From contig NC_087245.1 of NCBI RefSeq assembly GCF_037042905.1, positions 25,980,001 to 26,044,000 of the forward strand: DNA of 64,000 nt, given 5' to 3'. The notes below the pieces were generated by a model. That model did no database searches. It saw only the letters and a program-made list of their open reading frames with translations, and was not told the DNA's origin. Numbering within the stretch: position 1 is the first letter of the stretch; each line of letters begins with the position of its first letter. Made by a program: the position numbers and the translations under genes. The stretch is from Lytechinus pictus (lineage: Eukaryota). This document shows, one piece after another, positions 1 to 64,000 of this stretch.

Positions 1-411
1 CACACAAGTTCATTGTCCCTCAATTATAAAATGTTCATTCATATTACAATATACTTTGAATCCATAAGATGATATACAAGTAAATCTGGTTGTGAATGCA
101 GTTATATAAAAAAAAAAAAAAAAAACACAAGTATATGACATACGTAATTCTGTAAAATATCAAATTTAAGAATTAAAAGGCTTTTGAATAATGAATTATT
201 TCCTAGAGAATTCACTTCTCTTTTTGAAGAACAGGACTGCCACAAAATGATTTAGTTTCCTTTCTCTTTTTTCCCATTGTTTGAACATTCTTTTAAAGCA
301 AAGAATGACCACCCACATGTATATGAGCTTTAATATTTGGAAAGCTCACAATATTCTGATGAGGACAAACTTATGTTATTCCATCATTTTTTGCAATCCA
401 GGAAAACACCC

Positions 412-584
412 CTACCTTGTAGATGGACTGCTCCCATCACCAGCATTCTGTTGTTCAGTATCGGTACTAGAAGAGGGTTGATCCACTCTGGTAGAAGGGG
501 TGTCCAGCATCTCTGTTTGTTGCATAAGAAGAAGCTGGGACATCTCTAAAGCACGTAACAACCCTGCAGTCATGGTGGACGACC
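412..584 (-). CDS. ANKIB1: ANKIB1 coding exon 18 (UIM-like LLRALEMS; ends in a stop or a splice donor)
   Basis: Phase-1 acceptor at 585; [23 protein letters not shown]...SPSTR then AG/GTAGGG, in which a TAG stop overlaps a plausible donor. Confidence 0.72.
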
Positions 585-3500
585 CTTTGAGAACACAATG
601 ATACAATCAACATTCAAATTAATTTCTGAAACCATTACAATTAATAATTTACCCTGACTAAGCTAGAAAAAAATATGAGGAAAGTAAGGGTATAATTGCT
701 GTGTTTTTTTATACAATTATACCAAAGATCCTAATTAAAGTATTAGCTTTGATTGGGTGTGTGCAGCCACACGTGATTCAGTACTTGACTCTTATCATTT
801 TTTTTCTTCTGAATGCATACAGTCCTGTCCAATCACCCCCCCCCCCCCCCCCTCAATCTCTGGATAAGAGATCACAAAAGATTTGGGTGTGAAAACTGCC
901 ATGTCACCAACATCTTTTAGCAAGGCAGTGATATACATTTGCCACACTCTACCTGCCAGGAATTTATTCCTGGAAATGCTTAAGTGCCTAATTGACAAAT
1001 ACTACATTCAAGGAAGGGTAATAATTGTGGAGCGCCATGAGTGTCATATCTGACAGACACCAGTGTGATACAAGAACCAGCTATTATTCATGTACATACC
1101 TCCTTGAGTGTGTTCACTCCCAATCTTGCTTGTGCTGAAATCGGGTGTTGAATCCTCTCCATCTTGTTCCGATTTCTGAGACTGTGCCATAGCATCTTGG
1201 ATGGATTCTTCAATCGCACGTCTAAGAGCTTCATCATTCTTAATTTTAAGAAATAATAAGAGTAATAATAATAATAATAATAATGATAATAATAATAACA
1301 ATCATAATAATGATAATGATAATAACAATCATTATAATAATAATAATAATAATGATAATAATAATAGAATATTCAGAAGCGCTAAAAACTAACAGTAACA
1401 TAGTGTATAAAAGCAGAAATTATGAGATGGTGGGTATATTTTTTCATATTATTACAATATTCAGGTGCAAAATGATTAAGAATTTCGAAGATATATAAAA
1501 AAAAACTTTAAGCTGTTCAATGCATTAATGAAAGCCTACCTCATCGGCGGAGTCATCATCCCAGGTCTGATAGGACCATGATGAACTGGTTCTTCTCCTT
1601 CTTTGCGGTGAATCAGAGGATACATCCGGTGGAAGAAAGCCTTTACTGACAGCTGAAAGAAACTCATATCGTTTCCTCTTGGTAAGATGGGCTGCTTGGA
1701 TGATCTTGGTCCGCGGTGTCCTCAAGTAGTTCCTTGCAACCATTTGGGATAGATTCTCTGATGCTTCCTCTAATTCGTTCTGAGTAATTATGAGGTGAAC
1801 AAAATTTATACAATATTTAGATATTGGTTATACATGGATGTGTTACATGAATCTGTTTATAAAGACCACCTCATCATAAAGACTGCTGTTTATGTCTCCC
1901 CTAGGCAGTTTTTACAGAGTTGTTTGACTGAATCCCAGAAAATAGTCTATAAAGACCACCAACTCATTGTTTTTATCTCTTTTTCTTATCAGGTAAAAGT
2001 CATAGGAATTACATTTTCTTGTTTAATATTTCAGTTACACACAGTAAGAAGGGGAATATTATTACTATTATCATAGAAAAAAATGCTACTCTGACAGTGA
2101 AAAATTTTGTGAAATTACTTTTATCACAAGCTAAATTTTATTGATGAACCTTATCAAAATACTTGTGCATTCAACCACAAAATAAATTCATAATGCATCA
2201 AAGAGGTAATGTTAAATATAGCAAAGTTAATTAGCAGTGTAAGTACAGTGTCACTCATCTTCTGTAGTGTTTCAAACATAAATGCAATAATTTTCATTAT
2301 CTCATTTGGTACACTGAAAAAGGCAATTAACAAGTGAATATACAAAAAGCAAACAAATAAAGGATATTAACAGTACAAGTCTAGGTTGACTGGGAAAGGA
2401 AATAGTAAAACAAGTGACTATAGCTTACAGGCTCTCTTAGACTTGAAAGGCAACATACAAGGCAACACACATCTCAAAATGATCCTAAGGTACTTAAACA
2501 TCTGTAAATGAGAATCAAATTTGCCACACAATTTACTAAAAATATCTGAAGTGAAAATTTACTTGCATAAACTAGTGATAACTTACTTGCATAAATTCAA
2601 ATATTTGTTTGCTGCCCCCTCTGTCCTCTAAATAAAAGCCATAAGGGTAGGAGAACTTGAGTATATGCCTTGCTGCAAGGAGCTCATGGATTGCATCAAT
2701 TATAAACTGTGTTTCCTCTTTAGATGCTGTATAGGGGGAAAAGATAGTTAAATTGAACAAAATGCAAAGAAAGGCAAGTAATGACACAACATATCATTTT
2801 GACAGAAAACTGGCATTTGACAAAAAGGGTTGTTCTCTATGATGATAAAATATGTCACATGTACCTTTGTATGAAAATTTTCTAACATTATCTTGTAATT
2901 AATGGGCAAATCAATCTGTTATCACATGACTATCGTTTCCTCAAACAGACAGCGACATTACATAAAAAGTTTGGTTGCAATAACAAAGTTAAGGATCAAA
3001 TTTGGGTCAGTCATTTGTTAGTAGTATTTTTAAGGGTATATGAAAGCTCCTCAGCTGGATCAATTTCTTTCTTTTTTTTATCACGTGGAGATCAAAGATC
3101 AGTCTAACAGGTATCCACTGCTCATAATATGGACACTGTTCTACCGTGCTATTAGCCAATTTTGATTAACTCTTTATTGTTAATACCTAGTTTCCACTTT
3201 CACATTCCCATCACGATTGAAACCGTGATCTTAACTATGGAGTAATCGTAGTGATCTTATCATATCGTATCACGGTCATGGTGAGCGTATTGATCATAAA
3301 AAAAATTTACGATCATTTTTACGGTTCATTTGTTTTCACAATTAATCTTAAGTCTGAAAAGTCCATCGTGGATTTTGTAACGGATTGCTCAACAATTGAA
3401 ACGAGGCATTAAGATAATAGAAAAAAAAGGTAGAAAAGTTGAAGAAATTAGGGTCAGTTCGCACATTCTTTTTGAAGGGGGAGTCAAAATTGAATTAAAA

Positions 3501-4589
3501 AATTGAATTGCCAGGTTTACTAGGATCGGTTCCGTTATGGCAAACAAAGTTATTTTTGGGGAGGAGGGTTTAAGCCGAAGCTTGTAGAATCTAATTAATC
3601 ACATCAGATTTCTCTATTTCAACATACCTTTAGCATCCGAGTGGCAGGCCAGTTTCCTCATTTTCCCTGGGGCTTTTCTAAGTAGAGGTTCTTCTAGATG
3701 GTAGCTGTTCTCATGGTTACGGAATCGTGTATAGTAATGAAGGAAACGATTCAACTCTTGCATCTCCTTGTTACGTTTGTCAGCCTAAGCATGAACACAA
3801 AAATGAAACATGAAAACATAACTTGCCCTGTTAGACTTTATTTATAATATCTTGAGAAAAATAAGTTGTGAAAAAAGCACATTTCACCCAGAGTCATGTG
3901 TTTTAATTCAATTTAAATTCTGATGCAAAATATTTAAATTTATCAAATAAGACATATTTTCCATTTCTATTCTCACACCACAAATATTTTAGGGCATATG
4001 CAGTAATATAATCTAGTAATGAAATGGAAGAGTGACATTCAATTTGCGGGGTGGGGACCTTACCAAAAACTAATAAGTAAAATGAAGAAAATTTTTGAAA
4101 ATGATTGACTAACCTCTGACATGAGACCCTCGGCCTTTTCTTCCACCTTTTGAACGACTTCATAACGGTTGCATCGGAAATAACCACCCGTCTCAGAGCT
4201 GTGCTTACTCCATACTTCAAGGCACACCCAACAAAAATCATGTTTACACTGCAGTTAAAACAAAGATAGAAAAATACTCAAACAGAATATGCAGACCTGC
4301 CAACCTCTGGGAATGAAAAACTGTATTCTGTGATTAAAAAAACTGTATTTTTCCCAAAAAAAGTGTATTTCATAATAAAATGCTTGGCATGCAAGCTAAA
4401 ATGCGCACTGCTCTTGTAGATGAAAAAAAAAACATTAAAACATGTGTATATCTTCACCCTGGATTGAACAAAATGATTGAAAAAAAAAACAAGTTACCTA
4501 AAATTACATTGATCTAATAACCATATTTGTGCACGTTTTATGAAATAGAGACATAAAGAGATTATTTTTCTCAATAAATTACGATTTAG

Positions 4590-4644
<55 letters not shown>

Positions 4645-7112
4645 TTTTTTACAAAAAACGTATTTTTCAAAGAAAAAACGTACTAAATACGGCTAAAACG
4701 TACTGGTTGGCAGGTCTGAATATGGTCATGAAATAGAAATAGAGGGATATCTACTGCACACATAACTTGTTCGATTCATTCATTACTTCCATTTTGAAAT
4801 ACACACACATACAGATTTGAACAATTGAAGTATCAGGTGGATTATAACAATGCAAATATGAAACACTACATAAATAAATGTACATTGACATAGATCATCA
4901 CAAATTACAAAAAATAGGAGGAATCATTAAAACAACAATGGAAGGGGTGTACCTGTAATAGCTAATGATACTTGAAGACCTTATAGTAGCAAGAGGAACA
5001 CTGGATTAAAAATATTCAAAATCTTTCCTTTCTGTCATTAATTTGAATTCTAAGACAACACACAGACAACCTCAAATTAAATCTTGTTAGTTCCATTAAA
5101 TCTATTTTTTACAAGGGAATCCACACTAAACTGTTCTACTTTCTGTGGTTTGTCATTTAATTTAGTTTACATATTTGGATCTTGTAATTAAAAATGAGCA
5201 ATCAGAGGAATATCTAAGCATGGAAAACATACTATATACAATATAAAAAATGCACTATTTTTTATACTCAATTTCAAACATCTACATTTTAAAAATGGTT
5301 GCTGTGCAACCATATCAGAGGAGCTATTTTTCTTTTTACATTCAACTATTTCAATGACTGCATCTGCATTCACTACCACACATTAATTCAATGCAAGTTC
5401 ATCGCAATACAACATATTCAAAAAGTTTTAAGGACTGTATTTCCTCCAAATACCAATAAACGAATCATCAAACATTCATTACTATGGTAACAGATAATAT
5501 TACCTTAGTACATTTCATGTGATTGCATCCCTCATTTTTCTGGATAGGAGAATGGCACTTAGGGCAGGCTTTTGAGTTGGTTATAAGCCAAAGGCAGTTT
5601 GCAGCAGACTCAGTCTCTTCTTCTGTTTTGTTCACTGTGTAAAAAAAAGTAAAGTGTTTATGTTAAAGACGCTTATCGTGGCTCGGCTGGTAAAAACCTT
5701 GTTTCTCAAAATTCAAAAATTTTGAGGGCAGCTAAGAAAAGGCTGTATTTAGAAAATACAAATGGTGGTAGTCTCATATTGTCTGAAAACAGTCTCCTGA
5801 TACCTTTGAAGACCTATTTCGAGGCAAAAGTAGATTGCTACCCATGTCATAACTCTGAGATGTAGCTTATTCTGAGCTGTCATCAAAATATTTAAATTTT
5901 GAGATACATGGTTTTATCAGCCAAGCAGAGTTATACCAATAAACCTTCAATGCCACAGAAATCCACAGAATAACAAATTGAACTTTCTTCTACATGTATA
6001 CAATATGTGTATTCATAGTTTTCTGATTATTTTAAATAGAATACATTAGTCATGTTAAATCTGTTGATGATGGATGTTGACATCAGAGTTCCGTGAAGAT
6101 CAGTACTTGGTCTGCTTCATTCATAATTTCATTGATATTATCTACTGACGATACTGTGGGATAGCACAGCTCTTTTGACTGATGAATTAATCCAACTGAA
6201 TACTTGGTTTAAATGTAACAAGTGGAATGCCTCTGGCCGTCTCACCTGCATCACGCGATTCAATATAGCAGCAGTGCTGATTTTGAAAACTACTATAACT
6301 CGCACAAGATGTTCAGTGATACTTGGTTACTCTTATTTCCACGTTTTATGAACTAGACCAATACACTTATAGAGATATGATGGCAATTCAACAAATACCC
6401 CCAACGTGGCCAAAGTTCTTTGACCTTACATGACCTTTGACCTTGATCATTTGACCTGAAACTCGCACAGGATGTTCAGTGATACTTGATTACTATTATG
6501 TCCAAGTTTTATGAACTAGACCAACACACTTTCAAATTTATGGCTGTAATTCAACAAATACCCCAATTTGGCCAAAGTTCATTGACCCTAAATGACCTTT
6601 GACCTTGATCATGTGACCTGAAACTTGCACAGGATGTTTAGTAATACTTGATTACTATAATGTCCAAGTTTCATGAATCAGATCCATAAACTTTCAAAGT
6701 TATGATGGTAATTCAACAGATACCCCCAATTCGGCCAAAGTTCATTGACCCTAAATGACCTTTGACCTTGGTCATGTGATGTGAAACTCATGCAGGATGT
6801 TCAGTGATACTTGATTAACCTTATGTATAAGTTTCATGAACTAGGTCCATATATTTTCTAAGTTATGATGACATTTCAAAAACTTAACCTTAGGTTAAGA
6901 TTTTGATGTTGATTCCCCCAACATGGTCTAAGTTCATTGACCCTAAATGACCTTTGACCTTGGTCATGTGACATGAAACTCAGGCAGGATGTTCAGTAAT
7001 ACTTGATTAACCTTATGGCCAAGTTTCATGAACTAGGTCCATATACTTTCTAAGTTATGCTGTCATTTCAAAAACTTAACCTCAGGTTAAGATTTGGTGT
7101 TGACGCCGCCGC

Positions 7113-7143
<31 letters not shown>

Positions 7144-10100
7144 GGAAAAGCGGCGCCTATAGTCTCACTCTGCTATGCAGGTGAGACAAAAAGCAATTTT
7201 CCAATCATAAAACAAAACGTAAATTTTCACGCACTGAATCTGTAAAGCAAAATGCAGATGTTTTCATAGAACGAAAAGAAAGTAATATATTCATAGTTAA
7301 AGCCACTCAAGGTATGTTTTCTTTAAGCAACAATATGAGTTCATATTTTGAGCACAGTCACAGAAGGGAACATAATAAATCTGTGTATGAATATAATGGA
7401 TACCACTTCCTGTTATCATGGATATTAATCTTACATTTTTCTGGTTGTATTTCTGCTATTTTCTCACTCCATCTTTTCCAGTTCTCACAGCTACAAGGAT
7501 CGTGAGGTTCTCCTGAGCAATCCCTGAAGAAAAAAAATTGAATTGGTTAGTACATGAGGGTGTAAATGGAAATTAGTAAATTCAGTTATAAGAGATGTAT
7601 CAAAGCTTGTCCTGTTTCTTGTCTTTTACAGGAAGAAACGGTGAACTATTAAACTTTTGGTAATTTTCAGACCATCACTTCTCTGACTAGGTACATCATT
7701 AACTACCAGAACCTACGAGACTAAAGCCAAATAATGAATGATGTTTACAGTGTATGAGAATACTTAAATGAGTAAACAATATAATGGAACTATTGCACAA
7801 TACTTCTATAAAATGTCACGCACCTTTGGAGAGAACTGAATTAACAGGTAAATTTGTGGGTTCAATAAAGATTTGGGTCACTATTTAATGTATGTCAATG
7901 TGGTATCATATTACATTCATACCGTCCAACATGTAGTCTTTTCCTGAGTTTAGGATAATAAAGGTGGATTTTAGAGTTTGAAAAAATAAAGTATTATAGT
8001 AATGATAATAATAATCATAATAATTAGCAATTTTATATGGACTGGTTATTCCCACAGGGTCTCTATTTGTGTGTAGTAAGAACATATTTTCAAAAAATAG
8101 GTAAGAGACTAGTTACAGTTATAAGTTTAATACCATGTGTTTTTAAGATTCTGGGTCGAATAGAGAAATCTGGAACTTTTATTTCTATTGGAGCCAAGAT
8201 GGGGGTCTTTTTTTCACATGGATTATAAATATCTCAGTGGAATCTGTCAATATGATAATATTCCAGTAGGTTATTCCAAAGATGGGGGGGGGGCTGCATG
8301 AAAAAAGATGTGTATCAGTAAGAGAAACCATTAAAAGATACTTAATATTAAATCTCTAGGCCCGTATTCTGAAGACGGGTTTAACTTAGACCATGGTCTT
8401 ACTCTGTGCTAAAATTATAGAAAGCCAAGAGTGTCAACATTTTGATTACACTGCATGTTTCTCATTTTTACTGTGCTCTTTCCTGATTCTTCAATGGTGA
8501 AGACAATTATCTTATTCATACTTCCTAGAATACTTAAACCCTAAATTTAAACCCAACTTCAGAATGCAGGCCATAATGTGTTAATAGCTTTTGATAAATG
8601 TTGGAGATAGATAAAAGACATCGTAACTAAATTTGAAACTATTTGAAAACTGACCAGCAGAAGAGATGACCACGCCCACAATCAACTGCCTTGGACATGG
8701 GAGGTGGAGCGGACGGACTGGATACATCCCTTGGAGATGCAGGTTCAGTGTTCAATGGTAGCTTGACCGCTTGACCACAACCGACCTTGGGACACCACTT
8801 TAAACTTGGATTGGTGTCTACAAAGGCCTGTAATAAAAAAAAATGATGAGATTGGATACGTTCAAGTAATGTATGGATCAGCAGCCTCAAGTCCTCAACT
8901 ACTCATACCTGGCCAGATCAATTAACCCATAATGCAACATTCTGAGCAGTGTAGTCTTGTGATACAGCCTCACTTGAATAATAACACACCAATTCACCAA
9001 TCAGTAAACTCATACCACAATATTTATGTCACTAAGTAGCTACATGTGTAAACAAGTATTCATCTGCTCAAAACATTTAGTTTTTTTATGCAAATAACAT
9101 TAGAAGCTAATTTATTCTCTGTATTATCAATGGTAATCTTGAAATGTATAATTTAAGACAAGCTATTTGTAACACACAGTCAATGAGAGACCACATACAA
9201 TATTGGTCAGTTCGCTCTCCCTTAAAATAATAGTGTAATCACTAAAAAAAAATCCCTTTCATAATAATAATAATAATAATTGTGATATCTTATTGAGCGC
9301 GCACACCGTCCAGAGACGCTCATGGCGCTAGCGCAGAAACAGTTCCTTTAGATACAAATATTTTATACACGTACATAACAAACAGCTACTAAACATATAA
9401 ATATAAATCTTAAATCACTACAAGTATCATCCTGCATCACCATCTCTGAAATTCCCAGCTACATCCTGGTGGGGCCTGGTGCCCTTGTGCTTGCTGCCCC
9501 GTTCACCGACAATTTAAGGGGCAAGCCCGGTCAGCTCAGTACTCACAGGAGCTCTAGCAAATAAGGGCACCAGCCCCCATAGGAAGCCAGTCAGACCAGC
9601 GTGTGATACATCTACATCATCAAGAAATTTAATTTTGAAACAAAATTTGAGCTCTTATTACATTGTACTTTAATTGACATAAAATTGATAATTGTGCTTT
9701 TTAATTCATATAATTCTGTCTCACTGGAAACTTAATTATGATTTATTAATTGTTTGCATGTTGATATGATTGTAGGAAATAGCTAAACAGACTAAAATGT
9801 ATCTATATAGTCAATCTGTGGTTTTCAATACATCAGGTAGCTTTTATAAAATGTGGGTCACTAAAAGCAGTAGACCGTTTCACAAAGCTTTTTGTGACAA
9901 TGAATTTGCAAGAACAGTTAAAAGCTACTGAAATCCTTCAATCCGATTGGCTGATAGTAAACTTGTTATACAAATTGTGCATTTTTTAGTGCAACAAGTC
10001 TTCATGAAACGGGACCCAGGTTAGAATGTGATCAGACAAAAATACCTTGATATCAAACTGTAAGAATCTTCTTGCTATTTCTCTGGACACAATAGCCTCA

Positions 10101-13100
10101 ATGATCTCAACTGGAACAAGTTTACAGCACTCAAAGGCAGGACACATGATGTTATGAGCATTTCCCTCCGCTATCTTTCCTGAAAGATATCTGTAAAAGG
10201 AACAAGTGGTAATGTACAGAGTTACTTGCCTTTGAAAAATCTGTATTTTAGAAATTAGGGGCATCAAAAAAAAATGTTGCTTCCTTTTGTCATGGGATAG
10301 CATTCATGTTTACCGTTGTATTGTTCATATTAAGATATAACAATTTTGTTCATTGCATGATGTTTAAAAACTGAACTATTAGCCTGTCTACTCGTACTGT
10401 TTTATGGTAAGCTACATGTGAACGATTAGTCTGTTTATTTGTAAGTTACATTGCTATTGCACATGCCTTTCTCTTGTCTCCAAATTTTAAATGTAATATG
10501 TTTGAGAGGGTCATGCAAGCATGCCAAATTTCAGACTTCTGCCTGCCATACGAATGCATTGCGAAATAAATTCCATTACTGAATTGAATCAAATGTCATA
10601 AAATAATGTTCAAAAGCTGAATGATTGTGTTGAGTACTAACCTTTCCCAGCACATTTTACAGAAGTGATGATGACAAGGCATCTCTACCGGTGATTCTTC
10701 CCCTGATATCACTTCTGTACATATATCACACTGAAAGATGAAAAAAACATGAACATAAAATGAGATGGCTTCTCAATTCTATCCTTATCAGATTCGTGGG
10801 TGTTTCGTCAGGTGACACAACATATGCTCCTGCGACATTTGCTGTGGTCTTAATATCTCAGAGGACATAAGGTTAGAGTTAGGATTGTGTATAGGGCGTA
10901 TGAAATAATAATAAAATAAAACAAAACCAGAATGAAATGAATATATAAATAAATTCAATAAATAAATGATTAAACAAAATCACCCAATCAATAACCTGAC
11001 AACTACATGTAGGAAAACTTTATTTCATTTGATTGCAGTTTTATGCTAAATTCTGAACATCTACATGTATTATTAGGTTTTCATAGTCTGAGATAAACCA
11101 CATATTTTGGCTACTGAGCATTATAAAACTTTATATCAGGTTATTAGGAAAAGGATTACGGCAAGAGGAAAATACAAACCCACATTTCCATTAAAATAAT
11201 TTTTTATAATCTTTGTTCGTTTAAAAATACATTGATAGAAACTGATGCCATTCCTGCTTTTCTTTCATTCTTATTTTTTACAGTTTAATGAAATCATTGT
11301 ATGTTAAGTATTTTATGTTGGGGAGCCTTGTAAAATAAATTACAAATCAAAAATTGAATTGAAGTGAAGCCGAAGTTTACCTCAGTTTCGTCCTCTGCCA
11401 CATGCCGAGTTTCAGGTTCATTATCAATAGTTGTTAAGGTATGGTCTTGTATTGCATGTTCTACTTCATCTGGGGACTTCACACCAGATTTCTCACAGCA
11501 TTCCTTGGGATTTGAGATCCATTCTTCTAATAAAACTTCTCTTGACCATTCTAAAGTGGGGGAAAACACAATTTTATGCTCATCAAATGAAAATTCAATC
11601 TACACATATCAAAAACAAATGAATTACCCATAACACAATCTTTAATTCTAATTACATTGCACCGATTCAATTTTGGAGTTAGTGTGGCTTTTCACTATTC
11701 CACCTAATTTTGAGTGCCTCATTCTGCCTTTTGAGGGAAAAAGGAAGAGAAAATGTTTATTCTACATATCAAATAAAACAATTAATATTGGTATTACAAA
11801 TCATGAAAAATCCAAGGAATTATCACCCACGTTATGTTGCATACAGCTGATGGTACATTACTCATAACTTTACAATAACTTCCGACTAATGTACCTATAC
11901 CGGGCGGCGCCAGGTGGGCCAGCCCAGTGCTCTGAATTTGGGCCCGGCACTCATGGTAAAACAACACTTCATCGCTCAGCACAAATTCCCCTACAATAAC
12001 ATTACTTGAGTAATGTGAATAAATTATCTCAATCTGGTTCTTTCATTAATTACAATATTTACCCATCAGTCATTTTATTAAATATAAAATGCTTTCATTA
12101 CTATCAACATAGCACCCCAAAAAACAGTAGAGAATGACAAACAAAATTTTACCATAGTTTCTGAGAAGAGCTTCAGCAGTGAAAAGTGGAACACGAAGCA
12201 TATCTGCGGTTTCAACAACGAGGGCATCCTTTGCTTCTTGTAACTCCTGTGGTTTCAGCCCAACATAGCTCTGAAGGAAAATGTTATAAAATAAAGCTTT
12301 ATTACTTCATCAAAAATATAAAACAATGCCCCAGAAATCCCAAGTTTACATTAGGATCACAATGCAGGAACTTATGCATAATAAATTACACAATATGCTT
12401 CCTGAAATCAATTTGCAGCATCACAATATTTTACTTTTTGTTTATAAGGATTAAATCTTTTCTTTCCTGTTTTGATCATGCAGTTAATCCACTAATAAGT
12501 ATTTGTAAGAATTAAAACCGTGCATGACTTGTCAGCGCCAATTATTCTTATTTGCGACCTGTCTAAGGATTGGAAGTTTCCACATACATACACATGTAGA
12601 CTCCTGTATATGAATTGACTATGTTAAATCATTATTATCCCTTATAATGAAGTAGATGTAGAAAATGTAAAGTGTAGTAAAAATAAAAGGGTACTCCAAA
12701 CTAAAGATGAAAATATCTAAATAAATTCTTAATAAATAGAGTACAAAAAATTGTAATGTTGGTGAGTTCAGAAAATAAGCCATATGTTTCTTAAAGGAGA
12801 ATGAAACCCTTGAAACCAGCTGAATCCATATCATAGAGAAAAATCAAAGAAACATATTGTTGAAAGTTTGAGGAAGATTGAATGAATAATAAGAAAGTTA
12901 TGAGCATTTGAATATTGAGATCACTAATGCCATGTAGATCCTCCCATTGGCAATGCGACCAAGATCTGTGATGTCACGCACGTACAACCTCCTCATTACT
13001 TTAGTACTTATTTCACTTATATTCTCACTTTTATAGAGTCTATCACAAGGTGAGGTGTTCTCTTTATGAGAGGACAAGTACAGAGGTTTCACAACATTAT

Positions 13101-16100
13101 ATCATTGATGAACCGTTTGTCATATGATTAGAATGAGCAAAAGGAGATGTTTTGGGGTATATTTTCAGTGTCCAAAAGGGGAGAGTTGTTCATCTGTGAC
13201 ATCATAGATCTTGGTCGCATTGCCAATGGGAGGATCTCCATAGCATTAGTGATCTCAACATTCAAATGCTCATAACTCTTCTATTGCTAGTCCTATTTTA
13301 CTCAAACTTTTGTTGATCTTATTCTTTGATTTTTCTGCTTTCACAAAAGCTAACTTGCTCCAAGAGTTTCATTCTCCTTTAAACCGAACACATCTATGCT
13401 GGGATATGAAATACATGTAGGTATGCTAATGTCATGTCCTCATTTTCCATTTTCTTTTTTTTATTACATTATATCATAAGTATTTTCAAACATTGTCACT
13501 TGCAACAATAACTATTTTACATAATAAAATTGTAGTCAATCCCATTTTTACATTCTTGGAGGGCGAAAATTTCAATAAATGTACTTTCATATAATAGAAT
13601 ACAATAGCATAGTTGGGGTAGGGCATCATCAGCTAACTCACTACCTATTTTGTTGCACCAAAAAAGAAAAGGGTATAAAATGTCATAACTTTGCTATTCC
13701 TTGTCTGATTTTGATGAAGTTTTCAGGGTTTTGTTTATATGATATTACTATATCTGTTTAAAGTGTATAATTTCTGAGAGTACCCCTTTAACTAATACAT
13801 GTGTATTCAAGAGTGCTTGATTAGGAAACATTTAGCATAAAGAGTATAGTTTCTGCAAATTATTTACTTACCTCTTCATATGATATTGCACTTAATTCCT
13901 CCACGACTTCATCTTCACTCATTTGCTGAGGGTAATAGAAAGAACAAGAATAATAAATTGTACTGGCTGTAGATAATAAGAGCCTGGCTAAAGTTTTGTG
14001 CACATAAATTCAGTACTGTAAATTAACATTAATTCAAAAGCCTTTGATTCCTCGTGAAAATCTAAATTTCAACTATTGGTATCTAGTTACCTATCTCATA
14101 TCAGTAATGTTTATATTTTTCTTTTTTTTCAAAAATGCCATTTAAACTACAGAACAGTTTTTTTTTAAGATTGAGTATAACACTTTTCACAGACTTCATT
14201 TATCACATTTGAAGTAAAAGAACTTCTTTGTTTTATGCATCGCTTATGCTGCATTGCCCATTCATTGTATACCTTGACTTGGTCTTGGGCATGGGGTTCA
14301 AGCCTTAGCCTAAGCCTTATACTTGGCCCCAAGGTTTCATTCCTTGACTACACTACCATCTTTATCATTATTATTATGAATATACATCAAATCATTCAAT
14401 GATTCAAAACTGCATGAGTTCATAAAATAAGTATAATGTAACTGTAAGAGAGAATATGAAGAGGAAAAGACATGGTAGAGTTACACAAAGATCCATAAAA
14501 CTGTACAAACAGAGAAAAACTTACCGAAAAGACCATTTTAGACTCAAGAAGCTGAGCAATGTCGTAATATCGATTCTTTTCAGCACAGTCACAAGGAGTC
14601 TCTTTGTCGCCATTCTCTACAAACAAACACGCACCATTCTCCAATAACGTCTGAAAAATATAACAAATAATTTGTGTATAAAACATGTATGGTTAAATGC
14701 TAATGAAAAAGACGAGTCAAGACAAATGTAAAGACTGGTATTCTGTGTTTTTCATATTTCTCTATATTTTTCACCATAATCCCACTTTAGGCAAAAATAT
14801 AAAAATACAGAGCTTTTGGTACTGAATATTATGGGCAACTTTTACCAGTATATACTTGTCAGATTAAACAAGTACAGATGTATATTTGAAATGAATGCAA
14901 AGTTTAAGGCATTTCTAAAGCTTATAAGCTATTAAATAATGTTTAGATGTTGGACAATCATTCAAAATTCCCATGACACAACAGATTAATGACTGATATA
15001 TATTTTTTTCATAAATTTTTATATGAAGTATTGGAAAGAGTCTATTGATCGGGATTAGCCACCTCTATTGGTAATGCTATCATTTTTCTCAATATAGGTA
15101 CTTCAAACAACTATGAATACAATTATTGCATAACAGAAAGCTTTATGCAAAGTGTATCCTCATTTCTTTGTGCAATTCCATGCTTAAAATGTAGTTTTAT
15201 ACTGACAAGGAAAACAAATTGGAACCAGACTTTTTCTATTTTTACATGTTCATTATAAAGTACCCATGCAGATGGAAAACAAATTGAATAGATCATATCT
15301 CTCACACCATGTGTTATGATATACACTTACATCTCATATAATGAATTCTAAAATTGAAAATGAGTAATTTCTTTATTTACCAAACCTTAATACAGATGAT
15401 AAACTGGAATAAATTCTGACATCTAATTCAAATTATTGAACACAACACTGATGACACCTTTTAAATTTTCCTATAACCAAAATTAGTCAAGACCTGGTAT
15501 CAAGAGATTACTTTGAAATATGGAACAGTGATCTTACTTTTTTTAATTAAAAATTTTATTTTTACAAAATCCATTATTAGTACAACATATAATACAATGT
15601 ACGTGTAACAAATAAAACGCTGATGAGAGGCATATCTTTTAGTTTCTGATTAATGACCTTTTATTTCAAATCATCTCCCGAAACTGATTTCTGACGAACT
15701 CAATAAAGTATTCCCAAGTCCAAGAATACAACTAAAGATACATGTAATTAAAACTCAGTTTCTCAGGATGATCTGAAATAAAACATTGAAAATCAGAAAC
15801 TCTCAATCATGAACCTGTAAACTGAGTTTCAATGATTACTTTGTAATTATAGGTTTTATTACCTCTACTAATGATCTGTAGCCAGCGGCTGCTGCATAGT
15901 GTAAGGCCGTACATCCTTCCTAAGAGATCAAAACAGAAACAAACAGCATTTGAATTCAGTAAAGTCTGCTTGCATTGGGATTCCATATAATAAATACCAG
16001 AAAGTGAAGATGAGGCATTTTCTAGTGCAGTTTTCAAGGGGTTCACGAACATCTTGTGAAGGAGGGGAATGTCAAATTCCAACATTTGCATCTTAAGTGG

Positions 16101-18320
16101 CCAAAATGTGCCATATTTGCGCTTACAATTGAGAAGCTTCATAAATCGTTCATGGGAATCAATATCAGAGATCGTAAAGAAAAGGTGCTTGATGCTTTAT
16201 CATTAGTTGTAGAATTAGGTTTTTTATGATTATTTTCTTCTTGTATCTAACCCAAAACCTTGGATTTTTGCATACACTATTTTTCAATCAAATATTCTGC
16301 ATTTCTTTGGGGTTAAATTGTGATTTGGTTTGTTTTGCCACCATTGTTTCCATCAATTTTATTATTTTAATGTCTGAATTGATTTGATAATATTTACTGT
16401 TATGAGTACTTACATCATCTACTGCATTGACGTCTATCTTTTCCCTTTCACCGTTGCCAATCGGTATCCCTTGCCAGTTGAGGATGAGACGAAGACACTC
16501 TGCTCTTTTCTTCTCAGGGGGTTGAGAGTAATAGTACTGTGAATAGCTGGACGTAGATGATGGAGGGCGGGGTAGATCACTCATGCATACACAATGTAGA
16601 GATGTTTGGTTGCTCATGTTACGCTTAATAGGGCTTCCATTATGCTTCTGAAGAAACAATCTAAAAATTAAAAGCACAGACAAATTTGTAGTAATATAAT
16701 CATTCTCAAAAGTTCAAAATGAATTACATGCACATTGAATTATTTGTGAAATTGTTACGAAGTTGATATATTAAAATATTTCAGATTCAAACTGGATGGA
16801 ATTTTTGGGATTGGTTTATGGTTTGCAGATCAGGGACCCGTTTCATAAAGACTTAGTCATTATGGCTACTACCATGGCAACAGGTCTCAGCAGCCAATCA
16901 AAATCAAGGTTAACATGGTAGTTGTCATAATGGCGAAGTTACAACAGTTGTAACTCATTATGAAGTGGGCCATAAATATACAAGACCTGGCACAAGAAGT
17001 AACCCGTTGTACTGCAGTAGAGTACATGAAGTAAAAACAAACAGGATGTCATGTTCTGTTTGGTGAAATAAAAACAAAATGTGTAATACTGTACAAGATT
17101 GTAATGTGATCTGAAACTGTTTTCAATTTACATTACTAACAATATCTCTCCTGAAAAGCCTGTGAAACTACCAAACCTCATTCTCACCAGTGTCAATAAC
17201 TCAACCGATGATCCTGTGAAACTACCCATTCCCATTGTTGGCAATAATAACAATAATTGTATTTGCTTTTATAGATAGCACCTAAAACTTTTAGAAGTCT
17301 ACTAATGCTCTAATAATGCAGCATAATTACCCTGGCTTCAGCAGAGCAGCTGTTATGCTCTCAGCGTTTCAAGGAATATATTCTGGGGCCCGTAACACAA
17401 AACCTAGCAATGATTGTAGGACATTTTTCTACGATTGGTTCCATTGACAACACTCTACAATTCATCGTGGAGCATATGATCAATCGCTATTACCTTTGTA
17501 TTACGGACCCAGGACAGGTACCCAATTTACCTGAGCTGGGTTGAATTCAGCACATTATGGAGAAATTTATTGCTGAAGAACACTGACACCTGCAGGGCCC
17601 CATTGCATAAAGTTACTATTATACATGTAGTAACTTTGTTATTTAATGGTAACTGCCATGGTAACAACGTCAATTAGCCAATCAGAATAAAGGATTTCAG
17701 GGAAGTTAACATTAGATGGCAATGTTACTATAGTAGTAAACCTTTAAGCAACAGGGACCAGGAGTAGGGTTTGAAACAACGACCCTCTGATTAGGAGACT
17801 GAGGTCAGAACCACTACACCATGACACCTCCATACCCATTCACACTCTTCGCAATAATGGGTCGTGTGGTCCAGTGGTTAGAGCATTGGACTCAGAATCA
17901 CAAGGTTGTGAGTTCGAATCCCAATTCTGCCATTGTCTCCACTTTGATAAAAGGCCAGAGAGTGATATCTGTCGTCTATTAACGTCAGCCACTATGACTG
18001 ATTAACCAAGCCGTAAAAGGTTTCCTTGGTAATTGGTTATATACCAGCTTGTCGTTTACCAGCAAAATGCTGTCCTGTTGAGTTCCTATGGGAGTTACTA
18101 TAAACAGACAAAACAGAAACAGAATAACTCACCTGACAAGTCTGTGCATTCCATGTCTACATGAACAGTGAAGAGCCGTATTATGATCATAGTTCTCTCC
18201 ATAGGAGATGTTCGGATCAAACGTCTTTTGAAAGTCTTGGCTATGATGGTAAATTTCCTCAGCTGTTTTCTCATCCCCCGAATGGAGGGCTTTCCGAAAC
18301 TTGGACGAACTGCTTCCCAT
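412..18320 (-). CDS. ANKIB1: Ankyrin repeat and IBR domain-containing protein 1 (RBR E3 ubiquitin ligase), spliced CDS of 18 exons; 856 aa if the TAG at 412-414 is used, otherwise continues beyond the window start
   Basis: 18 GT-AG exons join in frame (2571 nt incl. stop): [12 protein letters not shown] start, ankyrin repeats, [22 protein letters not shown]1 ([14 protein letters not shown]), IBR ([22 protein letters not shown]), RING2 ([23 protein letters not shown]), Ariadne region, UIM-like helices. Confidence 0.95.
1100..1238 (-). CDS. ANKIB1: ANKIB1 coding exon 17 (UIM-like helix)
   Basis: 139 nt, [22 protein letters not shown]...; AAG acceptor, GTATGT donor. Confidence 0.8.
1250..1366. 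repeat. (AAT)n-like microsatellite next to the exon 17 acceptor
   Basis: Degenerate AAT/GAT/CAT triplets. Confidence 0.9.
1540..1779 (-). CDS. ANKIB1: ANKIB1 coding exon 16
   Basis: 240 nt, [30 protein letters not shown]...DDDSADE; donor GTAGGC. Confidence 0.9.
2587..2726 (-). CDS. ANKIB1: ANKIB1 coding exon 15 (Ariadne domain)
   Basis: 140 nt, [34 protein letters not shown]...IFEFMQ. Confidence 0.94.
3628..3784 (-). CDS. ANKIB1: ANKIB1 coding exon 14 (Ariadne domain)
   Basis: 157 nt, [35 protein letters not shown]. Confidence 0.94.
4114..4248 (-). CDS. ANKIB1: ANKIB1 coding exon 13 (RING2 end)
   Basis: 135 nt, [32 protein letters not shown]. Confidence 0.95.
4292..4718. mobile_element. 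MITE with 14-bp TIR and 6-bp TSD
   Basis: CAGACCTGCCAACC...GGTTGGCAGGTCTG flanked by AATATG on both sides. Confidence 0.85.
5504..5634 (-). CDS. ANKIB1: ANKIB1 coding exon 12 (RING2, catalytic Cys motif)
   Basis: 131 nt, [34 protein letters not shown]. Confidence 0.95.
6217..7192 (-). mobile_element. Helentron-associated / DINE-1-like non-autonomous element, family 1, with ~160-bp internal tandem array
   Basis: Subterminal IR GTCTCACCTGCAT (6239) / ATGCAGGTGAGAC (7175), terminal hairpin, (GCC)n tract, TGACCTTTGACC units spaced 162, 163 and 192 bp, T-rich ends, no TSD. Confidence 0.8.
7435..7523 (-). CDS. ANKIB1: ANKIB1 coding exon 11 (IBR end)
   Basis: 89 nt, [29 protein letters not shown]. 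Confidence 0.93.
8359..8572. mobile_element. Short GG/CC-ended MITE (Harbinger-like; similar elements at ~9870-10020, 16832-16972, 33220-33376, 34730-34947)
   Basis: GGCCCGTATTCTGAAG/CTTCAGAATGCAGGCC imperfect TIR. Confidence 0.6.
8655..8827 (-). CDS. ANKIB1: ANKIB1 coding exon 10 (IBR)
   Basis: 173 nt, [21 protein letters not shown]...[10 protein letters not shown]; donor GTCAGT. Confidence 0.94.
10046..10190 (-). CDS. ANKIB1: ANKIB1 coding exon 9 (RING1 C-half)
   Basis: 145 nt, [26 protein letters not shown]...FLQFDIK. Confidence 0.94.
10642..10730 (-). CDS. ANKIB1: ANKIB1 coding exon 8 (RING1 N-half)
   Basis: 89 nt, [29 protein letters not shown]. Confidence 0.94.
11381..11550 (-). CDS. 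ANKIB1: ANKIB1 coding exon 7
   Basis: 170 nt, [24 protein letters not shown]...EDETE; TAG/GTAAAC. Confidence 0.92.
12153..12270 (-). CDS. ANKIB1: ANKIB1 coding exon 6
   Basis: 118 nt, [39 protein letters not shown]. Confidence 0.93.
12795..13378. mobile_element. Kolobok-like non-autonomous element with long TIRs
   Basis: TTAA flanks, AGGAGAATGAAAC/GTTTCATTCTCCT ends, inverted arms of ~180 bp. Confidence 0.8.
13872..13925 (-). CDS. ANKIB1: ANKIB1 coding exon 5
   Basis: 54 nt, [21 protein letters not shown] acceptor, GTAAGT donor, phase 0/0. Confidence 0.8.
14525..14650 (-). CDS. ANKIB1: ANKIB1 coding exon 4
   Basis: 126 nt, [25 protein letters not shown]...[17 protein letters not shown]. 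Confidence 0.93.
15863..15919 (-). CDS. ANKIB1: ANKIB1 coding exon 3 (ankyrin TALHYAA)
   Basis: 57 nt, [27 protein letters not shown] boundaries; frame differs from the ORF track. Confidence 0.92.
16414..16660 (-). CDS. ANKIB1: ANKIB1 coding exon 2 (ankyrin)
   Basis: TTTTAG acceptor, [25 protein letters not shown]...IDVNAVDD, donor GTAAGT; 247 nt, phase fits. Confidence 0.92.
17245..17830 (-). mobile_element. Family-B SINE interrupted by two short MITEs (~17385-17511 and ~17594-17760)
   Basis: SINE B segments resume after GGGCCCGTAACACAAA/TTTGTATTACGGACCC and GGGCCCCATTGC/GCAACAGGGACC inserts. Confidence 0.6.
17859..18124 (+). mobile_element. tRNA-derived SINE, family A
   Basis: A box TGGTCCAGTGG, B box GTTCGAATCC, (ACAGAA)n tail; close copy at 40307. 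Confidence 0.88.
18133..18320 (-). CDS. ANKIB1: ANKIB1 coding exon 1 (start codon; 188 nt)
   Basis: ATG at 18320, [20 protein letters not shown]...[16 protein letters not shown]; donor GTGAG at 18132. Confidence 0.93.
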
Positions 18321-19362
18321 TTTGAAGGCGCACAATGTAGTCTTTATTCAATCCTTTTTTTATAAATGGTTCCAATGACTGCTCAAATATGACACCAGCG
18401 TTCACAGAAGCAAATCTATAAAGAAATATGACCCCATTTCTCTTCTAAGAAGAAGTTGCTTGGTAGTTACATGTACCAACACAATATTGTTCATGATAAT
18501 ATAACACTGACACAGTGTCCAAGATATCCAGTGTTCTCTTCTTTATTGATTTCTGTTTGGAATTCAAATAAATTCATATCCAGGTACTTATTTTATTTCA
18601 GTCAGGAGAAAAGGAAAGACACAAGACTGCCACCAATGTCTAAATTAAGTAAAGACATCAATAGCTTACAGTTGATAATAACCATGCTCATCACCACATG
18701 TATTTCCCTTGACTCCTTGATCAGTCCTACAGTATGTCTTTCAAATGTTCCTGAACTTCTCTAATGTCAACAGCACACTTCCTTAATCCATTAAATAAGT
18801 GACATCACTTGATAGGGTAGTGGCTACCTTCTTCGTTAAAGATGAGGGCATCAGTCGAGGGAACCCTCAGAATTGACTTCCTGTTGGGGTTGGCCTGCTA
18901 ATCATCATCTCCAAATACAGGGTATCTTGAATGAGGCCGCAGAATACGCGACAGGTCATTGTTTCACTCTATTCTATTCTGCAAGATCTCATTTCGAATA
19001 AGAGCTCATTACGAACAAGAGCCCTTGACAAACCTGATTATCGCTCAAGTACTATCAAGTTTGCTCTAAAAGGTATTAAAAATCACCTTCATCATGGGAA
19101 TAAACTAGAAACATGCATCAGTCATCCTATAGCTATGCAGGTACTTCATATGGAGGTCTGAACTGCTGGACTTGCTACAATGTTTTGGACCCCCTATAGG
19201 AAGATCATCTTAACTTTCTTTACCAAGACATGTACAGGATACATGTAGTTGGTTGACACTGAATGGATGTACATATTCTGATCACATCTTGTAGAATCCA
19301 AAAGCCAGTTGCTCACAATAGAATTCCAGGAGTCCCATGTTTAACTCATCAATGCACCATCA
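18321..19362 (-). other. Putative ANKIB1 5' UTR sequence upstream of the start codon (two candidate acceptors: 19362 and 18415)
   Basis: Strong acceptor CTTTTTTTTCTTTTTGTTGCAG ending at 19363; second acceptor TTTCTTTATAG ending at 18416; sequence between looks repeat-free. Confidence 0.5.
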
Positions 19363-20543
19363 CTGCAACAAAAAGAAAAAAAAGACATCTTTAGATTCAA
19401 ATTAAACTCTATTCTACATCTACATGTACATGTGCAAAATGACATTAATATTATTCGAATGCATGTACAAAATGCAAACTGAGTTTTCAGTCGTGCAAAG
19501 CACAGAATAGTATACAAATACTAGTAGGCATGTATGTACGGTACATGTACATGTATTCAAAGAAATCATGAGTGTGGGCCTATGCATGCTACGTTACATT
19601 ATGCTTAAATTATAAATTCTCAATTATAGTGATTTCAATGTTTTCATTGCATTCTCAATTTAGAAAAAAGAAATAGTTAATGACTAGCTACATGTACATG
19701 TATGTATACAAAACAAGAAATATTATTCAGAAGTGGGACAACTACTGCATTTGAATTAAAAGAACAGTACACTTTCATATTTCTTTATAATACATGTACA
19801 TGTAGGGCCTACTGCTTCCATTCAGGACTTTAAAAAATTCCAAAAGGCGAAAAGGGTAACGAAAAGGAGACACGGTACATGTACCTCTATATGGGAACTG
19901 AGACTGCTGCTAAGGACACAGGGGAATATTATCATTTAGTCATACAAGAACATGTAACTGAAAGGAAGGAGAAGAGGGCTGATTCATATTGATACAACTC
20001 AAAAAACGCAATGGCCTCCGGCAAAACTCCTAAATCACCTGAACAATACATATGTCTCACGGACGTACTTGTGCATACTGGTACTATTTTATAATGAATG
20101 TGTCACAAAATGTCATAATATCAAATTCACAGGGGATCTGGTTAGATTGCTAGTCTATTTTAATAGGCATGATGAATGTCTTTTACTTTTAGAATAGAGA
20201 AGGGAGACAGGAACAAACACTAAAGACGAAGGAGGAGGGGGAGGAGAAGGGGGAGGAGAAGGGGGAGGAGACGTACATGTAGGAGCTAAAAGGGTTAATA
20301 AAAGGGGAGAAAGGCCAGGGAAGATAATGATCATGTAATGATGATGATGATGATGAAGATACATGTATGATGAAGGAGAAAAAAAAGAACACCCCCCCCC
20401 CCCCCCCGGCCCTAGTAATTTAAAAGTAAAGTAAACAGAATCATCAAAATTTAAGTCCTAACCATGATGCCTACATACAGTAATGTCCATGTAATGTACA
20501 TGTATATGTACATGTACATGGAGGTCTGTACATGGACATTTTC

Positions 20544-21037
20544 TTTGTTGTAAAACCTGTGTGCATGTGTGCAGTGCATGTGTACATACTGCTGGGTATG
20601 TAATGACAATTAATTCTTTGGACTGTGCTCAGTGTGCTGAGTCACCGTAGAGCTATAACAAATTAATATCATCATTTGTCTCTACTTGTCAATAATTCAT
20701 TTCCCAATTCATACAGGTACATCACATACATGATGTACATCACACTTATCCCCAAAGATTATGTCAGATTTCTATCATAGCAATTTTTGTTGTAAAACCT
20801 GTGTGCATGTGTGCAGTGCATGTGTACATACTGCTGGGTATGTAATGACAATTAATTCTTTGGACTGTGCTCAGTGTGCTGAGTCACCGTAGAGCTATAA
20901 CAAATTAATATCATCATTTGTCTCTACTTGTCAATAATTCATTTCCCAATTCATACAGGTACATGTACATCACATACATGATGTACATCACACTTATCCC
21001 CAAAGATTATGTCAGATTTCTATCATAGCAATTTTTG
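20544..21037. repeat. Recent 242-bp tandem duplication
   Basis: 20544-20785 repeated at 20786-21033, identical except a 6-bp gain in copy 2; TTTG microhomology at the junction. Confidence 0.95.
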
Positions 21038-21534
21038 AACTGGTAAATGAAAATTCCATGTTTTCCCTGTAAAGACTACGGTCTACTGGGTGTACTGTAC
21101 AGTGTGTGACTTGGTTCAAGTATTGGAGATTAAGAACCTCTCATTGCTATGGCCCCTCATCAGAAAGGGGGAGAATTTCAGTAAAATCGGATGGAAAACA
21201 AATTGTTTTGTGAGATTTCAAGAATCAAAGTGAAGTTCTTCTGTACTGCAAGTTTGAATAAAAATCAGATGAAAAATGAGGCTGGTATCTGAGCACATAC
21301 ATGTACAGGCCTACTATTACTATGTCATTTTAAAAGTCTGATTGAGAACAATTATGACAAATTTTGAACAATGAATAATCTACTGTATCAAGAAATGTAG
21401 CTGATAATGTCCAGGTTACCAAAAATATTTGCCTTTATTTTTCCTGCTTTTAAAAACCAACCTACAATGTTCTGTATGTATGTATGTATGTATTGTCAAG
21501 GTGAACTTTCTCAAAAGGGAGAGTTAACACAAAG

Positions 21535-21730
21535 TATAATAATAATAATAATGATAATAATAATAATAATAATAAAACAATAATAATACTAATAATAATG
21601 ATAATAATAATGATAATAATAATAATAATAGTAATAATAATAATGATAATGATAATAATGATGATGACGATGATGACGATGACGTTGATGATGATGATGA
21701 TGATGATGATAAAAAATGATAATAATAACC
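21535..21730. repeat. (TAA)n/(TGA)n compound microsatellite
   Basis: Direct reading. Confidence 0.92.
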
Positions 21731-22199
21731 AATTAAAGAAATGCAATATTGATATAGGTTTGACGAAAATATAAATGAAGTTGTGAATTTGTCACATTTT
21801 AGATTTGGGACATCAAATTTATGCAAGCAGATAGAAGCAATTTCCCTCATAGTAGGCCTAATGTCTATTATATTAATATTCTAAAGAAAAAACATCAAAA
21901 TGGTTAAATCTATTGAGTCTCATCAGTCACATCAATTCATGAATGCTTCAATAAGACAAATATTTTCAATGATCATTACTGGGTAAACAATTTTTTTTTA
22001 AACATGGGGGAACTGCTCAAATATGACATCACAAATTCATAACAATATTATGATGGTTTTTGCAAAGCCCCTCACTAATATTTTACTCTATTACATTCTA
22101 CTTTCATTGAACCCTCACCAATTTTTATAACTTAAGTTACCTGCTTTATTGAAACCAATAAATCAGGATAAACTAATCCTTTAAAAGTACAGTATAATT

Positions 22200-22485
22200 T
22201 AATAATAATGTGTTCTATTTGTATAGTGCAGCTACTACTCTACTGCGCTTGATACATGGTATTATATATTACCCTGGCTGTAGCTGAGCCACCGTATAGA
22301 CACTATTTGCATTCAAGGAATAAATCCTATCGGGTACCCATTCTGCCATCACCTCACCTGGGTCGAGTGCAGCACAATATGGGTAAATTTCTTGTTGAAG
22401 GAAAACACACCATGGCTGGGATTCAAACCCATGTCCCTCTGATTGAAAGACGAGATTCGTAACCACTAGACCACGATGACCCCAC
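22200..22485 (-). mobile_element. tRNA-derived SINE, family B
   Basis: Minus strand TGGTCTAGTGG...GGTTTGAATCC head, CTCGACCCAGGTG...ATGGGTACC core, (TTA)n tail. Confidence 0.75.
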
Positions 22486-24769
22486 TGGAAACTTCTACCA
22501 GTGTATTTTAAAATGTGGTTTTCCTTCTCTCTTGATTTCTCTTTGCATGCATGCACAGTTTAAGTTCATAAAGGTTGACATTAATTGATGCCAGATGGAT
22601 CAAGTTCAATGGAGAGTAAACAAAGCTCACTCGAAATAAATGTACAGAGAAAATTAGATTTACACTGGATTCTAACTAGGGTGGGGATGTAGAATTCTCC
22701 ACGCTATTGCCAGATGTTAAAAATTACGAGAGTACATGTGCAGTCCAATGTATTGACAAATTTTTAAATGCTACATGTATGCTTAATAAAATTCCAACAT
22801 GGATGTCTTGGAAGCTCCCCATGTACATGTAGGCTCAGGGAATTCCTGTTTGACCCAGTAGAAAAATGAGTCAAAACATTTGAGGGGTCCAGAAATGGCA
22901 AATAGGGTGAATTTTCTTCAATTTAAAGCTTCCAGTGAGTGAAGCAAGTGAGCAAAAATTTTGTTGTTTTTTTCATATATATATATTGACATAAAATTCA
23001 GAAAATAGTACATCTTTCAGATTTTTTTTATTTCCGTTTTCTTTTTTTTTTGGCCTTGGTCATGAAAATTTGTGAGGAGGGTGGTCCATTGCCCCCCCCC
23101 CCCCCACCTGTACATGTACACAACTGATTTAACCTAAAAGTGAACAACCATTACGACAGCAGCTGAGACTGTGATTTTGATTATGAATCCTGAACAACAA
23201 ACTGTTGTCTAAAAGTTATCTAATTCCCCCTATGATGACATACTGTCAGATCTGCCAAGTCTTATCTATTTATATCTCCATTCAACAGATAAAATTAAAA
23301 TTGTAAAGATTATATACAATGTACATGTATTACCTACGGTACATGTCGGACAGAAGATCTCGTAGGAATTAACTCTCATATAGACAGTGTCCTTTCAGTG
23401 AGTGTGACAATAAAATGTAATTCTGATTTTCCCAAATAGAGCATACTCTACATCTATTGTAGGCCTACTGCTCTTCAGTGGATTTAAATCAAAAGGTTTC
23501 AGATCATCTCACACCCATGGACACATGTACACGTTCCTGTACACCTGTACACACTGAAGTTCTGATCTACTGTCAAGAAATTTCTAATGGATCAACTCAA
23601 GAAATGATTATGTCAGGCCCTAATCACTAAAAATGTTCATTAAGTGGCGTAAAGATCTTACCATATGCACATGTACATGCACTTGTAAGCAAGAGGCTGA
23701 GGGATACATGTGCAAGCCATATGGTATGCTGAGTAATACATAAGATGCAATACCGTACAGTGTATTATAATGGTTCATTTCTCATAGGCAAGTTCAGGTT
23801 CATGTACATGTACTTGAAGGTTAAGAATGTGATGGAGGTCATGGTTCATTTTAACATTCATAAAATATATTAGCAGTCAGACCTTATCAATGTCAATGAT
23901 GCCTAAGGGCCCTTTTATCAAGCTGTTCATAATACAGTAAGTTACAAACAAAAAAATCGCATTCGACTTTACACTCCACTGCCGACCCGTTCTTGCACTA
24001 AAATGAGATACATGTACAAGATTTTACTTGACTTAATGATTTTTCGTATCCCCCCAAAAAATAGAAATAATGAATGAATAAAAAAAAATAAACAAATAAA
24101 TAAATAATATATAAGTAAATGAACAAATTTATAAATTAATTAATCGATTAAATAAATAAATACATTTGACAAGATAAAAAAATAAATAATGAATAATTGA
24201 ATGAATGAATGAATGAATGAGTGAGTGAGAAAGAGAGTGAGTGAATGAATGAATAAATGAATGAATAATAAATAATTAAATAAATAGTGAATGTCACTAA
24301 ATTATACATGTTCATGAAGTAAAGGCCATCCAAGCAAAGTTGGGGGAGGGGGGGTTCTGTCACCGTTAAACCACTCTTTCTTGTCCATTTCAATCAAAAT
24401 TTCTTGTCCATAATTGATATAGTGCGACAATATCCCCCCCCCCCATGTATTTCAATTCCACATTTCATACCCATGTTTGTTAAACATCTCTAGTTCTGCG
24501 ACCAAATTTTTCATTATTCAAAATCACTCAAGCATGACCATCTAGATGGTAAATTTCAGGTCTATTTGCATACCATTTGTTACTCTTTCCGTTATCCTAC
24601 AACAAACTATCTAGACTGGCTACTCGGTAGAAATGCTCTGGCACATAGCTGGAAACAGTCATTAATAGTCACATATTTGCTCTTTAATTCAAGGGGAACT
24701 TTGGGCTTAGATATGTTGGTCAATTTTTTTTTTTTTGAAGTATTGTAAGAAATAAATGAATCACTAATA

Positions 24770-25035
24770 AATAATAATAATATGCAACACTATAGCACTT
24801 AATAAAATAGTGCTGTGCACATACTATTACCCCGGCTTTAGCACGGCTACCCTGATTGGGTGCTCGAGCATTCAAGGAATTCCTTTCTACGGGGTACCCA
24901 TTTACTACACCTGGGTCGAGAGTGGCAAATGTAGATAAACACCTTGCCAAAAGACGCAAGTGCCATGGTGGGATTCAAACCCCGGACCTTGTGGTTCAAA
25001 GTTTAGAGGCTTATCCACTGTGCCACAACACCTCT
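24770..25035 (-). mobile_element. tRNA-derived SINE, family B
   Basis: Same ACCTGGGTCGAG / GGGTACCCATT core and tRNA-like head. Confidence 0.75.
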
Positions 25036-26495
25036 AATGATCAAGAACTATAAAAGTGCAGTTTATTAATGCACTTTCTCAACAAAGGTACACATGTACA
25101 AATCTAAGCATGATAACAATCTAAAATCAAGGTAAGTTTAGAGAAAATTGGGGGATACGTTTTTACCTCACATTAATCAGTAAAGCAATCATGTATTTAT
25201 AGGAAAGTGTTTATGTTTGAAAAGAGCACTACTGATTTGGAAGAGAACAATTATAGAACTAGGCCCATATACTTTCCAAGTAATGACGATATTTCAAAAA
25301 CTTAACCTTTGGTTAAGATTTGATGTTGACAACACCGACACTGCCGCCGCCGCTTGATTTTAGGTCAGCAGGCTTAGTTCACAACCTTCACAACGGGAGA
25401 GTGAAATTATTAGATCGATCTCAGTACTACCACCGCGCAACACCAAACCAGTGATGCTTGCATGGGAGCCGGCGGTAGCCGCGCGCAGTCTGTTCAGGAA
25501 CTAGCCGATAAGCCAATTCTGCTTAAATTAGAGCTAGCCGATCTAGATGTTGTCCAGATCAAGGAGATGGGCCAATTAGAAGTAGATTACCAACATCGGA
25601 ACCAACATTTTTCGTTCAAACTTTAATATGGAAGGGATATAAAACAAATATACCGGGCGTTTCTTTCAAAAGTGTAGTGGAAATATTTTATCCTCGATTG
25701 GTCCGGCAATGCAACTGCATGTATTTTCCCTCGGGTTAATTGCTGAACCAACCTCGGCTAAAAATATTTCCAAGTACTTTCTCATACCCAGTATGTATAC
25801 TACATGTATATGAGTTATAATAGAAAATGTTGATCCAGATTTTAAATAGACCCAATGTAAATTTTTGGAAAATGTCAGTTTTTGCTTGTAATTGCCCTTT
25901 TAGTTTCAAAGTCAAGGTAGGCCTACCATTTCAAAACTTAACATTGCCTAAGATTTCAAAGTTGATATCACAACACAGTCAAAGTTCATTGACCCTAATG
26001 AACTTTGATAATCATGTACCGGTAACCTAAAACTCAAGCAGTACTACATATAGGATCACTGATCAGTGATAGCAGTATTAATTATGCTTTTCTTAGACCC
26101 TCTAACATTTCAAACAAGGTGGTTCAAGAACCATGAGTCTCGCCTGATTTTGTGATCAATATGCAATAGGATCTTTTTATCCTGGATGACCTTTGACCTT
26201 ATCATCCTCATGAACAGACCAGTGAATACATGTAGAGTAGAAATGGTTTATTGAAAAAAATATAAATCATTTGCGGTCCAAAGGTCGAATTACAGATTTT
26301 CATACATACACTGTCATGTAAAACCAAATACATCACAATGAAAAACGAAATAATGAAAAGCGGAAATGAAAATACATGTATAATATCAAAGAACATTTAT
26401 GATCACATGCATTGATCAGGAGCCAGAGGTAAATGATACATGTATGTATACATGTACTTATGATGACAATCTATCACCACTGTACCATAATATAA

Positions 26496-26877
26496 CAGGG
26501 TGCTACATAACTTTTTAGAAGCGCTTGCCCAGTCGGGCAAGTAAATTTTTAAATAGTTGGAATATACTTGCCCAAAAATCTCTTTCACTTGCCCAAAAAA
26601 ATCCTTGAAAAAAAAGTTATAAACCATTGACCTTTTTCTCTTTTCCAAAGTGATTCTATCTTGCCTGCCATGACCAAAATTAGGGTCAATATCTTATCAT
26701 ATCATATCGACACTAATTTTGGTCATTCTACCGTGAGAATTTTGCTTTCTACTGTGTGAATTTCGTTTGCCCAATTCGGGCAAGTAGTTTTGGTCTTTAC
26801 TTCAAAACACTTGCCCAACTCTAACTTTTACTTACCCCGGGCAATCGGGCAAGTGCTTACATGTATGTAGCACCCTA
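26496..26877. mobile_element. hAT-like MITE
   Basis: TIR CAGGGTGCTACATA/TATGTAGCACCCTA, perfect 8-bp TSD TAATATAA, subterminal CTTGCCC/GGGCAAG repeats. Confidence 0.88.
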
Positions 26878-27479
26878 TAATATAATGATGTATAAGTATA
26901 TAATGAAGTATAATCATTTTAATGACCATTTATAAGATTTTCATTGTCATCATTACTATCAATATCATATTACTATTATTTTTATCATTCACATTATCAT
27001 TATTATCCAAAAATTAACTATTGCACATAAAGAAGCATTCACGCTTTAAAAAACACTTATAATCGAAAAATAAAAGGAGATTTTCTATCATAAGTTACCA
27101 ATAAATGCACTGATTACAATCATGTAGGTAATTTGAACTTGTATCAACTGACAAAATAAGGCTATGATTCTGCAGAATTGCTCACATTGAAATAATAATT
27201 GTAAAAAGGTATTTGGTATATTATCAAGATAATTTAAATTCCGAAAGGCTTACTAATTTTTCTCAAAACATTAAGTGACACACACATTAATTGATATACA
27301 TATTAGAGCAATTGGCAAAAGTATGTTAATGCAGTTGTTATGAACATGAAAAACATTAAATAACATCTCAACATCTAAAAGCAAATTAGGACTGAGCTGT
27401 AAAAAAATACATGTAAACATCGTGCACATTTGTACACTTATTGAGCACTTAGTATAGTGGCATTAACCAATTATAATTT

Positions 27480-28435
27480 GTACAAAGTTTATACGCAATT
27501 GATATAGAAATTTTAAAAAATGAGAGCAAGTTGAACAAAAAATTGAAAAAATTGACAAAATCTCACATTAGACCTTTTGACTCTTAGATAACTTTGACCC
27601 TATCATCCTCAACTACATGTACACATATATGTGGTATTACCCAAGGATCATTTGTACCAAGTGTAAACACGTTGATGCAGAAATAATTTGATATAAAGAA
27701 ATGAGACTAACACTAAAAAGGATGGACATGACCTCATATCACTTGACCTTTTACCTCATCATTCTCAATCTCAATCGACACACATGTGGTGGTATTATCC
27801 AAGGATCATACAGTGTATGTACCAAGTGTGAACATATTTGATGCAAAAAGGAATGAGAGCAAGTTGAACAAATACTTCAAATAAGGATGGACATGACCTC
27901 ATATCCTTTGACTTTTTGACCCCTAGATGACCTTTGACCCATCATCCTCATTAACACACATGAGGTACACTGTATTACCCAAGGACCATATCTATGTACC
28001 AAGTATGAACATAAGTGATGCAGAAATAAAGAATGAGAGCAAGTTGAACAAAAACTTTAATACTTTTGTAACAGACCAGGATAAGTGATCACTAATGACT
28101 AGGTCTCTGCCGAACTTCGTTCCGGTGAAAACTTAACCTTGGTTAAAACTTTGACGTTGATACCCAAAACTTGATCAGTTTGCTAACCCGAAATGACCTT
28201 TGACCTAGGTCATGTTAACCTGAAACTCATGCAAGTGATACATGATAGACCTACTTTACCCTAAGTTATCAATGTCCAAGACAAGTTTCATGAACTAGGT
28301 CCAACCATAGGCTATAGGCCTACTTTCTAATGATGACATTTCAAAAACTTAACCTTGGTTCTCAATGTTGATAATGCCACCGTCGGAAAAGCGGCGCCTA
28401 CATGTATAGAGAATCACTCTACAGCAGACAAAAAA
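27480..28435 (-). mobile_element. Degenerate family-1-related element with tandem units (further fragments at ~25250-25355 and ~25925-26040)
   Basis: GTCGGAAAAGCGGCGCCTA end motif, TGACCTTTGACC units, CAAAAACTTAACCTT. Confidence 0.65.
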
Positions 28436-28749
28436 ATGTAAGAAATCAAGCTACAGTATCTAATACTAGGCAGTAGACCGTACCAGTTTACATCAGAAAG
28501 AGGATGGGTTTAGAAAGTTGGGGGATTAAGTTAGTAACACAGTCTAACGTTCAACTGTGTAGTGTGTAGACAAGTGTAACAACATTAAAATTTAACTATT
28601 TACGATACACATAGGATGAGGATATTTATTAAAATAAATTTAGAGAGCTAGACAAATCTAATTGACACTGAACTTTAATTTTAAACCATGAACTGATAAT
28701 GTGTAACTTTGTTTGAAATAACATTAACAAGCATATCAAATTAGACTAA

Positions 28750-29030
28750 CCTCAGCCTCGGCTCGAAATGGAAAATCGGCGTGTTTATAGAGATAATCGT
28801 TAAACGGCATTTACCCACGTTCATGTAAGTACCGGTATCCAAAATTTCAGATAACTTCCCTGTAGAAACAGACACGATGCAGTTTATTGATAAACCGCAT
28901 TGCGCAAAATACAGTTTCTCATAACCGCCTCTGGGAGGTGGTTATTGCCGTGTTGACGCCGTATTTGCGACGCGGAATGTGAGTTAATAGAATTATTCGC
29001 TCTGTATACCCAGTTGTTGTACGTCCGGAC
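28750..29030 (-). promoter_or_regulatory. CpG-rich putative promoter of ANKIB1
   Basis: Cluster of CpGs (TTGCGCAA, GACGCCG, GCGACGCGG) at the upstream edge of the CpG-depleted gene body. Confidence 0.5.
28751..28920 (-). other. Putative non-coding first exon of ANKIB1 (5' boundary approximate)
   Basis: Donor GAG/GTTAGT at 28751/28750 exactly where CpG-depleted DNA switches to CpG-rich DNA. Confidence 0.55.
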
Positions 29031-29303
29031 GATCAATTTTAGAAAGTCATTTTGAAAAATTTACAAGCGAAGTTTCATCAATTTTTAGTACAAAATGTTA
29101 GGAAATATTATAATAGAGAACAAAACAGATTATTTCAGTCCGCAATAATGAACCTATTTAGTAAAAAAGAAGATGATTACAACTATTGAATTCATATTTT
29201 TAGTGTAATCCAAAGACAAAAAAGAAGGTTTCAAAAATATAAAGTGTCCGGACACCCGACCCCCCATCCTACTACAGACTGTAGGAACAGGTTGGGTGGT
29301 CAA

Positions 29304-30640
29304 TAGAGGCGCACGGCCAATATGGGAGACTCTCTCCAATACAGGAGATGATCTCCCATATTTATTCGAGACTTGCTTTGCAAAAGAACAAAAGAAACAC
29401 CGACAAAAGCGGAATTTCTTCCACCCAAAATTTCGTCTCACTGAGGTCAGAAGCCCATTTGTTTTGTGTGTGGATGACAACAAAAATCCTTGTCAAAACA
29501 AAAACAGACGGTGAATTTTTTAAAGTAGACGGTGAAAAGAGGAACTTGTTCATCAGGAATCTGCTTTCATTTGCCGCCAAGGTAATTGTTTTGCAGCAAA
29601 TGTAAACAAAGGAAATTGGTCTCCCACACTGGAGACCGTCTCTAAAATTGGATACCCAAATTCTTTACAACAGTCTCTGATATTGGAGATAATTTGATTT
29701 GATTGATTTGATTTGATTTATTGATTTCCGTTTCACAATTGTACATAATTATCATAAGGTCAAAAATACTGCAAGACATAATAAAATATAACATAATATT
29801 AGATTTAAGGAACACAATTCAATAAATAAAGTTACCTAAGATGACATTTGCATTTAAAAGTAAAACGAAGGGTCTTGCCGAAAAAGGCAAAGCTTGTACA
29901 AAAGGCAAGCCCCTAACTTAGTTTCATTACAAAATTACATGTACAACAAAAAAATATTGGGTCGTAGTGATATATAGAACTTTTTTTAAAAAATGAATAC
30001 AAACAATTTTGTCCACTTTACCAAAAAGTAACTGATGGATTGTGTGAGAAATATTTTTTTTATAACATTAGGGAGAGAGGGGTGGGGTGAGGGTGAGAAG
30101 AGGGAAGGGACAGAGAAGTGCAGTGTACATTACATACATGTAGAAAGAAAGCGGGCAGCAGGAGCAGGTACTTTGGCTAGTTGCAATTTTAAGAAGAAAA
30201 AAGTAATAACAAATAATATACACGAGTATACCCAGTTGTTGTGAGTCCGGACAATCAATTTTAGAAAGTCATTTGGAAATATTATAGAGAACAAAATAGA
30301 AGATGATTACATCCACTGAATTCATATTTTTAGTGTAATCCAAAGACAAAAAAGAAGGCTTCAAAAATATAAAGACAAGTGTCCGGACACATGACCCCCC
30401 ATCGATTGCTTATATTATAATACACAAAAGCCGAGTAGGCTTAATTAAAATCACTTATTCAGCTTGACCTGTTTGCAACGAATATTACAAAATTAATTTT
30501 TTTTCAGTTTGCATCTAAAAATATTAATTATCAGGGGATTCTTTAAAATCTTGAGGCAGAGAGTTCCAGTACTCAGTAGGCAGGCCTCTCTCATGGGAGA
30601 CAGTCTCCCATATTGCCAATTGTTTGGCCATGTGCCTCTA
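29304..30640. mobile_element. Possible TIR element
   Basis: TAGAGGCGCACGGCCA / TGGCCATGTGCCTCTA ends with subterminal GGAGAC/GTCTCC repeats; no TSD found. Confidence 0.45.
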
Positions 30641-30873
30641 CTGTTGTTGGTTTGTTAAAGGGCGATACAGTTTTTCGATTCCAGAAAAGATAAACCGTTT
30701 TCAACGATTCGGCATTATCGTGAAATTGGGAACCAGTTCCTAATTTCCAAAGGACACTTTTTCACGACAAGACATGACCTACCTACCTTTTCGAGCTTGT
30801 TCACTGCTTCACCGCAGCTGGCGCGCTGATTCTAGATAAAGTAATCCTTCAAAGAGCTTAGAGCTTCAAAGAG

Positions 30874-31420
30874 CAACTCTATGGAAAACTCCCCATAGAG
30901 TTGTACACATGGTTCCCATTTTAGCGAGTAGAGTAAACTAGTAAACTAGTTTACTCTACTCGCTGAAATGGGAACCAGCGCGTACAACTCTATGGAAAAC
31001 TCCACATAGAGTTGTACACGCAGGTTCCCATTTCAGCGAGTAGAGTAAACTAGTTTAATCTACTCGCCAAAATGGGAACCAGCGTGGAAAATTCTCAATA
31101 GAGTTGTACACGCTGGTTCCCATTTCAGCGAGTAGATAAAGACAGATTACTAGTAATATTTATTTCGTTAGTGATGATTCTCTGACGAAATAAATCTGAT
31201 TAATAAACTGTCTTTATCTACTCGTGAAAATGGGAACCAGCATTTATAATTCAGGAGAATTTTCTTAGATGGTTCCCATTTTGAAGAGTAGATATAGAGA
31301 GAGATTGCCAATGAGATTTATTTCGTCAGTGATGACTCCTGGTGATGACTCTGACGAAATAAATTTCACTAGTAAACTGTCTTTATTTTCACGAGTAGAT
31401 AATACAGTTTACTAAAGTGA
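30874..31420. repeat. Array of alternating inverted repeats
   Basis: Arm TAGAGTTGTACACGCTGGTTCCCATTTCAGCGAGTAGA recurs in alternating orientation. Confidence 0.88.
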
Positions 31421-32959
31421 TTCATCCCCAGATATATCTTGTTTGTGATTTATTTAGTGAATCGATTTTGTAATATAAGTTTTTGTCAACATTGTGAAAG
31501 TGGCAGAGTGGTCTTGAAGAGCAGGGAAATGCAGGGTAGATGGATAATTACAAAAATTATAATTCCGCGGAATCGTCGATGTCATCTGAAAACTTGTCCA
31601 CCCATGGCAAACTGAGCCCGTTAAACATCGCATGAGGAAAGAGGTAACCAGTTGTGTGAAGAGCTTCGCATCGTAAACAAAGCCTCTCACATCAATTCTT
31701 TTCAAAATCGCCGAAGCGAAGATTCTTTACATATCGTGGTGAAAGGAGGTACAAGTTCAATTTGGCTACCAGTTCCCAAAAGCACGGAATGGCCAACGAT
31801 TCTCTGTATCCTAGAAACACCCCGGCGAATGACTGACTGTGATAACTATTTTGTATTAATGTGTCACACTCACGCTCAATTCAATCACACCATTGGCATT
31901 ACCAGTCAGTCGCACAGGCTTGCAAACAACAAACAGGCACTGCCACAGTCGACAGATCTCAATTTTATTTTTAGTTAAAAAAAATGTAGACCTACCTTGG
32001 CAGCCTGGCCTCGATGATAGATCATTCATAATGTAGATCATGCTCAAATCATGAAATACAAAATAATAATTAATAGTTACTTGAACCAGGCATTCGTCGA
32101 GTACAAGTAGAAGTCTTTTCGATAACAAATGTTTGTGTAGATCTAATGTTCGCTCCAGCAATAAATACTGTCTCCGCCACAGTGAATGGTCCGCATGCAT
32201 GAATTGTATGGATGGCCTGGATGGCGTATTCTCATCGGATCATGACTTGTCCCTTTATTGCCCTAATGTTTATTTACAGTATGTACGTACGTGATCGTAT
32301 ACTAGTCTCTTTCTACGGCATTTATTAAGAATTTATTAATTGTCAATTATCTTCAAGCGTTTAATTATATCTTTTCTCATAAAACAATATTTTTATTCAA
32401 AATGCTTTTCAAAGAAACACTAAGTAATTTTATACGACCTGAAAAAGCTAATGTAGCCTCGTAAACCGAAATTAAATGCGTTTAATTAGTACCATTGCCT
32501 TGAACGCAAAAAAAAAAATATCGGCGATGTCAAATCGTAGATGGCAGTATACTAGTACAGTCTAGAGTTTTCGCAAGATGCACTGGTACGAACACTGGCG
32601 TATCTATCCCTATAGCCCTAGGATAGGGATATCCCCGGGGATATCCCCAATCTCGATTCTTTGAAAAGGGTGGCCAGTATACTAGGGGTTAAGTGATATA
32701 CGGGAGAGCACCCCTCCCCCTCTAGCAAAAAACAAAAAACAATTATGAAAGAGAGGTGAAAAGGAAAGGAAAGTGAAAACGAGGAGATAAAGGAAATGGA
32801 GACAGAAAGAAAAATTGGTAAAGTAATCGGCCCAGCAGCCCTTCCCCATGAAAAAAAGTGAATGAAGAAATATCAATTGCCGTTTTCTTCTTTCGCAAAT
32901 TATTGTGAAACATTTCATAAAATCCCTCGTCCTATATTAATAAAGAAGGAAAAGGTAAA

Positions 32960-33055
32960 AAGAAGAAGAAGAAGAAGAAGGAGGAGGAGGAGGAGGAGGA
33001 GAAGAAGAAGAAGAAAAAGGAGGGGGAGGAAGAGGAGGAGAAGAAGAAGAAGAAA
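32960..33055. repeat. (AGA)n/(AGG)n microsatellite
   Basis: Direct reading. Confidence 0.9.
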
Positions 33056-35152
33056 TTTCAATTGTTTGTCCAAAAGCTCAGAATGTTCAATTTTTAGGTC
33101 TAAATATACACAACTGTTGTTTCAAAAAGAAAATCAGCTCGGACTTTTTTTAATTTTTTTTAAATACTTTTAGTGATGAATTTGATCCCGTCGGGAGGTT
33201 TCTTGTAATTATACACAATGGGGAGCGTTTAATATTTTCATTCCGACAAGTTGTCAGATCTGACATCTTTCCTTGATTCTGATTGGCTGAGAGGCACTGT
33301 TCCTATGGTAAGTGTCGGATAAACTGGTACTTGTCAGATAAAATGTGCGACAAGTCCTTTCATGAAACGCCCCCCTGTACCTTCAATTTCGCTTGACTTA
33401 GCAAGCATGTCGATCCCCCATGTTCAGATATGGAATGTCAGATATATTAATCCTATCCACCATGGTAGAAATCATCCGATGAACTAATTTCATCCTTATT
33501 TTTATGATTTTTTTATAGAGTGCCATTTAGATACACGAGTCTGTGGGGAAATGTTTTGCGCTCATGCTTGGAGGCTTGCCACAAGCTTTGCTTTTATTGC
33601 AAGGCCCCCCCCCCCCCCCGTTTTACTCTACGTTACAACTAAAATCATCTGAATATGCCTAATGTTTAATTTGTGTTCATCAGATCTAAAATTATATTAT
33701 ATATGATATTATGTTTTGTAATATTTTTTACTTTGTTATTATGTTTTATTATATTATGTACAACATTGTGAAACGGAAACCAATAAATGAAATAAAATTA
33801 GATGAAACCTGATAGTCAAGAACCTGCACATTAGTTTGGTGATTTCCCAGGTGGCATCAGTATTTGTACAAGCATCCTTTATTTTAGAAACATAACGATT
33901 TATACGCTAGATATCAATTCGTTTTCTCAATAATGTCACTGCGGTATATTATATACATATAATATATATATTAGACGCAAATTCTTTAGGGAATGAGCAA
34001 GGGTGAAGGGGTGAATGGGTGAAATATCAAATTGAATTGAACTGCGTATATACGAGTGTGAGCTTATCTTCATGCGCCATTTCACAGATGCAAATAGCGC
34101 CACCTATATGATTCTATTATCACTGCATTGTTTTGCCCATTGAAAGTTTGCTGAGAAATTGTATTAATGTATTTTTGGGGCATTGAAAGCAAATTTTGCA
34201 CACGACTTTTTTGTGATTGATGTTAAGAGATGATAGCTCAACCTTTTGTATTTATGTAAGTTTATTAACTTGTCACCAAGGAGGAGATATAGAGGTACTG
34301 TAAGACTTCTGAGATATTGCAATGTCAAAAAGCAATGTAATGTTGAACGAAGGTTGAATAGTGACTATACTTTCTTTTAAAAGTTTGTTAGGTTTAGTAG
34401 CATGTGTGCTAGCGAAAAGTTTGTTAGGTTTAGTAGCATGTGTGCTAGCGAATATAGTTTTTGTGGTATATTTTGACATAATATTCAGAAAATTATATAA
34501 TATTTCACCCTTCTCTCTTTCCCTTTTTTTCTATCCCCCCCCCCCCCCCCCCACCTCCCGTCGGAACCACTACGGCGCGTGGTACGGTATATTTCACCGT
34601 TCCATTTTTTTTTTTTTAGCCTACAAAAAAGGGAGAATGGTGAAAAATTAATAGTTTGGAAATTTGGAAGTGTGCTTATTGCACCTCAGTACTATGACTT
34701 TCTATTGATATTTGCAAATTACCTGGCTTAGGGGGTGTTGCAAGAAAATATTTGCAATCAAACGCAAATATTCTGTTGCAATTGATTGATCACTTTTAAC
34801 TATAGCAAATCAGATGACACTCCTTGTTTCATGGAGCAGATTAGCAATCAATCGCAAATTTGCAATTAATTGCACGACATAAATTATGATTGATTTAGAG
34901 ACTGAAAATAGACTTGCAATTGATCGTAAGTTTCTTGCAACGCCCCATTAGTCGCTCTACACTCCCATTTACGCTCAAAAAAGTAACAGATGTTCCCTTT
35001 TTAAGAATATGGCGTGGATCACTGCTCTGCACTATGATGGGTTGAAAATGCAAAGTTGCACAAAATTTGATAAAGTGGCGAATTTCCTTGCTTGGTTGCC
35101 ACGCTCCCTCGCATTAAAATTTAGAATTATCCACTTTTGGGAGGTCGAAGAT

Positions 35153-35363
<211 letters not shown>

Positions 35364-37455
35364 AAGGAAAAAGATTAGAAAGAAAATACAGAAGAAAATG
35401 AAAAACATAAGGAGAGGAAAGAGCTTTACAGTAAATCTGGCACGTCACTTTAAAAAAAATACAATTTTCGCTTGCGCTTTGCGCTTGCATTTCCTCTTGA
35501 ATGATCTTGCTCATGATGATGATGATTGTTGTAGTCATACACACACAAACACACAAGAAAACATCAGCTCTTGCTTAATTATGTTCTGTGAGATAAGTAT
35601 TCTCTTCATAAAAAAGGCGTATATAGGCCTATAATAATATTCCGTTTTCATGTCCTAATAAAAATCTTCACAAACTTAGTTTCGTGCTTGCAGTGTTTAT
35701 TTAGTGCGATGCTTGTATATTATTATCCATGAATTTCTACATAAAGCCCTAAAATATTTTCCTTTTTCAGGTCTGCTTAATTCTTTAGTTACACTCGGAC
35801 ATTCATCATGTCAAAAAGTGCTTATTGTGCCCAATTTTGGTCTTTCAAGAATATTTTCAGCTCGCTCTCATGTTCGGGAGAAATATTTTGGATAATATGT
35901 AATAATTTTTTTCGCGATTATACAGTACCGCTTAGAATATTTTTATTATTTATTTATGAATACCCACTATATATATCAGCACTTCGTACAAGTTTTGATT
36001 TCTTTAGTTTAAACGTATCATGTTCAGGTCATGATGAAGGTAGATAAACTTTCCTTTTTCTCATCAATATATAATTTTTTAGCTCTTAACTGATATAGAC
36101 CTATATCAAATTATATTTCATTCTCGGTATACGCTCACATCCTCAACTTAAACTCTCTATCCCTTAAAACGGGCCATAATTGCATTATATGTTTTATTGA
36201 TGTAAATCAATAGGCGTATTTTTTACGCAATATTCAAGATGATCTGCATGGTGACCGGGGATGTTTCTGTCACTTATAGAGGCTTGGTACGATATTGCAT
36301 GGACGTGAATATTTTGTCAGAAAAGATGTGTCACAGGGAGTGTGATTTATTCTTTATTTTCTATAAATGATGCTTTATTTGGTCAGATTGAATATTTGTT
36401 TATGGCAACGATGCTGTTTATCACAACTTGAGAAGTGTTTCATTATTTTGTTCAGACATTTCATTGTAAAATAAATAAAAATCGTACATGGATTGACAAA
36501 ATATTAATGCCTCACTGATTGTAACTCGTTCAAAACTGAATAATGAACACGAACCATAAATTATGATTAATTATAGAGTTTTAATATGGTTTGATAATTG
36601 GATAGGCCTACGGTGTAATAAGTTGTTCCATACAACGATATCGGTATTTCTTGCTCAAGCGATTTTTTTTTGGGATGATGTTTGATAATTTGTTATAAAA
36701 TCCCCAAACTGGCCTTTGAGAAACGTAACGACCGATACATTTTTAAGTATTTATGCTGCTATATATCTCCCCCACAATGCTATCATTATCGAGAACTTAT
36801 ATTTTTTTTACCCGCTGTAGTTTTGTTGCATGACTCCAAACTGTTTTTTTAAAAACAAATCCTAGAACTGAGTTTCTAATTCTACCCGTTATCATCATGC
36901 TATAAAAAAGACAATATCGAGAACGAAGTTTTTGTTTTTATAGGCCCTACCCATGTAAAAAAAAATCCGTTGAGATTGAAATAAAATAATAATAGGCCAA
37001 TTGTTTTAAAAAGGAGAGCCTTGGTTTAGACAGTGCAATGATTGAAATGGAATTTGAATTGATGATATACTAAATTTGGAAAATCTGTCAAAATGTTAAG
37101 AATGAATCGAAATTGTACTTATAATAATAGTATTTGGTAAACGTGAATATTGTGTAATGTTATGAATCTGTGGCATAGGTAGGCCCTCATATACCATAGA
37201 TTCATTACAAAATATTCATGTTTACCAATAAATCAGGGCATTGATAAAATCATGCATAAATGGTGACAATTTATTATGAATTGAAAAAAAAAAGACTCTG
37301 GTCATCTCGCATTAATTTCCGCTGAACGACTTTGAAAGTATGTCGAAAATCACTATCAGATTCAGATGATACCCGTTTGTTTAAACATTTATTTTAAAAG
37401 TGGTGGATCCCCGCAGGGGCGGAAATCTCTCCCAAAAGGTATATAGGGGGGGACA

Positions 37456-40400
37456 CAGGGGCGGATCCAGCCTTCGTCAATAGGGGGGGGGGGGGGGGGA
37501 CGGGACGGAAATTTGTTTCAGACATATTTTCCCCGATCGGCAGCTCGAAGATGATTTGTGTTTGTTTCTTTGAAGGGGTAGTCCTCATTAGTCACTTCTT
37601 AGCTGTATTTTTATAAATTCATATATAATATCATAATCCTTATTAATATGATGCGAGCGCGAAACGCGAGCTAATTTTTTGGAAATGTTATGTATTTTTT
37701 CCTAAAGATGTGAATGCAACTTAATAATTACTACAAACGCAAAGCGCGCGAGCAGAAATGAACTGATGGAAAAGATATCTGTTAAAGACTGCGTGCAGTT
37801 AGCATTTAAATCAAATAATGCGAGCGCGAAGCGCGAGCTTATTTTTTGGTGACATTTTCACCTAAAGAATAGATCTATTCTAAGCACTTTTTGTAACTCA
37901 AGCAGAATAGGTATATAAGTAGACAATTGATGCGAGCACGAAGCGCGAGCAAAAAATTTCGAGATTTAGTCCTATAATATTTACTGAACGAGACACTCTA
38001 TTCATGTTTTGTAAATCATGAAAAGGATGAGTATTAATAATACGAGCGCAAAGCGCGAGCAGAAAATTTGTATATACGTTTTGAACTGTTACCTGTTGAA
38101 AAGGTACCTGTTAAGGACTGCTTGCACTTAGCCATGAAGGTGTTACATATTTCAACAATCAAAAAATGCGAGTGCGAAGCGCGAGCATATGAATTTGTTG
38201 TGTTCACTTAACGCGCACCTTGGCAAATCCCTTATTCCGGCGTCAAAAACTTGACAAAATAGACCCATTTTCGGCTCTTTTAACTCATATCTCAAAAACC
38301 GCTCGAGATTTTTCACGGGTTCAAACGGTTTCTTAATCTTAGACTTGTTCTACATCTCATGATATCTGTCATTTTATATTCTGATTAAAAAAACAACCGT
38401 GTTTTTTTTACTGAAAATACACAGTTTCTCGTGTTTTTGTGTGAGAGAAGCACTTTTTGCACTGTTTTGGGCTCGATCTTCTCTTACAGCGTCTGACTTT
38501 CGTATCAAAATGTCTCAGTTCAACGACTATCAGATAGACAGGTTGTAACTCTTTCTTGTGATATAAGGTTCAACCTAATTGGTTGAAAAAAACCGCCGTG
38601 TTTTTTAGGTCAAACTTTACAATCCTATGAACTTTTTTTGTATTTATCACGCATAATCTACGTTAATTGATTAGTCGTACTGCGCACGATTGTCTATTTT
38701 AGTATGCCTATCAACTCTTTATACTCTTTCCTCTCCTATCAAAAATTGAAAGGGGGTACAATATCCTCGTCCTAGATATAAGAAGAAGAAGAGAACATTT
38801 CCTTTTCATTACATGTAAAATCATGCCCATTCTTGAAAAAAAAAATTCGTCACTTCTAGGTTAAACTTTACAGTGCAATTAACTTTTTTGTTCTTATCAT
38901 GCACAATATCCATTATTGGTCGCACTGTGCTCGATTGGATTTTGGTATACGATGTTCAACCTGGCAGCAGCGCGTTTTGCGTTAGATTTGGAAATCCTCG
39001 TTCCCAGACAGGGATATGTAACATGTAAGCTTTTCATACATATAAAATTCATATTGATTGATTAATATTTAGCTCCGTCAATTTTCACGTTAAATCATGC
39101 TTGTCTCATTTTAAGAAGCCAAATCCAGGGATGAATAATGTGTGCATACCGGTGCATATACGTATACGTGCAGCGCATGAACGGTGTATACACCCATAGT
39201 ATACACCACACAATACGCCGAATACCTTTCTATGCAATAATCACGTACACACACAATGCGCGCAGTAGTAAACAACGCGTCGCTAAGACAACTGAACCTG
39301 AACTCGGGAGTACATCGAGGGAAGGAGTACAGAATCAGAGAAAATCATTCTCACTTTTTGGTCAGAAGAAAACATTTCCTTATATGTCTATATCTTAACA
39401 TAAACAGAAGCTGCTCCGTTATCCTTATGTCGTACCACAGTCAATATCATAAACAAATTACAGTGATTCTATTTTGTCACAATTAATAAACTTATGCACC
39501 CCCGGCCCCAAGAAGTAGTATTTTCGGCCCGGCCTATCTCTACCACACGCACAGTTCGGTCAAGGCGGTACGCGTATATCATTAACTGCCAAATACAGCC
39601 GACCCAAGCTGAATAAAACCTTCATATTAGGTGAACAAAATAGGGGGTAACAAATTCATATGTAAAATTTTTTTTGAAAATTTCTTAAGAAAGAATGGAA
39701 AATTTAATCAATTTTTTTAATCGTGAACAGGATAGCTATATAATTTAACAATTGATGCGAGCGCGAAGCGCGAGCATAAAAAAATCGAGATTTAGACCTA
39801 AAAATGGGCCACTCTGTTCATGTTTTGTAAACAGCCATAGGCTGATCGAGGGCTTTTTACGTGTTTAAATAAAATAAATCAATCAAAATCAATGTTTTGT
39901 AAATCATGAAAAGGATGAGTAATAGGGGGTCTTCCTACCCCATCAGGCTTCTTACATTAATAATGCGAGCACAAAGCGCGAGCAGAAAAAAATTGATATT
40001 GTGATCTGAAACTGGATAATGATTTAAATAGAGAACAAGTTAAGTATTTGAATAAACATGCGCGCGCGTGTTTCATATTTAGACCTAGAATCTAGGCATT
40101 CTAAATACATCTTTAATCATGAAAATCATGAAACTTTGATATTCCGATCTGAAAAAAGAGTAAATTACAGCTTTATATTTCAAGCACTTTGTATATAGGA
40201 AAATTGTAAGGTGGAGTATGGATCGCACTTAAAAAAAAGAGCAAAAATTTTCATTATTATTACTTTGAGTTTTGACATAGGACCGGGACATCATTACGAC
40301 ATGTAAGGGTCGTGTGGTCCAGTGGTTAGAGCATTGGACTCATAATCGCAAGGTTGTGAGTTTGAATCCCAACTCTGCCATTGTCTCCACTTTGATAAAA

Positions 40401-41220
40401 AGGCCCAAGAGTGATATCTGTCGTCTATTACGCCAGCCACTATGACTGATTAACCTAGACGTAAAATGTTTCCAAGGTAATTGGTTATATACCAGCTTGG
40501 CGTTTACCAGCAAAAAATGATGTCCTGCCGAGTTCCTACGGGAGTTTACCACAAACAGAAACAGAAACAGAAACATGTCATGAAAATGATGACTATCTTC
40601 CTATTCCTCTTGCTAAGCGCGAGATAAAACAAAAGGGACAATTTAATTATTAGATTAATATCATATTTATTAATGCCTAATGAGGGCGCGAAATCTGATG
40701 ATATTATGGCATAAAAACAAGACATTTCACCTTTGTAATTATGAATAGGATGCATCAGTTAATATATTTTTAACCATTAATGCGAGCGCAAATCGCGAGC
40801 TAAAATTTTTGATAAACTGTCATGAAAAGGGGATTTTAAGTAGTTTGTTGTATAATCAATATTGAAACATACATAACTCGCCAATCAAAATGCCAGTGTG
40901 CAGCGCTAGCTGATACGTCTTGACAATCAGACCTGAAAAGGGATATTTTGAAAACTTTATGGAATACACGATAATAAGAGGACCTGATAAATCAAAATTT
41001 GCGAGCAAGCAGCAAATGTTGATAAAATTATTCAGACCATAAAAGTGACATTTTTACAGAGCACTTTTTAAAATCAATTTGTAAATCACACAAAATAATG
41101 AAAGTTCGATTTCCGAGGTGAAATATGTTTTGTATATTGACTTCCAAACTTGATATTTGAGCTCCATATTGAACATGATATGTAAATCACCTAACAGGCA
41201 AAGCTAGCTGCAGCATGGCG
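37456..41220 (+). mobile_element. Long non-coding interspersed repeat with recurrent ATGCGAGCGCGAAGCGCGAGC motifs, interrupted by inserts (~38195-39640 and SINE 40307-40573)
   Basis: Starts CAGGGGCGGATCCAG + G-run; colinear homology with 46995-48430. Confidence 0.7.
40307..40573 (+). mobile_element. tRNA-derived SINE, family A, second copy
   Basis: Full-length match to 17859-18124. Confidence 0.88.
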
Positions 41221-42154
41221 CCGCATCCGGAGTCGAGTACGAGTACGGTATAGTGAGTCGATCGAGTCGAGTCTGGACGGTAAACTAATTATTAACAAAG
41301 TTGGACCAGACGAGATCGAGGTGCTTTACGAGCAAGGTTCTGGAAAACACTTTGTTCTTGGAGAAATATACCATTAAAATTCTGTGATTTCAGGCACGAC
41401 TGGAATATCTCCTGGATGGAAAGATATTGATTTGGAATTCGAACCCTTTTGAAAAAAGGATTTATAATATCGGATCATTTTCAATGGCTTGGACAGCTGG
41501 GAGACATTTGTGGTTCTTGTGCAACATCTATTTGGTGTGCTTACATCATCTTCGCTTCGCCGAAGCTTCGGGTAAGTTGTCATGATTTTTTGGTGTGGGC
41601 GGGCGGAGAAGGTCGCTCATTGAACAAGCGCTCCCTGGGCCTGGCCGCTGTATGATGGGGGGACCTAAAGCTACGCACTTTGTTTTCAAACAATAAAAAC
41701 TACCCCAATTTTAATATTTCAACAAATATCTTTCACTAATTTGGGAGTACCTTTAGAATCCAATGTCATGAATCGATTACAAAAGAGCAATTACCTACTA
41801 ATTGCTGCTGCCGGTGTGGTGCGATATCAGTTTTGTCGCCCTCTACGTTCGTGAGTGAATTAAGAGTCCCCGGCGACAAGCAGGAATCGGATCGGGAGAT
41901 GGATAAAGGATGGGGGGAGGGGGCAGATGGGGGAGGGGGGATGGCCCCGTAGAGGGAGTACACGACTTGTCCAATGTGGTGGATGTAGTAGGAGAGAGTG
42001 AAGTAATGACAGGTGATATAATAATCAGAGGACTTAAAAAGGGATGATATATATGAAGGGATCAAAGAGGGGGCGCGTGATCGAGGACACGTGCAATGGT
42101 ATATAATTATGTTGATGATGTTGTTTAAGGAATGATATACGTTGATATCTATAT

Positions 42155-43350
42155 ATGGATACAGAATACTTGGATACTATTATATTAAAACATGTATGGA
42201 TATGAATACATGGATACGTGGATACTTGGATACTATTGGATACTTGGATACTTGGATACGTGGATACGCGGATACGCGGATACGTGGATACTTGGATACT
42301 ATTGGATACTTGGATACGCGGATACGCGGATACGTGGATACGTGGATACTTGGATACTGTTGGATACTTGGATACTTGGATACGTGGATACGTGGATACG
42401 CGGATACTATTGGATACTTGGATACTTGGATACGTGGATACGTGGATACGCGGATACGTGGATACGTGGATACTTGGATACTATTGGAGACTTGGATACT
42501 TGGATACTTGGATACGTGGATACGTGGATACGCGGATACGCGGATACGTGGATACTTGGATACTATTGGATACTTGGATACGCGGATACGCGGATACGTG
42601 GATACGTGGATACTTGGATACTGTTGGATACTTGGATACTTGGATACGTGGATACGCGGATACGTGGATACGTGGATACTTGGATACTATTGGAGACTTG
42701 GATACTTGGATACTTGGATACGTGGATACGCGGATACGCGGATACGTGGATACTTGGATACTATTGGATACTTGGATACGCGGATACGCGGATACGTGGA
42801 TACGTGGATACTTGGATACTGTTGGATACTTGGATACTTGGATACGTGGATACGTGGATACGCGGATACTATTGGATACTTGGATACTTGGATACGTGGA
42901 TACGTGGATACGCGGATACGTGGATACGTGGATACTTGGATACTATTGGAGACTTGGATACTTGGATACTTGGATACGTGGATACGTGGATACGCGGATA
43001 CGTGGATACTTGGATACTGTTGGATACGCGGATACTTGGATACGTGGATACGTGGATACTTGGATACTATTGGATACTTGGATACGTGGATACGTGGATA
43101 CGCGGATACGTGGATACGTGGATACTTTGATACTATTGGATACTTGGATACTTGGATACGTGGATACGTGGATACGCGGATACGTGGATACGTGGATACT
43201 TGGATACTATTGGAGACTTGGATACTTGGATACGTGGATACGCGGATACGTGGATACGGGGATCTTAGATACCTTTGGTTACATGGATACTTGGATACGC
43301 GGCTACGGGCACATGCCTACATGAAAACTTAGATACATAGATACTTGGAT
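42155..43350 (+). repeat. GGATAC satellite (8-bp TGGATACG/TGGATACT/CGGATACG units with 10-bp variants)
   Basis: Direct reading, ~1.2 kb. Confidence 0.96.
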
Positions 43351-45589
43351 AAGAACATCAAGGAGTTTTTGATACTCTGGAACATGGAAAACACATGAAG
43401 AAGTGCATGATACTAAGTGTACTTTTAGAACGAAGCATCACAGACCCTAATTACCTTATTTTCAGATAATTGACATCGTCACTTTTAATCTGTATTTTTC
43501 TTGAGAGAAAAGATAGAAAAGGCTACTTTCATCAGTGAATTGTTAAAAATTGGCTGCTCTCTTTATAATTATAACGAGACATATATCAATTCCCTAAGCC
43601 CATATGATTACAATTTGACCAATTAATCTTAATCCTTTTTAGGATTGATTTTATTTAATTAAGTTGATTTCAGTAAACAAAATATAAATAAACTATTTGG
43701 ATTATTATAGATTTTTCAGTCAACATAAAAGAAGGCTAATATAATAACATGTACGAATATGCAGCTTAAAGGTCAAGTCTACCCAAAAAGTTATTGATTT
43801 GAATCAATAGAGAAATAAGAAACAAGCCAATTTCATCAAAAAACGTATGTAAAATAAGAAAGTTATGACATTTGGAAGTTTTTCGCTTATATTTCGCAAA
43901 ACAATTACAATCATGTACAACTCAGTGATAAGTAATAAGACACGAGCAACAGAGAACAACAAAATAGTTAAGTAAGGGGATAATAAGAACGATATATACG
44001 TTTTGGTTATATTAAAATGACCAATCAATTTCAAAACATTGGTTACAATTCGACAATTAATTTCACTCACTCCTGTTGGTAATTGCAACGAGACACATCA
44101 TAGGGCCAATATCACAATCCTTTTTTTAAACAAATTAATTTCATTCCTATGTCTTGTTATGTGAATGTCTCGTTTTGATTATAAATTATCTCATATGACT
44201 CGTTCTATTTATAATTATTGGCATATAATTTACTTCTTTTCAAAAATTATAGAAAGAGTGAACTTGATGAAGAGAAATAGAAGAGGAATTACAGAAGGGG
44301 GAAAATAGGATAAAAGGAGAAGACGGAGGAGGAGAATAAAGAAAAATAAGAATATGAAGTAAGGGAGTGCAATACAAAGTTTTGTGAATGATATATTGCA
44401 TTATTGGCATATAATTTACTTCTTTTCAAAAATTATCTTCCTACTTATACATCCAGAAGACTATCAAGAGAGCATGGAGAACTGCAATTGTAACAGAACA
44501 TCGGCATGCAATGACGCCTATGATATAATATCTCGTTTTAAGCATAAATTGGATTAAACTTTAATTGGTGGGTTGTAATGTGAATGTCTCGTTCTGATTA
44601 TAAATACGGATAAGTATTAGTCCTATATGATTCGTTCTATATCTTAATTTTTATCAAAAATGATTTTTTTTTTTAAATAAATATTTTATGAATTTAGACC
44701 TAGTTAAAAATTGAATAAGTTGACCGGTTTATGAAAAGACATGACTTTCTTAGCGTTTTTTGAAATGGTGAACAGGAATGTTATATCTGACTAAACAATA
44801 TTACTGATTCGAGTGCGAAGCGCGATTTAAAATATGTTATAGGGCCTATTGCGATCGGAAACTTCATATTTTAAGTACGTTTTGTACATAAATTTAGACC
44901 TAAAAACGGACATTCCTTGCTTTTTTTTTGGGGGGGGGGGGTCTTGTTGTATACATTAAAAATTCTTTAGTAATTTACGTTAAATAATGTGTTTAATTGC
45001 CAATATTTATTATCATCTACGATTATGCTGTAACGAAAAATGCATACACGACATACCTACAGTTACAACATCACCTTATTAATAAACTGGTAATTAGATA
45101 CTGTCTTGCTCGAATGCAGTATACTGAAAATCTATCAAAATCGAATATAAAATAAGAAAGTTATGACATTTAAAGATACGCTTATTTTCAACAATTGGAA
45201 ATTTTGAAATATGACGTGCTTGCACAACACATGTAATTCGATTTAATTATGTTAAAAAATGTCACTTCAGAATTCCTTCAGTTCATTGATAAAGAACCAC
45301 CTGTGAATGCCTTTGAGACTATAGGGATACCGTGTAAGATTAATACCCCAAATTCTTGAAAGGAGGGATTAAGATTTAATAGTGATTACGTAATCTATTG
45401 AAGTTAATGACCGGCATGAGACGAGGAAAGAAAAAAATGTGAAAAAGGAATATAAGAAAAAACAGAAATTCAAGTTTATATTCCTAATGCATTTTAAGCA
45501 CTTTGTTTGATCGTGAATGATATTTTATTAATAAGAAATAATAATAAATGATAGCATGTTTATAAATATCGCTTTTCTCAGAACGGCTC

Positions 45590-45890
45590 AAAACGATTTA
45601 CAGCATATTATTGTCCCATGATTCATTTCAATCCCGCATGAAAAGTGCACAATTTCCACATCTTGGGAAGCATTCCTTGCATTCATCGCAGCCTCGAAAT
45701 GGCGCTTGCAAATTCAAGCATACAATAACTTTCGCATCCAACCGGGTACCCATTTAGCACCTGGGTCGAGAGTGGCAAGGTGTGCCGGCAATACGTCTTA
45801 CCAAAGGACGGTATATAGACCGCGGTGAGAATCGAACACACGACTCTCCGTTTACAAGGCGGGAGTCAGAACCACTATACGCCACGACTC
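45590..45890 (-). mobile_element. tRNA-derived SINE, family B-related
   Basis: GGGTACCCATTTAGCACCTGGGTCGAGAGTGGCAA core plus tRNA-like head. Confidence 0.68.
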
Positions 45891-46447
45891 TTAAAAAAAA
45901 GGCCTTCCTGAAAAAGTCGTGCACAGAACATGTTTCTCATAAACATAAAATATGAGCGCGAACTTCTTTCAAACATCAAGGACGAAAAGACCTAAGTATT
46001 TTTCGTAAAAATGAATAGCGTGCACAATCTTCTTAATTAAAGTATTAAAAGCATGAAGAGCGAAATGAACCAATAATTTTAACAAATTGACCTAGCTGAA
46101 ACACTGATATCTTCCCGTCTGTAAATTTCTTCACGCTTTTTCTTCTTTTCCACTATTCTTTGCATTTATTCCATTTTTCCTTTTTACGCAGCCAATAGGG
46201 CGTAGAGATCGCATTCGGCCTCCTGGAATTGCCCATTTACATTTTCTTTTTTAGTCTATATTTTAATTGGTACAAGAGGAGGCAAAGGCGATTAGACACT
46301 GGATTCACAAGTTCGTCCAAAAATTAAAACTGATATTTCTAATCTTACACATTCACAATCTTGGCCAATTATTTTCTGTTCATTATCGCGATTTTTTTTC
46401 CTACTTGATTCTATTTCACCTCATTTCATTCATCTCCTTTGTTTATC

Positions 46448-46533
46448 CAGGGGCCGCGGAACGGTTTTCAAAGTGGGGGGGGGGGGGCTGAAGCTCCCCA
46501 GCCCCCCCCCCCCCCCCGGTTCCGCGGCCCCTG
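46448..46533. mobile_element. Very short MITE (longer relative at 61697-61875)
   Basis: CAGGGCCGCGGAAC...GTTCCGCGGCCCCTG with internal G and C runs. Confidence 0.7.
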
Positions 46534-46994
46534 TAATTCCTATTTCTTTTGTGCTGTTTGTATATCTCTTTAATACTGGGAGGGATAAGCCAGCAGCAGG
46601 GAGAGGAGGGCCGTAATAGCACGACATCCCCCCTTTGTTTTTCTTTTCCACCATATCATTTTTTAAGTTTCCCTTTCCATTTTACTTATATTTCTTCTGT
46701 TTGTACTTTTTTTAAAGGGGTAAGCAAGACCACCTCGCCCCTTGGTCTGCATGTGCCTGTCGAATGCAATTTGCATCCTAACTTCCCGTTTTCTTCCTCT
46801 TTTGTAATATATGTATTAATTTGTGGAAAAAACTATTAGAAAGTAATGTTATAAAGGGAGCCTCGACTTTGCTATTAACATATGCAGTCTTTTTAAAGTT
46901 ACCTTAGATCCGAGATAATTTATTGTCATGTATAAAATGCACAAAATCTGCTTTCAAAAAGTGAATACTATTACACCGACAAACACAATTGTTT

Positions 46995-48430
46995 TTAGCC
47001 TACATATTTCAACAATCAAATAATGTGAGCGCAAAGCGCGAGCTGAATATTTCTTACATTCCCAGCTATATACAGGACATTCTAAGCACCTTTTAAAATC
47101 ACGAACAGGATAGGGGTATGACTATACACTTGATGTGATCGCGAAGCGCGAGCCGAAACGAAATTCGACATCTCACGTTTTGTAAATCATGAAAAGGATG
47201 CAAGTGGATAAATGGATAACATTCCTACATTAATAATTTGATAATCTGATCTGAAACTGGAACAAGATTCGTATCTAAATAAATATGCGTGCGTGTGTTT
47301 AGATTCAAACCTAGAATCTGGACATTCTAATTACATTCTTTATCATAATATCAATAATAAGAGCGCGATCCGCGAGCTAAAGATATTTGATTTTCCGATC
47401 CCCCAAAAAAAGTTAATTTAAGCGCAATTACGAATTGGATATGGATCCTGCTTAATAAATGATGCGAGTCAAAGCGCAAGTTGATATTTTTATCAATACA
47501 TATATTTCCAGTTGGTTGCGACCGGGAAATTTTAAGGACATTTTTGTTTTTGTCGAGAGATGAAACTTGTCGATATTCCGTTCTGAAAAAAAAACCGGAC
47601 AATGATTATTAGGAAATATTGAAAATATTATTTTCTTACTTATTAATCTAATAAGCCCAATGAGGTCGCGAAATTAATATCAAGGTAAAAAAAATGGATA
47701 TTTTGTAATCATGAAAAGGATGCATGGGTTAATATACTTTAAAGAATACTTTAAAAATAATGCGAGCGCAAATTGCAAGCCGAAAATTTTGATAAACTGT
47801 CAAGAAAGAGGAATTTAAAATAATTTGTTACAATTGATATAGGTATACATTACTCCCCAATGAAAATGCAAGTGCGCAGCTTTAGCTGATACTATTCAGA
47901 ATCAGATAAGCCTAAAAAGGGATATTTTTCAAAAAAATATGGAATACACGAAGAGAAAAGTTACTTGACGAATTAAATAATGCTAGTGCGCAGCGCGAGC
48001 GGAAAATGTCGATATTTAGACCATAAAATATAGTCATTTTACAGAAAACTATAAAATATATTTGTAAATCAAACAAATTGAAAACTCAGTGTCCGATAAA
48101 TATTTCATACATTTACTTCAAAACTTGATATTTTAAGCTCAATATAAGCCTATTGAGCAAGTTATGTATATCATAGATTAGGCAATGTGAGCACAAAGCG
48201 AGCGAAAATCTAAAATAGTGACTTGAATTAAATCCCCCCCTCATCTTATTTTATTCACTCGTCTTACTCCTCTTATTTTCCCTCTTCATTTTCTATTCTC
48301 TTTTCTCTTCTTTTTCCTCTCTTTCCATTTTTTCTTGTTTGCTCGTTCCAAAAAGTGGGGGGGGGGGGCATTTGATATCAAATTCCAAAAAGTGAGGGGA
48401 AGCGTCTCCCTGTCCCCCAGGGATTTCCAC
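46995..48430 (+). mobile_element. Second copy of the GCGCGAAGCGCG-motif repeat (further fragment 48990-49320)
   Basis: e.g. 47759-47810 aligns with 40779-40835. Confidence 0.7.
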
Positions 48431-49318
48431 CAATGTATGCAATTTGATTTAAAATAAAAGAAAACCCTACATCGTCTTTGTAGTCGATTTTTTTTTTTTA
48501 ATAGCGTACTTTCATGACGAATTACTTCATTCTCGCCTGCTCCTAAATCGGATTTAATAAGAAAATCAATGTTTCTTAAAAAAAAACCGCACCCCAAACC
48601 CCAAATAACACCCCTAAATTCATTTAAAAAAAATATATGAACGATAATTTTCTTGGAGTATTCGCAATTTGTCCGAAAATTATTCTTATTGTCCTCGTCC
48701 TTAAATTTACCACTCGTGACATTGTCCTAAATGTCTCCGGTTCTGTCCTAATACGATCTGCATGCTGTCCGCGCCGAACGCCGACAAATTGATTTAGATA
48801 ATCTTGTCCCAGGACAGTTCCAGGAATGTCCTACGACAATACGCAGACAGTCCTGGTCGTGTCCTAGGACAAGATCATTTGCATAATCTTTTACGGAATT
48901 TGGTTGCGGACAGCATGCCGAAATGACAAAAGTAGCTTCCGCAACCCTTCCTGGTCTTGTCCGCGCCCTAGTGGAAAACCGCCTTAAAAAAACAAGCTGT
49001 GTGTCTCGAACAATTAAATGTGAGCGCGAAGCACGAGCTTAATTTTTTGTATATTGACATGATAAAGGAGCATTTTGACAAATTTTGGAAAGAATTTCCA
49101 AAGAGGATAGGTATCTCACAAATCAAACAATGCGAGTGCGCAGCGCGAGCTGGAAACTTTTATATAACAATTTGTGTAAATCAAACAAAATAATGAAAGC
49201 TTGAGGTGCGAGCTAAAACATTGTGTGCAAATTGATTTCAGAACTGGATATATGAAATGTCATTTAATTCTCTTGAATGGGAATCATTACAAAGGCAATG
49301 CGAGCGCGAAGCGCGAGC

Positions 49319-49862
49319 CACTTCCATTCACGAGTGGATACCATGCGCGACCATGGGGTCTCGAAAAGCACCCTAAACACGTAATTTCCATATTCTGAAA
49401 ATGCGCCCCTTAACAAGTATTGGCGCGTGAAACCCTACCCTACAAGAATTGGTAACAAAACGATACTCTTGGCAAATGTTCCCTGAAATGAACCCCTAAA
49501 CAAGTACAGGAATGTTTTATTGTTACGGGTCCTTCGGTCGTCGGCTTTACCTTATTTGGTTTAGTACGACCCCACCTTCTACACCTCGCGCAAGTCGTGA
49601 CTCTAAATACGAAGTGTTGGGGCAAAAAGGACATCCTTTATAAAACATTTTAATTTTGTTTTATCATCCCCGCGAATTCGACCCTAAACACGTAATTTTC
49701 CTAGCGAAATAGATACCCTTTTTTCATTATTTTTGTGTTTTTGACACCCTTATCACGTTACGTACATAACGTGCCCTATCGTGAAAAAGACATCCTTTTT
49801 ACGTGTTTTTTTTTTTGGTCGCGCATGGTATCCACTCGTCAATGTAAGTGCCCCCCCCGCGG
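49319..49862. mobile_element. MITE with ~35-bp TIR
   Basis: CACTTCCATTCACGAGTGGATACCATGCGCGACCA / TGGTCGCGCATGGTATCCACTCGTCAATGTAAGTG; internal ACCCTAAAC repeats. Confidence 0.8.
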
Positions 49863-50619
49863 GGTTCAAACAAGGACAGAAGATGAGATATGCCTATATT
49901 ATACGAATCGCTTCATATTTATCCTTCTAAACATTCAGAATCCATGTCATATTCATCATAATCTCTAGATTTATAGAGAAAAAACAGCAAAAATATTGCT
50001 CTACAATTCTAAAAAGAAGGGTATATACATGTATATATTATTTTAATTATACGAACCAAAAGTCCAGTTTTCTGTCTTATAATTTACTGTGAAAATCACA
50101 AGAATTTGATTTAAAAAAAATAGGTAGGCCTGTACAATTTTATTTTTAATTAAAAAAGAAACAAAAATAGAATGGACAAGAAAGGAAGAATATAAAAGAG
50201 AAAAGAAAAATATATTTAAAAAAAAAGAAGAAAAGAAAGGAGAAAAACAACGTAAAGGAAAAGGAAAAGTGTTTAAACAAGGACAAAAAAATGAGCTATA
50301 TGCCTGTATTGTCTTGAAAATGATTTTTTTTAAATAAGATGACTGAGACACGTACTGCACTGGGCCATGTTAAACCAAGAAAATAATATAAACCAACAAA
50401 ATTCTACTTTTAGTTAACGACAGATCGACCGACTGAAATGTGGATGAAAATATTTTCTGATTCTCCCTTCTTTTCCCCCTTTTCGCGAAAGGTGCATGGA
50501 TCCTCCCCTGTATAACATACCCCCACGACTCTCCCTCCTTCCACCCCCCCCCCCTTTGGCGAAAGCTGGATACTCCCCTGTACCCCCTCCCCCGTATCCA
50601 CAAACATTATCCCAGCTGC

Positions 50620-50890
50620 CCGTATCCTCGTATCCACGTATCCGCGTATCTTCGTATCCATGTATCCAGTTATCAGTACGGTAGTAGTATCCACGTATCC
50701 GCGTATCCACGTATCCTCGTATCCATGTATCCAGTTATCAGTACGGTAGTAGTATCCACGTATCCGCGTATCCACGTATCTTCGTATCCATGTATCCATT
50801 TATCAGTACGGTAGTAGTATCCACGTATCCCAGTATCCACGTATCCTCGTATCCATGTGTATCCACGTATCTTAGTATCCATGTATCCGC
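50620..50890 (-). repeat. GGATAC satellite, inverted copy with a ~65-bp higher-order unit
   Basis: GTATCCAC units with TTATCAGTACGGTAGTA repeated three times. Confidence 0.9.
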
Positions 50891-51132
50891 TTTTATCTCA
50901 AAAACGTAATTTCTAAAAAAGTTAACAAGTACCGGTACGTCGTATCCGTTGTTTTCTCGTTTTAAAATCTAGAGATTTTTGTAATCGATTCATGACATTG
51001 GATTCTAAAGGTAAGCCCTAATTTGTGGCAAACATTCTAAAGATCATTAACCAAGAAGAAAATATCGCAAAACTCACTAATACGAAAATCCCGCCGAGTT
51101 TTCCGAACACCTCTTGATTTCGCCACCCGATG

Positions 51133-51461
51133 TAGAAGGGGTCCTAAAGCTACGCACTCGATTTATCATGCAAAAAAATAGTATTTCTTGTGCCTCAATT
51201 TCTAAAATACATTCATATTATTATAGGATAAAATGAAATTTAAGCGAATATAACTCCAAAATTCCAAACAGTTGTTGGTTTCTCTGCATTTAGAGATTTT
51301 ACTGCAGCCTCTGAAGAAAAAATTGAATAGGAATCGTTCGTCACTCTGCAGTCACAGTTCCACACACAGAGTGCGCATTTGCCCCGGGCATTTGCCATAA
51401 AAACTGTATGCGCGATGAGTGCTGCGTAGCTTTAGGACCCGCGCAGCTTTAGGACCCCCTA
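51133..51461. mobile_element. MITE with GGGGTCCTAAAGCT TIR
   Basis: GGGGTCCTAAAGCTACGCA...TGCGTAGCTTTAGGACCC-GCGCAGCTTTAGGACCCCCTA; same end motif at 41657. Confidence 0.7.
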
Positions 51462-51922
51462 CCATATAGGCTGTCGTAGTGTTACAGTGTAATTATGTGT
51501 GGGTCCCTGCTAGACATGATGTCATGATGATATGGGATCGATTGTGCTCATATTTTCTCATTTATGGTGTGTAAACGTAGATATTTCATTCTAAACTTTG
51601 ATTAAATACCACATCATTTGGAAAATACAATCACTTGTCTTGACTCTTGCACTTTGCAGCCTCGTTTCCATGTCTGACTGTCAGTGTCATGTCACTGACT
51701 GTTTGAAAGGGGAAGTTCATTTAGAGCAGGTCAGACCAAAAGTTTGTTGAAAAATACCAGAAAAGTAATGAAAGATTAAGAAATTTATTAGAATGTTAAG
51801 TGTTTTTTTTAATAAATATGCTAGCGCACAAACATCCATTTGACCCTTCCATTCTCGAGCAGTGAGCTAAAAACTAACAACAGGCGGCCTTATTTACCCC
51901 ACTCTCCCGCGGACATTAATAA

Positions 51923-52482
51923 AGGTTAAGTTCACCGCAGGAAAATTCTGATTTGAATCGATAGAGAAAAATCAAACAAGAATAATGCTGAAAATGTTAT
52001 CAAATTTTGATGTAAAATAAGAAAGTTATGACATTTTAAAGTTTCGCTTATTTTTCACAAAACAGTTATATGCACAACTCAGCAACATGCAATTGAGAGA
52101 GTCGATGATGTCCCTCAATTACTATTTCTTTGTTTGTTAATGTTTGAATTATACAATATTTAAATTTTTACAGATTTGATAAGGACCAGCTTGACTGAAC
52201 CATAAAATGTTAAAATATTTGCAATTCCCCATGTTCATTGAGGAAGAAAACTTGTTTCACCTTCCATTGAGGAGAAAATTAGAATATTTCATATAATACA
52301 GTAAAATACAAAAGAAATAGTGAGTGACGTCATCAGTCCCCTCATTTGTACTGACCAGGATACTTGTGCATGTAACTTTCCTATTTTACATCTGATTTTG
52401 ATGAAATTTTCAGTGTTATGTCTGTTTACATTAATCTCTTTTTGTTCAAATCAACTTTTTTTTGTTGGGGTGGACTTGTCCT
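51923..52482. mobile_element. Kolobok-like non-autonomous element (related fragment at ~43770-43930)
   Basis: AGGTTAAGTTCACC/GGTGGACTTGTCCT ends, ATAA/TTAA flanks. Confidence 0.65.
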
Positions 52483-53410
52483 TTAAATTGACATCTTCAA
52501 GATACATTTGCAGACCTGTAACATGTACTGAGAATGTTTTCTTGAAGTTCATCTGAACTCAGATAATTTTGAACATCTATTGCAGTGCACCATTGTAGGC
52601 CTACTGTCAAGTGATATGCATTGATATTCACTATTTGAATATTATTATCAAGTGAATTGAATTCTACTTGAATTAATTTTGGTGCTATAGTAGATCTTTT
52701 GTATAGTTACAGAAAAAAAAATAATGAAGACCAGCAGAAAGCTTTTGGGATTAATGAAGAAAAGAAGACCTCATTTGCAAGAACCTGCTTAGAATTGTAT
52801 AGCACAATTTCTGTATTCAATCTGTACATAATACACGTGTATACCAAATGAATAGAAAAAAAAACGATCATAACTCTGTTCCACCAATGTGATATATAGT
52901 GTATGAATTAACATGTTTTCTCTCAAATGGCCTACTACATGTATATTGGGTATCAAAAAGCTTGTTAAAGTAAATACAGGTATTCCATGCACATTTTATT
53001 GTTGCATTGAGAGTGTACACAAGGAGAAAATAAGTAGTTTTTCTAGGAAAAAATATTTGCTATGACATAGTTGTTGTTGTTGTTGTTGTTATGACATAGT
53101 TCATTTTCCAGCTGACGTCACGTACATGTATACTTATTACTATATCCCATTTTGTATAGGTTTTTCCACCCCATACGCGCACTATGCTAAAGATATGTAC
53201 ATTGCCGTGCATGGCAGCTCAAGCAATTATTAAAGCCATTGTGCGAATCTGACTGGGTGCACCTACATGTAGCCTATGTGTGTGGGGGGGGGGGGGGGTT
53301 TGATGAAATTTTTCATATAAAGTTACTAGCCTTTTTTCTTTCTATTTTATTTATTTTTTATTTTTTGATGTGATGAGGAATGATAGGGGTGGAAGAAAGA
53401 CATGTATTGA

Positions 53411-53998
53411 AGGGATGGTCAAGACTGAAAATATTTATATCTAAATAAATAGAGTAAAATTCACCTGTAGAGCAAAGTGCTGAAAATTTCATCAATGAAG
53501 TTATTGAATTTTAAAGTTTGTAAATATTTTGTGAAAACGTTTATAGTCATGAATATTCATTAGGTGGGCTGATGATGTCACATCCCCACTTTTCTTTTTC
53601 TTATGTTATTATATGAAATCATAAATGTTTCATTTTTTCATACATGTGTAAATAATGTGTCTCCATTATGATGATATAAGTTGCGGCAATAAATAACTAA
53701 TGCACTTTAATCAGTTGTCAATCCAATTGTTTTAGTTCTTGGTAGAACATTTTTTAATAAACCTAATTTCATAAAATAAAATGCAAAAGAACAAGTGGGG
53801 ATATGACATCATCAGCCCACCTAATGAATATTCATAAAGACATGCCTAGAACTATTTCACCGGAATAATGCAAATCTTTAAAATTCAATAACTTTGTTAT
53901 TTGTTATCCGATTTTGATCAAATTTTCATCATTTTGCTCTGTATATATATTTTACTCTATTTATTGAGATAGAAATATCTCCAGCCCGGACCATCCCT
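53411..53998. mobile_element. Kolobok-like palindromic element, copy 1
   Basis: AGGGATG/CATCCCT ends, TTGA/TTAA flanks, long inverted arms; homologous to 59570-60190. Confidence 0.78.
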
Positions 53999-54306
53999 TT
54001 AAAGGGGGAGTGAACTGTGTGTGGTCTCTCAATGACTGTGTGTTATAAATATTTACATAGTCTTAAAATATAAATTTCTCAGACATGTACATGTACATGT
54101 ACAAAATACAGAATACATTGACCTATAATTGTATTTGTGTAGAGAAACAAAAATGTTTTGAGAGGAAAAGTTATTGTTTTGCTACTTGGTAACATAATTA
54201 TTGCAGTATAAATGTAATGAGTACTTAATAGCATGTTATCATTCAAGTGGATCTATATTACTAGACTACACTAGCATTATGGGTCAGGAAACTGGCCTGG
54301 GTGGTG

Positions 54307-55991
54307 TTTTTGTCTCACCTGCATAGCAGAGTGAGACTATAGGCGCCGCTTTTCCGACGGCGGCGTCAACACCAAATCTTAATCTAAGGTTAAGTTTTTG
54401 AAATGACAGCATAACTTAGAAAAAAGGATATGGACCTAGTTCATGAAACTTGGTTATAAGGTTGATCAAGTATTACTGAATATCCTGCCTGAGTTTCAGG
54501 TCACATGACCAAGGTCAAAGGTCATTTTTAGGCCATTTTAGGGTCAATGAACTTAGACCATGTTGGGGAGAATCAACATCAAAATCTTAACCTAAGGTTA
54601 AGTTTTTGAAATGTCATCATAACTTAGAAAATATATGAACCTACATGTAGTTCATCAAACTTAGACATAAGGTTAATCAAGTATTACTGAACATCCTGCT
54701 TGAGTTTCATGTCACATGACCAAGGTCAAAGGTCATTTAGGGTCAATGTACTTTGGCCAAATTGGAGGTATCTGTTGAATTACGATCATAACTTTGAATG
54801 TTTATGGAGCTGATTCATGAAACTTAGACATAAGAGTAATCAAGTATCACTGAACATCCTGTGCAAGTTTCAGGTCACATGATTAAGGTCAAAGGTCATT
54901 TAAGGTCACTGAACTTTGGCTAAGTTGGGGGTACATGTATTTGTTGAATTACCATCATAACTTTGAAAGTTTATTGGTCTAGTTCATAAAACTTGGACAT
55001 AAGAGTAATCAATATCACTGAACATCTTGTGCAAGTTTCAGGTCACATGAGTAAGGTCGAAGGCCATTTTTTAAGGTCAATGAACTTTGGCCAAGTTGGG
55101 GGTATTTGTTGAATTACCATCATAACTTTGAAAGTTTATTGGTCTAGTTCATAAAACTTGGACATAAGAGTAATCAAGTATCACTGAACATCCTGTGTGT
55201 ATTTCAGGTCACATGACCAAGGTCAAAGGTCAATGAACTTTGGCCATAATGGGGGTATCTGTTGAATTACCATCATAACTTTGATAGTTTATGGATCTGA
55301 TTCATGACATTTGGACATAAGAGTAATCAAGTATCACTGAACATCCTGTGCAAGTTTCAGGTCACATGATCAAGGTCAATGAACTTTGGCCAAGTTGGGG
55401 GTATATTTGTTGAATTTATTACCATCATATAACTTTGAAAGTTTATTGGTCTAGTTCATAAAACGTGGACATGAGAGTAATCAAGTATTACTGAACATCC
55501 TGTGCAAATTTCAGGTCACATGACAAAGGTCAAAGGTCAATGAACTTTGGCTAGGTGGGGGGGGGGGTATCTGTTGAATTACCATCATAACTTTGAAAGG
55601 TTATGGATCTGATTCATGAAACTTGGACATAAGAGTAATCAAGTATCTTTGAACATTTCGTCCGAGTTTCAGGTCACATGACCAAAGTCAAAGGTCATTT
55701 AAGGTCATTGAACTTTGGCCATTTTAGAGGTAATTATTAGATTGCTGTCATAACTTTCAAAGTTTATAGATATAGTGTATAAAATGTGGATATAGGGGTA
55801 ATCAAGTTTCACTGACAAGTTTTAGGTCACATGATCAAGGTCAAATGTCAATGAACGTACATGTAGTACTGTATCATTATATGAATGGTGTTTTTTGTGA
55901 ATAATTATTTGATAGTAGTTTTCAAAGTCAGCACTGCTGCTATATTGAATCGCGTGATGCAGGTGAGACCGCCAGAGGCATTCCACTTATT
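54307..55991 (+). mobile_element. Helentron-associated / DINE-1-like element, family 1, second copy with ~10 tandem units
   Basis: Ends near-identical to the reverse complement of 6217-7192; longer internal array. Confidence 0.82.
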
Positions 55992-56840
55992 CATAAAGCT
56001 GTTCGTAAAGTTACGCACAGCTACATTGTATATGCACGACTGGAACCTGTTCTTAGGCAAAGTCATTCGTAACTTACAAACAGCTTTATGAAATGGGCTC
56101 CAGGTATGAGTAGTACTACATGTAGTTGAGGACTCAAGGTGGCACTATTGGTTCGTATACAATGTAGATCTGCTTTAAAACAAATTCTCAGAACAGGCTA
56201 AAACTATTCACACATCAAAACCCTCAGGCTATTGGCCCTCGGGATAAGGGTTTCCTTCGATGTGAATAGTTTTAGCCAGATCCTCGAGCGTCATAGTATA
56301 ATACATTGTATTCTGTATATTATGAAGTGTATCAATGCCACTTTGCTCAATAGCAATGCAGTATTAATATCCAAATCTAAATAATCAGTATTCTCAGATT
56401 TCCAGAAATAATCAGTAATAAATTCCTGAAGATCAGGTATGTGTGTTAAAACTTAAAACATACTTTTGACTTTAAGTACTTGATGCTGAAATATGTTCCG
56501 GTTCTATGATTATAAGCCAAATAACCAATACAATTGTTTGTTACACATAGTCATTAAAAAAAATCAATAAATCAGGCTGTATTCTTGTATTTCTATGCTT
56601 TACTTTCCTTGGCTTGGGTACACCAGAATAATTTTCCACAAAATCCATCTTGGTAAAACAGACCAGAAGTGATGAATGCAACTTTCACACACTTTATAAA
56701 CTGCACCTACATAATGTACAGTGTACATTGGGCACCTTTTTGTATAACATGTTTTGTGAAGACATACTGTACATTTTATAACAGAACAATTTTGAGCAAC
56801 TCTTTTCTACCATTTCATTCTTTCATAAATACTATGTGTT

Positions 56841-58646
56841 TTTTTGCTTATCCAGCCCAAATGGATGAGCCTATATGCCGTGGCGTGGCGTCCGTCATCT
56901 GTCGTCCATCCACAATTTCAAAATGCTTCTTCTTCATTTCAAGTCCGACTTTAATTCTGTTTGCTTTTGTGATAGCACTAGATGGGGGGATTCAAAATTT
57001 CTACACATAATTTTGTAACTCATTAAATATGCTAATTTATGCGCATTTTTCAAAATTCACAAATAATGCTTCTTTATTTGTTTACCGATTTTGATTTTTT
57101 CTGGTAGAGCTTCATGAGGTTCACCAAACTTTCACACAGAATTTTTAAATTATGCCTAGAAATTTTTTAATGCTAATTTATGCAAAATTAATTTATGCTT
57201 TAATATTTTTCCAAATTCACATAAAATGCTTATTCTTTATTTCTTGACCAATTTTGATTATTTTTCATCCATCTGGTAGAGGGTCACCAAACTTCCACAC
57301 AGAATTTTGAAATTTTGACAAGAAAATTATGCTAATTTATGCAAAATTTATTCATAAATCACAAAAATGTGTTTTCTTTTTACATGTAATTTGTTGATAA
57401 ATTTCAATGTTGTTTGCTTTATATGATAGCTCTACATGTAGGTGGGGATACAAAATTTCTCCACAGAATTTTGAAACTCATTGATTATGCTAATTTATGC
57501 ATATTTTTCAAAACTCACAAAAAATGCTCATTTATTTGTTGACAGATTTTGATTTTTTTTTTGTTCCATCTGAGAGCTACATGACTAACATGAGGTTCAC
57601 CAAGGTTCTACGCAGAATTGAGAAATTTTGACTAGAAAATTATTTATGCTTATTTATCACCAAGAAAGCTTCTTCTCTGTCATTTTTTCATCAATTTTAA
57701 TTCTTTTTCCTCAATTTATGTCACCAATATAATTCACTACAGCGTCAACTAGGGCTGTTATCGATAACCTCTTTATTGCTATTCTTGTCGATAATCGCTT
57801 GTTTTTTGCCACTTACATGTAGCGATATCGATAACCTTTCTCTCGTTGTCGATAGTACCTGCTATTATGTAGGGACATGACAGTGATTTTCTGCAATTTC
57901 ACAGAAACAGCCTTTTAAAAGTGGTTTTTCAAACGGAAAATGACGGAAAACATATTTTTCCTCAAAATGCACAGAACAGCAACAGAAATCACTCAAAATC
58001 TCAACAAAATACGAATATTTACTAGCCACAAAACACAATCTCACTTCGCTATAGGCCTAATCATGACAATCCAAACATCGTGACTGCACTCGACTCTATT
58101 CGATCGTATATCGAAAACATTCACAAGCGCAAGCTCAATTTAAGCGAAGTACCAACGTAGAAGGCAGCACATGGCCTTGTGTTGCTGCCCTCGACGTTCA
58201 AAGATATACAGCAAAATGGTGGATACATGTACATGTAGGTGAAAGATGTTGCCTGCTCAGATGTCCAAAAAGCCCCAAAATTATCGATAAAATTTCATCC
58301 AGCCCTAAAAATAATGCTAATAAAGTGAAAGGTGAGGTTGTATTCATGCTAAATATGTTTATTAAAAGATGTTGTTTACATCCGATGAAACGTTCTTGGT
58401 ACAGTGGCAGATACAAATTTTGACAAACGCGAGTAGTGTCATCGCTATAATGCATAAAAAAATGCGTATTGATTATGTTCTTTTGTCGATCGATATCGGT
58501 AAGATATTTTTAGCGATATATCGACAGAGAATTTTCTTAATGATAACAGCCCTACATGTAGTGTCAATTGGGCTGAAGTTAAAAATTGTGTTAAATTTGT
58601 TTGCGAGATGCTGGATGAGCTCCATATCAGTGATGTGCTCGTTTTT
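56841..58646 (+). mobile_element. DINE-1/Helentron-like element, family 2, interrupted by a MITE
   Basis: TTTTT-GCTTATCCAGC (56846) with 5' hairpin and CCGT-type tract, internal tandem units (TATGCTAATTTATGC), 3' GCTGGATGAGC (58610) + hairpin + TTTTT. Confidence 0.7.
57750..58554. mobile_element. hAT-like MITE nested in the family-2 element
   Basis: 13-bp TIR TAGGGCTGTTATC/GATAACAGCCCTA, subterminal ATCGAT repeats, degenerate 8-bp TSD GCGTCAAC/GTGTCAAT. Confidence 0.75.
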
Positions 58647-59569
58647 ACATATGTAGGAACAAACCAGTCTTCTCTGCAAACCCTTATAAATTGTAGTTTT
58701 TCATTCATTACTATCTTGTAAAAAAGGCACTTTATTCCTGTCTTTTATGAAAAATCTAGTTCTGCACTTCTGGGTCAAAACATTATTTGTGACATCCAAA
58801 TATAAAGTCAGTTAAAAGAAAAGAAACATTTTTTTTGCGCAAGAAAAGTGATTTGCATGAATCCAAAAAGCTCTTTCTGTACACGGACAAGCAAAAGTTT
58901 GGCCTTCACATTTCATTTTTATAATCTAAAATATTATTTTACAGGTTAATCAGGCTAATTCAGATTCTCTGATGGAACCTCAAATCCACATATTTTGAAG
59001 CTCAAAGCCATGGTGATGAATCTACGTCTGTCCTCTCTGTATAAAACGTATAGATCTGCAAAGAACATTAAAATGGTATAATTATATGTATGTCTCAAAA
59101 CAAACTACTCATAGTGATAGCCAGTCACAATGATGCACAAACTTCATTTGTAAGTACATGCAGATGAGATGAGTTACCATGGTAATCTGGACGTGATATT
59201 TTCTTTTACCTATTCCAGAAGCTAATTCAATCAGTGTGAGAAGGAACTGGGGCTCAGCTTTCCCTTTTAATGTTGGCATTGCATTATAGAGGTGAAGAGA
59301 GGTCAAGTTTATTTTTTCTCCTTTCAGGACTAAGCCTTGACAGCCATGCAGACATGTGTACACTCAAGTCCTTTCAATACACTTCTACACTGTACATAAG
59401 GACATGTTGATGTTGAGAATGATTTTAACTGCCTGCATCGGGGTGTAGACTAGAGAATAGAGAGGTTACACTGATGTAATTTTGACAAAATCTGTATTCA
59501 TGTCAGCCTGGAATGTGCAAGTGTCTGCTGCTGTCTGCTGTACTTACAAGTACTTGTTGAAGCTTGTAC

Positions 59570-60190
59570 AGGGATACTCCGTGCTCAAGATATTTATATC
59601 TCAATAAATAGAGTAAAATTCACTGAGCAAAATGCCGAAAATTTGATTAAAATCGGATAACAAATAACAAAGTTATTTAATTTTAAGATTTGCATTATTC
59701 TGGTGAAACAGTTCTACATGTACATGTAGTCATGTCTTCATGAATATTCGTTAGGTGGACTGATGATGCCATATCCCCACTTGTTCTTTTTTATTTTATT
59801 ATATGAAATTAGTTTTATTCAATTTTTTTTACCAAGAACTACATGTAAGGATATTGGATTGAGAACTGATAAATTGCATAGTTATTTCTTGCTGCAATTT
59901 ATTTCATCATAATGGAGACTCATCATTTACACATACATGAAAAAATGAAACAATTATGATTTCAAAACATAAGAAAAAGGAAAGTGGGGATGTGACATCA
60001 TCAGCCCATGTAATAAATACTCATGAAGACATCATCTACATGTAGGACTGTTTCACAAGAATAATGCAAATTCTTAAAATTCAATATCTTCGTTATTTGT
60101 TATCCAATTTTGATCGAATTTTCAGCATTTTGCTCTGTGAATTTTACTCTATTTATTTAGATATAAATATCTTCAGCCCGGAACATCCCT
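59570..60190. mobile_element. Kolobok-like palindromic element, copy 2 (inverted relative to copy 1)
   Basis: Aligns to the reverse complement of 53411-53998; ends CATCCCT-TTAA. Confidence 0.78.
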
Positions 60191-63100
60191 TTAAAATTAT
60201 TGAGAACTGAAATATATGCAGGTCTCATTTGTTTACCCCCACCCAGGTAAAGTTCGTGTAGTTTCTGTATATTAAAGCTGAAGACTTGACTTCGTACAAT
60301 AGCCAAAAGATGAACATTATTCTTGCCTCACATATAACCACCTCCAACACTGCAAATCCTGCAACCTCCACATGTAAAGTACATGTACATACATGTATAT
60401 ATAGGACAACATTCCTGTATGTTCTTTCAGATTTATAGTATTAATCTGTGCATAGACCATTTTTTGCCAGGTACAAGTAATTTGCTTCCACAATGGCCAA
60501 ATGCTATTTCACTCAGATTTTCTGTGACCGGGTGGATATAAGAAGTCATCTCCATGTACATGTATGTGCCTCCGTGTAGAATGTGATTTGTGTGAGAACT
60601 ACAGTATACTATTACATGTGCACAGGTAATGGACATTTATGTGACCTTGAAACTCTTGTATTATACAGAGGAAAGACCTTGAACAATATTCAGAAAGAAA
60701 AGATCAAATAAATGAGATAAATTCTTTTGATATCAATGCCACTTTGAACATCAAAAGCTATTCGGGAGTTGTATTTTTGGAAGGCCAGGTATCTGTATGG
60801 ATGCCCTATTAAATCTACATGTGTATGTAATCTCATTTTATTGAAGCAGACAGAAATGAAGAGGAAAGGTCTCTGTTCACAGAAGAATTCTCAAATCTAA
60901 TTACCGGTATTGGTATACATGTATGACATCAGCATACTCTGTATGTGGAGCCCTTGTTATTGGCATCTTTCTACACTTCCCATCAACTGCATCATGGGAT
61001 GTCCAGGAGGATTATTAAACTAATTCTTTAACCAAACATGAACCACATGATGGGCTGTTTTGTTTTTTGTTTATTTTTTTTTGTTTCTGTGGATGAATTT
61101 GGGACTGTGGCAAATTCTGAATTTTACTTTTTAATTTATAACAAAATATATATTTTTTCTCATACATTTGGCAAACATCATATTTTCCAAATTTCCATCA
61201 CAAATTTAATGTGTAGGCCTACAGACTACAAGCACAAACTATGAAATTTGTAGGACTTCATTCAGCTCTAGCCACGTGAAGTCCATGAAAATGCATTTAT
61301 AAGTAAGGCCTTAATATAAATCACTGCACTATGCAAATTGATTGTAAAAGCCTGAATACTCGAATTTTCTGGATGGGAAGTAGGCCTACAGTGTACAATT
61401 CTACATCATTGTCACCACGTAAAAGAGATGTGCATATACATGTAATGTATGTACCTGTACCAGAGGTTCATTGTACACTGATGCAACATATTTTGGACGT
61501 GAAATCTGAAAGATGTAATTGGCATTTCATCCTGTCTCCTGAACTCATCTTTGTACATCTGTGCTTCGCATCAGGTCTAGTCTAGCTTCAAGCCTTGAAT
61601 GACTTTAAAGGGCAAATTGAAATGAAATACATGTATTAAACTTTTGTAAGGATGCCCTACTACATAATTTGTGTATTACCCTTCATAATGATGATCAGGG
61701 GCTGCGAAACGGTTTTCAAAGTTGAGGGGATGAACCAAAAGTGGGGAAGGGGCTGCCCATGCAAAAATCTCAATCAGATGGTCATTTTAACATTTTTTTA
61801 CACGGTTTTTGAAAAAAGTTGGGGGGGGGGGGCTGAAGACTCCCAAGCCCCCCCCCCCCCCGGTTCCGCGACCACATACATACATAAATGTGCCCAATTT
61901 CAAAATCTCATACATGATACTTTCCTGAAGGCTAAACGTTCAGTAGGAATTTGATTCAGCGTGACTTTGAATGACAAGCAACTTTGGAGACTACATGTAC
62001 TTTGAGATGTGGTGTAAAAAGCACATCAGTTCATGGGTGATTGTGAATGTGAACAGTACCGTTCCTTGAAATGACCCTCACCTATAGTGTTCTATGGGAT
62101 TAGGCCATACTACATGTATACATCGGATTATGGTGTGTTCTAGGGTTATATGGTGGCCATGAGAACGTTTACCAGTTTTGCATGATCCTTTGACCTCACT
62201 GCCCAATGCTGAGTGTTATGTTCCCATAGCAACCATGTTGAAAAAGGTTGCTTTTATATTTTTAATAGGGCAAGGGCACTTTTCAAAAGGCTCATATTTA
62301 TACCACACAAATTGGAAAAATTAAAAGGGCACAAAAATCTCTCGAGGAAAGTGTGAAAGGGCCATGCTTGAGACCATCCAAGGCCATGACCTTGGATTAA
62401 TTTGAAGGCCTGGGTTTGCTGCATTGTTGTGAATGGGTTCACTCCACTGCAAATCGGCTCAGTGGGGACTGGTTCAGAGAGTGATCCGATCGGGGTCTTT
62501 TACTTTTGTTTTTAACTTGAATGGTATGGTGTATGCTAGAAAAACCTTGAATATTAATTTCAAAAGTAGATCAGTTTAATAGATGTCTCCTTGTCGTCAG
62601 ATGTAGATTTCGTTTTGGGAGTACATAATTTCATGTACATGTATGTACAGTACATAGTCTGTCAGCTGCTCCCATTTCAAGATTTGTTACAATTTCTATG
62701 ATATTCTCTATAAGCCAATCAAATTGACAACATTAACATCTTTAAACTGTCATTGAAACTTTGTTATTCAAATCTACATTTAACAAGCTTAAAAAATGAA
62801 GCCCCACATCAGAATCATTGAAATTAAGCATCAATTGCATTGTTTTTATTATGTTGTCACTCTCAGTCTTTTTCAATATATGCACAGCATCCTGCACTTT
62901 AAATTATCGTCAAGTATAATTATCTCTGTTTCATGATATACATGTATTCCATTTGGAATAAAACTGCACTTGTGTCTCCAAAGTGAGACACTCTACCATA
63001 CAAACTGACCATAAGTTTACCTACATTTGTACATGTACATGTATTCACAGTTCATTGCCATCACCAGCCAAATCAAAGCATCTCCTTTGATGACTGCGCA

Positions 63101-64000
63101 CCCTTTTCACCTCTATGGTTCATTAATGAAGCATGTAACAATCAATAATTAGTTCCCATCATTGACACAATACAGTCTGGCAGCAAGTACGGTATGTTTT
63201 TGTAATTTATAATGATGAGGAGAAAGGGAGGAGAGGTTGCCATGTGAAGGCCTACTTGTACATGTACAAACAAAGACATAATTTTCAGAAAAATATAGAA
63301 CCTTTTCAATTTTTTGTCAGGACTGAGAAATAGGAGGCGCCGCTGTTCTATACACAGTATGGCTGCAGCGGCGGAGTCCTCAACATCAAGTCTTTACTAT
63401 GGTTCACAAGTTTTTAAAATTTTGTCATAACTCTGAAAATGTACATGTAAGGACCTACATTAATTAATTATGGTTAAGAAGATTTTGAATTTTTATAAAA
63501 TGCCTAATTCAAGTCCCTATTCCGTATAATTGTCAGGTATCAGCAAGTGGATTAATTAGTAAGTATATTGAATTTGGTTACTAAACCAAGGTCATACAGG
63601 TCATTTGGGGTATAAATAAACTGCTGTTTTGATTTGATTCATTGATTAATTTTCGTCTACTAACAATATAATATAACATAAATATAACAACAAATGTTAA
63701 ATTGAGATTATTTACATCACTCTGCTTTGGTTTTAATATTGATACATATTCATTTTGTGTGTGAGACACTTTATGTAAATTGAATTACTTTTTATAAGTG
63801 TTATAAATAGGTTGTTGACCTTTCATAACTTGTAGAAATACATGTATGAAGAAAAACTAATTGATTTGAACAGTCATTCAGGGAAGCCTCTGAATTATGC
63901 CTGAATTTGTTTGGTCTCAATCTCATAAAAAATATCTTGTTCCTTTTGTAATTAATTAAGTGAGTAATTGAAATAGTAAGTAAGTAAAATAAGTAAGTAC

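Follow-up and report, generated by a model that had tools for sequence, protein, structure and literature searches.

Probable excision scars of Tc1/mariner-type transposons crowd the first introns of two genes in the sea urchin Lytechinus pictus

Why should a single 8-base word, TACATGTA, crowd into one intron of a gene and be sparse in the rest of it? The window, meaning the whole 64-kb stretch of Lytechinus pictus DNA analyzed here, holds exactly 75 copies: 8 in positions 1 to 19362, 29 in 19363 to 28750, none in 28751 to 28999, 4 in 29000 to 51400 (0.18/kb), and 34 in 51401 to 64000 (2.7/kb). An earlier sequence-only reading had tallied 8, 29, 4, and 34, figures that the recount reproduces exactly, and had placed a density peak in ANKIB1 intron 1, where 3.09 copies/kb indeed stand against 0.41/kb in positions 1 to 19362. 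The locus is laid out as follows.

1 to 18113, minus strand: CpG-poor downstream gene body of ANKIB1, extending 12 kb left of the window; 0.46 sites/kb.
18114 to 19362, minus strand: predicted exon 2 of ANKIB1, its first internal exon, with a long 5' UTR and the first 66 codons.
19363 to 28750, minus strand: intron 1 of ANKIB1, a 5' UTR intron placed by splice consensus and RNA depth; 29 copies of TACATGTA at 26 sites.
28751 to 28900, minus strand: putative noncoding exon 1 and promoter of ANKIB1, placed by donor consensus and a CpG step; predicted start.
29000 to 51400, no strand assigned: intergenic block flanked by the two divergent genes; 4 sites, at a CpG o/e of 1.03.
51450 to 64000, plus strand: 5' region of a giant LRP-family gene, start predicted from a CpG step only; the second peak, which runs past the window, has 46 sites over 20.7 kb.

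The gene on the left is 99% identical to a Lytechinus pictus ANKIB1-like record, with its ATG at 18320. We infer that 18114 to 19362 is one continuous exon from RNA cover over 18462 to 19234. The stretch from 19363 to 28750 has a canonical polypyrimidine-CAG acceptor and a GT donor, and RNA depth, taken from one raw RNA run, is 3 to 4 over 18304 to 19631 and then 0.09 just above. No splice-junction read appeared among the rows listed, so that the intron boundaries are predictions. Beyond the putative exon 1, CpG o/e climbs to about 1.

Does the enrichment hold against a demanding null? Markov models of orders 1, 2, and 3 predict 1.9, 3.8, and 6.2 copies of TACATGTA in the entire window, and local nulls predict 1.2 (order 2) and 3.3 (order 3) in intron 1. 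At orders 5 and 6, the local expectation reaches 23.0 and 28.8 versus the 29 seen, because the sub-words of TACATGTA themselves train the model, which makes the comparison circular; with all copies collapsed to TA, the expectation is 0.4 to 2.7 (orders 1 to 5). The enrichment thus survives the noncircular nulls, being at least 10-fold over them. The genome-average density, from 40 random 10-kb stretches, is 0.22/kb; by extrapolation, the genome has an estimated ~180,000 copies.

How do these copies arise? Most originated when the six bases CATGTA were inserted at a TA, irrespective of the flanks. At 16 of the 28 sites with sister repeat copies, the sisters carry plain TA (1 of 130 for the control word TTCATGAA; P = 1e-13); the remaining 12 comprise 5 substitutions, 4 inherited copies, 2 other cases, and 1 mixed case. 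A motif-blind scan gave the same picture, in that 5 of 6 derived 6-bp insertions are TA-xy-y'x'-TA palindromes, 3 of them TACATGTA. No CATG template lies adjacent to the empty sites. Four loci that overlap other sampled DNA (L001, L112, L120, and L127) were excluded from the all-against-all comparisons. The sole sister-bearing TACATGTA site within intron 1 is classed as a substitution on a poor alignment, and the lone motif in the mapped ANKIB1 coding exons (4.0 kb) is not an insertion relative to other echinoderm proteins. The instances in the window are as follows.

19542 to 19804, no strand assigned: three double scars, (TACATG)2TA, at 19542, 19689, and 19791.
27809 to 27817, no strand assigned: 7-bp sibling scar TACAGTGTA in ANKIB1 intron 1; insert missing in 3 of 4 sisters.
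54642 to 54649, no strand assigned: TACATGTA, with plain TA and no 6-bp insert in 121 of 125 sister alignments.
54932 to 54939, no strand assigned: TACATGTA within a 153- to 163-bp repeat, with plain TA and no 6-bp insert in 115 of 127 sister alignments.
55858 to 55865, no strand assigned: TACATGTA insertion; plain TA in 13 of 21 sisters.
57433 to 57440, no strand assigned: TACATGTA insertion; plain TA in 9 of 10 sisters.
59840 to 59847, no strand assigned: TACATGTA insertion; plain TA in 4 of 4 sisters.

The double scars at 19542, 19689, and 19791 reflect either two rounds per site or slippage. One-mismatch neighbors indicate a decay of ~3% per base; by this measure, the TACATGTA scars are young.

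In total, these observations point most likely to a small scar left at TA by a departing cut-and-paste transposon, and there is a strong case, in which we have high confidence, that CATGTA was left behind as an excision footprint by Tc1/mariner elements, and by their MITEs, with CA..TG ends. In this mechanism, an element would enter at TA, duplicating the TA, and on exit would leave two terminal bases per side; end-joining with fill-in would then yield TA-CA-TG-TA, and elements ended GG..CC and CC..GG would likewise give TAGGCCTA and TACCGGTA. Since the scars are fixed, excision would have taken place in the germ line.

Several lines of evidence bear on the source. Terminal bases that match the inserted letters exist in the genome, namely, Tc1 elements with TA/CAGT and TA/CACT ends and an intact DD34E transposase, four CA-ended nonautonomous (MITE) families, and a pogo-type TA/CCG end, derived by comparing two copies, that fits the CC/GG sibling scar. 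No convincing GG..CC-ended source family was found, and a relaxed inverted-repeat scan of 25 DDE_1 loci returned no complete CA-, GG-, or CC-ended element. Scar variants one base longer are enriched (TACAGTGTA, 4.2-fold; TACCGGGTA, 4.6-fold with 6 copies; TAGGGCCTA, 7.5-fold) and name the third terminal base; TACCAGGTA and TAGGACCTA reach only 1.6- and 1.5-fold. The flanks, too, carry a signature: A occupies position -3 of scars at a frequency of 0.51 versus 0.335 at all TA (P = 1e-16), or 0.44 versus 0.30 once array-like neighbors are removed (P = 7e-10), and 60 of 262 scars have ANN-TA-NNT flanks, compared with 11.7% of all TA (P = 3e-7). This A at -3 and T at +3 is a transposase target preference in the style of Tc1 and of Sleeping Beauty, whose target consensus is ANNTANNT (PMC8934666). 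No TACATGTA site was observed with an element still in place, and the cases of an element in a TACATG-TA context (L022) are indirect. Repeats dominate the reads, and the 12 indels listed, from a set with 714 further ones, include no CATGTA. The young Tc1 family (29 of 30 copies used; L156, with one end missing, was omitted) targets ATA/TA/TAT, with A at -1 at a frequency of 0.86 versus 0.41 at scars, and so is probably not the main scar source.

Other footprint geometries fare poorly. A Sleeping Beauty-type footprint comprises 3 bases of one element end, and a Minos-type footprint comprises 4. The words expected of the former, TA-CAG-TA (126 versus 106 expected, 1.2-fold) and TA-CAC-TA (81 versus 91, 0.9-fold), are not enriched, which speaks against that geometry; the Minos-type words TA-CAGT-TA and TA-CACT-TA reach only 1.3- and 1.1-fold, and the sampled DNA contains no TA/CATG inverted-repeat pairs, which together speak against the second. 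A candidate sibling scar, TAGATCTA, is frequent in random DNA (27 versus 4.4 expected) and was rejected since it does not follow the hot/cold pattern (0 in hot versus 2 in cold blocks).

Where do the scars lie within a gene? In the two genes examined, scar density from the transcription start to the first internal exon is 3- to 6-fold that of the rest of the same gene, and first-intron density is ~12- to 15-fold that of neighboring intergenic DNA. ANKIB1 has 26 sites in the 9.4 kb of intron 1 (2.77 sites/kb) versus 14 in the 30.1 kb of its 3' body (6-fold; P = 4e-8), at nearly identical CpG o/e (0.42 and 0.41); the 3' body is not significantly denser than the intergenic block (P = 0.10). The sequence-only reading had proposed that density tracks gene-body-like DNA; taken as a rule about CpG-poor sequence in general, this is not supported, since the equally CpG-poor 3' body has so many fewer sites. 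The broader link to transcription units is supported, given that the second peak, at 51.4 to 72 kb, is the 5' region of the divergent LRP-family gene. Across the 40 genomic stretches, DNA more depleted of CpG shows a weak tendency to greater density (rho = -0.36; P = 0.02). The intergenic block had been described as nearly lacking the motif and rich in transposons; its 4 sites compare with 5.0 expected at the genome average, which is no depletion, and its detectable repeats (33%) match those of the motif-rich LRP block (32%), with 18% in the ANKIB1 intron 1 block, all measured with a limited repeat library.

The drop in density appears to follow a landmark rather than a common distance. Density steps down ~10 kb (ANKIB1) and ~21 kb (LRP gene) from the predicted starts, and the change-points, 19200 (support, 16700 to 19400; at exon 2 of ANKIB1) and 70150, bracket the first internal exons. 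No exon of the LRP-family gene was detected up to 72198, outside the window, a stretch in which undetected small exons may lie. A step placed at the exon has an AIC of 271.5, compared with 277.5 for a step at a common distance and 284.6 for exponential decay, a margin of 6 over the next model that comes from two genes with predicted transcription starts; taken by itself, the LRP gene is fitted about equally well by a step and by decay (log-likelihoods of -105.5 and -105.9). Sibling scars share the pattern: intron 1 of ANKIB1 contains four copies of TAGGCCTA, three of TACAGTGTA/TACACTGTA, and one of TACCGGTA, and the GG-type scar TAGGCCTA occurs 10 times in 31 kb of hot blocks versus 5 times in 78 kb of cold blocks (P = 0.002). 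What is new is this shape of density; the footprint itself is textbook for Tc1.

What makes first introns so rich in scars? Their crowding hints that chromatin decides where scars form. The best overall explanation, on which we are evenly poised, is that the words are CA..TG footprints whose first-intron excess comes from chromatin-favored, scar-leaving excision and end-joining; that first-intron chromatin, acting at excision or at repair, causes the excess is a proposition that we rate slightly short of even. Elements in first introns would excise more often, or their breaks would close by NHEJ and leave a scar, while breaks downstream and in intergenic DNA would more often be repaired from the sister or homologue, without one. 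Two observations argue against insertion bias alone: young Tc1 copies are unbiased, and GG-type scars follow the same bias. Precedents for the histone argument are mammalian and are carried over to the urchin by analogy: H2Bub1 drops past the first internal exon (PMC4199367), and H3K36me3 directs breaks to HR (PMC4615830). The C. elegans germ line uses HR rather than NHEJ (PMC13148408), and germ-line NHEJ in urchins is therefore an assumption.

A close rival, which we consider a serious though minority possibility, puts the bias at insertion: a pogo/Passer-like family or its MITE would target the open 5' part of germ-line-active genes, with selection purging intact copies there while the 6-bp scars persist. 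Such preferences have been described, as Passer (pogo) insertions favor gene 5' ends and highly expressed genes (PMC9976928) and ZB (Tc1) insertions lean toward enhancers and active starts (PMC7913693). The urchin genome has DDE_1 elements (76 matches), and a scar flank logo unlike that of the young Tc1 family implies that other families contribute. However, the only family tested, young Tc1, is unbiased, with 29 intact copies in average DNA (CpG o/e of 0.72 versus 0.70; P = 0.92) and 26 TACATGTA motifs in the 88 kb around them, a test weakened since this family is probably not the main source. Moreover, CA- and GG-type scars are patterned alike, so that unrelated families would need one preference, and 6 intact or partial CA-ended MITE copies, a tiny sample, lie outside hot blocks (5 motifs in ~21 kb of flank).

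Could scars instead form evenly and merely be kept unevenly? We think it improbable that intergenic and downstream DNA is simply younger or more constrained and that long first introns retain scars. First introns are indeed long, and nonrepeat DNA exceeds repeats in sites per kilobase in every block. Yet repeats 70 to 96% identical to sister copies hold 10 sites in 7.8 kb of hot blocks versus none in 15.2 kb of cold blocks (P = 2e-5), including none in 6.7 kb of the intergenic block, a comparison in which families differ between blocks and age is overstated, being read from the best identity within a 1-Mb library. The scars are also young. Farther down the LRP gene, three long gaps (28.8 kb in all, which may hide exons) are scar-poor (0.35/kb versus 2.2/kb; P = 1e-9), and short introns there are denser (1.13/kb). 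These figures disfavor both repeat age and intron length as causes.

First introns are rich in regulatory DNA. Does selection retain TACATGTA there as a protein site for an Irx-type homeodomain or Myb-related factor? A citation in PMC3520976 gives the word as the preferred site of Irx, and PsMyb37 binds it in Phytophthora (PMC11134190), but its insertion origin and transposase-like flanks, the like distribution of the different words TAGGCCTA and TACAGTGTA, and ~180,000 young copies, too many for site-by-site selection, make this very improbable; some scar copies may have been co-opted later as predicted binding sites. Least credible of all is an origin without any transposon, by CpG decay, (TACATG)n slippage, or an end-joining reaction writing CATG between two TAs: TG/CA is raised in CpG-poor blocks, 5 of the 28 testable sites resemble substitutions, and slippage could give the excess of doubles (10 seen versus ~2.7 expected at random), but the TG/CA excess is equal in hot and cooler gene blocks, other CATG-centered octamers are unenriched (CACATGTG, 9 versus 8.3; AACATGTT, 24 versus 19.3; GACATGTC, 2 versus 5.7), and the genome's element ends match the inserted letters. 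Insertion origin and equal CpG o/e across the 6-fold density gap within ANKIB1 speak against CpG decay, and 245 singles, 17 doubles, and 0 triples among 262 sites, together with template-free empty sites, speak against a hexanucleotide microsatellite.

To generalize further, we speculate, tentatively and with more doubt than belief, that sea urchin and probably other marine genomes carry at least ~100,000 fixed Tc1/mariner scars as a fossil map of germ-line chromatin, with density set by a first-intron domain, bounded by the first internal exon, that favors end-joining. If so, a count of one octamer in an unannotated assembly would reveal past germ-line transcription, where genes start, and which repair pathway was chosen. 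The Tc1 footprint is regarded as a rare product of the laboratory or of somatic cells. Should the footprint reading hold, excisions with no element remaining would have added ~1 Mb (~180,000 x 6 bp) to this genome, unseen by repeat annotation; scars would far outnumber intact copies, and transposon activity would therefore be much above the impression given by copy number. Such scars would also account for a motif that motif-finders would label regulatory, and the Phytophthora promoter word would merit retesting as a footprint. If the step is general, counting alone could test, on an evolutionary time scale, which of the two, insertion of transposons or repair of breaks, is steered by chromatin in the germ line of an animal.

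How does this compare with known systems? The C. elegans Tc1 footprint, which PMC3520976 and PMC13148408 credit to Eide and Anderson 1988, is the identical taCATGta with the same geometry, a duplicated TA plus two bases from each end. There, 78% of somatic Tc1 excisions leave the +4 scar, and an empty site forms by end-joining, with NHEJ required (PMC13148408). The worm footprint is somatic and called rare in the genome, whereas that of the urchin is fixed, present at ~180,000 copies by extrapolation, accompanied by GG/CC siblings, and concentrated in first introns. The urchin scars resemble those of Sleeping Beauty, ZB, and Passer in their TA target, A at -3, T at +3, and short footprints (PMC8934666, PMC7913693, PMC9976928); the 3-base footprints of the Sleeping Beauty kind are unenriched in the urchin, and the ZB and Passer biases come from insertion maps in cultured human cells, while the urchin evidence is fossil scars. 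Histone marks in human cells likewise have their boundary at the first internal exon, not a set distance from the start (a 2010 study, as cited in PMC4199367); that boundary concerns histone marks, and the urchin boundary is read from scar density alone. Our literature searches found no link between that histone boundary and transposon scars, and the top matches of larger searches gave no description of TACATGTA or of fixed footprints in echinoderm or marine-invertebrate genomes; literature on the whole word was confined to Phytophthora and Magnaporthe. Phytophthora promoter motif-1, the PsMyb37 site, is the same abundant octamer (PMC3520976, PMC11134190), and its authors weighed a footprint origin and dismissed it by abundance and conservation (PMC3520976). 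Unlike that upstream motif, the urchin word is intronic, and its insertion at TA is seen directly.

The eight-letter word TACATGTA is very probably a Tc1-type excision footprint, a scar left at TA by an excised transposon. Within a 153-163-bp repeat family, the copies at 54932 and 54642 have TA-CATG-TA at a point where their sisters have plain TA. In 0.93 Mb of retrieved DNA there are 313 TACATGTA sites, and 28 have at least two alignable sister copies; 16 of these are empty TA in the majority (with five substitution-like, four inherited, two other, and one mixed), whereas the control TTCATGAA is empty in 1 of 130 (difference, p 1e-13). A motif-blind scan returned 83 derived insertions, six of them 6 bp long, and five of those six are TA-xy-y'x'-TA palindromes (three TACATGTA, one TACCGGTA, and one TACTAGTA). 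Flanking sequences at the empty sites are unrelated, so adjacent DNA was not the template for the insert. Inside 19363-28750, one TACATGTA site is testable and is not classed empty; a 7-bp sibling scar there, at 27809, is empty in three of four sister copies. The 153-163-bp tandem units at 6297-7103 and 54600-55844 form one abundant interspersed family, with 4864 first-look candidates genome-wide, and offer a useful neutral reporter of scar gain.

The word taCATGta is described as the Tc1 excision footprint, after Eide and Anderson 1988 (PMC3520976). Somatic Tc1 excisions leave a +4 scar in 78%, and empty sites depend on NHEJ, HR restoring the element (PMC13148408). The genome holds Tc1 elements with TA-CAGT and TA-CACT starts, a young Tc1 family (>100 equal-scoring matches, 1896 bp, intact DD34E frame), four CA-ended non-autonomous families, and a pogo-type TA-CCG end. 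In 664 kb, sibling palindromes are enriched (TAGGCCTA 12.3-fold and TACCGGTA 4.7-fold, with TACATGTA at 12.6-fold), and the one-base-longer variants TACAGTGTA (4.2-fold), TACCGGGTA (4.6-fold), and TAGGGCCTA (7.5-fold), against 1.5- to 1.6-fold for alternatives, identify a third terminal base. Three-base and four-base single-end footprints show no enrichment. The flanks bear a transposase target signature: at -3, A makes up 51% of scar half-sites compared with 33.5% over all TA, and at -1, T makes up 15% compared with 32%. Both skews persist once array-like neighbours are removed. The Sleeping Beauty consensus is ANNTANNT (PMC8934666). In total, three of the five features that define a Tc1-type footprint were found. 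One-mismatch neighbours give a mean decay of ~3% per base, and thus the scars are young. Double scars are ~4 times commoner than random (10 versus 2.7), as expected if a scar, whose second TA is preceded by A at -3, makes a favourable target for another insertion; some doubles may come from slippage.

Several elements deserve separate mention. The young Tc1 family, with CACTAC ends, is often head-to-head palindromic with two oppositely oriented transposase frames (e.g., stretches L034, L037, L046, and L142), in forms with 0.9- to 1.0-kb inverted repeats at 99% identity, and is possibly active. Intact Tc1 copies at L022:864 and L032:898 lie directly at or adjoin a TACATGTA, as would be seen had an element re-inserted into an older scar. 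A TAGGCTA-TAGGCCTA run at 28305-28322, shorter in sister copies, may be two successive GG-type scars. At 12792-13381 lies a 586-bp TTAA-bounded inverted-repeat element with AAGG-type inner ends (7 loci in fetched DNA; related families of 584-591 bp), which, we presume, resembles Kolobok-type MITEs.

The sequence-only reading had counted TACATGTA by block, and its counts are exact (8 in 1-19362, 29 in 19363-28750, 4 in 29000-51400, and 34 in 51400-64000); with 0 in the gap at 28751-28999, this gives 75 in 64 kb where Markov orders 1-3 expect 1.9-6.2. Enrichment in 19363-28750 survives a local null trained with motif copies collapsed (29 versus 0.4-2.7, orders 1-5); raw-sequence orders 5-6 give 23.0 and 28.8, but these are circular, since the raw training sequence absorbs the motif signal. 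Forty random 10-kb stretches hold 89 copies (highest, 9), or 0.22/kb, extrapolating to ~180,000 genome-wide, so intron 1 stands ~14-fold above average. By the same density, the intergenic block, said to nearly lack the motif, is average rather than depleted (4 versus 5.0 expected). In the random stretches (L072-L111), TAGATCTA is 6-fold enriched (27 versus 4.4), but its distribution is not that of the scars.

The gene setting is as follows, with positions beyond the window end counted on the same scale (window-equivalent).

18320, minus strand: ATG of ANKIB1 (99% match to a Lytechinus pictus record); coding exons traced 12 kb past the left edge of the window
19363 (acceptor) to 28750 (donor), minus strand: putative ANKIB1 intron 1, both sites canonical by splice consensus
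72198 (window-equivalent), plus strand: first detected exon of a giant LRP-family gene with LDLa/EGF/YWTD exons; 69 exons mapped to 172.8 kb

RNA depth is 3-4 across 18304-19631 and drops to 0.09 above; together with the splice consensus, this supports the putative intron 1 boundaries proposed earlier. CpG o/e falls from ~1.0 to 0.3-0.4 at ~28.8 kb and ~51.5 kb, which we take as two divergent gene starts. The LRP gene, of LRP1/LRP2 type with at least 69 small exons (L002-L012, window-equivalent 72198-172757), and ANKIB1 are separated by a 22-kb CpG-normal block. A CpG-rich satellite of 8-bp units (ATACGTGG and variants; 66- to 74-bp higher-order period) and a related patch in inverted orientation, which closely precedes the LRP gene start, occupy 42170-43307 and 50621-50888. 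Scars at 18468 and 19240 lie within the putative ANKIB1 5' UTR, each adding a potential upstream start codon because the word has ATG on both strands.

Does density follow gene-body-like DNA, as had been proposed? A weak genome-wide correlation with CpG o/e (rho -0.36) says so in part, but the ANKIB1 3' body is sparse: intron 1 (CpG o/e 0.42) has 2.77 sites/kb and the 3' body (0.41) has 0.46 (p 4e-8), a density that does not significantly exceed the intergenic one (p 0.10). The observation is confirmed and its interpretation partly supported. Free change-points for the drop fall at 19200 in ANKIB1 (support 16700-19400) and 70150 in LRP (69450-73650), bracketing the first internal exon in both genes, although its distance from the start is ~9.4 kb in ANKIB1 and ~20.7 kb in LRP. 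Placing the step at these exons gives an AIC of 271.5, versus 277.5 for a common-distance step and 284.6 for exponential decay; since step and decay fit LRP alone about equally, the case leans on the two-gene contrast (9.6-19.6 kb from the start, 6 sites in ANKIB1 versus 25 in LRP, p 0.001). Intron length does not explain the drop, since in the downstream part of LRP three long gaps carry 0.35/kb and short ones 1.13/kb. DNA age is insufficient: among repeats that match sister copies at 70-96% identity, scar-rich (hot) blocks contain 10 sites in 7.8 kb and scar-poor (cold) blocks none in 15.2 kb (p 2e-5), in a small library whose families differ between the two. The first-intron step is real here, in two genes, and we lean slightly toward its being general.

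What mechanism might produce it? Scars may form more often in first introns, through a step shared by all families, such as excision or repair. The 29 intact young-Tc1 copies lie in average DNA (CpG o/e 0.72 versus 0.70; 0.30 motifs/kb), and GG-type scars show the same bias as TACATGTA, which together point to such a shared step. In mammals, H2Bub1 declines after the first internal exon (PMC4199367) and H3K36me3 directs breaks to HR (PMC4615830); HR of such breaks would erase a scar. By this analogy, we tentatively suggest that first-intron chromatin biases excision or repair. Against this, the young Tc1 family's stricter ATA-TA-TAT preference implies another main source. Elements might instead land more often in first introns, a somewhat less likely alternative for which Passer and ZB are precedents of 5'-biased insertion (PMC9976928, PMC7913693). 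The full mechanism, from footprint through first-intron bias, is an even call or slightly under.

The Tc1-type footprint is a known product; in the literature we found no report of its mass fixation in echinoderms. New here, on two genes, are the first-intron step and the finding that none of CpG depletion, age, or intron length is what causes it. In Phytophthora, the same word is regarded as a transcription-factor site (PMC3520976; PMC11134190).

Follow-up and report, generated by a model that had tools for sequence, protein, structure and literature searches.

Short fixed cores between paired TA dinucleotides in Lytechinus pictus: probable excision scars of about three groups of TA-duplicating transposons

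The 64 kb of Lytechinus pictus DNA analysed here (referred to as the window) contain many words in which a short core stands between two TA dinucleotides, and the question that they raise is whether such words are insertions and, if so, what left them. An initial annotation of the segment 25900-28430 read each core as two or three bases of the left end joined to two or three bases of the right end of a different TA-targeting family. Our analysis confirms the observation and partly supports this interpretation, with three groups rather than four and with predicted donors. The words probably consist of a fixed core and a second TA inserted at a TA, left behind when cut-and-paste transposons of about three TA-duplicating groups, with ends predicted to begin with CA, CC, and GG, were excised. 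On the best reading, these elements would be of the IS630-Tc1-mariner type, and most scars would retain two terminal bases of either end.

With a GC content of 0.30-0.39 per 2 kb, the window is rich in AT; it has the character of animal DNA and carries introns, microsatellites, and numerous repeat families. A minus-strand exon matches the Pfam IBR domain; from this exon and the translations of its neighbours, we take the gene at about 1-17 kb to be putatively ANKIB1-like. All counts for Lytechinus pictus rest on these 64 kb.

We compared word counts over the 64 kb with the expectation of an order-2 Markov model. TACATGTA is seen 75 times (3.75 expected), TAGGCCTA 10 times (0.34 expected, p 4e-12, 136 four-base cores examined), TACCGGTA 4 times (0.32 expected, p 3e-4, marginal after correction for 136 words), and the five-base form TACACTGTA/TACAGTGTA 8 times (1.07 expected); the annotation had counted the second and third of these words at about 10 and about 4, in agreement with our figures. 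It had also listed CAC/TG and CAG/TG as different cores. These are reverse complements and therefore a single core, which could, like CATG, derive from a single CA-ended group, so that the four families claimed become three. When the 256 palindromic 8-mers are ranked by enrichment, TACATGTA is first, TAGGCCTA second, and TACCGGTA fourth, and, simple repeats aside, the three most enriched four-base cores are palindromes. Satellite and microsatellite stretches were excluded from this ranking and from the strict empty-allele test described below, which thereby lost one TACCGGTA and three TACGGTA sites. The four-base cores recur amid unrelated flanks, i.e. independently of the flanking sequence. 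Cores that represent one end are scarce in the window (CGAG 2, CAGT 3, CAGG 5, CCGT 0), and there is no excess of CGCG (1) or GCGC (0), cores with overhangs that would be able to anneal. The canonical three-base footprint word TACAGTA/TACTGTA is weakly raised window-wide (18 against 15 expected), and TAGGCCCTA occurs 3 times against 0.17, an excess that fails after correction.

The words that the annotation quoted are all present (GGTATTACCC at 27633, TACACTGTA at 27966, TACAGTGTA at 27809, TACCGGTA at 26017, and TAGGCTA at 28308), but they belong to two repeat families rather than to a single degenerate repeat: family B (27410-28075) and family A (25905-26045 and 28115-28425). The same segment holds further words beyond those quoted, namely eight TACATGTA, TAGGCCTA at 25918, and TAGACCTA at 28246. 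The features are as follows, with the strand given for the repeat copies.

25905..26045, plus strand: decayed copy of repeat family A, a family of ~160-bp tandem units with better copies at 6217-7192 and, reversed, at 54310-55990.
25918..25925: TA-GGCC-TA, candidate GG/CC scar, inside the family A copy.
26017..26024: TA-CCGG-TA, candidate CC/GG scar, +6 in family A; the empty allele is better, gap-free, against 8 homologous places and the full allele against 0.
26227..26456: four TACATGTA words (26227, 26373, 26437, 26449), the surroundings of which offer no homologue for a test.
26496..26877: short element bounded by CAGGG/TAGGG inverted ends, with the 8-bp duplication TAATATAA, recognized from sequence and inverted arms; holds TACATGTA at 26858.
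27410..28075, plus strand: repeat family B, three whole units and one partial unit of ~165-175 bp.
27614..27621: TACATGTA in unit B1, candidate CA/TG scar; the empty allele is better against one homologue, a weak case with diverged flanks.
27809..27817: TA-CAGTG-TA (TACAGTGTA) in unit B2, candidate 3+2 scar; +7 against B1, +3 plus a substitution against B3.
27966..27974: TA-CACTG-TA (TACACTGTA) in unit B3; +7 against B1 and B2, which read GGTATTA; same core as at 27809, opposite strand.
28115..28425, plus strand: decayed copy of family A, including the 3' end motif of the element.
28246..28253: TAGACCTA, candidate decayed GG/CC scar; score raised by six-base removal against 4/4 references (uncontrolled).
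28308..28322: TA-GGC-TA then TA-GGCC-TA (TAGGCTA at 28308, TAGGCCTA at 28315) where the consensus has TATA; two candidate GG-type scars, side by side.
28399..28406: TACATGTA inserted at the TA of GCGCCTA, within the end motif of family A; absent from the copies at 7159 and 54340.
28830..28837: a second TACCGGTA nearby, with no homologue for comparison.

We take the element at 26496..26877 to be hAT-type; 134 contigs of sequencing run X3 end at 26496, and the comparison of its arms is ambiguous as to the TACATGTA at 26858. Scar words are absent from the copy of family A at 6.2-7.2 kb, while that at 54.3-56.0 kb has three; searches of viral and metagenome contigs for further copies of this family gave no match.

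To score insertion, our strict test compares each TA-N3-5-TA word outside satellites, in its full version and with the core removed, with homologous repeat copies in the window, and requires a gap-free match around the site. Removal of the core and one TA gave the better match at 9/9 testable CATG sites (75 in the window) and at the one testable site each of CCGG (3 examined), CACTG (8 in the window), and CAG (18 in the window). Among control TA-N3-5-TA words, the empty version was better in only 10/138, and among one-mismatch relatives in 1/5 testable. In the cleanest cases (20960, 54642, and 54932) TA alone is duplicated, and the latter two are the cleanest +6 cases. The cores CATG, CCGG, and CACTG thus behave as insertions at TA at their testable sites. 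The word at 27809 is ambiguous: it is +7 against B1, but against B3 a reading as +3 with a substitution is also possible. That at 27966 lies outside the sites passing the strict filter. At 26017, the family A consensus has TG, so that a precursor with TA is needed; the sister copy at 28209 does have TA, and a 3-base deletion lies just upstream of the word.

For GGCC, 0/10 window sites passed the strict gap-free filter. A looser test records the alignment score before and after removal of the word; it is uncontrolled, and any six-base removal from the longer copy could raise the score. In this test, removal raises the scores of the GG-type words at 25918, 28246, 28308, and 28315 against most reference copies. 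At 25918, removal of GGCCTA raises the score against 3/4 references (69 to 79, 66 to 76, 31 to 33, and 29 to 29). Compared with the copy at 6860, the score of 28308-28322 rises from 86 to 96 when one word is removed and to 101 when both are; the ~15 extra bases there comprise GGC+TA, GGCC+TA, and 4 unexplained bases. At 28246 the empty allele is also better in a loose comparison of alleles, in a region that is poorly aligned. As a general decayed scar, TAGACCTA was rejected: 3/4 of its testable sites belong to a repeat consensus, and therefore 28246 alone is kept. Overall, CATG, CCGG, and CACTG stand between two copies of TA where the empty allele has one; for GGCC this is found only between two loci of another organism (L036 and L111, see below) and, loosely, in the window.

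We also aligned contigs of four public runs over 21780-30200, with results dominated by paralogous repeats (12 of 343 indel rows and 24 of 7295 loose ends were listed). No indel at the words of 25900-28430 is among the 12 indel rows listed. At 30134, contigs of all four aligned runs lack six letters, and one contig of run X9 spans 26278-26519 (236 bases against 242 of the window) without a substitution and with 6 gap letters, the place of which is not listed. Runs X3, X5, and X6 covered only about a tenth of the sampled words, and the uncovered stretches are uninformative.

The same words recur in other organisms. We collected 120 metagenome loci (349 kb) on a GGCC+CATG seed, which was then masked; since the loci were selected on this seed, word counts in them are biased upward. 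Counted in these seed-selected loci, TAGGCCTA occurs 77 times against 2.9, TAGGCTA/TAGCCTA 93 against 27, TAGGCCCTA/TAGGGCCTA 14 against 1.2, and TACATGTA 67 against 8.2. Judging from their sequences, the three GG words may be the 2+2, 3+0, and 3+2 products of GGC...GCC ends. The difference between loci L036 and L111 is exactly +GGCCTA at a TA, a clean allele pair in another organism. Elements flanked by TA and ended by CAC or CAG occur in L050, L057, and L058, and a CACTGTG end is common to L004, L029, and L046. As to a GG donor, L115 contains a single-copy 80-bp GGC...GCC hairpin between TAs, which we regard as a lead only. Three other donor candidates were rejected: in L001 the arms run beyond the TA, in L067 they are part of a longer repeat, and in L056 the candidate is a repeated TTAGGTTC motif.

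The words are unevenly distributed in the window, and most lie in two zones, the limits of which were drawn after viewing the TACATGTA positions:

17001..30200: scar-rich zone 1, with 34 TACATGTA, 4 TAGGCCTA, 2 TACCGGTA, and 3 TACA(C/G)TGTA.
52001..64000: scar-rich zone 2, with 34 TACATGTA, 4 TAGGCCTA, 1 TACCGGTA, and 3 TACA(C/G)TGTA; holds 54642 and 54932.

The zones comprise 39% of the TA sites and hold 68/75 TACATGTA, with about 2.7 CATG scars per kb. Both are mostly CpG-poor; however, the CpG-poor stretch at 1-17 kb has only 5 TACATGTA, and CpG loss alone is therefore no explanation for them. For the same reason, CpG decay of TACGCGTA, which occurs once, is not favoured as the source of TACATGTA. 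Within the two zones, TACAGTA/TACTGTA is seen 13 times against 5.7 expected and TACACTA/TAGTGTA 4 times against 4.2, which weakly suggests CAG ends for the CA group.

That the cores share the zones is equally expected from one process, which counts against several families. The words might all be written by a single host or transposase-derived process that acts on TA breaks in certain chromatin and leaves short palindromes there, mostly CATG and to a lesser extent GGCC and CCGG. The 17/22 other core words that fall in the zones (GGCC 8/10, CCGG 3/4, CACTG 6/8) speak for such a process (binomial p 3e-4, random-TA control p 0.0025), but co-location is not significant in a circular-shift control (p 0.125). 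Different cores are also directly nested in places, e.g. at 23751 and 61381, and no TA-flanked inverted-repeat donor with CA, CC, or GG ends was found in the 64-kb window. The inverted-repeat elements that were found have TTAA flanks (12791-13382 and 53407-54002) or 8-bp duplications (26496-26877 and 57750-58555); the last of these resembles a GG donor, TA|GGG...CCC|TA, and is better read as TAGGG-ended with an 8-bp duplication. What makes a single process unlikely, in our view, is that the cores are fixed and the flanks are not copied, that GGCC is about as frequent as CATG in the (pre-selected) metagenome loci against 10:75 here, and that the flanks of the two cores differ. G adjoins the TA on 13/20 GGCC sides against 29/129 CATG sides (p 2.5e-4), and C on 0/20 against 39/129 (p 0.002). 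This bias of GGCC, unlike that of CATG, points to different target preferences, and the sequences suggest that more than one enzyme lies behind the cores. Note that the G-flank bias of GGCC is absent from the loci of other organisms (46/152 sides).

We return to the probable excision scars of about three transposon groups and consider how they would be formed. Excision footprints of this kind are textbook knowledge. In the accessible text of PMC6943129 and PMC8151067, cleavage of the non-transferred strand by Tc1/mariner transposases falls a few bases within the element and so yields 3' overhangs, and according to the former, end joining after excision leaves 2-4 terminal bases between two TAs; our five-base core exceeds this range by one base. 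In our proposal, an element would insert at a TA and duplicate it, and the transposase would later cut 2-3 bases inside each end, so that 3' overhangs of element sequence would stay on both donor ends. Overhangs such as CA, CC, and GG cannot pair with a copy of themselves; the host would join the ends and fill both gaps, and the product would be TA, two left-end bases, two right-end bases, and TA, i.e. a palindromic 2+2 core. CACTG/CAGTG would be a rarer 3+2 product of the CA group, and the word would be the same whether the ends were CAG...CTG or CAC...GTG. This group may be Tc1- or pogoR-like and the CC group Passer-like (CCG), and for the GG group, the three-base and five-base relatives in other organisms would point to GGC...GCC ends.

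The palindromic top cores, the scarcity of one-end words, and the unraised CGCG and GCGC all fit 2+2 joining of non-pairing overhangs. As the annotation supposed, the cores have the form expected from the terminal bases of two inverted ends, since two bases followed by their complement make a palindrome; for GG...CC, however, no matching family was found in the window or, as regards animals, among the catalogue rows listed. A different route to the same uniform 6-bp scar would be families that cut four bases in and whose first four bases are palindromic (CATG, GGCC, CCGG), so that the overhangs anneal and a single end (4+0) is kept. One-end annealed scars of this type are Minos-like. This route would explain the uniformity without an unusual fill-in, at the price of three unrelated families that all start with a palindrome. 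In its favour, the eight footprints of Sleeping Beauty given for mammalian cells in the accessible text of bioRxiv 10.1101/659086 do not include the 2+2 form, which also counts against the 2+2 mechanism. On the other hand, the common published ends CAGT, CAGG, and CCGT leave 3, 5, and 0 such words here, and the five-base core (8 against 1.07) is left unexplained; we thus judge 4+0 scars improbable. It is very unlikely that CATG alone is a scar and that GGCC, CCGG, and CACTG arose by chance as repeats decayed or were selected as protein-binding palindromes: strictly testable sites are indeed few (GGCC 0, CCGG 1, CACTG 1), 27809 and 28308-28322 allow other alignments, and TACCGGTA is marginal after correction for 136 words, but TAGGCCTA is seen 10 times against 0.34, the words stand inside decaying repeat copies with relatives that lack them, and a clean +GGCCTA allele pair exists elsewhere (L036 and L111).

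Excisions are normally invisible in a genome sequence. If each core marks a family, word counts would measure past activity, target preference, and repair mode for each family, even without surviving copies. If the excision-scar reading is true, a large share of the small indels in these genomes would be explained, and motif-finding studies would be warned off these palindromes. More speculatively, and with considerable doubt, the genome might be a family-coded ledger of past transposition, in which end joining in invertebrate germlines keeps both element ends, each scar naming its family. GGCC would then record a TA-duplicating family of animals so far undescribed, ended by GGC...GCC, with a preference for GTAC targets and possibly extinct here, and all families would have struck the same stretches, one of them 5' of the coding exons of a gene. 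What is new here is that several cores stand side by side in the same repeats and zones, that a flank difference points to more than one enzyme, and that the GG/CC core has no known animal donor; its source is the point of real interest. In the literature, we found no paper on these words as natural scars or on genome-wide footprint spectra (most subscription papers lay outside the search).

The initial annotation presupposed TA-duplicating families with matching ends, and such families are published for two of the three groups. In the available part of the catalogue PMC7386202 (supplement file 3), three echinoderm rows have CAG ends, two with TA/TA and one with a single end; all three are pogoR, with no echinoderm Passer row among them. 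The Passer rows in the part consulted have CCG-type ends, with TA/TA in a coral and related CCA/CCG ends in a fish and bats (PMC7386202). In their ends and TA duplication, pogoR and Passer match the CA/TG and CC/GG cores, although the accessible part of PMC7386202 does not describe their footprints, and no copy of either was found in the window. Sailor (DD82E), with GT or CC ends and a TATA target duplication in the accessible text of PMC8533490, shares CC ends with the CCGG core; we rejected it as the source of TACCGGTA, since TATA is present on both sides in 0/4 sites.

No animal GG...CC family, in contrast, was found in the window or among the catalogue rows listed. The GG-ended rows seen in PMC7386202 are FotD/Fot-like elements found in fungi, oomycetes, a red alga, and Entamoeba; their duplications are TAA or TAAA, except for TA in one case (Entamoeba), and one GGC entry is a primate Tigger row, the printed sequence of which begins with TACAG; a clear animal GG-ended TA family is not among the matches listed (60 of 99 GGG, 3 of 5 GGC, 3 of 12 GGT, and 3 of 4 GGA). 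Likewise, the accessible parts of PMC7325037, PMC9777934, PMC10379824, and PMC10045372 contain no GG-ended TA family, and no Lytechinus row was found in the available part of the PMC9777934 supplement. The Fot types share GG ends with the GGCC core, but their TAA/TAAA duplications are at odds with a plain TA flank; a T stands before the TA on only 2/20 GGCC sides. The PHIS groups have TWA, AT, ANT, CWG, and TNA duplications (PMC4482050, accessible part). Fot, Sailor, and PHIS thus resemble the cores here in their AT-rich or short targets and differ in duplications other than plain TA. A hAT remnant with TAGG...CCTA ends was rejected as the source of TAGGCCTA, since inspection by eye revealed no 8-bp direct repeat around the 10 sites.

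For the CA group, the somatic footprint of Tc1 in Caenorhabditis elegans is reportedly TACATGTA, though we found no paper for it; it would be the same word, with the same 2+2 logic, as seen here. We know of no GG or CC counterpart to this footprint. In the accessible text of PMC6943129 and bioRxiv 10.1101/659086, the canonical footprints are TACAGTA/TACTGTA for Sleeping Beauty and TACATA/TATGTA for Tc3. Unlike these, the scars proposed here are natural, dense, and of several cores, and unlike those of Sleeping Beauty, their main form would keep bases of both ends (2+2, some 3+2). They resemble the footprints of Tc1/mariner elements in having terminal element bases, 2-4 in number and fixed in sequence, between two TAs, as end joining would leave them.

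In the window, 11 pairs of directly nested scar words (TA-core-TA words read as candidate excision scars of TA-duplicating transposons) are found, seven combining CATG with CATG and the remaining four mixed; judging from these pairs, the TA of an existing scar seems to have been reused as a target. The pairs and the repeats discussed with them are as follows.

19537, 19542, 19689, 19791, 23751, 53264, 54088, 58224, 59715, 61381, 63030: nested scar-word pairs
20544-21037: exact tandem duplication, 242 bp
57750-58555: inverted-end element, 801 bp, with TAGGG...CCCTA ends
59564-60196: inverted-repeat element

The sole difference between the two copies of the tandem duplication is one CATGTA, the six letters added in the CATG-core word TACATGTA, at 20960; the scar was therefore gained or lost after this recent duplication. 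The element at 57750-58555 is flanked by a decayed 8-bp duplication (GCGTCAAC / GTGTCAAT), and the CATGTA that lies between its right end and this duplication is a further clean scar at a TA. In the element at 59564-60196, TACATGTA occurs in both arms at the matching TA (59715, where it is doubled, and 60037), and a related copy at 53407-54002 is without it. Either a favoured site was struck repeatedly, or conversion took place between the arms.

TACATGTA is counted 5 times in 1-17000 and 34 times in 17001-30200, both of which are CpG-poor for the most part; a minus-strand IBR-domain gene has the richer stretch 5' to its coding exons.

A possible mini-element of the GG group, the TA-duplicating family inferred from the GGCC core, is found in the metagenome locus L115.

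L115 264-347: hairpin of about 80 bp with GGC...GCC ends, between TAs

This candidate is a single copy in the context G-TA...TA-C, and contains nested CATG and GGCC words.

Other repeats in the window are listed below.

42100-43400 and 50590-50890: GGATAC-based satellite, 8 bp, two oppositely oriented stretches separated by about 7.5 kb
12791-13382, 51920-52485 and 53407-54002: inverted-repeat elements ending in AGG/AGGG, with flanks of the TTAA type
6217-7192 and 54310-55990: a related pair of elements, each with tandem units of about 160 bp between short inverted motifs GTCTCACCTGCAT / ATGCAGGTGAGAC

The satellite raises some of the TA-N6-TA counts. We take the three inverted-repeat elements to be Kolobok/T2-like, and the two tandem-unit elements are presumably Helentron/HINE-like.

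Follow-up and report, generated by a model that had tools for sequence, protein, structure and literature searches.

Recurrent CATGTA insertions at TA sites of the Lytechinus pictus genome as probable excision footprints of TA-duplicating transposons

Copies of interspersed repeats in the genome of Lytechinus pictus carry the same six letters, CATGTA, inserted at TA dinucleotides, and at a single TA of one family, repeat A, this scar has been gained many times independently. We consider it quite likely that these insertions are germline excision footprints of TA-duplicating cut-and-paste transposons with CA...TG ends, a reading that the initial annotation of this DNA had put forward and that now gains from the finding of CA...TG elements in the genome, of a filled homologous TA and of a symmetric target preference. 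The window analysed here, a stretch of 64,000 nucleotides, contains 75 copies of TACATGTA versus 1.9, 3.7, 6.2 and 15.3 expected under Markov models of orders 1-4; 14 of them lie in 54307-60190, and the octamer is, tied with poly-T, the commonest 8-mer of the window. Genome-wide its 224,046 copies represent a 9-18-fold enrichment and an excess over chance of roughly 190,000, the chance level leaving out the backwards control (85,448), which overlaps the motif's own tandem frame.

The polarity of the events can be read from repeat A, whose units number thousands genome-wide and serve as a reference frame in which insertions are revealed (Table 1). At a single TA of this repeat, 8,599 copies are empty and 54 have an insertion of 1-30 nt, which is exactly +CATGTA in 23 of the 54 and in 23 of the 24 six-base cases; the repeat consensus is without the motif. 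Among 327 polarised insertions of at least 2 nt, +CATGTA is the most frequent single class and makes up 20 of the 48 six-base ones; neither of the two observations named in the initial annotation as refuting its reading was thus borne out. A tree of 110 repeat A units, 26 of which are scarred, requires 21 changes (shuffled mean 23.7), and a single origin of the scar was allowed by 0 of 200 bootstrap trees. Given 8,599 empty and 54 inserted copies together with many independent gains, we therefore regard these events as insertions, as originally claimed, and not as deletions or slippage products. Recurrence holds with the qualification that some copies are inherited, one subfamily carrying TACACATGTA: among about 90 loci listed (best 100 of 487 matches, counted by eye), about 40 have this inherited form and about 22 exact single scars.

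Table 1. Repeats, scars and gene-related zones of the window; counts are alignments to repeat units, in which overlapping loci may count twice.
Feature	Position	Strand	Basis or remark
Host repeat A	54311..55969	+	non-coding, short inverted ends, about nine tandem units of 150-210 bp
Scar TA-CATG-TA in repeat A, CTAG-type target	54642..54649		535 empty vs 7 scarred alignments
Repeat A scar, GGGGG-TA-TYTG site	54932..54939		genome-wide 8,599 empty vs 23 exact scars
Scar in 3' part of repeat A, absent from the initial annotation	55858..55865		36 empty vs 7 scarred alignments
Host repeat B, unscarred copy	53411..53998	+	~590 bp inverted-repeat miniature element, TTAA-flanked
Host repeat B, scarred copy	59570..60190	-	alignment to family consensus
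Scars in repeat B copy	double 59715-59728; single 59840, 60037		family consensus
Scar, third repeat family	57814..57821		six letters absent in 23 contigs per run in two runs from a related organism; the contigs are paralogous copies
Double scar	58224..58237		1 empty alignment
Recent 242-bp tandem duplication	20544..21036	+	copies differ solely by a 6-base scar at 20960
Scar ending truncated repeat A copy	28399..28406		example of the initial annotation; right flank diverged
Scar-dense 5' zone, RBR ubiquitin-ligase gene (IBR domain)	17600..28800	-	5' end inferred from CpG switch
CpG-rich intergenic stretch, nearly scar-free internal control	29000..51500		4 scars in 22.5 kb
Scar-dense 5' zone, LDL-receptor-family gene	51800..64000	+	contains the studied 54307-60190 scars

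Within the window, 16 of 68 scar sites have paralogous alignments in the DNA examined, and all ten strings of the five repeat pairs quoted at the outset lie at, or a few bases from, the positions given for them. At 54932, 383 alignments are empty and 31 scarred, most of the latter coming from loci selected for carrying that scar. For repeat B, best-hit copies form a set biased against insertions in which scars are seen in the window copy alone. The alignments to repeat units give 44 empty and 1 scarred at the double scar (59715) and 31 empty and 0 scarred at 59840, where four substitutions adjoin the scar. The string at 28399 is present, but has only 3 alignments, none of them gap-free, owing to divergence of its right flank. 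Contigs of four public sequencing runs, compared with 56000-63900, yielded tables dominated by paralogous repeats and no series of empty, filled and scarred states among alleles or orthologues, the runs covering at most 0.28 of words.

An excision mechanism would account for these scars as follows. An element would enter at a TA to produce TA-[CA...TG]-TA; a later 2-base staggered cut would free it, leaving two terminal bases on each flank, and end joining that preserved both overhangs would produce TA-CA-TG-TA, whose newly made TAs would be open to further hits and hence to double scars. The flanks of the scars show a symmetric preference, with T at +3 and A at -3 raised and A at +1 lowered, and they differ from those of the average TA at +1, +2 and +3 (p 2e-17, 1e-8 and 1e-8, respectively; T at +3 reaches 0.47 versus 0.33). 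TA-flanked CA...TG elements are present elsewhere in the genome in the form of a young Tc1 and of a CAGTG...CACTG family. The latter is non-coding and ~4 kb long, and 39 of 39 further ends examined are TA-flanked (40 of 169 candidates scored). In one filled site, both ends of which were verified, a repeat A flank is followed by TA, CAGTG, ~4.1 kb, CACTG, TA and again repeat A; empty, filled and footprint states are thus all found at one homologous TA, in paralogous repeat A copies. This is another TA than the first hot one, at which 0 of 17 loci are filled, and five further CA-starting candidate filled sites turned out to be chance matches outside repeat A. The target preference of the CAGTG family appears compatible with the scar flanks, in that no difference was detected at +1, +2 and +3 (p 0.15, 0.67 and 0.07), which with 36 distinct flanks and weak power is a failure to reject and not proof. 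This family could thus be among the donors, and several CA-ended families probably contribute.

Other candidates fared less well. The most abundant young Tc1 (1,896 bp, with many identical copies among 729 candidates, of which 150 were scored) has DD34E spacing, read off its 342-aa ORF, and CAC...GTG ends, 43 of 43 of them TA-flanked; we reject it as the main donor, for it combines the right ends with scar-poor flanks and the wrong target preference (p 3e-8, 0.004 and 7e-4 against the scar flanks at +1, +2 and +3; 0.86 of its sites have T at +1). Among pogo-type DDE_1 loci (76 matched, 30 of them examined) one family starts TA-CC; these loci were set aside since no CA-ended element could be delimited and the ends of two families fall outside the loci. 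In 775-830 kb of DNA scanned, the TA-flanked inverted repeats with CA ends amounted to a small number of miniature elements, and none of these was linked to scar-dense DNA. As for the CAGTG family, two full copies read contain no transposase-like ORF, it bears no similarity to the Tc1 or pogo loci examined, and metagenome contigs gave 0 matches. The flanks of surviving elements hold 2 scars per 10.8 kb (CAGTG family) and 9 scars per 37.6 kb (young Tc1), that is about or under the genome mean and one tenth of the density in gene 5' zones. Besides these findings on the young Tc1 and on the CAGTG family, several observations speak against the footprint reading: the +4 forms are unenriched, filled sites are scarce, and surviving elements lie outside scar-dense DNA.

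For each of 4 genes out of 4, scar density is highest within the initial 10-15 kb of the CpG-depleted gene body. Scars are roughly 15-20-fold in excess at the 5' ends of genes, and in the dense zones they occupy about 3% of TAs; the very high density originally claimed is therefore true of these 5' parts, but not general. The minus-strand RBR ubiquitin-ligase gene, which we take to be ANKIB1-like, carries 30 scars over the initial 10 kb and 0-4 per 5 kb deeper in; recognisable coding exons of the plus-strand LDL-receptor-family gene, presumably LRP1-like, begin about 8 kb beyond the window end. This distribution brings in the alternative raised in the initial annotation, an undescribed TA-specific insertion process. 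In a transposon-independent form tied to early transcription elongation, a nuclease or repair step at TA would insert a fixed CATGTA. Such a process would suit the near-uniform product at the repeat A TA, a density that tracks gene 5' ends and the different distribution of surviving elements. However, element ends are the only apparent template for a constant insert, a filled element is present at a scar site, the symmetric flank preference resembles that of a real TA-targeting family, and the ends of other elements are matched by scar classes of the same kind. We therefore consider it unlikely, and less likely than footprints.

Enrichment near gene starts could also be taken to mean that the motif is a transcription-factor site favoured by selection in first introns, as proposed in Phytophthora. 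There, TACATGTA lies upstream of 12,070 genes and is described as an Irx-type site (PMC3520976), and PsMyb37 binds it (PMC11134190). The likeness to this motif-1 / AM-20, an identical octamer that is very abundant near genes, is close (PMC3520976, PMC11134190); in that account it was interpreted as a transcription-factor site, and the possibility of a footprint was raised and dismissed for abundance, with no comparison of empty and scarred copies known to us, whereas here abundance and insertion origin coincide. Selection does not create a precise 6-base insertion, the motif occupies many different TAs within repeats that are young and of high copy number and so sizeable a share of TAs in dense zones, and decayed one-mismatch neighbours of many kinds are present. 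We hold a selected origin to be very improbable, even though some scars may later have been co-opted as regulatory sites.

Equally improbable is slippage or fold-back template switching, by which the palindrome would be made from local sequence. The event at 20960 did occur in a TA-CAT context, CAT is the most frequent C-starting flank (41 of 141), and 6-mer slippage could yield doubles. Most polarised events, however, have flanks without CA or TG to copy, and a site with a G-run to its left and TYTG to its right acquired this very insert on 23 occasions, which refutes slippage for single scars, as had been argued from the start. Next to no weight can be given to the idea that TACATGTA is ancestral, with deletion giving the short form, or stems from CpG decay of TACGCGTA in methylated DNA: scars are associated with CpG-depleted DNA and one subfamily has inherited its scar, but this reading is refuted by the empty versus scarred counts (8,599 vs 23), by the scatter of scars over the tree and by the sister products TATGCATA and TACACATA, which are unenriched (0.8-1.2-fold).

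Excision footprints thus remain our preferred explanation, and they can be compared with those described for related elements. The taCATGta form is a recorded Tc1 footprint (Eide and Anderson 1988, via PMC3520976), as the initial annotation had stated, but a rare and not a typical one (PMC3520976, PMC13148408). With Tc1 and Tc3 of Caenorhabditis elegans our putative donors would share the TA target, the CA...TG ends and, by inference, the non-complementary 2-nt 3' overhangs documented for Tc1 (PMC4490562). In C. elegans, however, a +4 footprint is typical of Tc1 (78% in soma; PMC13148408) and TACATA/TATGTA are the usual Tc3 footprints (10.1101/659086), whereas here +6 dominates and these +4 forms show no enrichment (0.9-1.0-fold genome-wide). 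Germline excisions of the worm are repaired by polymerase theta, 103 events yielding 26 products, and 45 wild isolates together showed fewer than 10 excisions (PMC4490562), as against about 190,000 scars in one assembly. Sleeping Beauty resembles the present case in leaving a stereotyped TA-x-TA scar from its element ends, canonically TACAGTA/TACTGTA, with a tail of minor variants of similar kinds (10.1101/659086), but differs in its 3-base stagger and +5 product; both of its 7-base forms are present in this genome among the minor polarised insertions and are enriched just 1.3-1.4-fold. What known footprints leave unexplained is the dominance of +6 without +4 enrichment and a 5' scar peak with scar-poor element flanks.

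To accommodate the latter, insertion would have to be guided by chromatin into early transcribed gene bodies and filled alleles would have to be lost quickly through re-excision or selection, because the 5' excess comes without a matching excess of surviving elements. Sleeping Beauty differs in this respect too, its genomic distribution being near-random. We tentatively suggest, while thinking it somewhat doubtful, a hit-and-run mode in which TA-targeting elements are drawn to the chromatin that covers the initial 10-15 kb of methylated genes transcribed in the germline, and nearly always leave again, with repair by one overhang-preserving pathway. If so, scar density would map, in fossil form, the regions where germline transcription starts, scars would count past transposition far beyond surviving copy number, +CATGTA would be a leading indel class of these introns, and the same process could be an unrecognised source of the Phytophthora TACATGTA "promoter motif", with factor binding coming later.

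DNA transposon excisions normally leave no lasting record, and so many uniform scars would amount to a countable history of transposition. From sequence alone they would allow one to test how often DNA transposons really move, where in the germline genome they land ahead of any purging by selection, and by which pathway breaks are repaired in the germline or early embryo. They are also a warning that a palindrome abundant near the starts of genes may be a mutational product and not a selected regulatory motif. Our literature search, with most subscription journals outside its coverage, found no description of a genome-wide scar class of this kind in animals.

The same sites also carry minor TA-x-TA variants (CTG, CAG, CG, C and CATTG), and TAGGCCTA and TACCGGTA, which are palindromic too, are enriched 7.5-9-fold; the latter enrichment, like the TA-CC start of one pogo-type family, is what one would expect were every end sequence to leave a scar of its own. 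Re-targeting of old scars, claimed initially, finds partial support in the dense zones, where 17 of 138 scarred sites are multiple versus 2.9% of TA sites scarred, but slippage could have added to the doubles. Mixed nests (6+5 and 6+7 bases) are occasionally present.

The CATGTA scar, in which CATGTA is inserted at a TA to give TACATGTA, is real. All five pairs of repeat copies from which the initial annotation had read such insertions are present in the window, which holds 75 copies of TACATGTA (14 of them within 54307-60190) against 2-15 expected under Markov models of orders 1-4. Across the whole 812-Mb assembly it occurs 224,046 times; scaling the order-2 expectations of two samples of ~360 kb each (0.030 and 0.045 per kb) gives ~24,000-37,000 by chance, leaving ~190,000 copies in excess. 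That transposons targeting TA leave footprints is well established; for animals, our literature search found no account of such a scar class spread across a whole genome. PMC3520976 records TACATGTA as a rare product of Tc1, and in that paper and in PMC11134190 this same octamer is also abundant in Phytophthora, near genes, where it is interpreted as a factor site.

The stretch that had drawn attention covers two high-copy non-coding repeats, A and B (see table). As had been proposed, the changes are insertions and not deletions: at one TA of repeat A, 8,599 exact genomic copies are empty and 54 have an insert of 1-30 nt. Exact CATGTA accounts for 23 of these 54 inserts and for 23 of the 24 that are six bases long, the remainder being duplications of local sequence, one-base inserts and a small number of TA-x-TA variants. 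The indel tally agrees, in that an all-against-all comparison over 830 kb, with 26 selected-for events set aside before counting, yielded 327 polarised insertions of at least 2 nt, among which TA to TACATGTA made up 20 of the 48 six-base insertions and was the top class at any length; two pairs within these 20 (at loci L008 and L011) may reflect inheritance from a common parent.

Coordinates of features in the window
Feature	Position	Strand	Description
Repeat A	54311-55969		high-copy, non-coding, tandem units
Repeat A, further stretch	6297-7160
Repeat B	59570-60190		high-copy, non-coding
Repeat B, copy without scars	53411-53998
Tandem duplication	20544-21036		perfect, 242 bp; copies differ by one scar alone
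TAGGCCTA (n=10)	21853, 23460, 25918, 28315, 35624, 36603, 52596, 58052, 61214, 61381
TACCGGTA (n=4)	26017, 28830, 50930, 60902
IBR-domain gene		minus	points away from CpG-rich spacer
LDL-receptor-family gene		plus	points away from CpG-rich spacer
8-bp-unit satellite (GGATACGT type)	42206-43307, 50621-50888	opposite orientations	inside CpG-rich spacer
Short GC-rich near-palindrome (GCGAGCGCGAAGCGCGAGC type)	37629-49318		at least 11 dispersed copies, CpG-rich spacer only

On a tree of 110 repeat A units, built with the insert removed beforehand, the 26 scarred units require 21 changes, and a single scar origin is allowed by 0 of 200 bootstrap trees (the bootstrap is not fully settled); 28 of 500 shuffles reach as low a change count, so that scars are hardly clustered on the tree. 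Since several scarred units are placed amid near-identical empty ones, some scar events are recent, and in dense zones 157 exact scars against an excess of ~53 one-mismatch neighbours suggest that, on a scale of a few percent divergence, the majority of scars are young. The 242-bp tandem duplication either arose very recently or represents two haplotypes that the assembly placed side by side. Scar inheritance is nonetheless real in places, as seen in a repeat A subfamily with a fixed TACACATGTA (~40 of ~90 loci among the matches listed), an 8-base scar-like insert which the subfamily has spread and atop which later scars landed. At both of its stretches, repeat A itself has short inverted ends, tandem units inside and a left junction rich in T, and it may be likened to non-autonomous Helentron-type elements.

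In the 264 kb around the window, scars thin out as CpG content rises (rho -0.54, 132 bins), from 3.3 scars per 2 kb where CpG o/e is below 0.4 to 0.18 where it exceeds 1.0, and CpG-depleted DNA holds 19 of the 20 polarised scars against 67% of the TA sites of the same repeats (p 0.007). CpG depletion alone is insufficient to account for scar density. Scars peak near the 5' boundary, as inferred from CpG switch, base skew and ORFs, in all four genes of a sample comprising the two window genes and two more taken around loci chosen for scar richness; successive 5-kb bins from this boundary hold 2.55, 3.45, 1.85, 1.15, 0.60 and 0.74 scars per kb. The CpG-rich spacer has 4 scars in 22.5 kb, and the LDL-receptor-family gene shows a second rise ~40-65 kb in. 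Of the 4,822 TAs in the first 15 kb of these genes, 138 (2.9%) bear a scar and 17 of the 138 bear multiple scars, an excess with p 5e-7 against the 2.9% rate, or 0.08 if scarred sites are assumed to be three times hotter.

According to PMC4490562, excision of the Tc1 type leaves 2-nt 3' overhangs that are not complementary to each other. End joining that preserved both overhangs would give TA-CA-TG-TA, palindromic because element ends are inverted repeats, and would explain why the insert stays the same, is symmetric and does not depend on its flanks, as well as the excess of TAGGCCTA and TACCGGTA alongside it. Work in Xenopus reportedly shows that such overhangs can be preserved and filled by end joining in some eggs. 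In the sampled DNA, TAGGCCTA and TACCGGTA are 7.5-9-fold enriched, to the same degree whether CpG is sparse or abundant, in contrast to TACATGTA; their excess would stem from families of elements ending in GG and CC, probably with a different targeting, and one pogo-type family does start with TA-CC.

Known cases leave two features unaccounted for. One concerns the +4 scar, which is typical in worms (78% in soma in PMC13148408; likewise for Tc3 in 10.1101/659086) and is not enriched in the L. pictus genome. The other is that surviving elements lie away from scars: flanks of the CAGTG...CACTG family described below hold 2 scars in 10.8 kb (3 expected at the genome mean, 28 at the density of the scar-dense 5' zone of gene bodies), and those of the young Tc1 family 9 in 37.6 kb (10 and 98 expected). 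Because selection against filled alleles, those in which the TA holds an element, cannot by itself make scars denser than they are in neutral DNA, elements would have to insert more often in early gene bodies, or repair there would have to end differently. We favor insertion targeted to early gene bodies with filled alleles being lost fast, and consider it improbable that the scars are produced by a process tied to transcription and involving no transposon.

As to a candidate donor, another hot TA of repeat A was searched for anything beginning with CA. Among the matches listed were scars, nests of scars that differ in length, and a single filled site, which reads, at both ends, repeat A, TA, CAGTG... 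~4.1 kb ...CACTG, TA, repeat A. Hence one homologous TA occurs empty, filled and scarred, as anticipated for a footprint locus. Few sites are filled (0 of 17 at one hot TA, one at another). The CAGTG...CACTG family has 25-bp inverted ends and is TA-flanked at 39 of 39 further ends, with 40 of 169 candidates scored and many scores identical. Its targets (+1 A.17 C.25 G.08 T.50; +3 T.69) appear compatible with the scar flanks (+1 A.15 C.22 G.25 T.38; +3 T.47), the match being weakly powered at 36 flanks (p 0.15, 0.67, 0.07). A long ORF was absent in the two copies read, and a transposase of the family was looked for and not found. These ~4-kb, non-coding, TA-flanked elements (L201/L216, L217-L256) carry GC-rich subterminal hairpins and long purine-rich tracts, and the copy at L256 has a scar-like insert near base 410 that is missing from the other copy.

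With 150 of 729 candidates scored, a very young DD34E Tc1 family of 1,896 bp shows TA-CAC...GTG-TA at each of the 43 ends read. It was rejected as main donor: 86% of its targets have T at +1 and none has C or G at +3, a profile from which scar flanks differ (p 3e-8 and 7e-4). The family (L091-L120) comprises hundreds of near-identical copies, many of them inverted two-right-end derivatives. Among the pogo-type loci examined (L171-L200) there was no CA-ended element. The 76 matches to pogo-type transposase come from many families of low copy number; several have open frames of ~500 aa.
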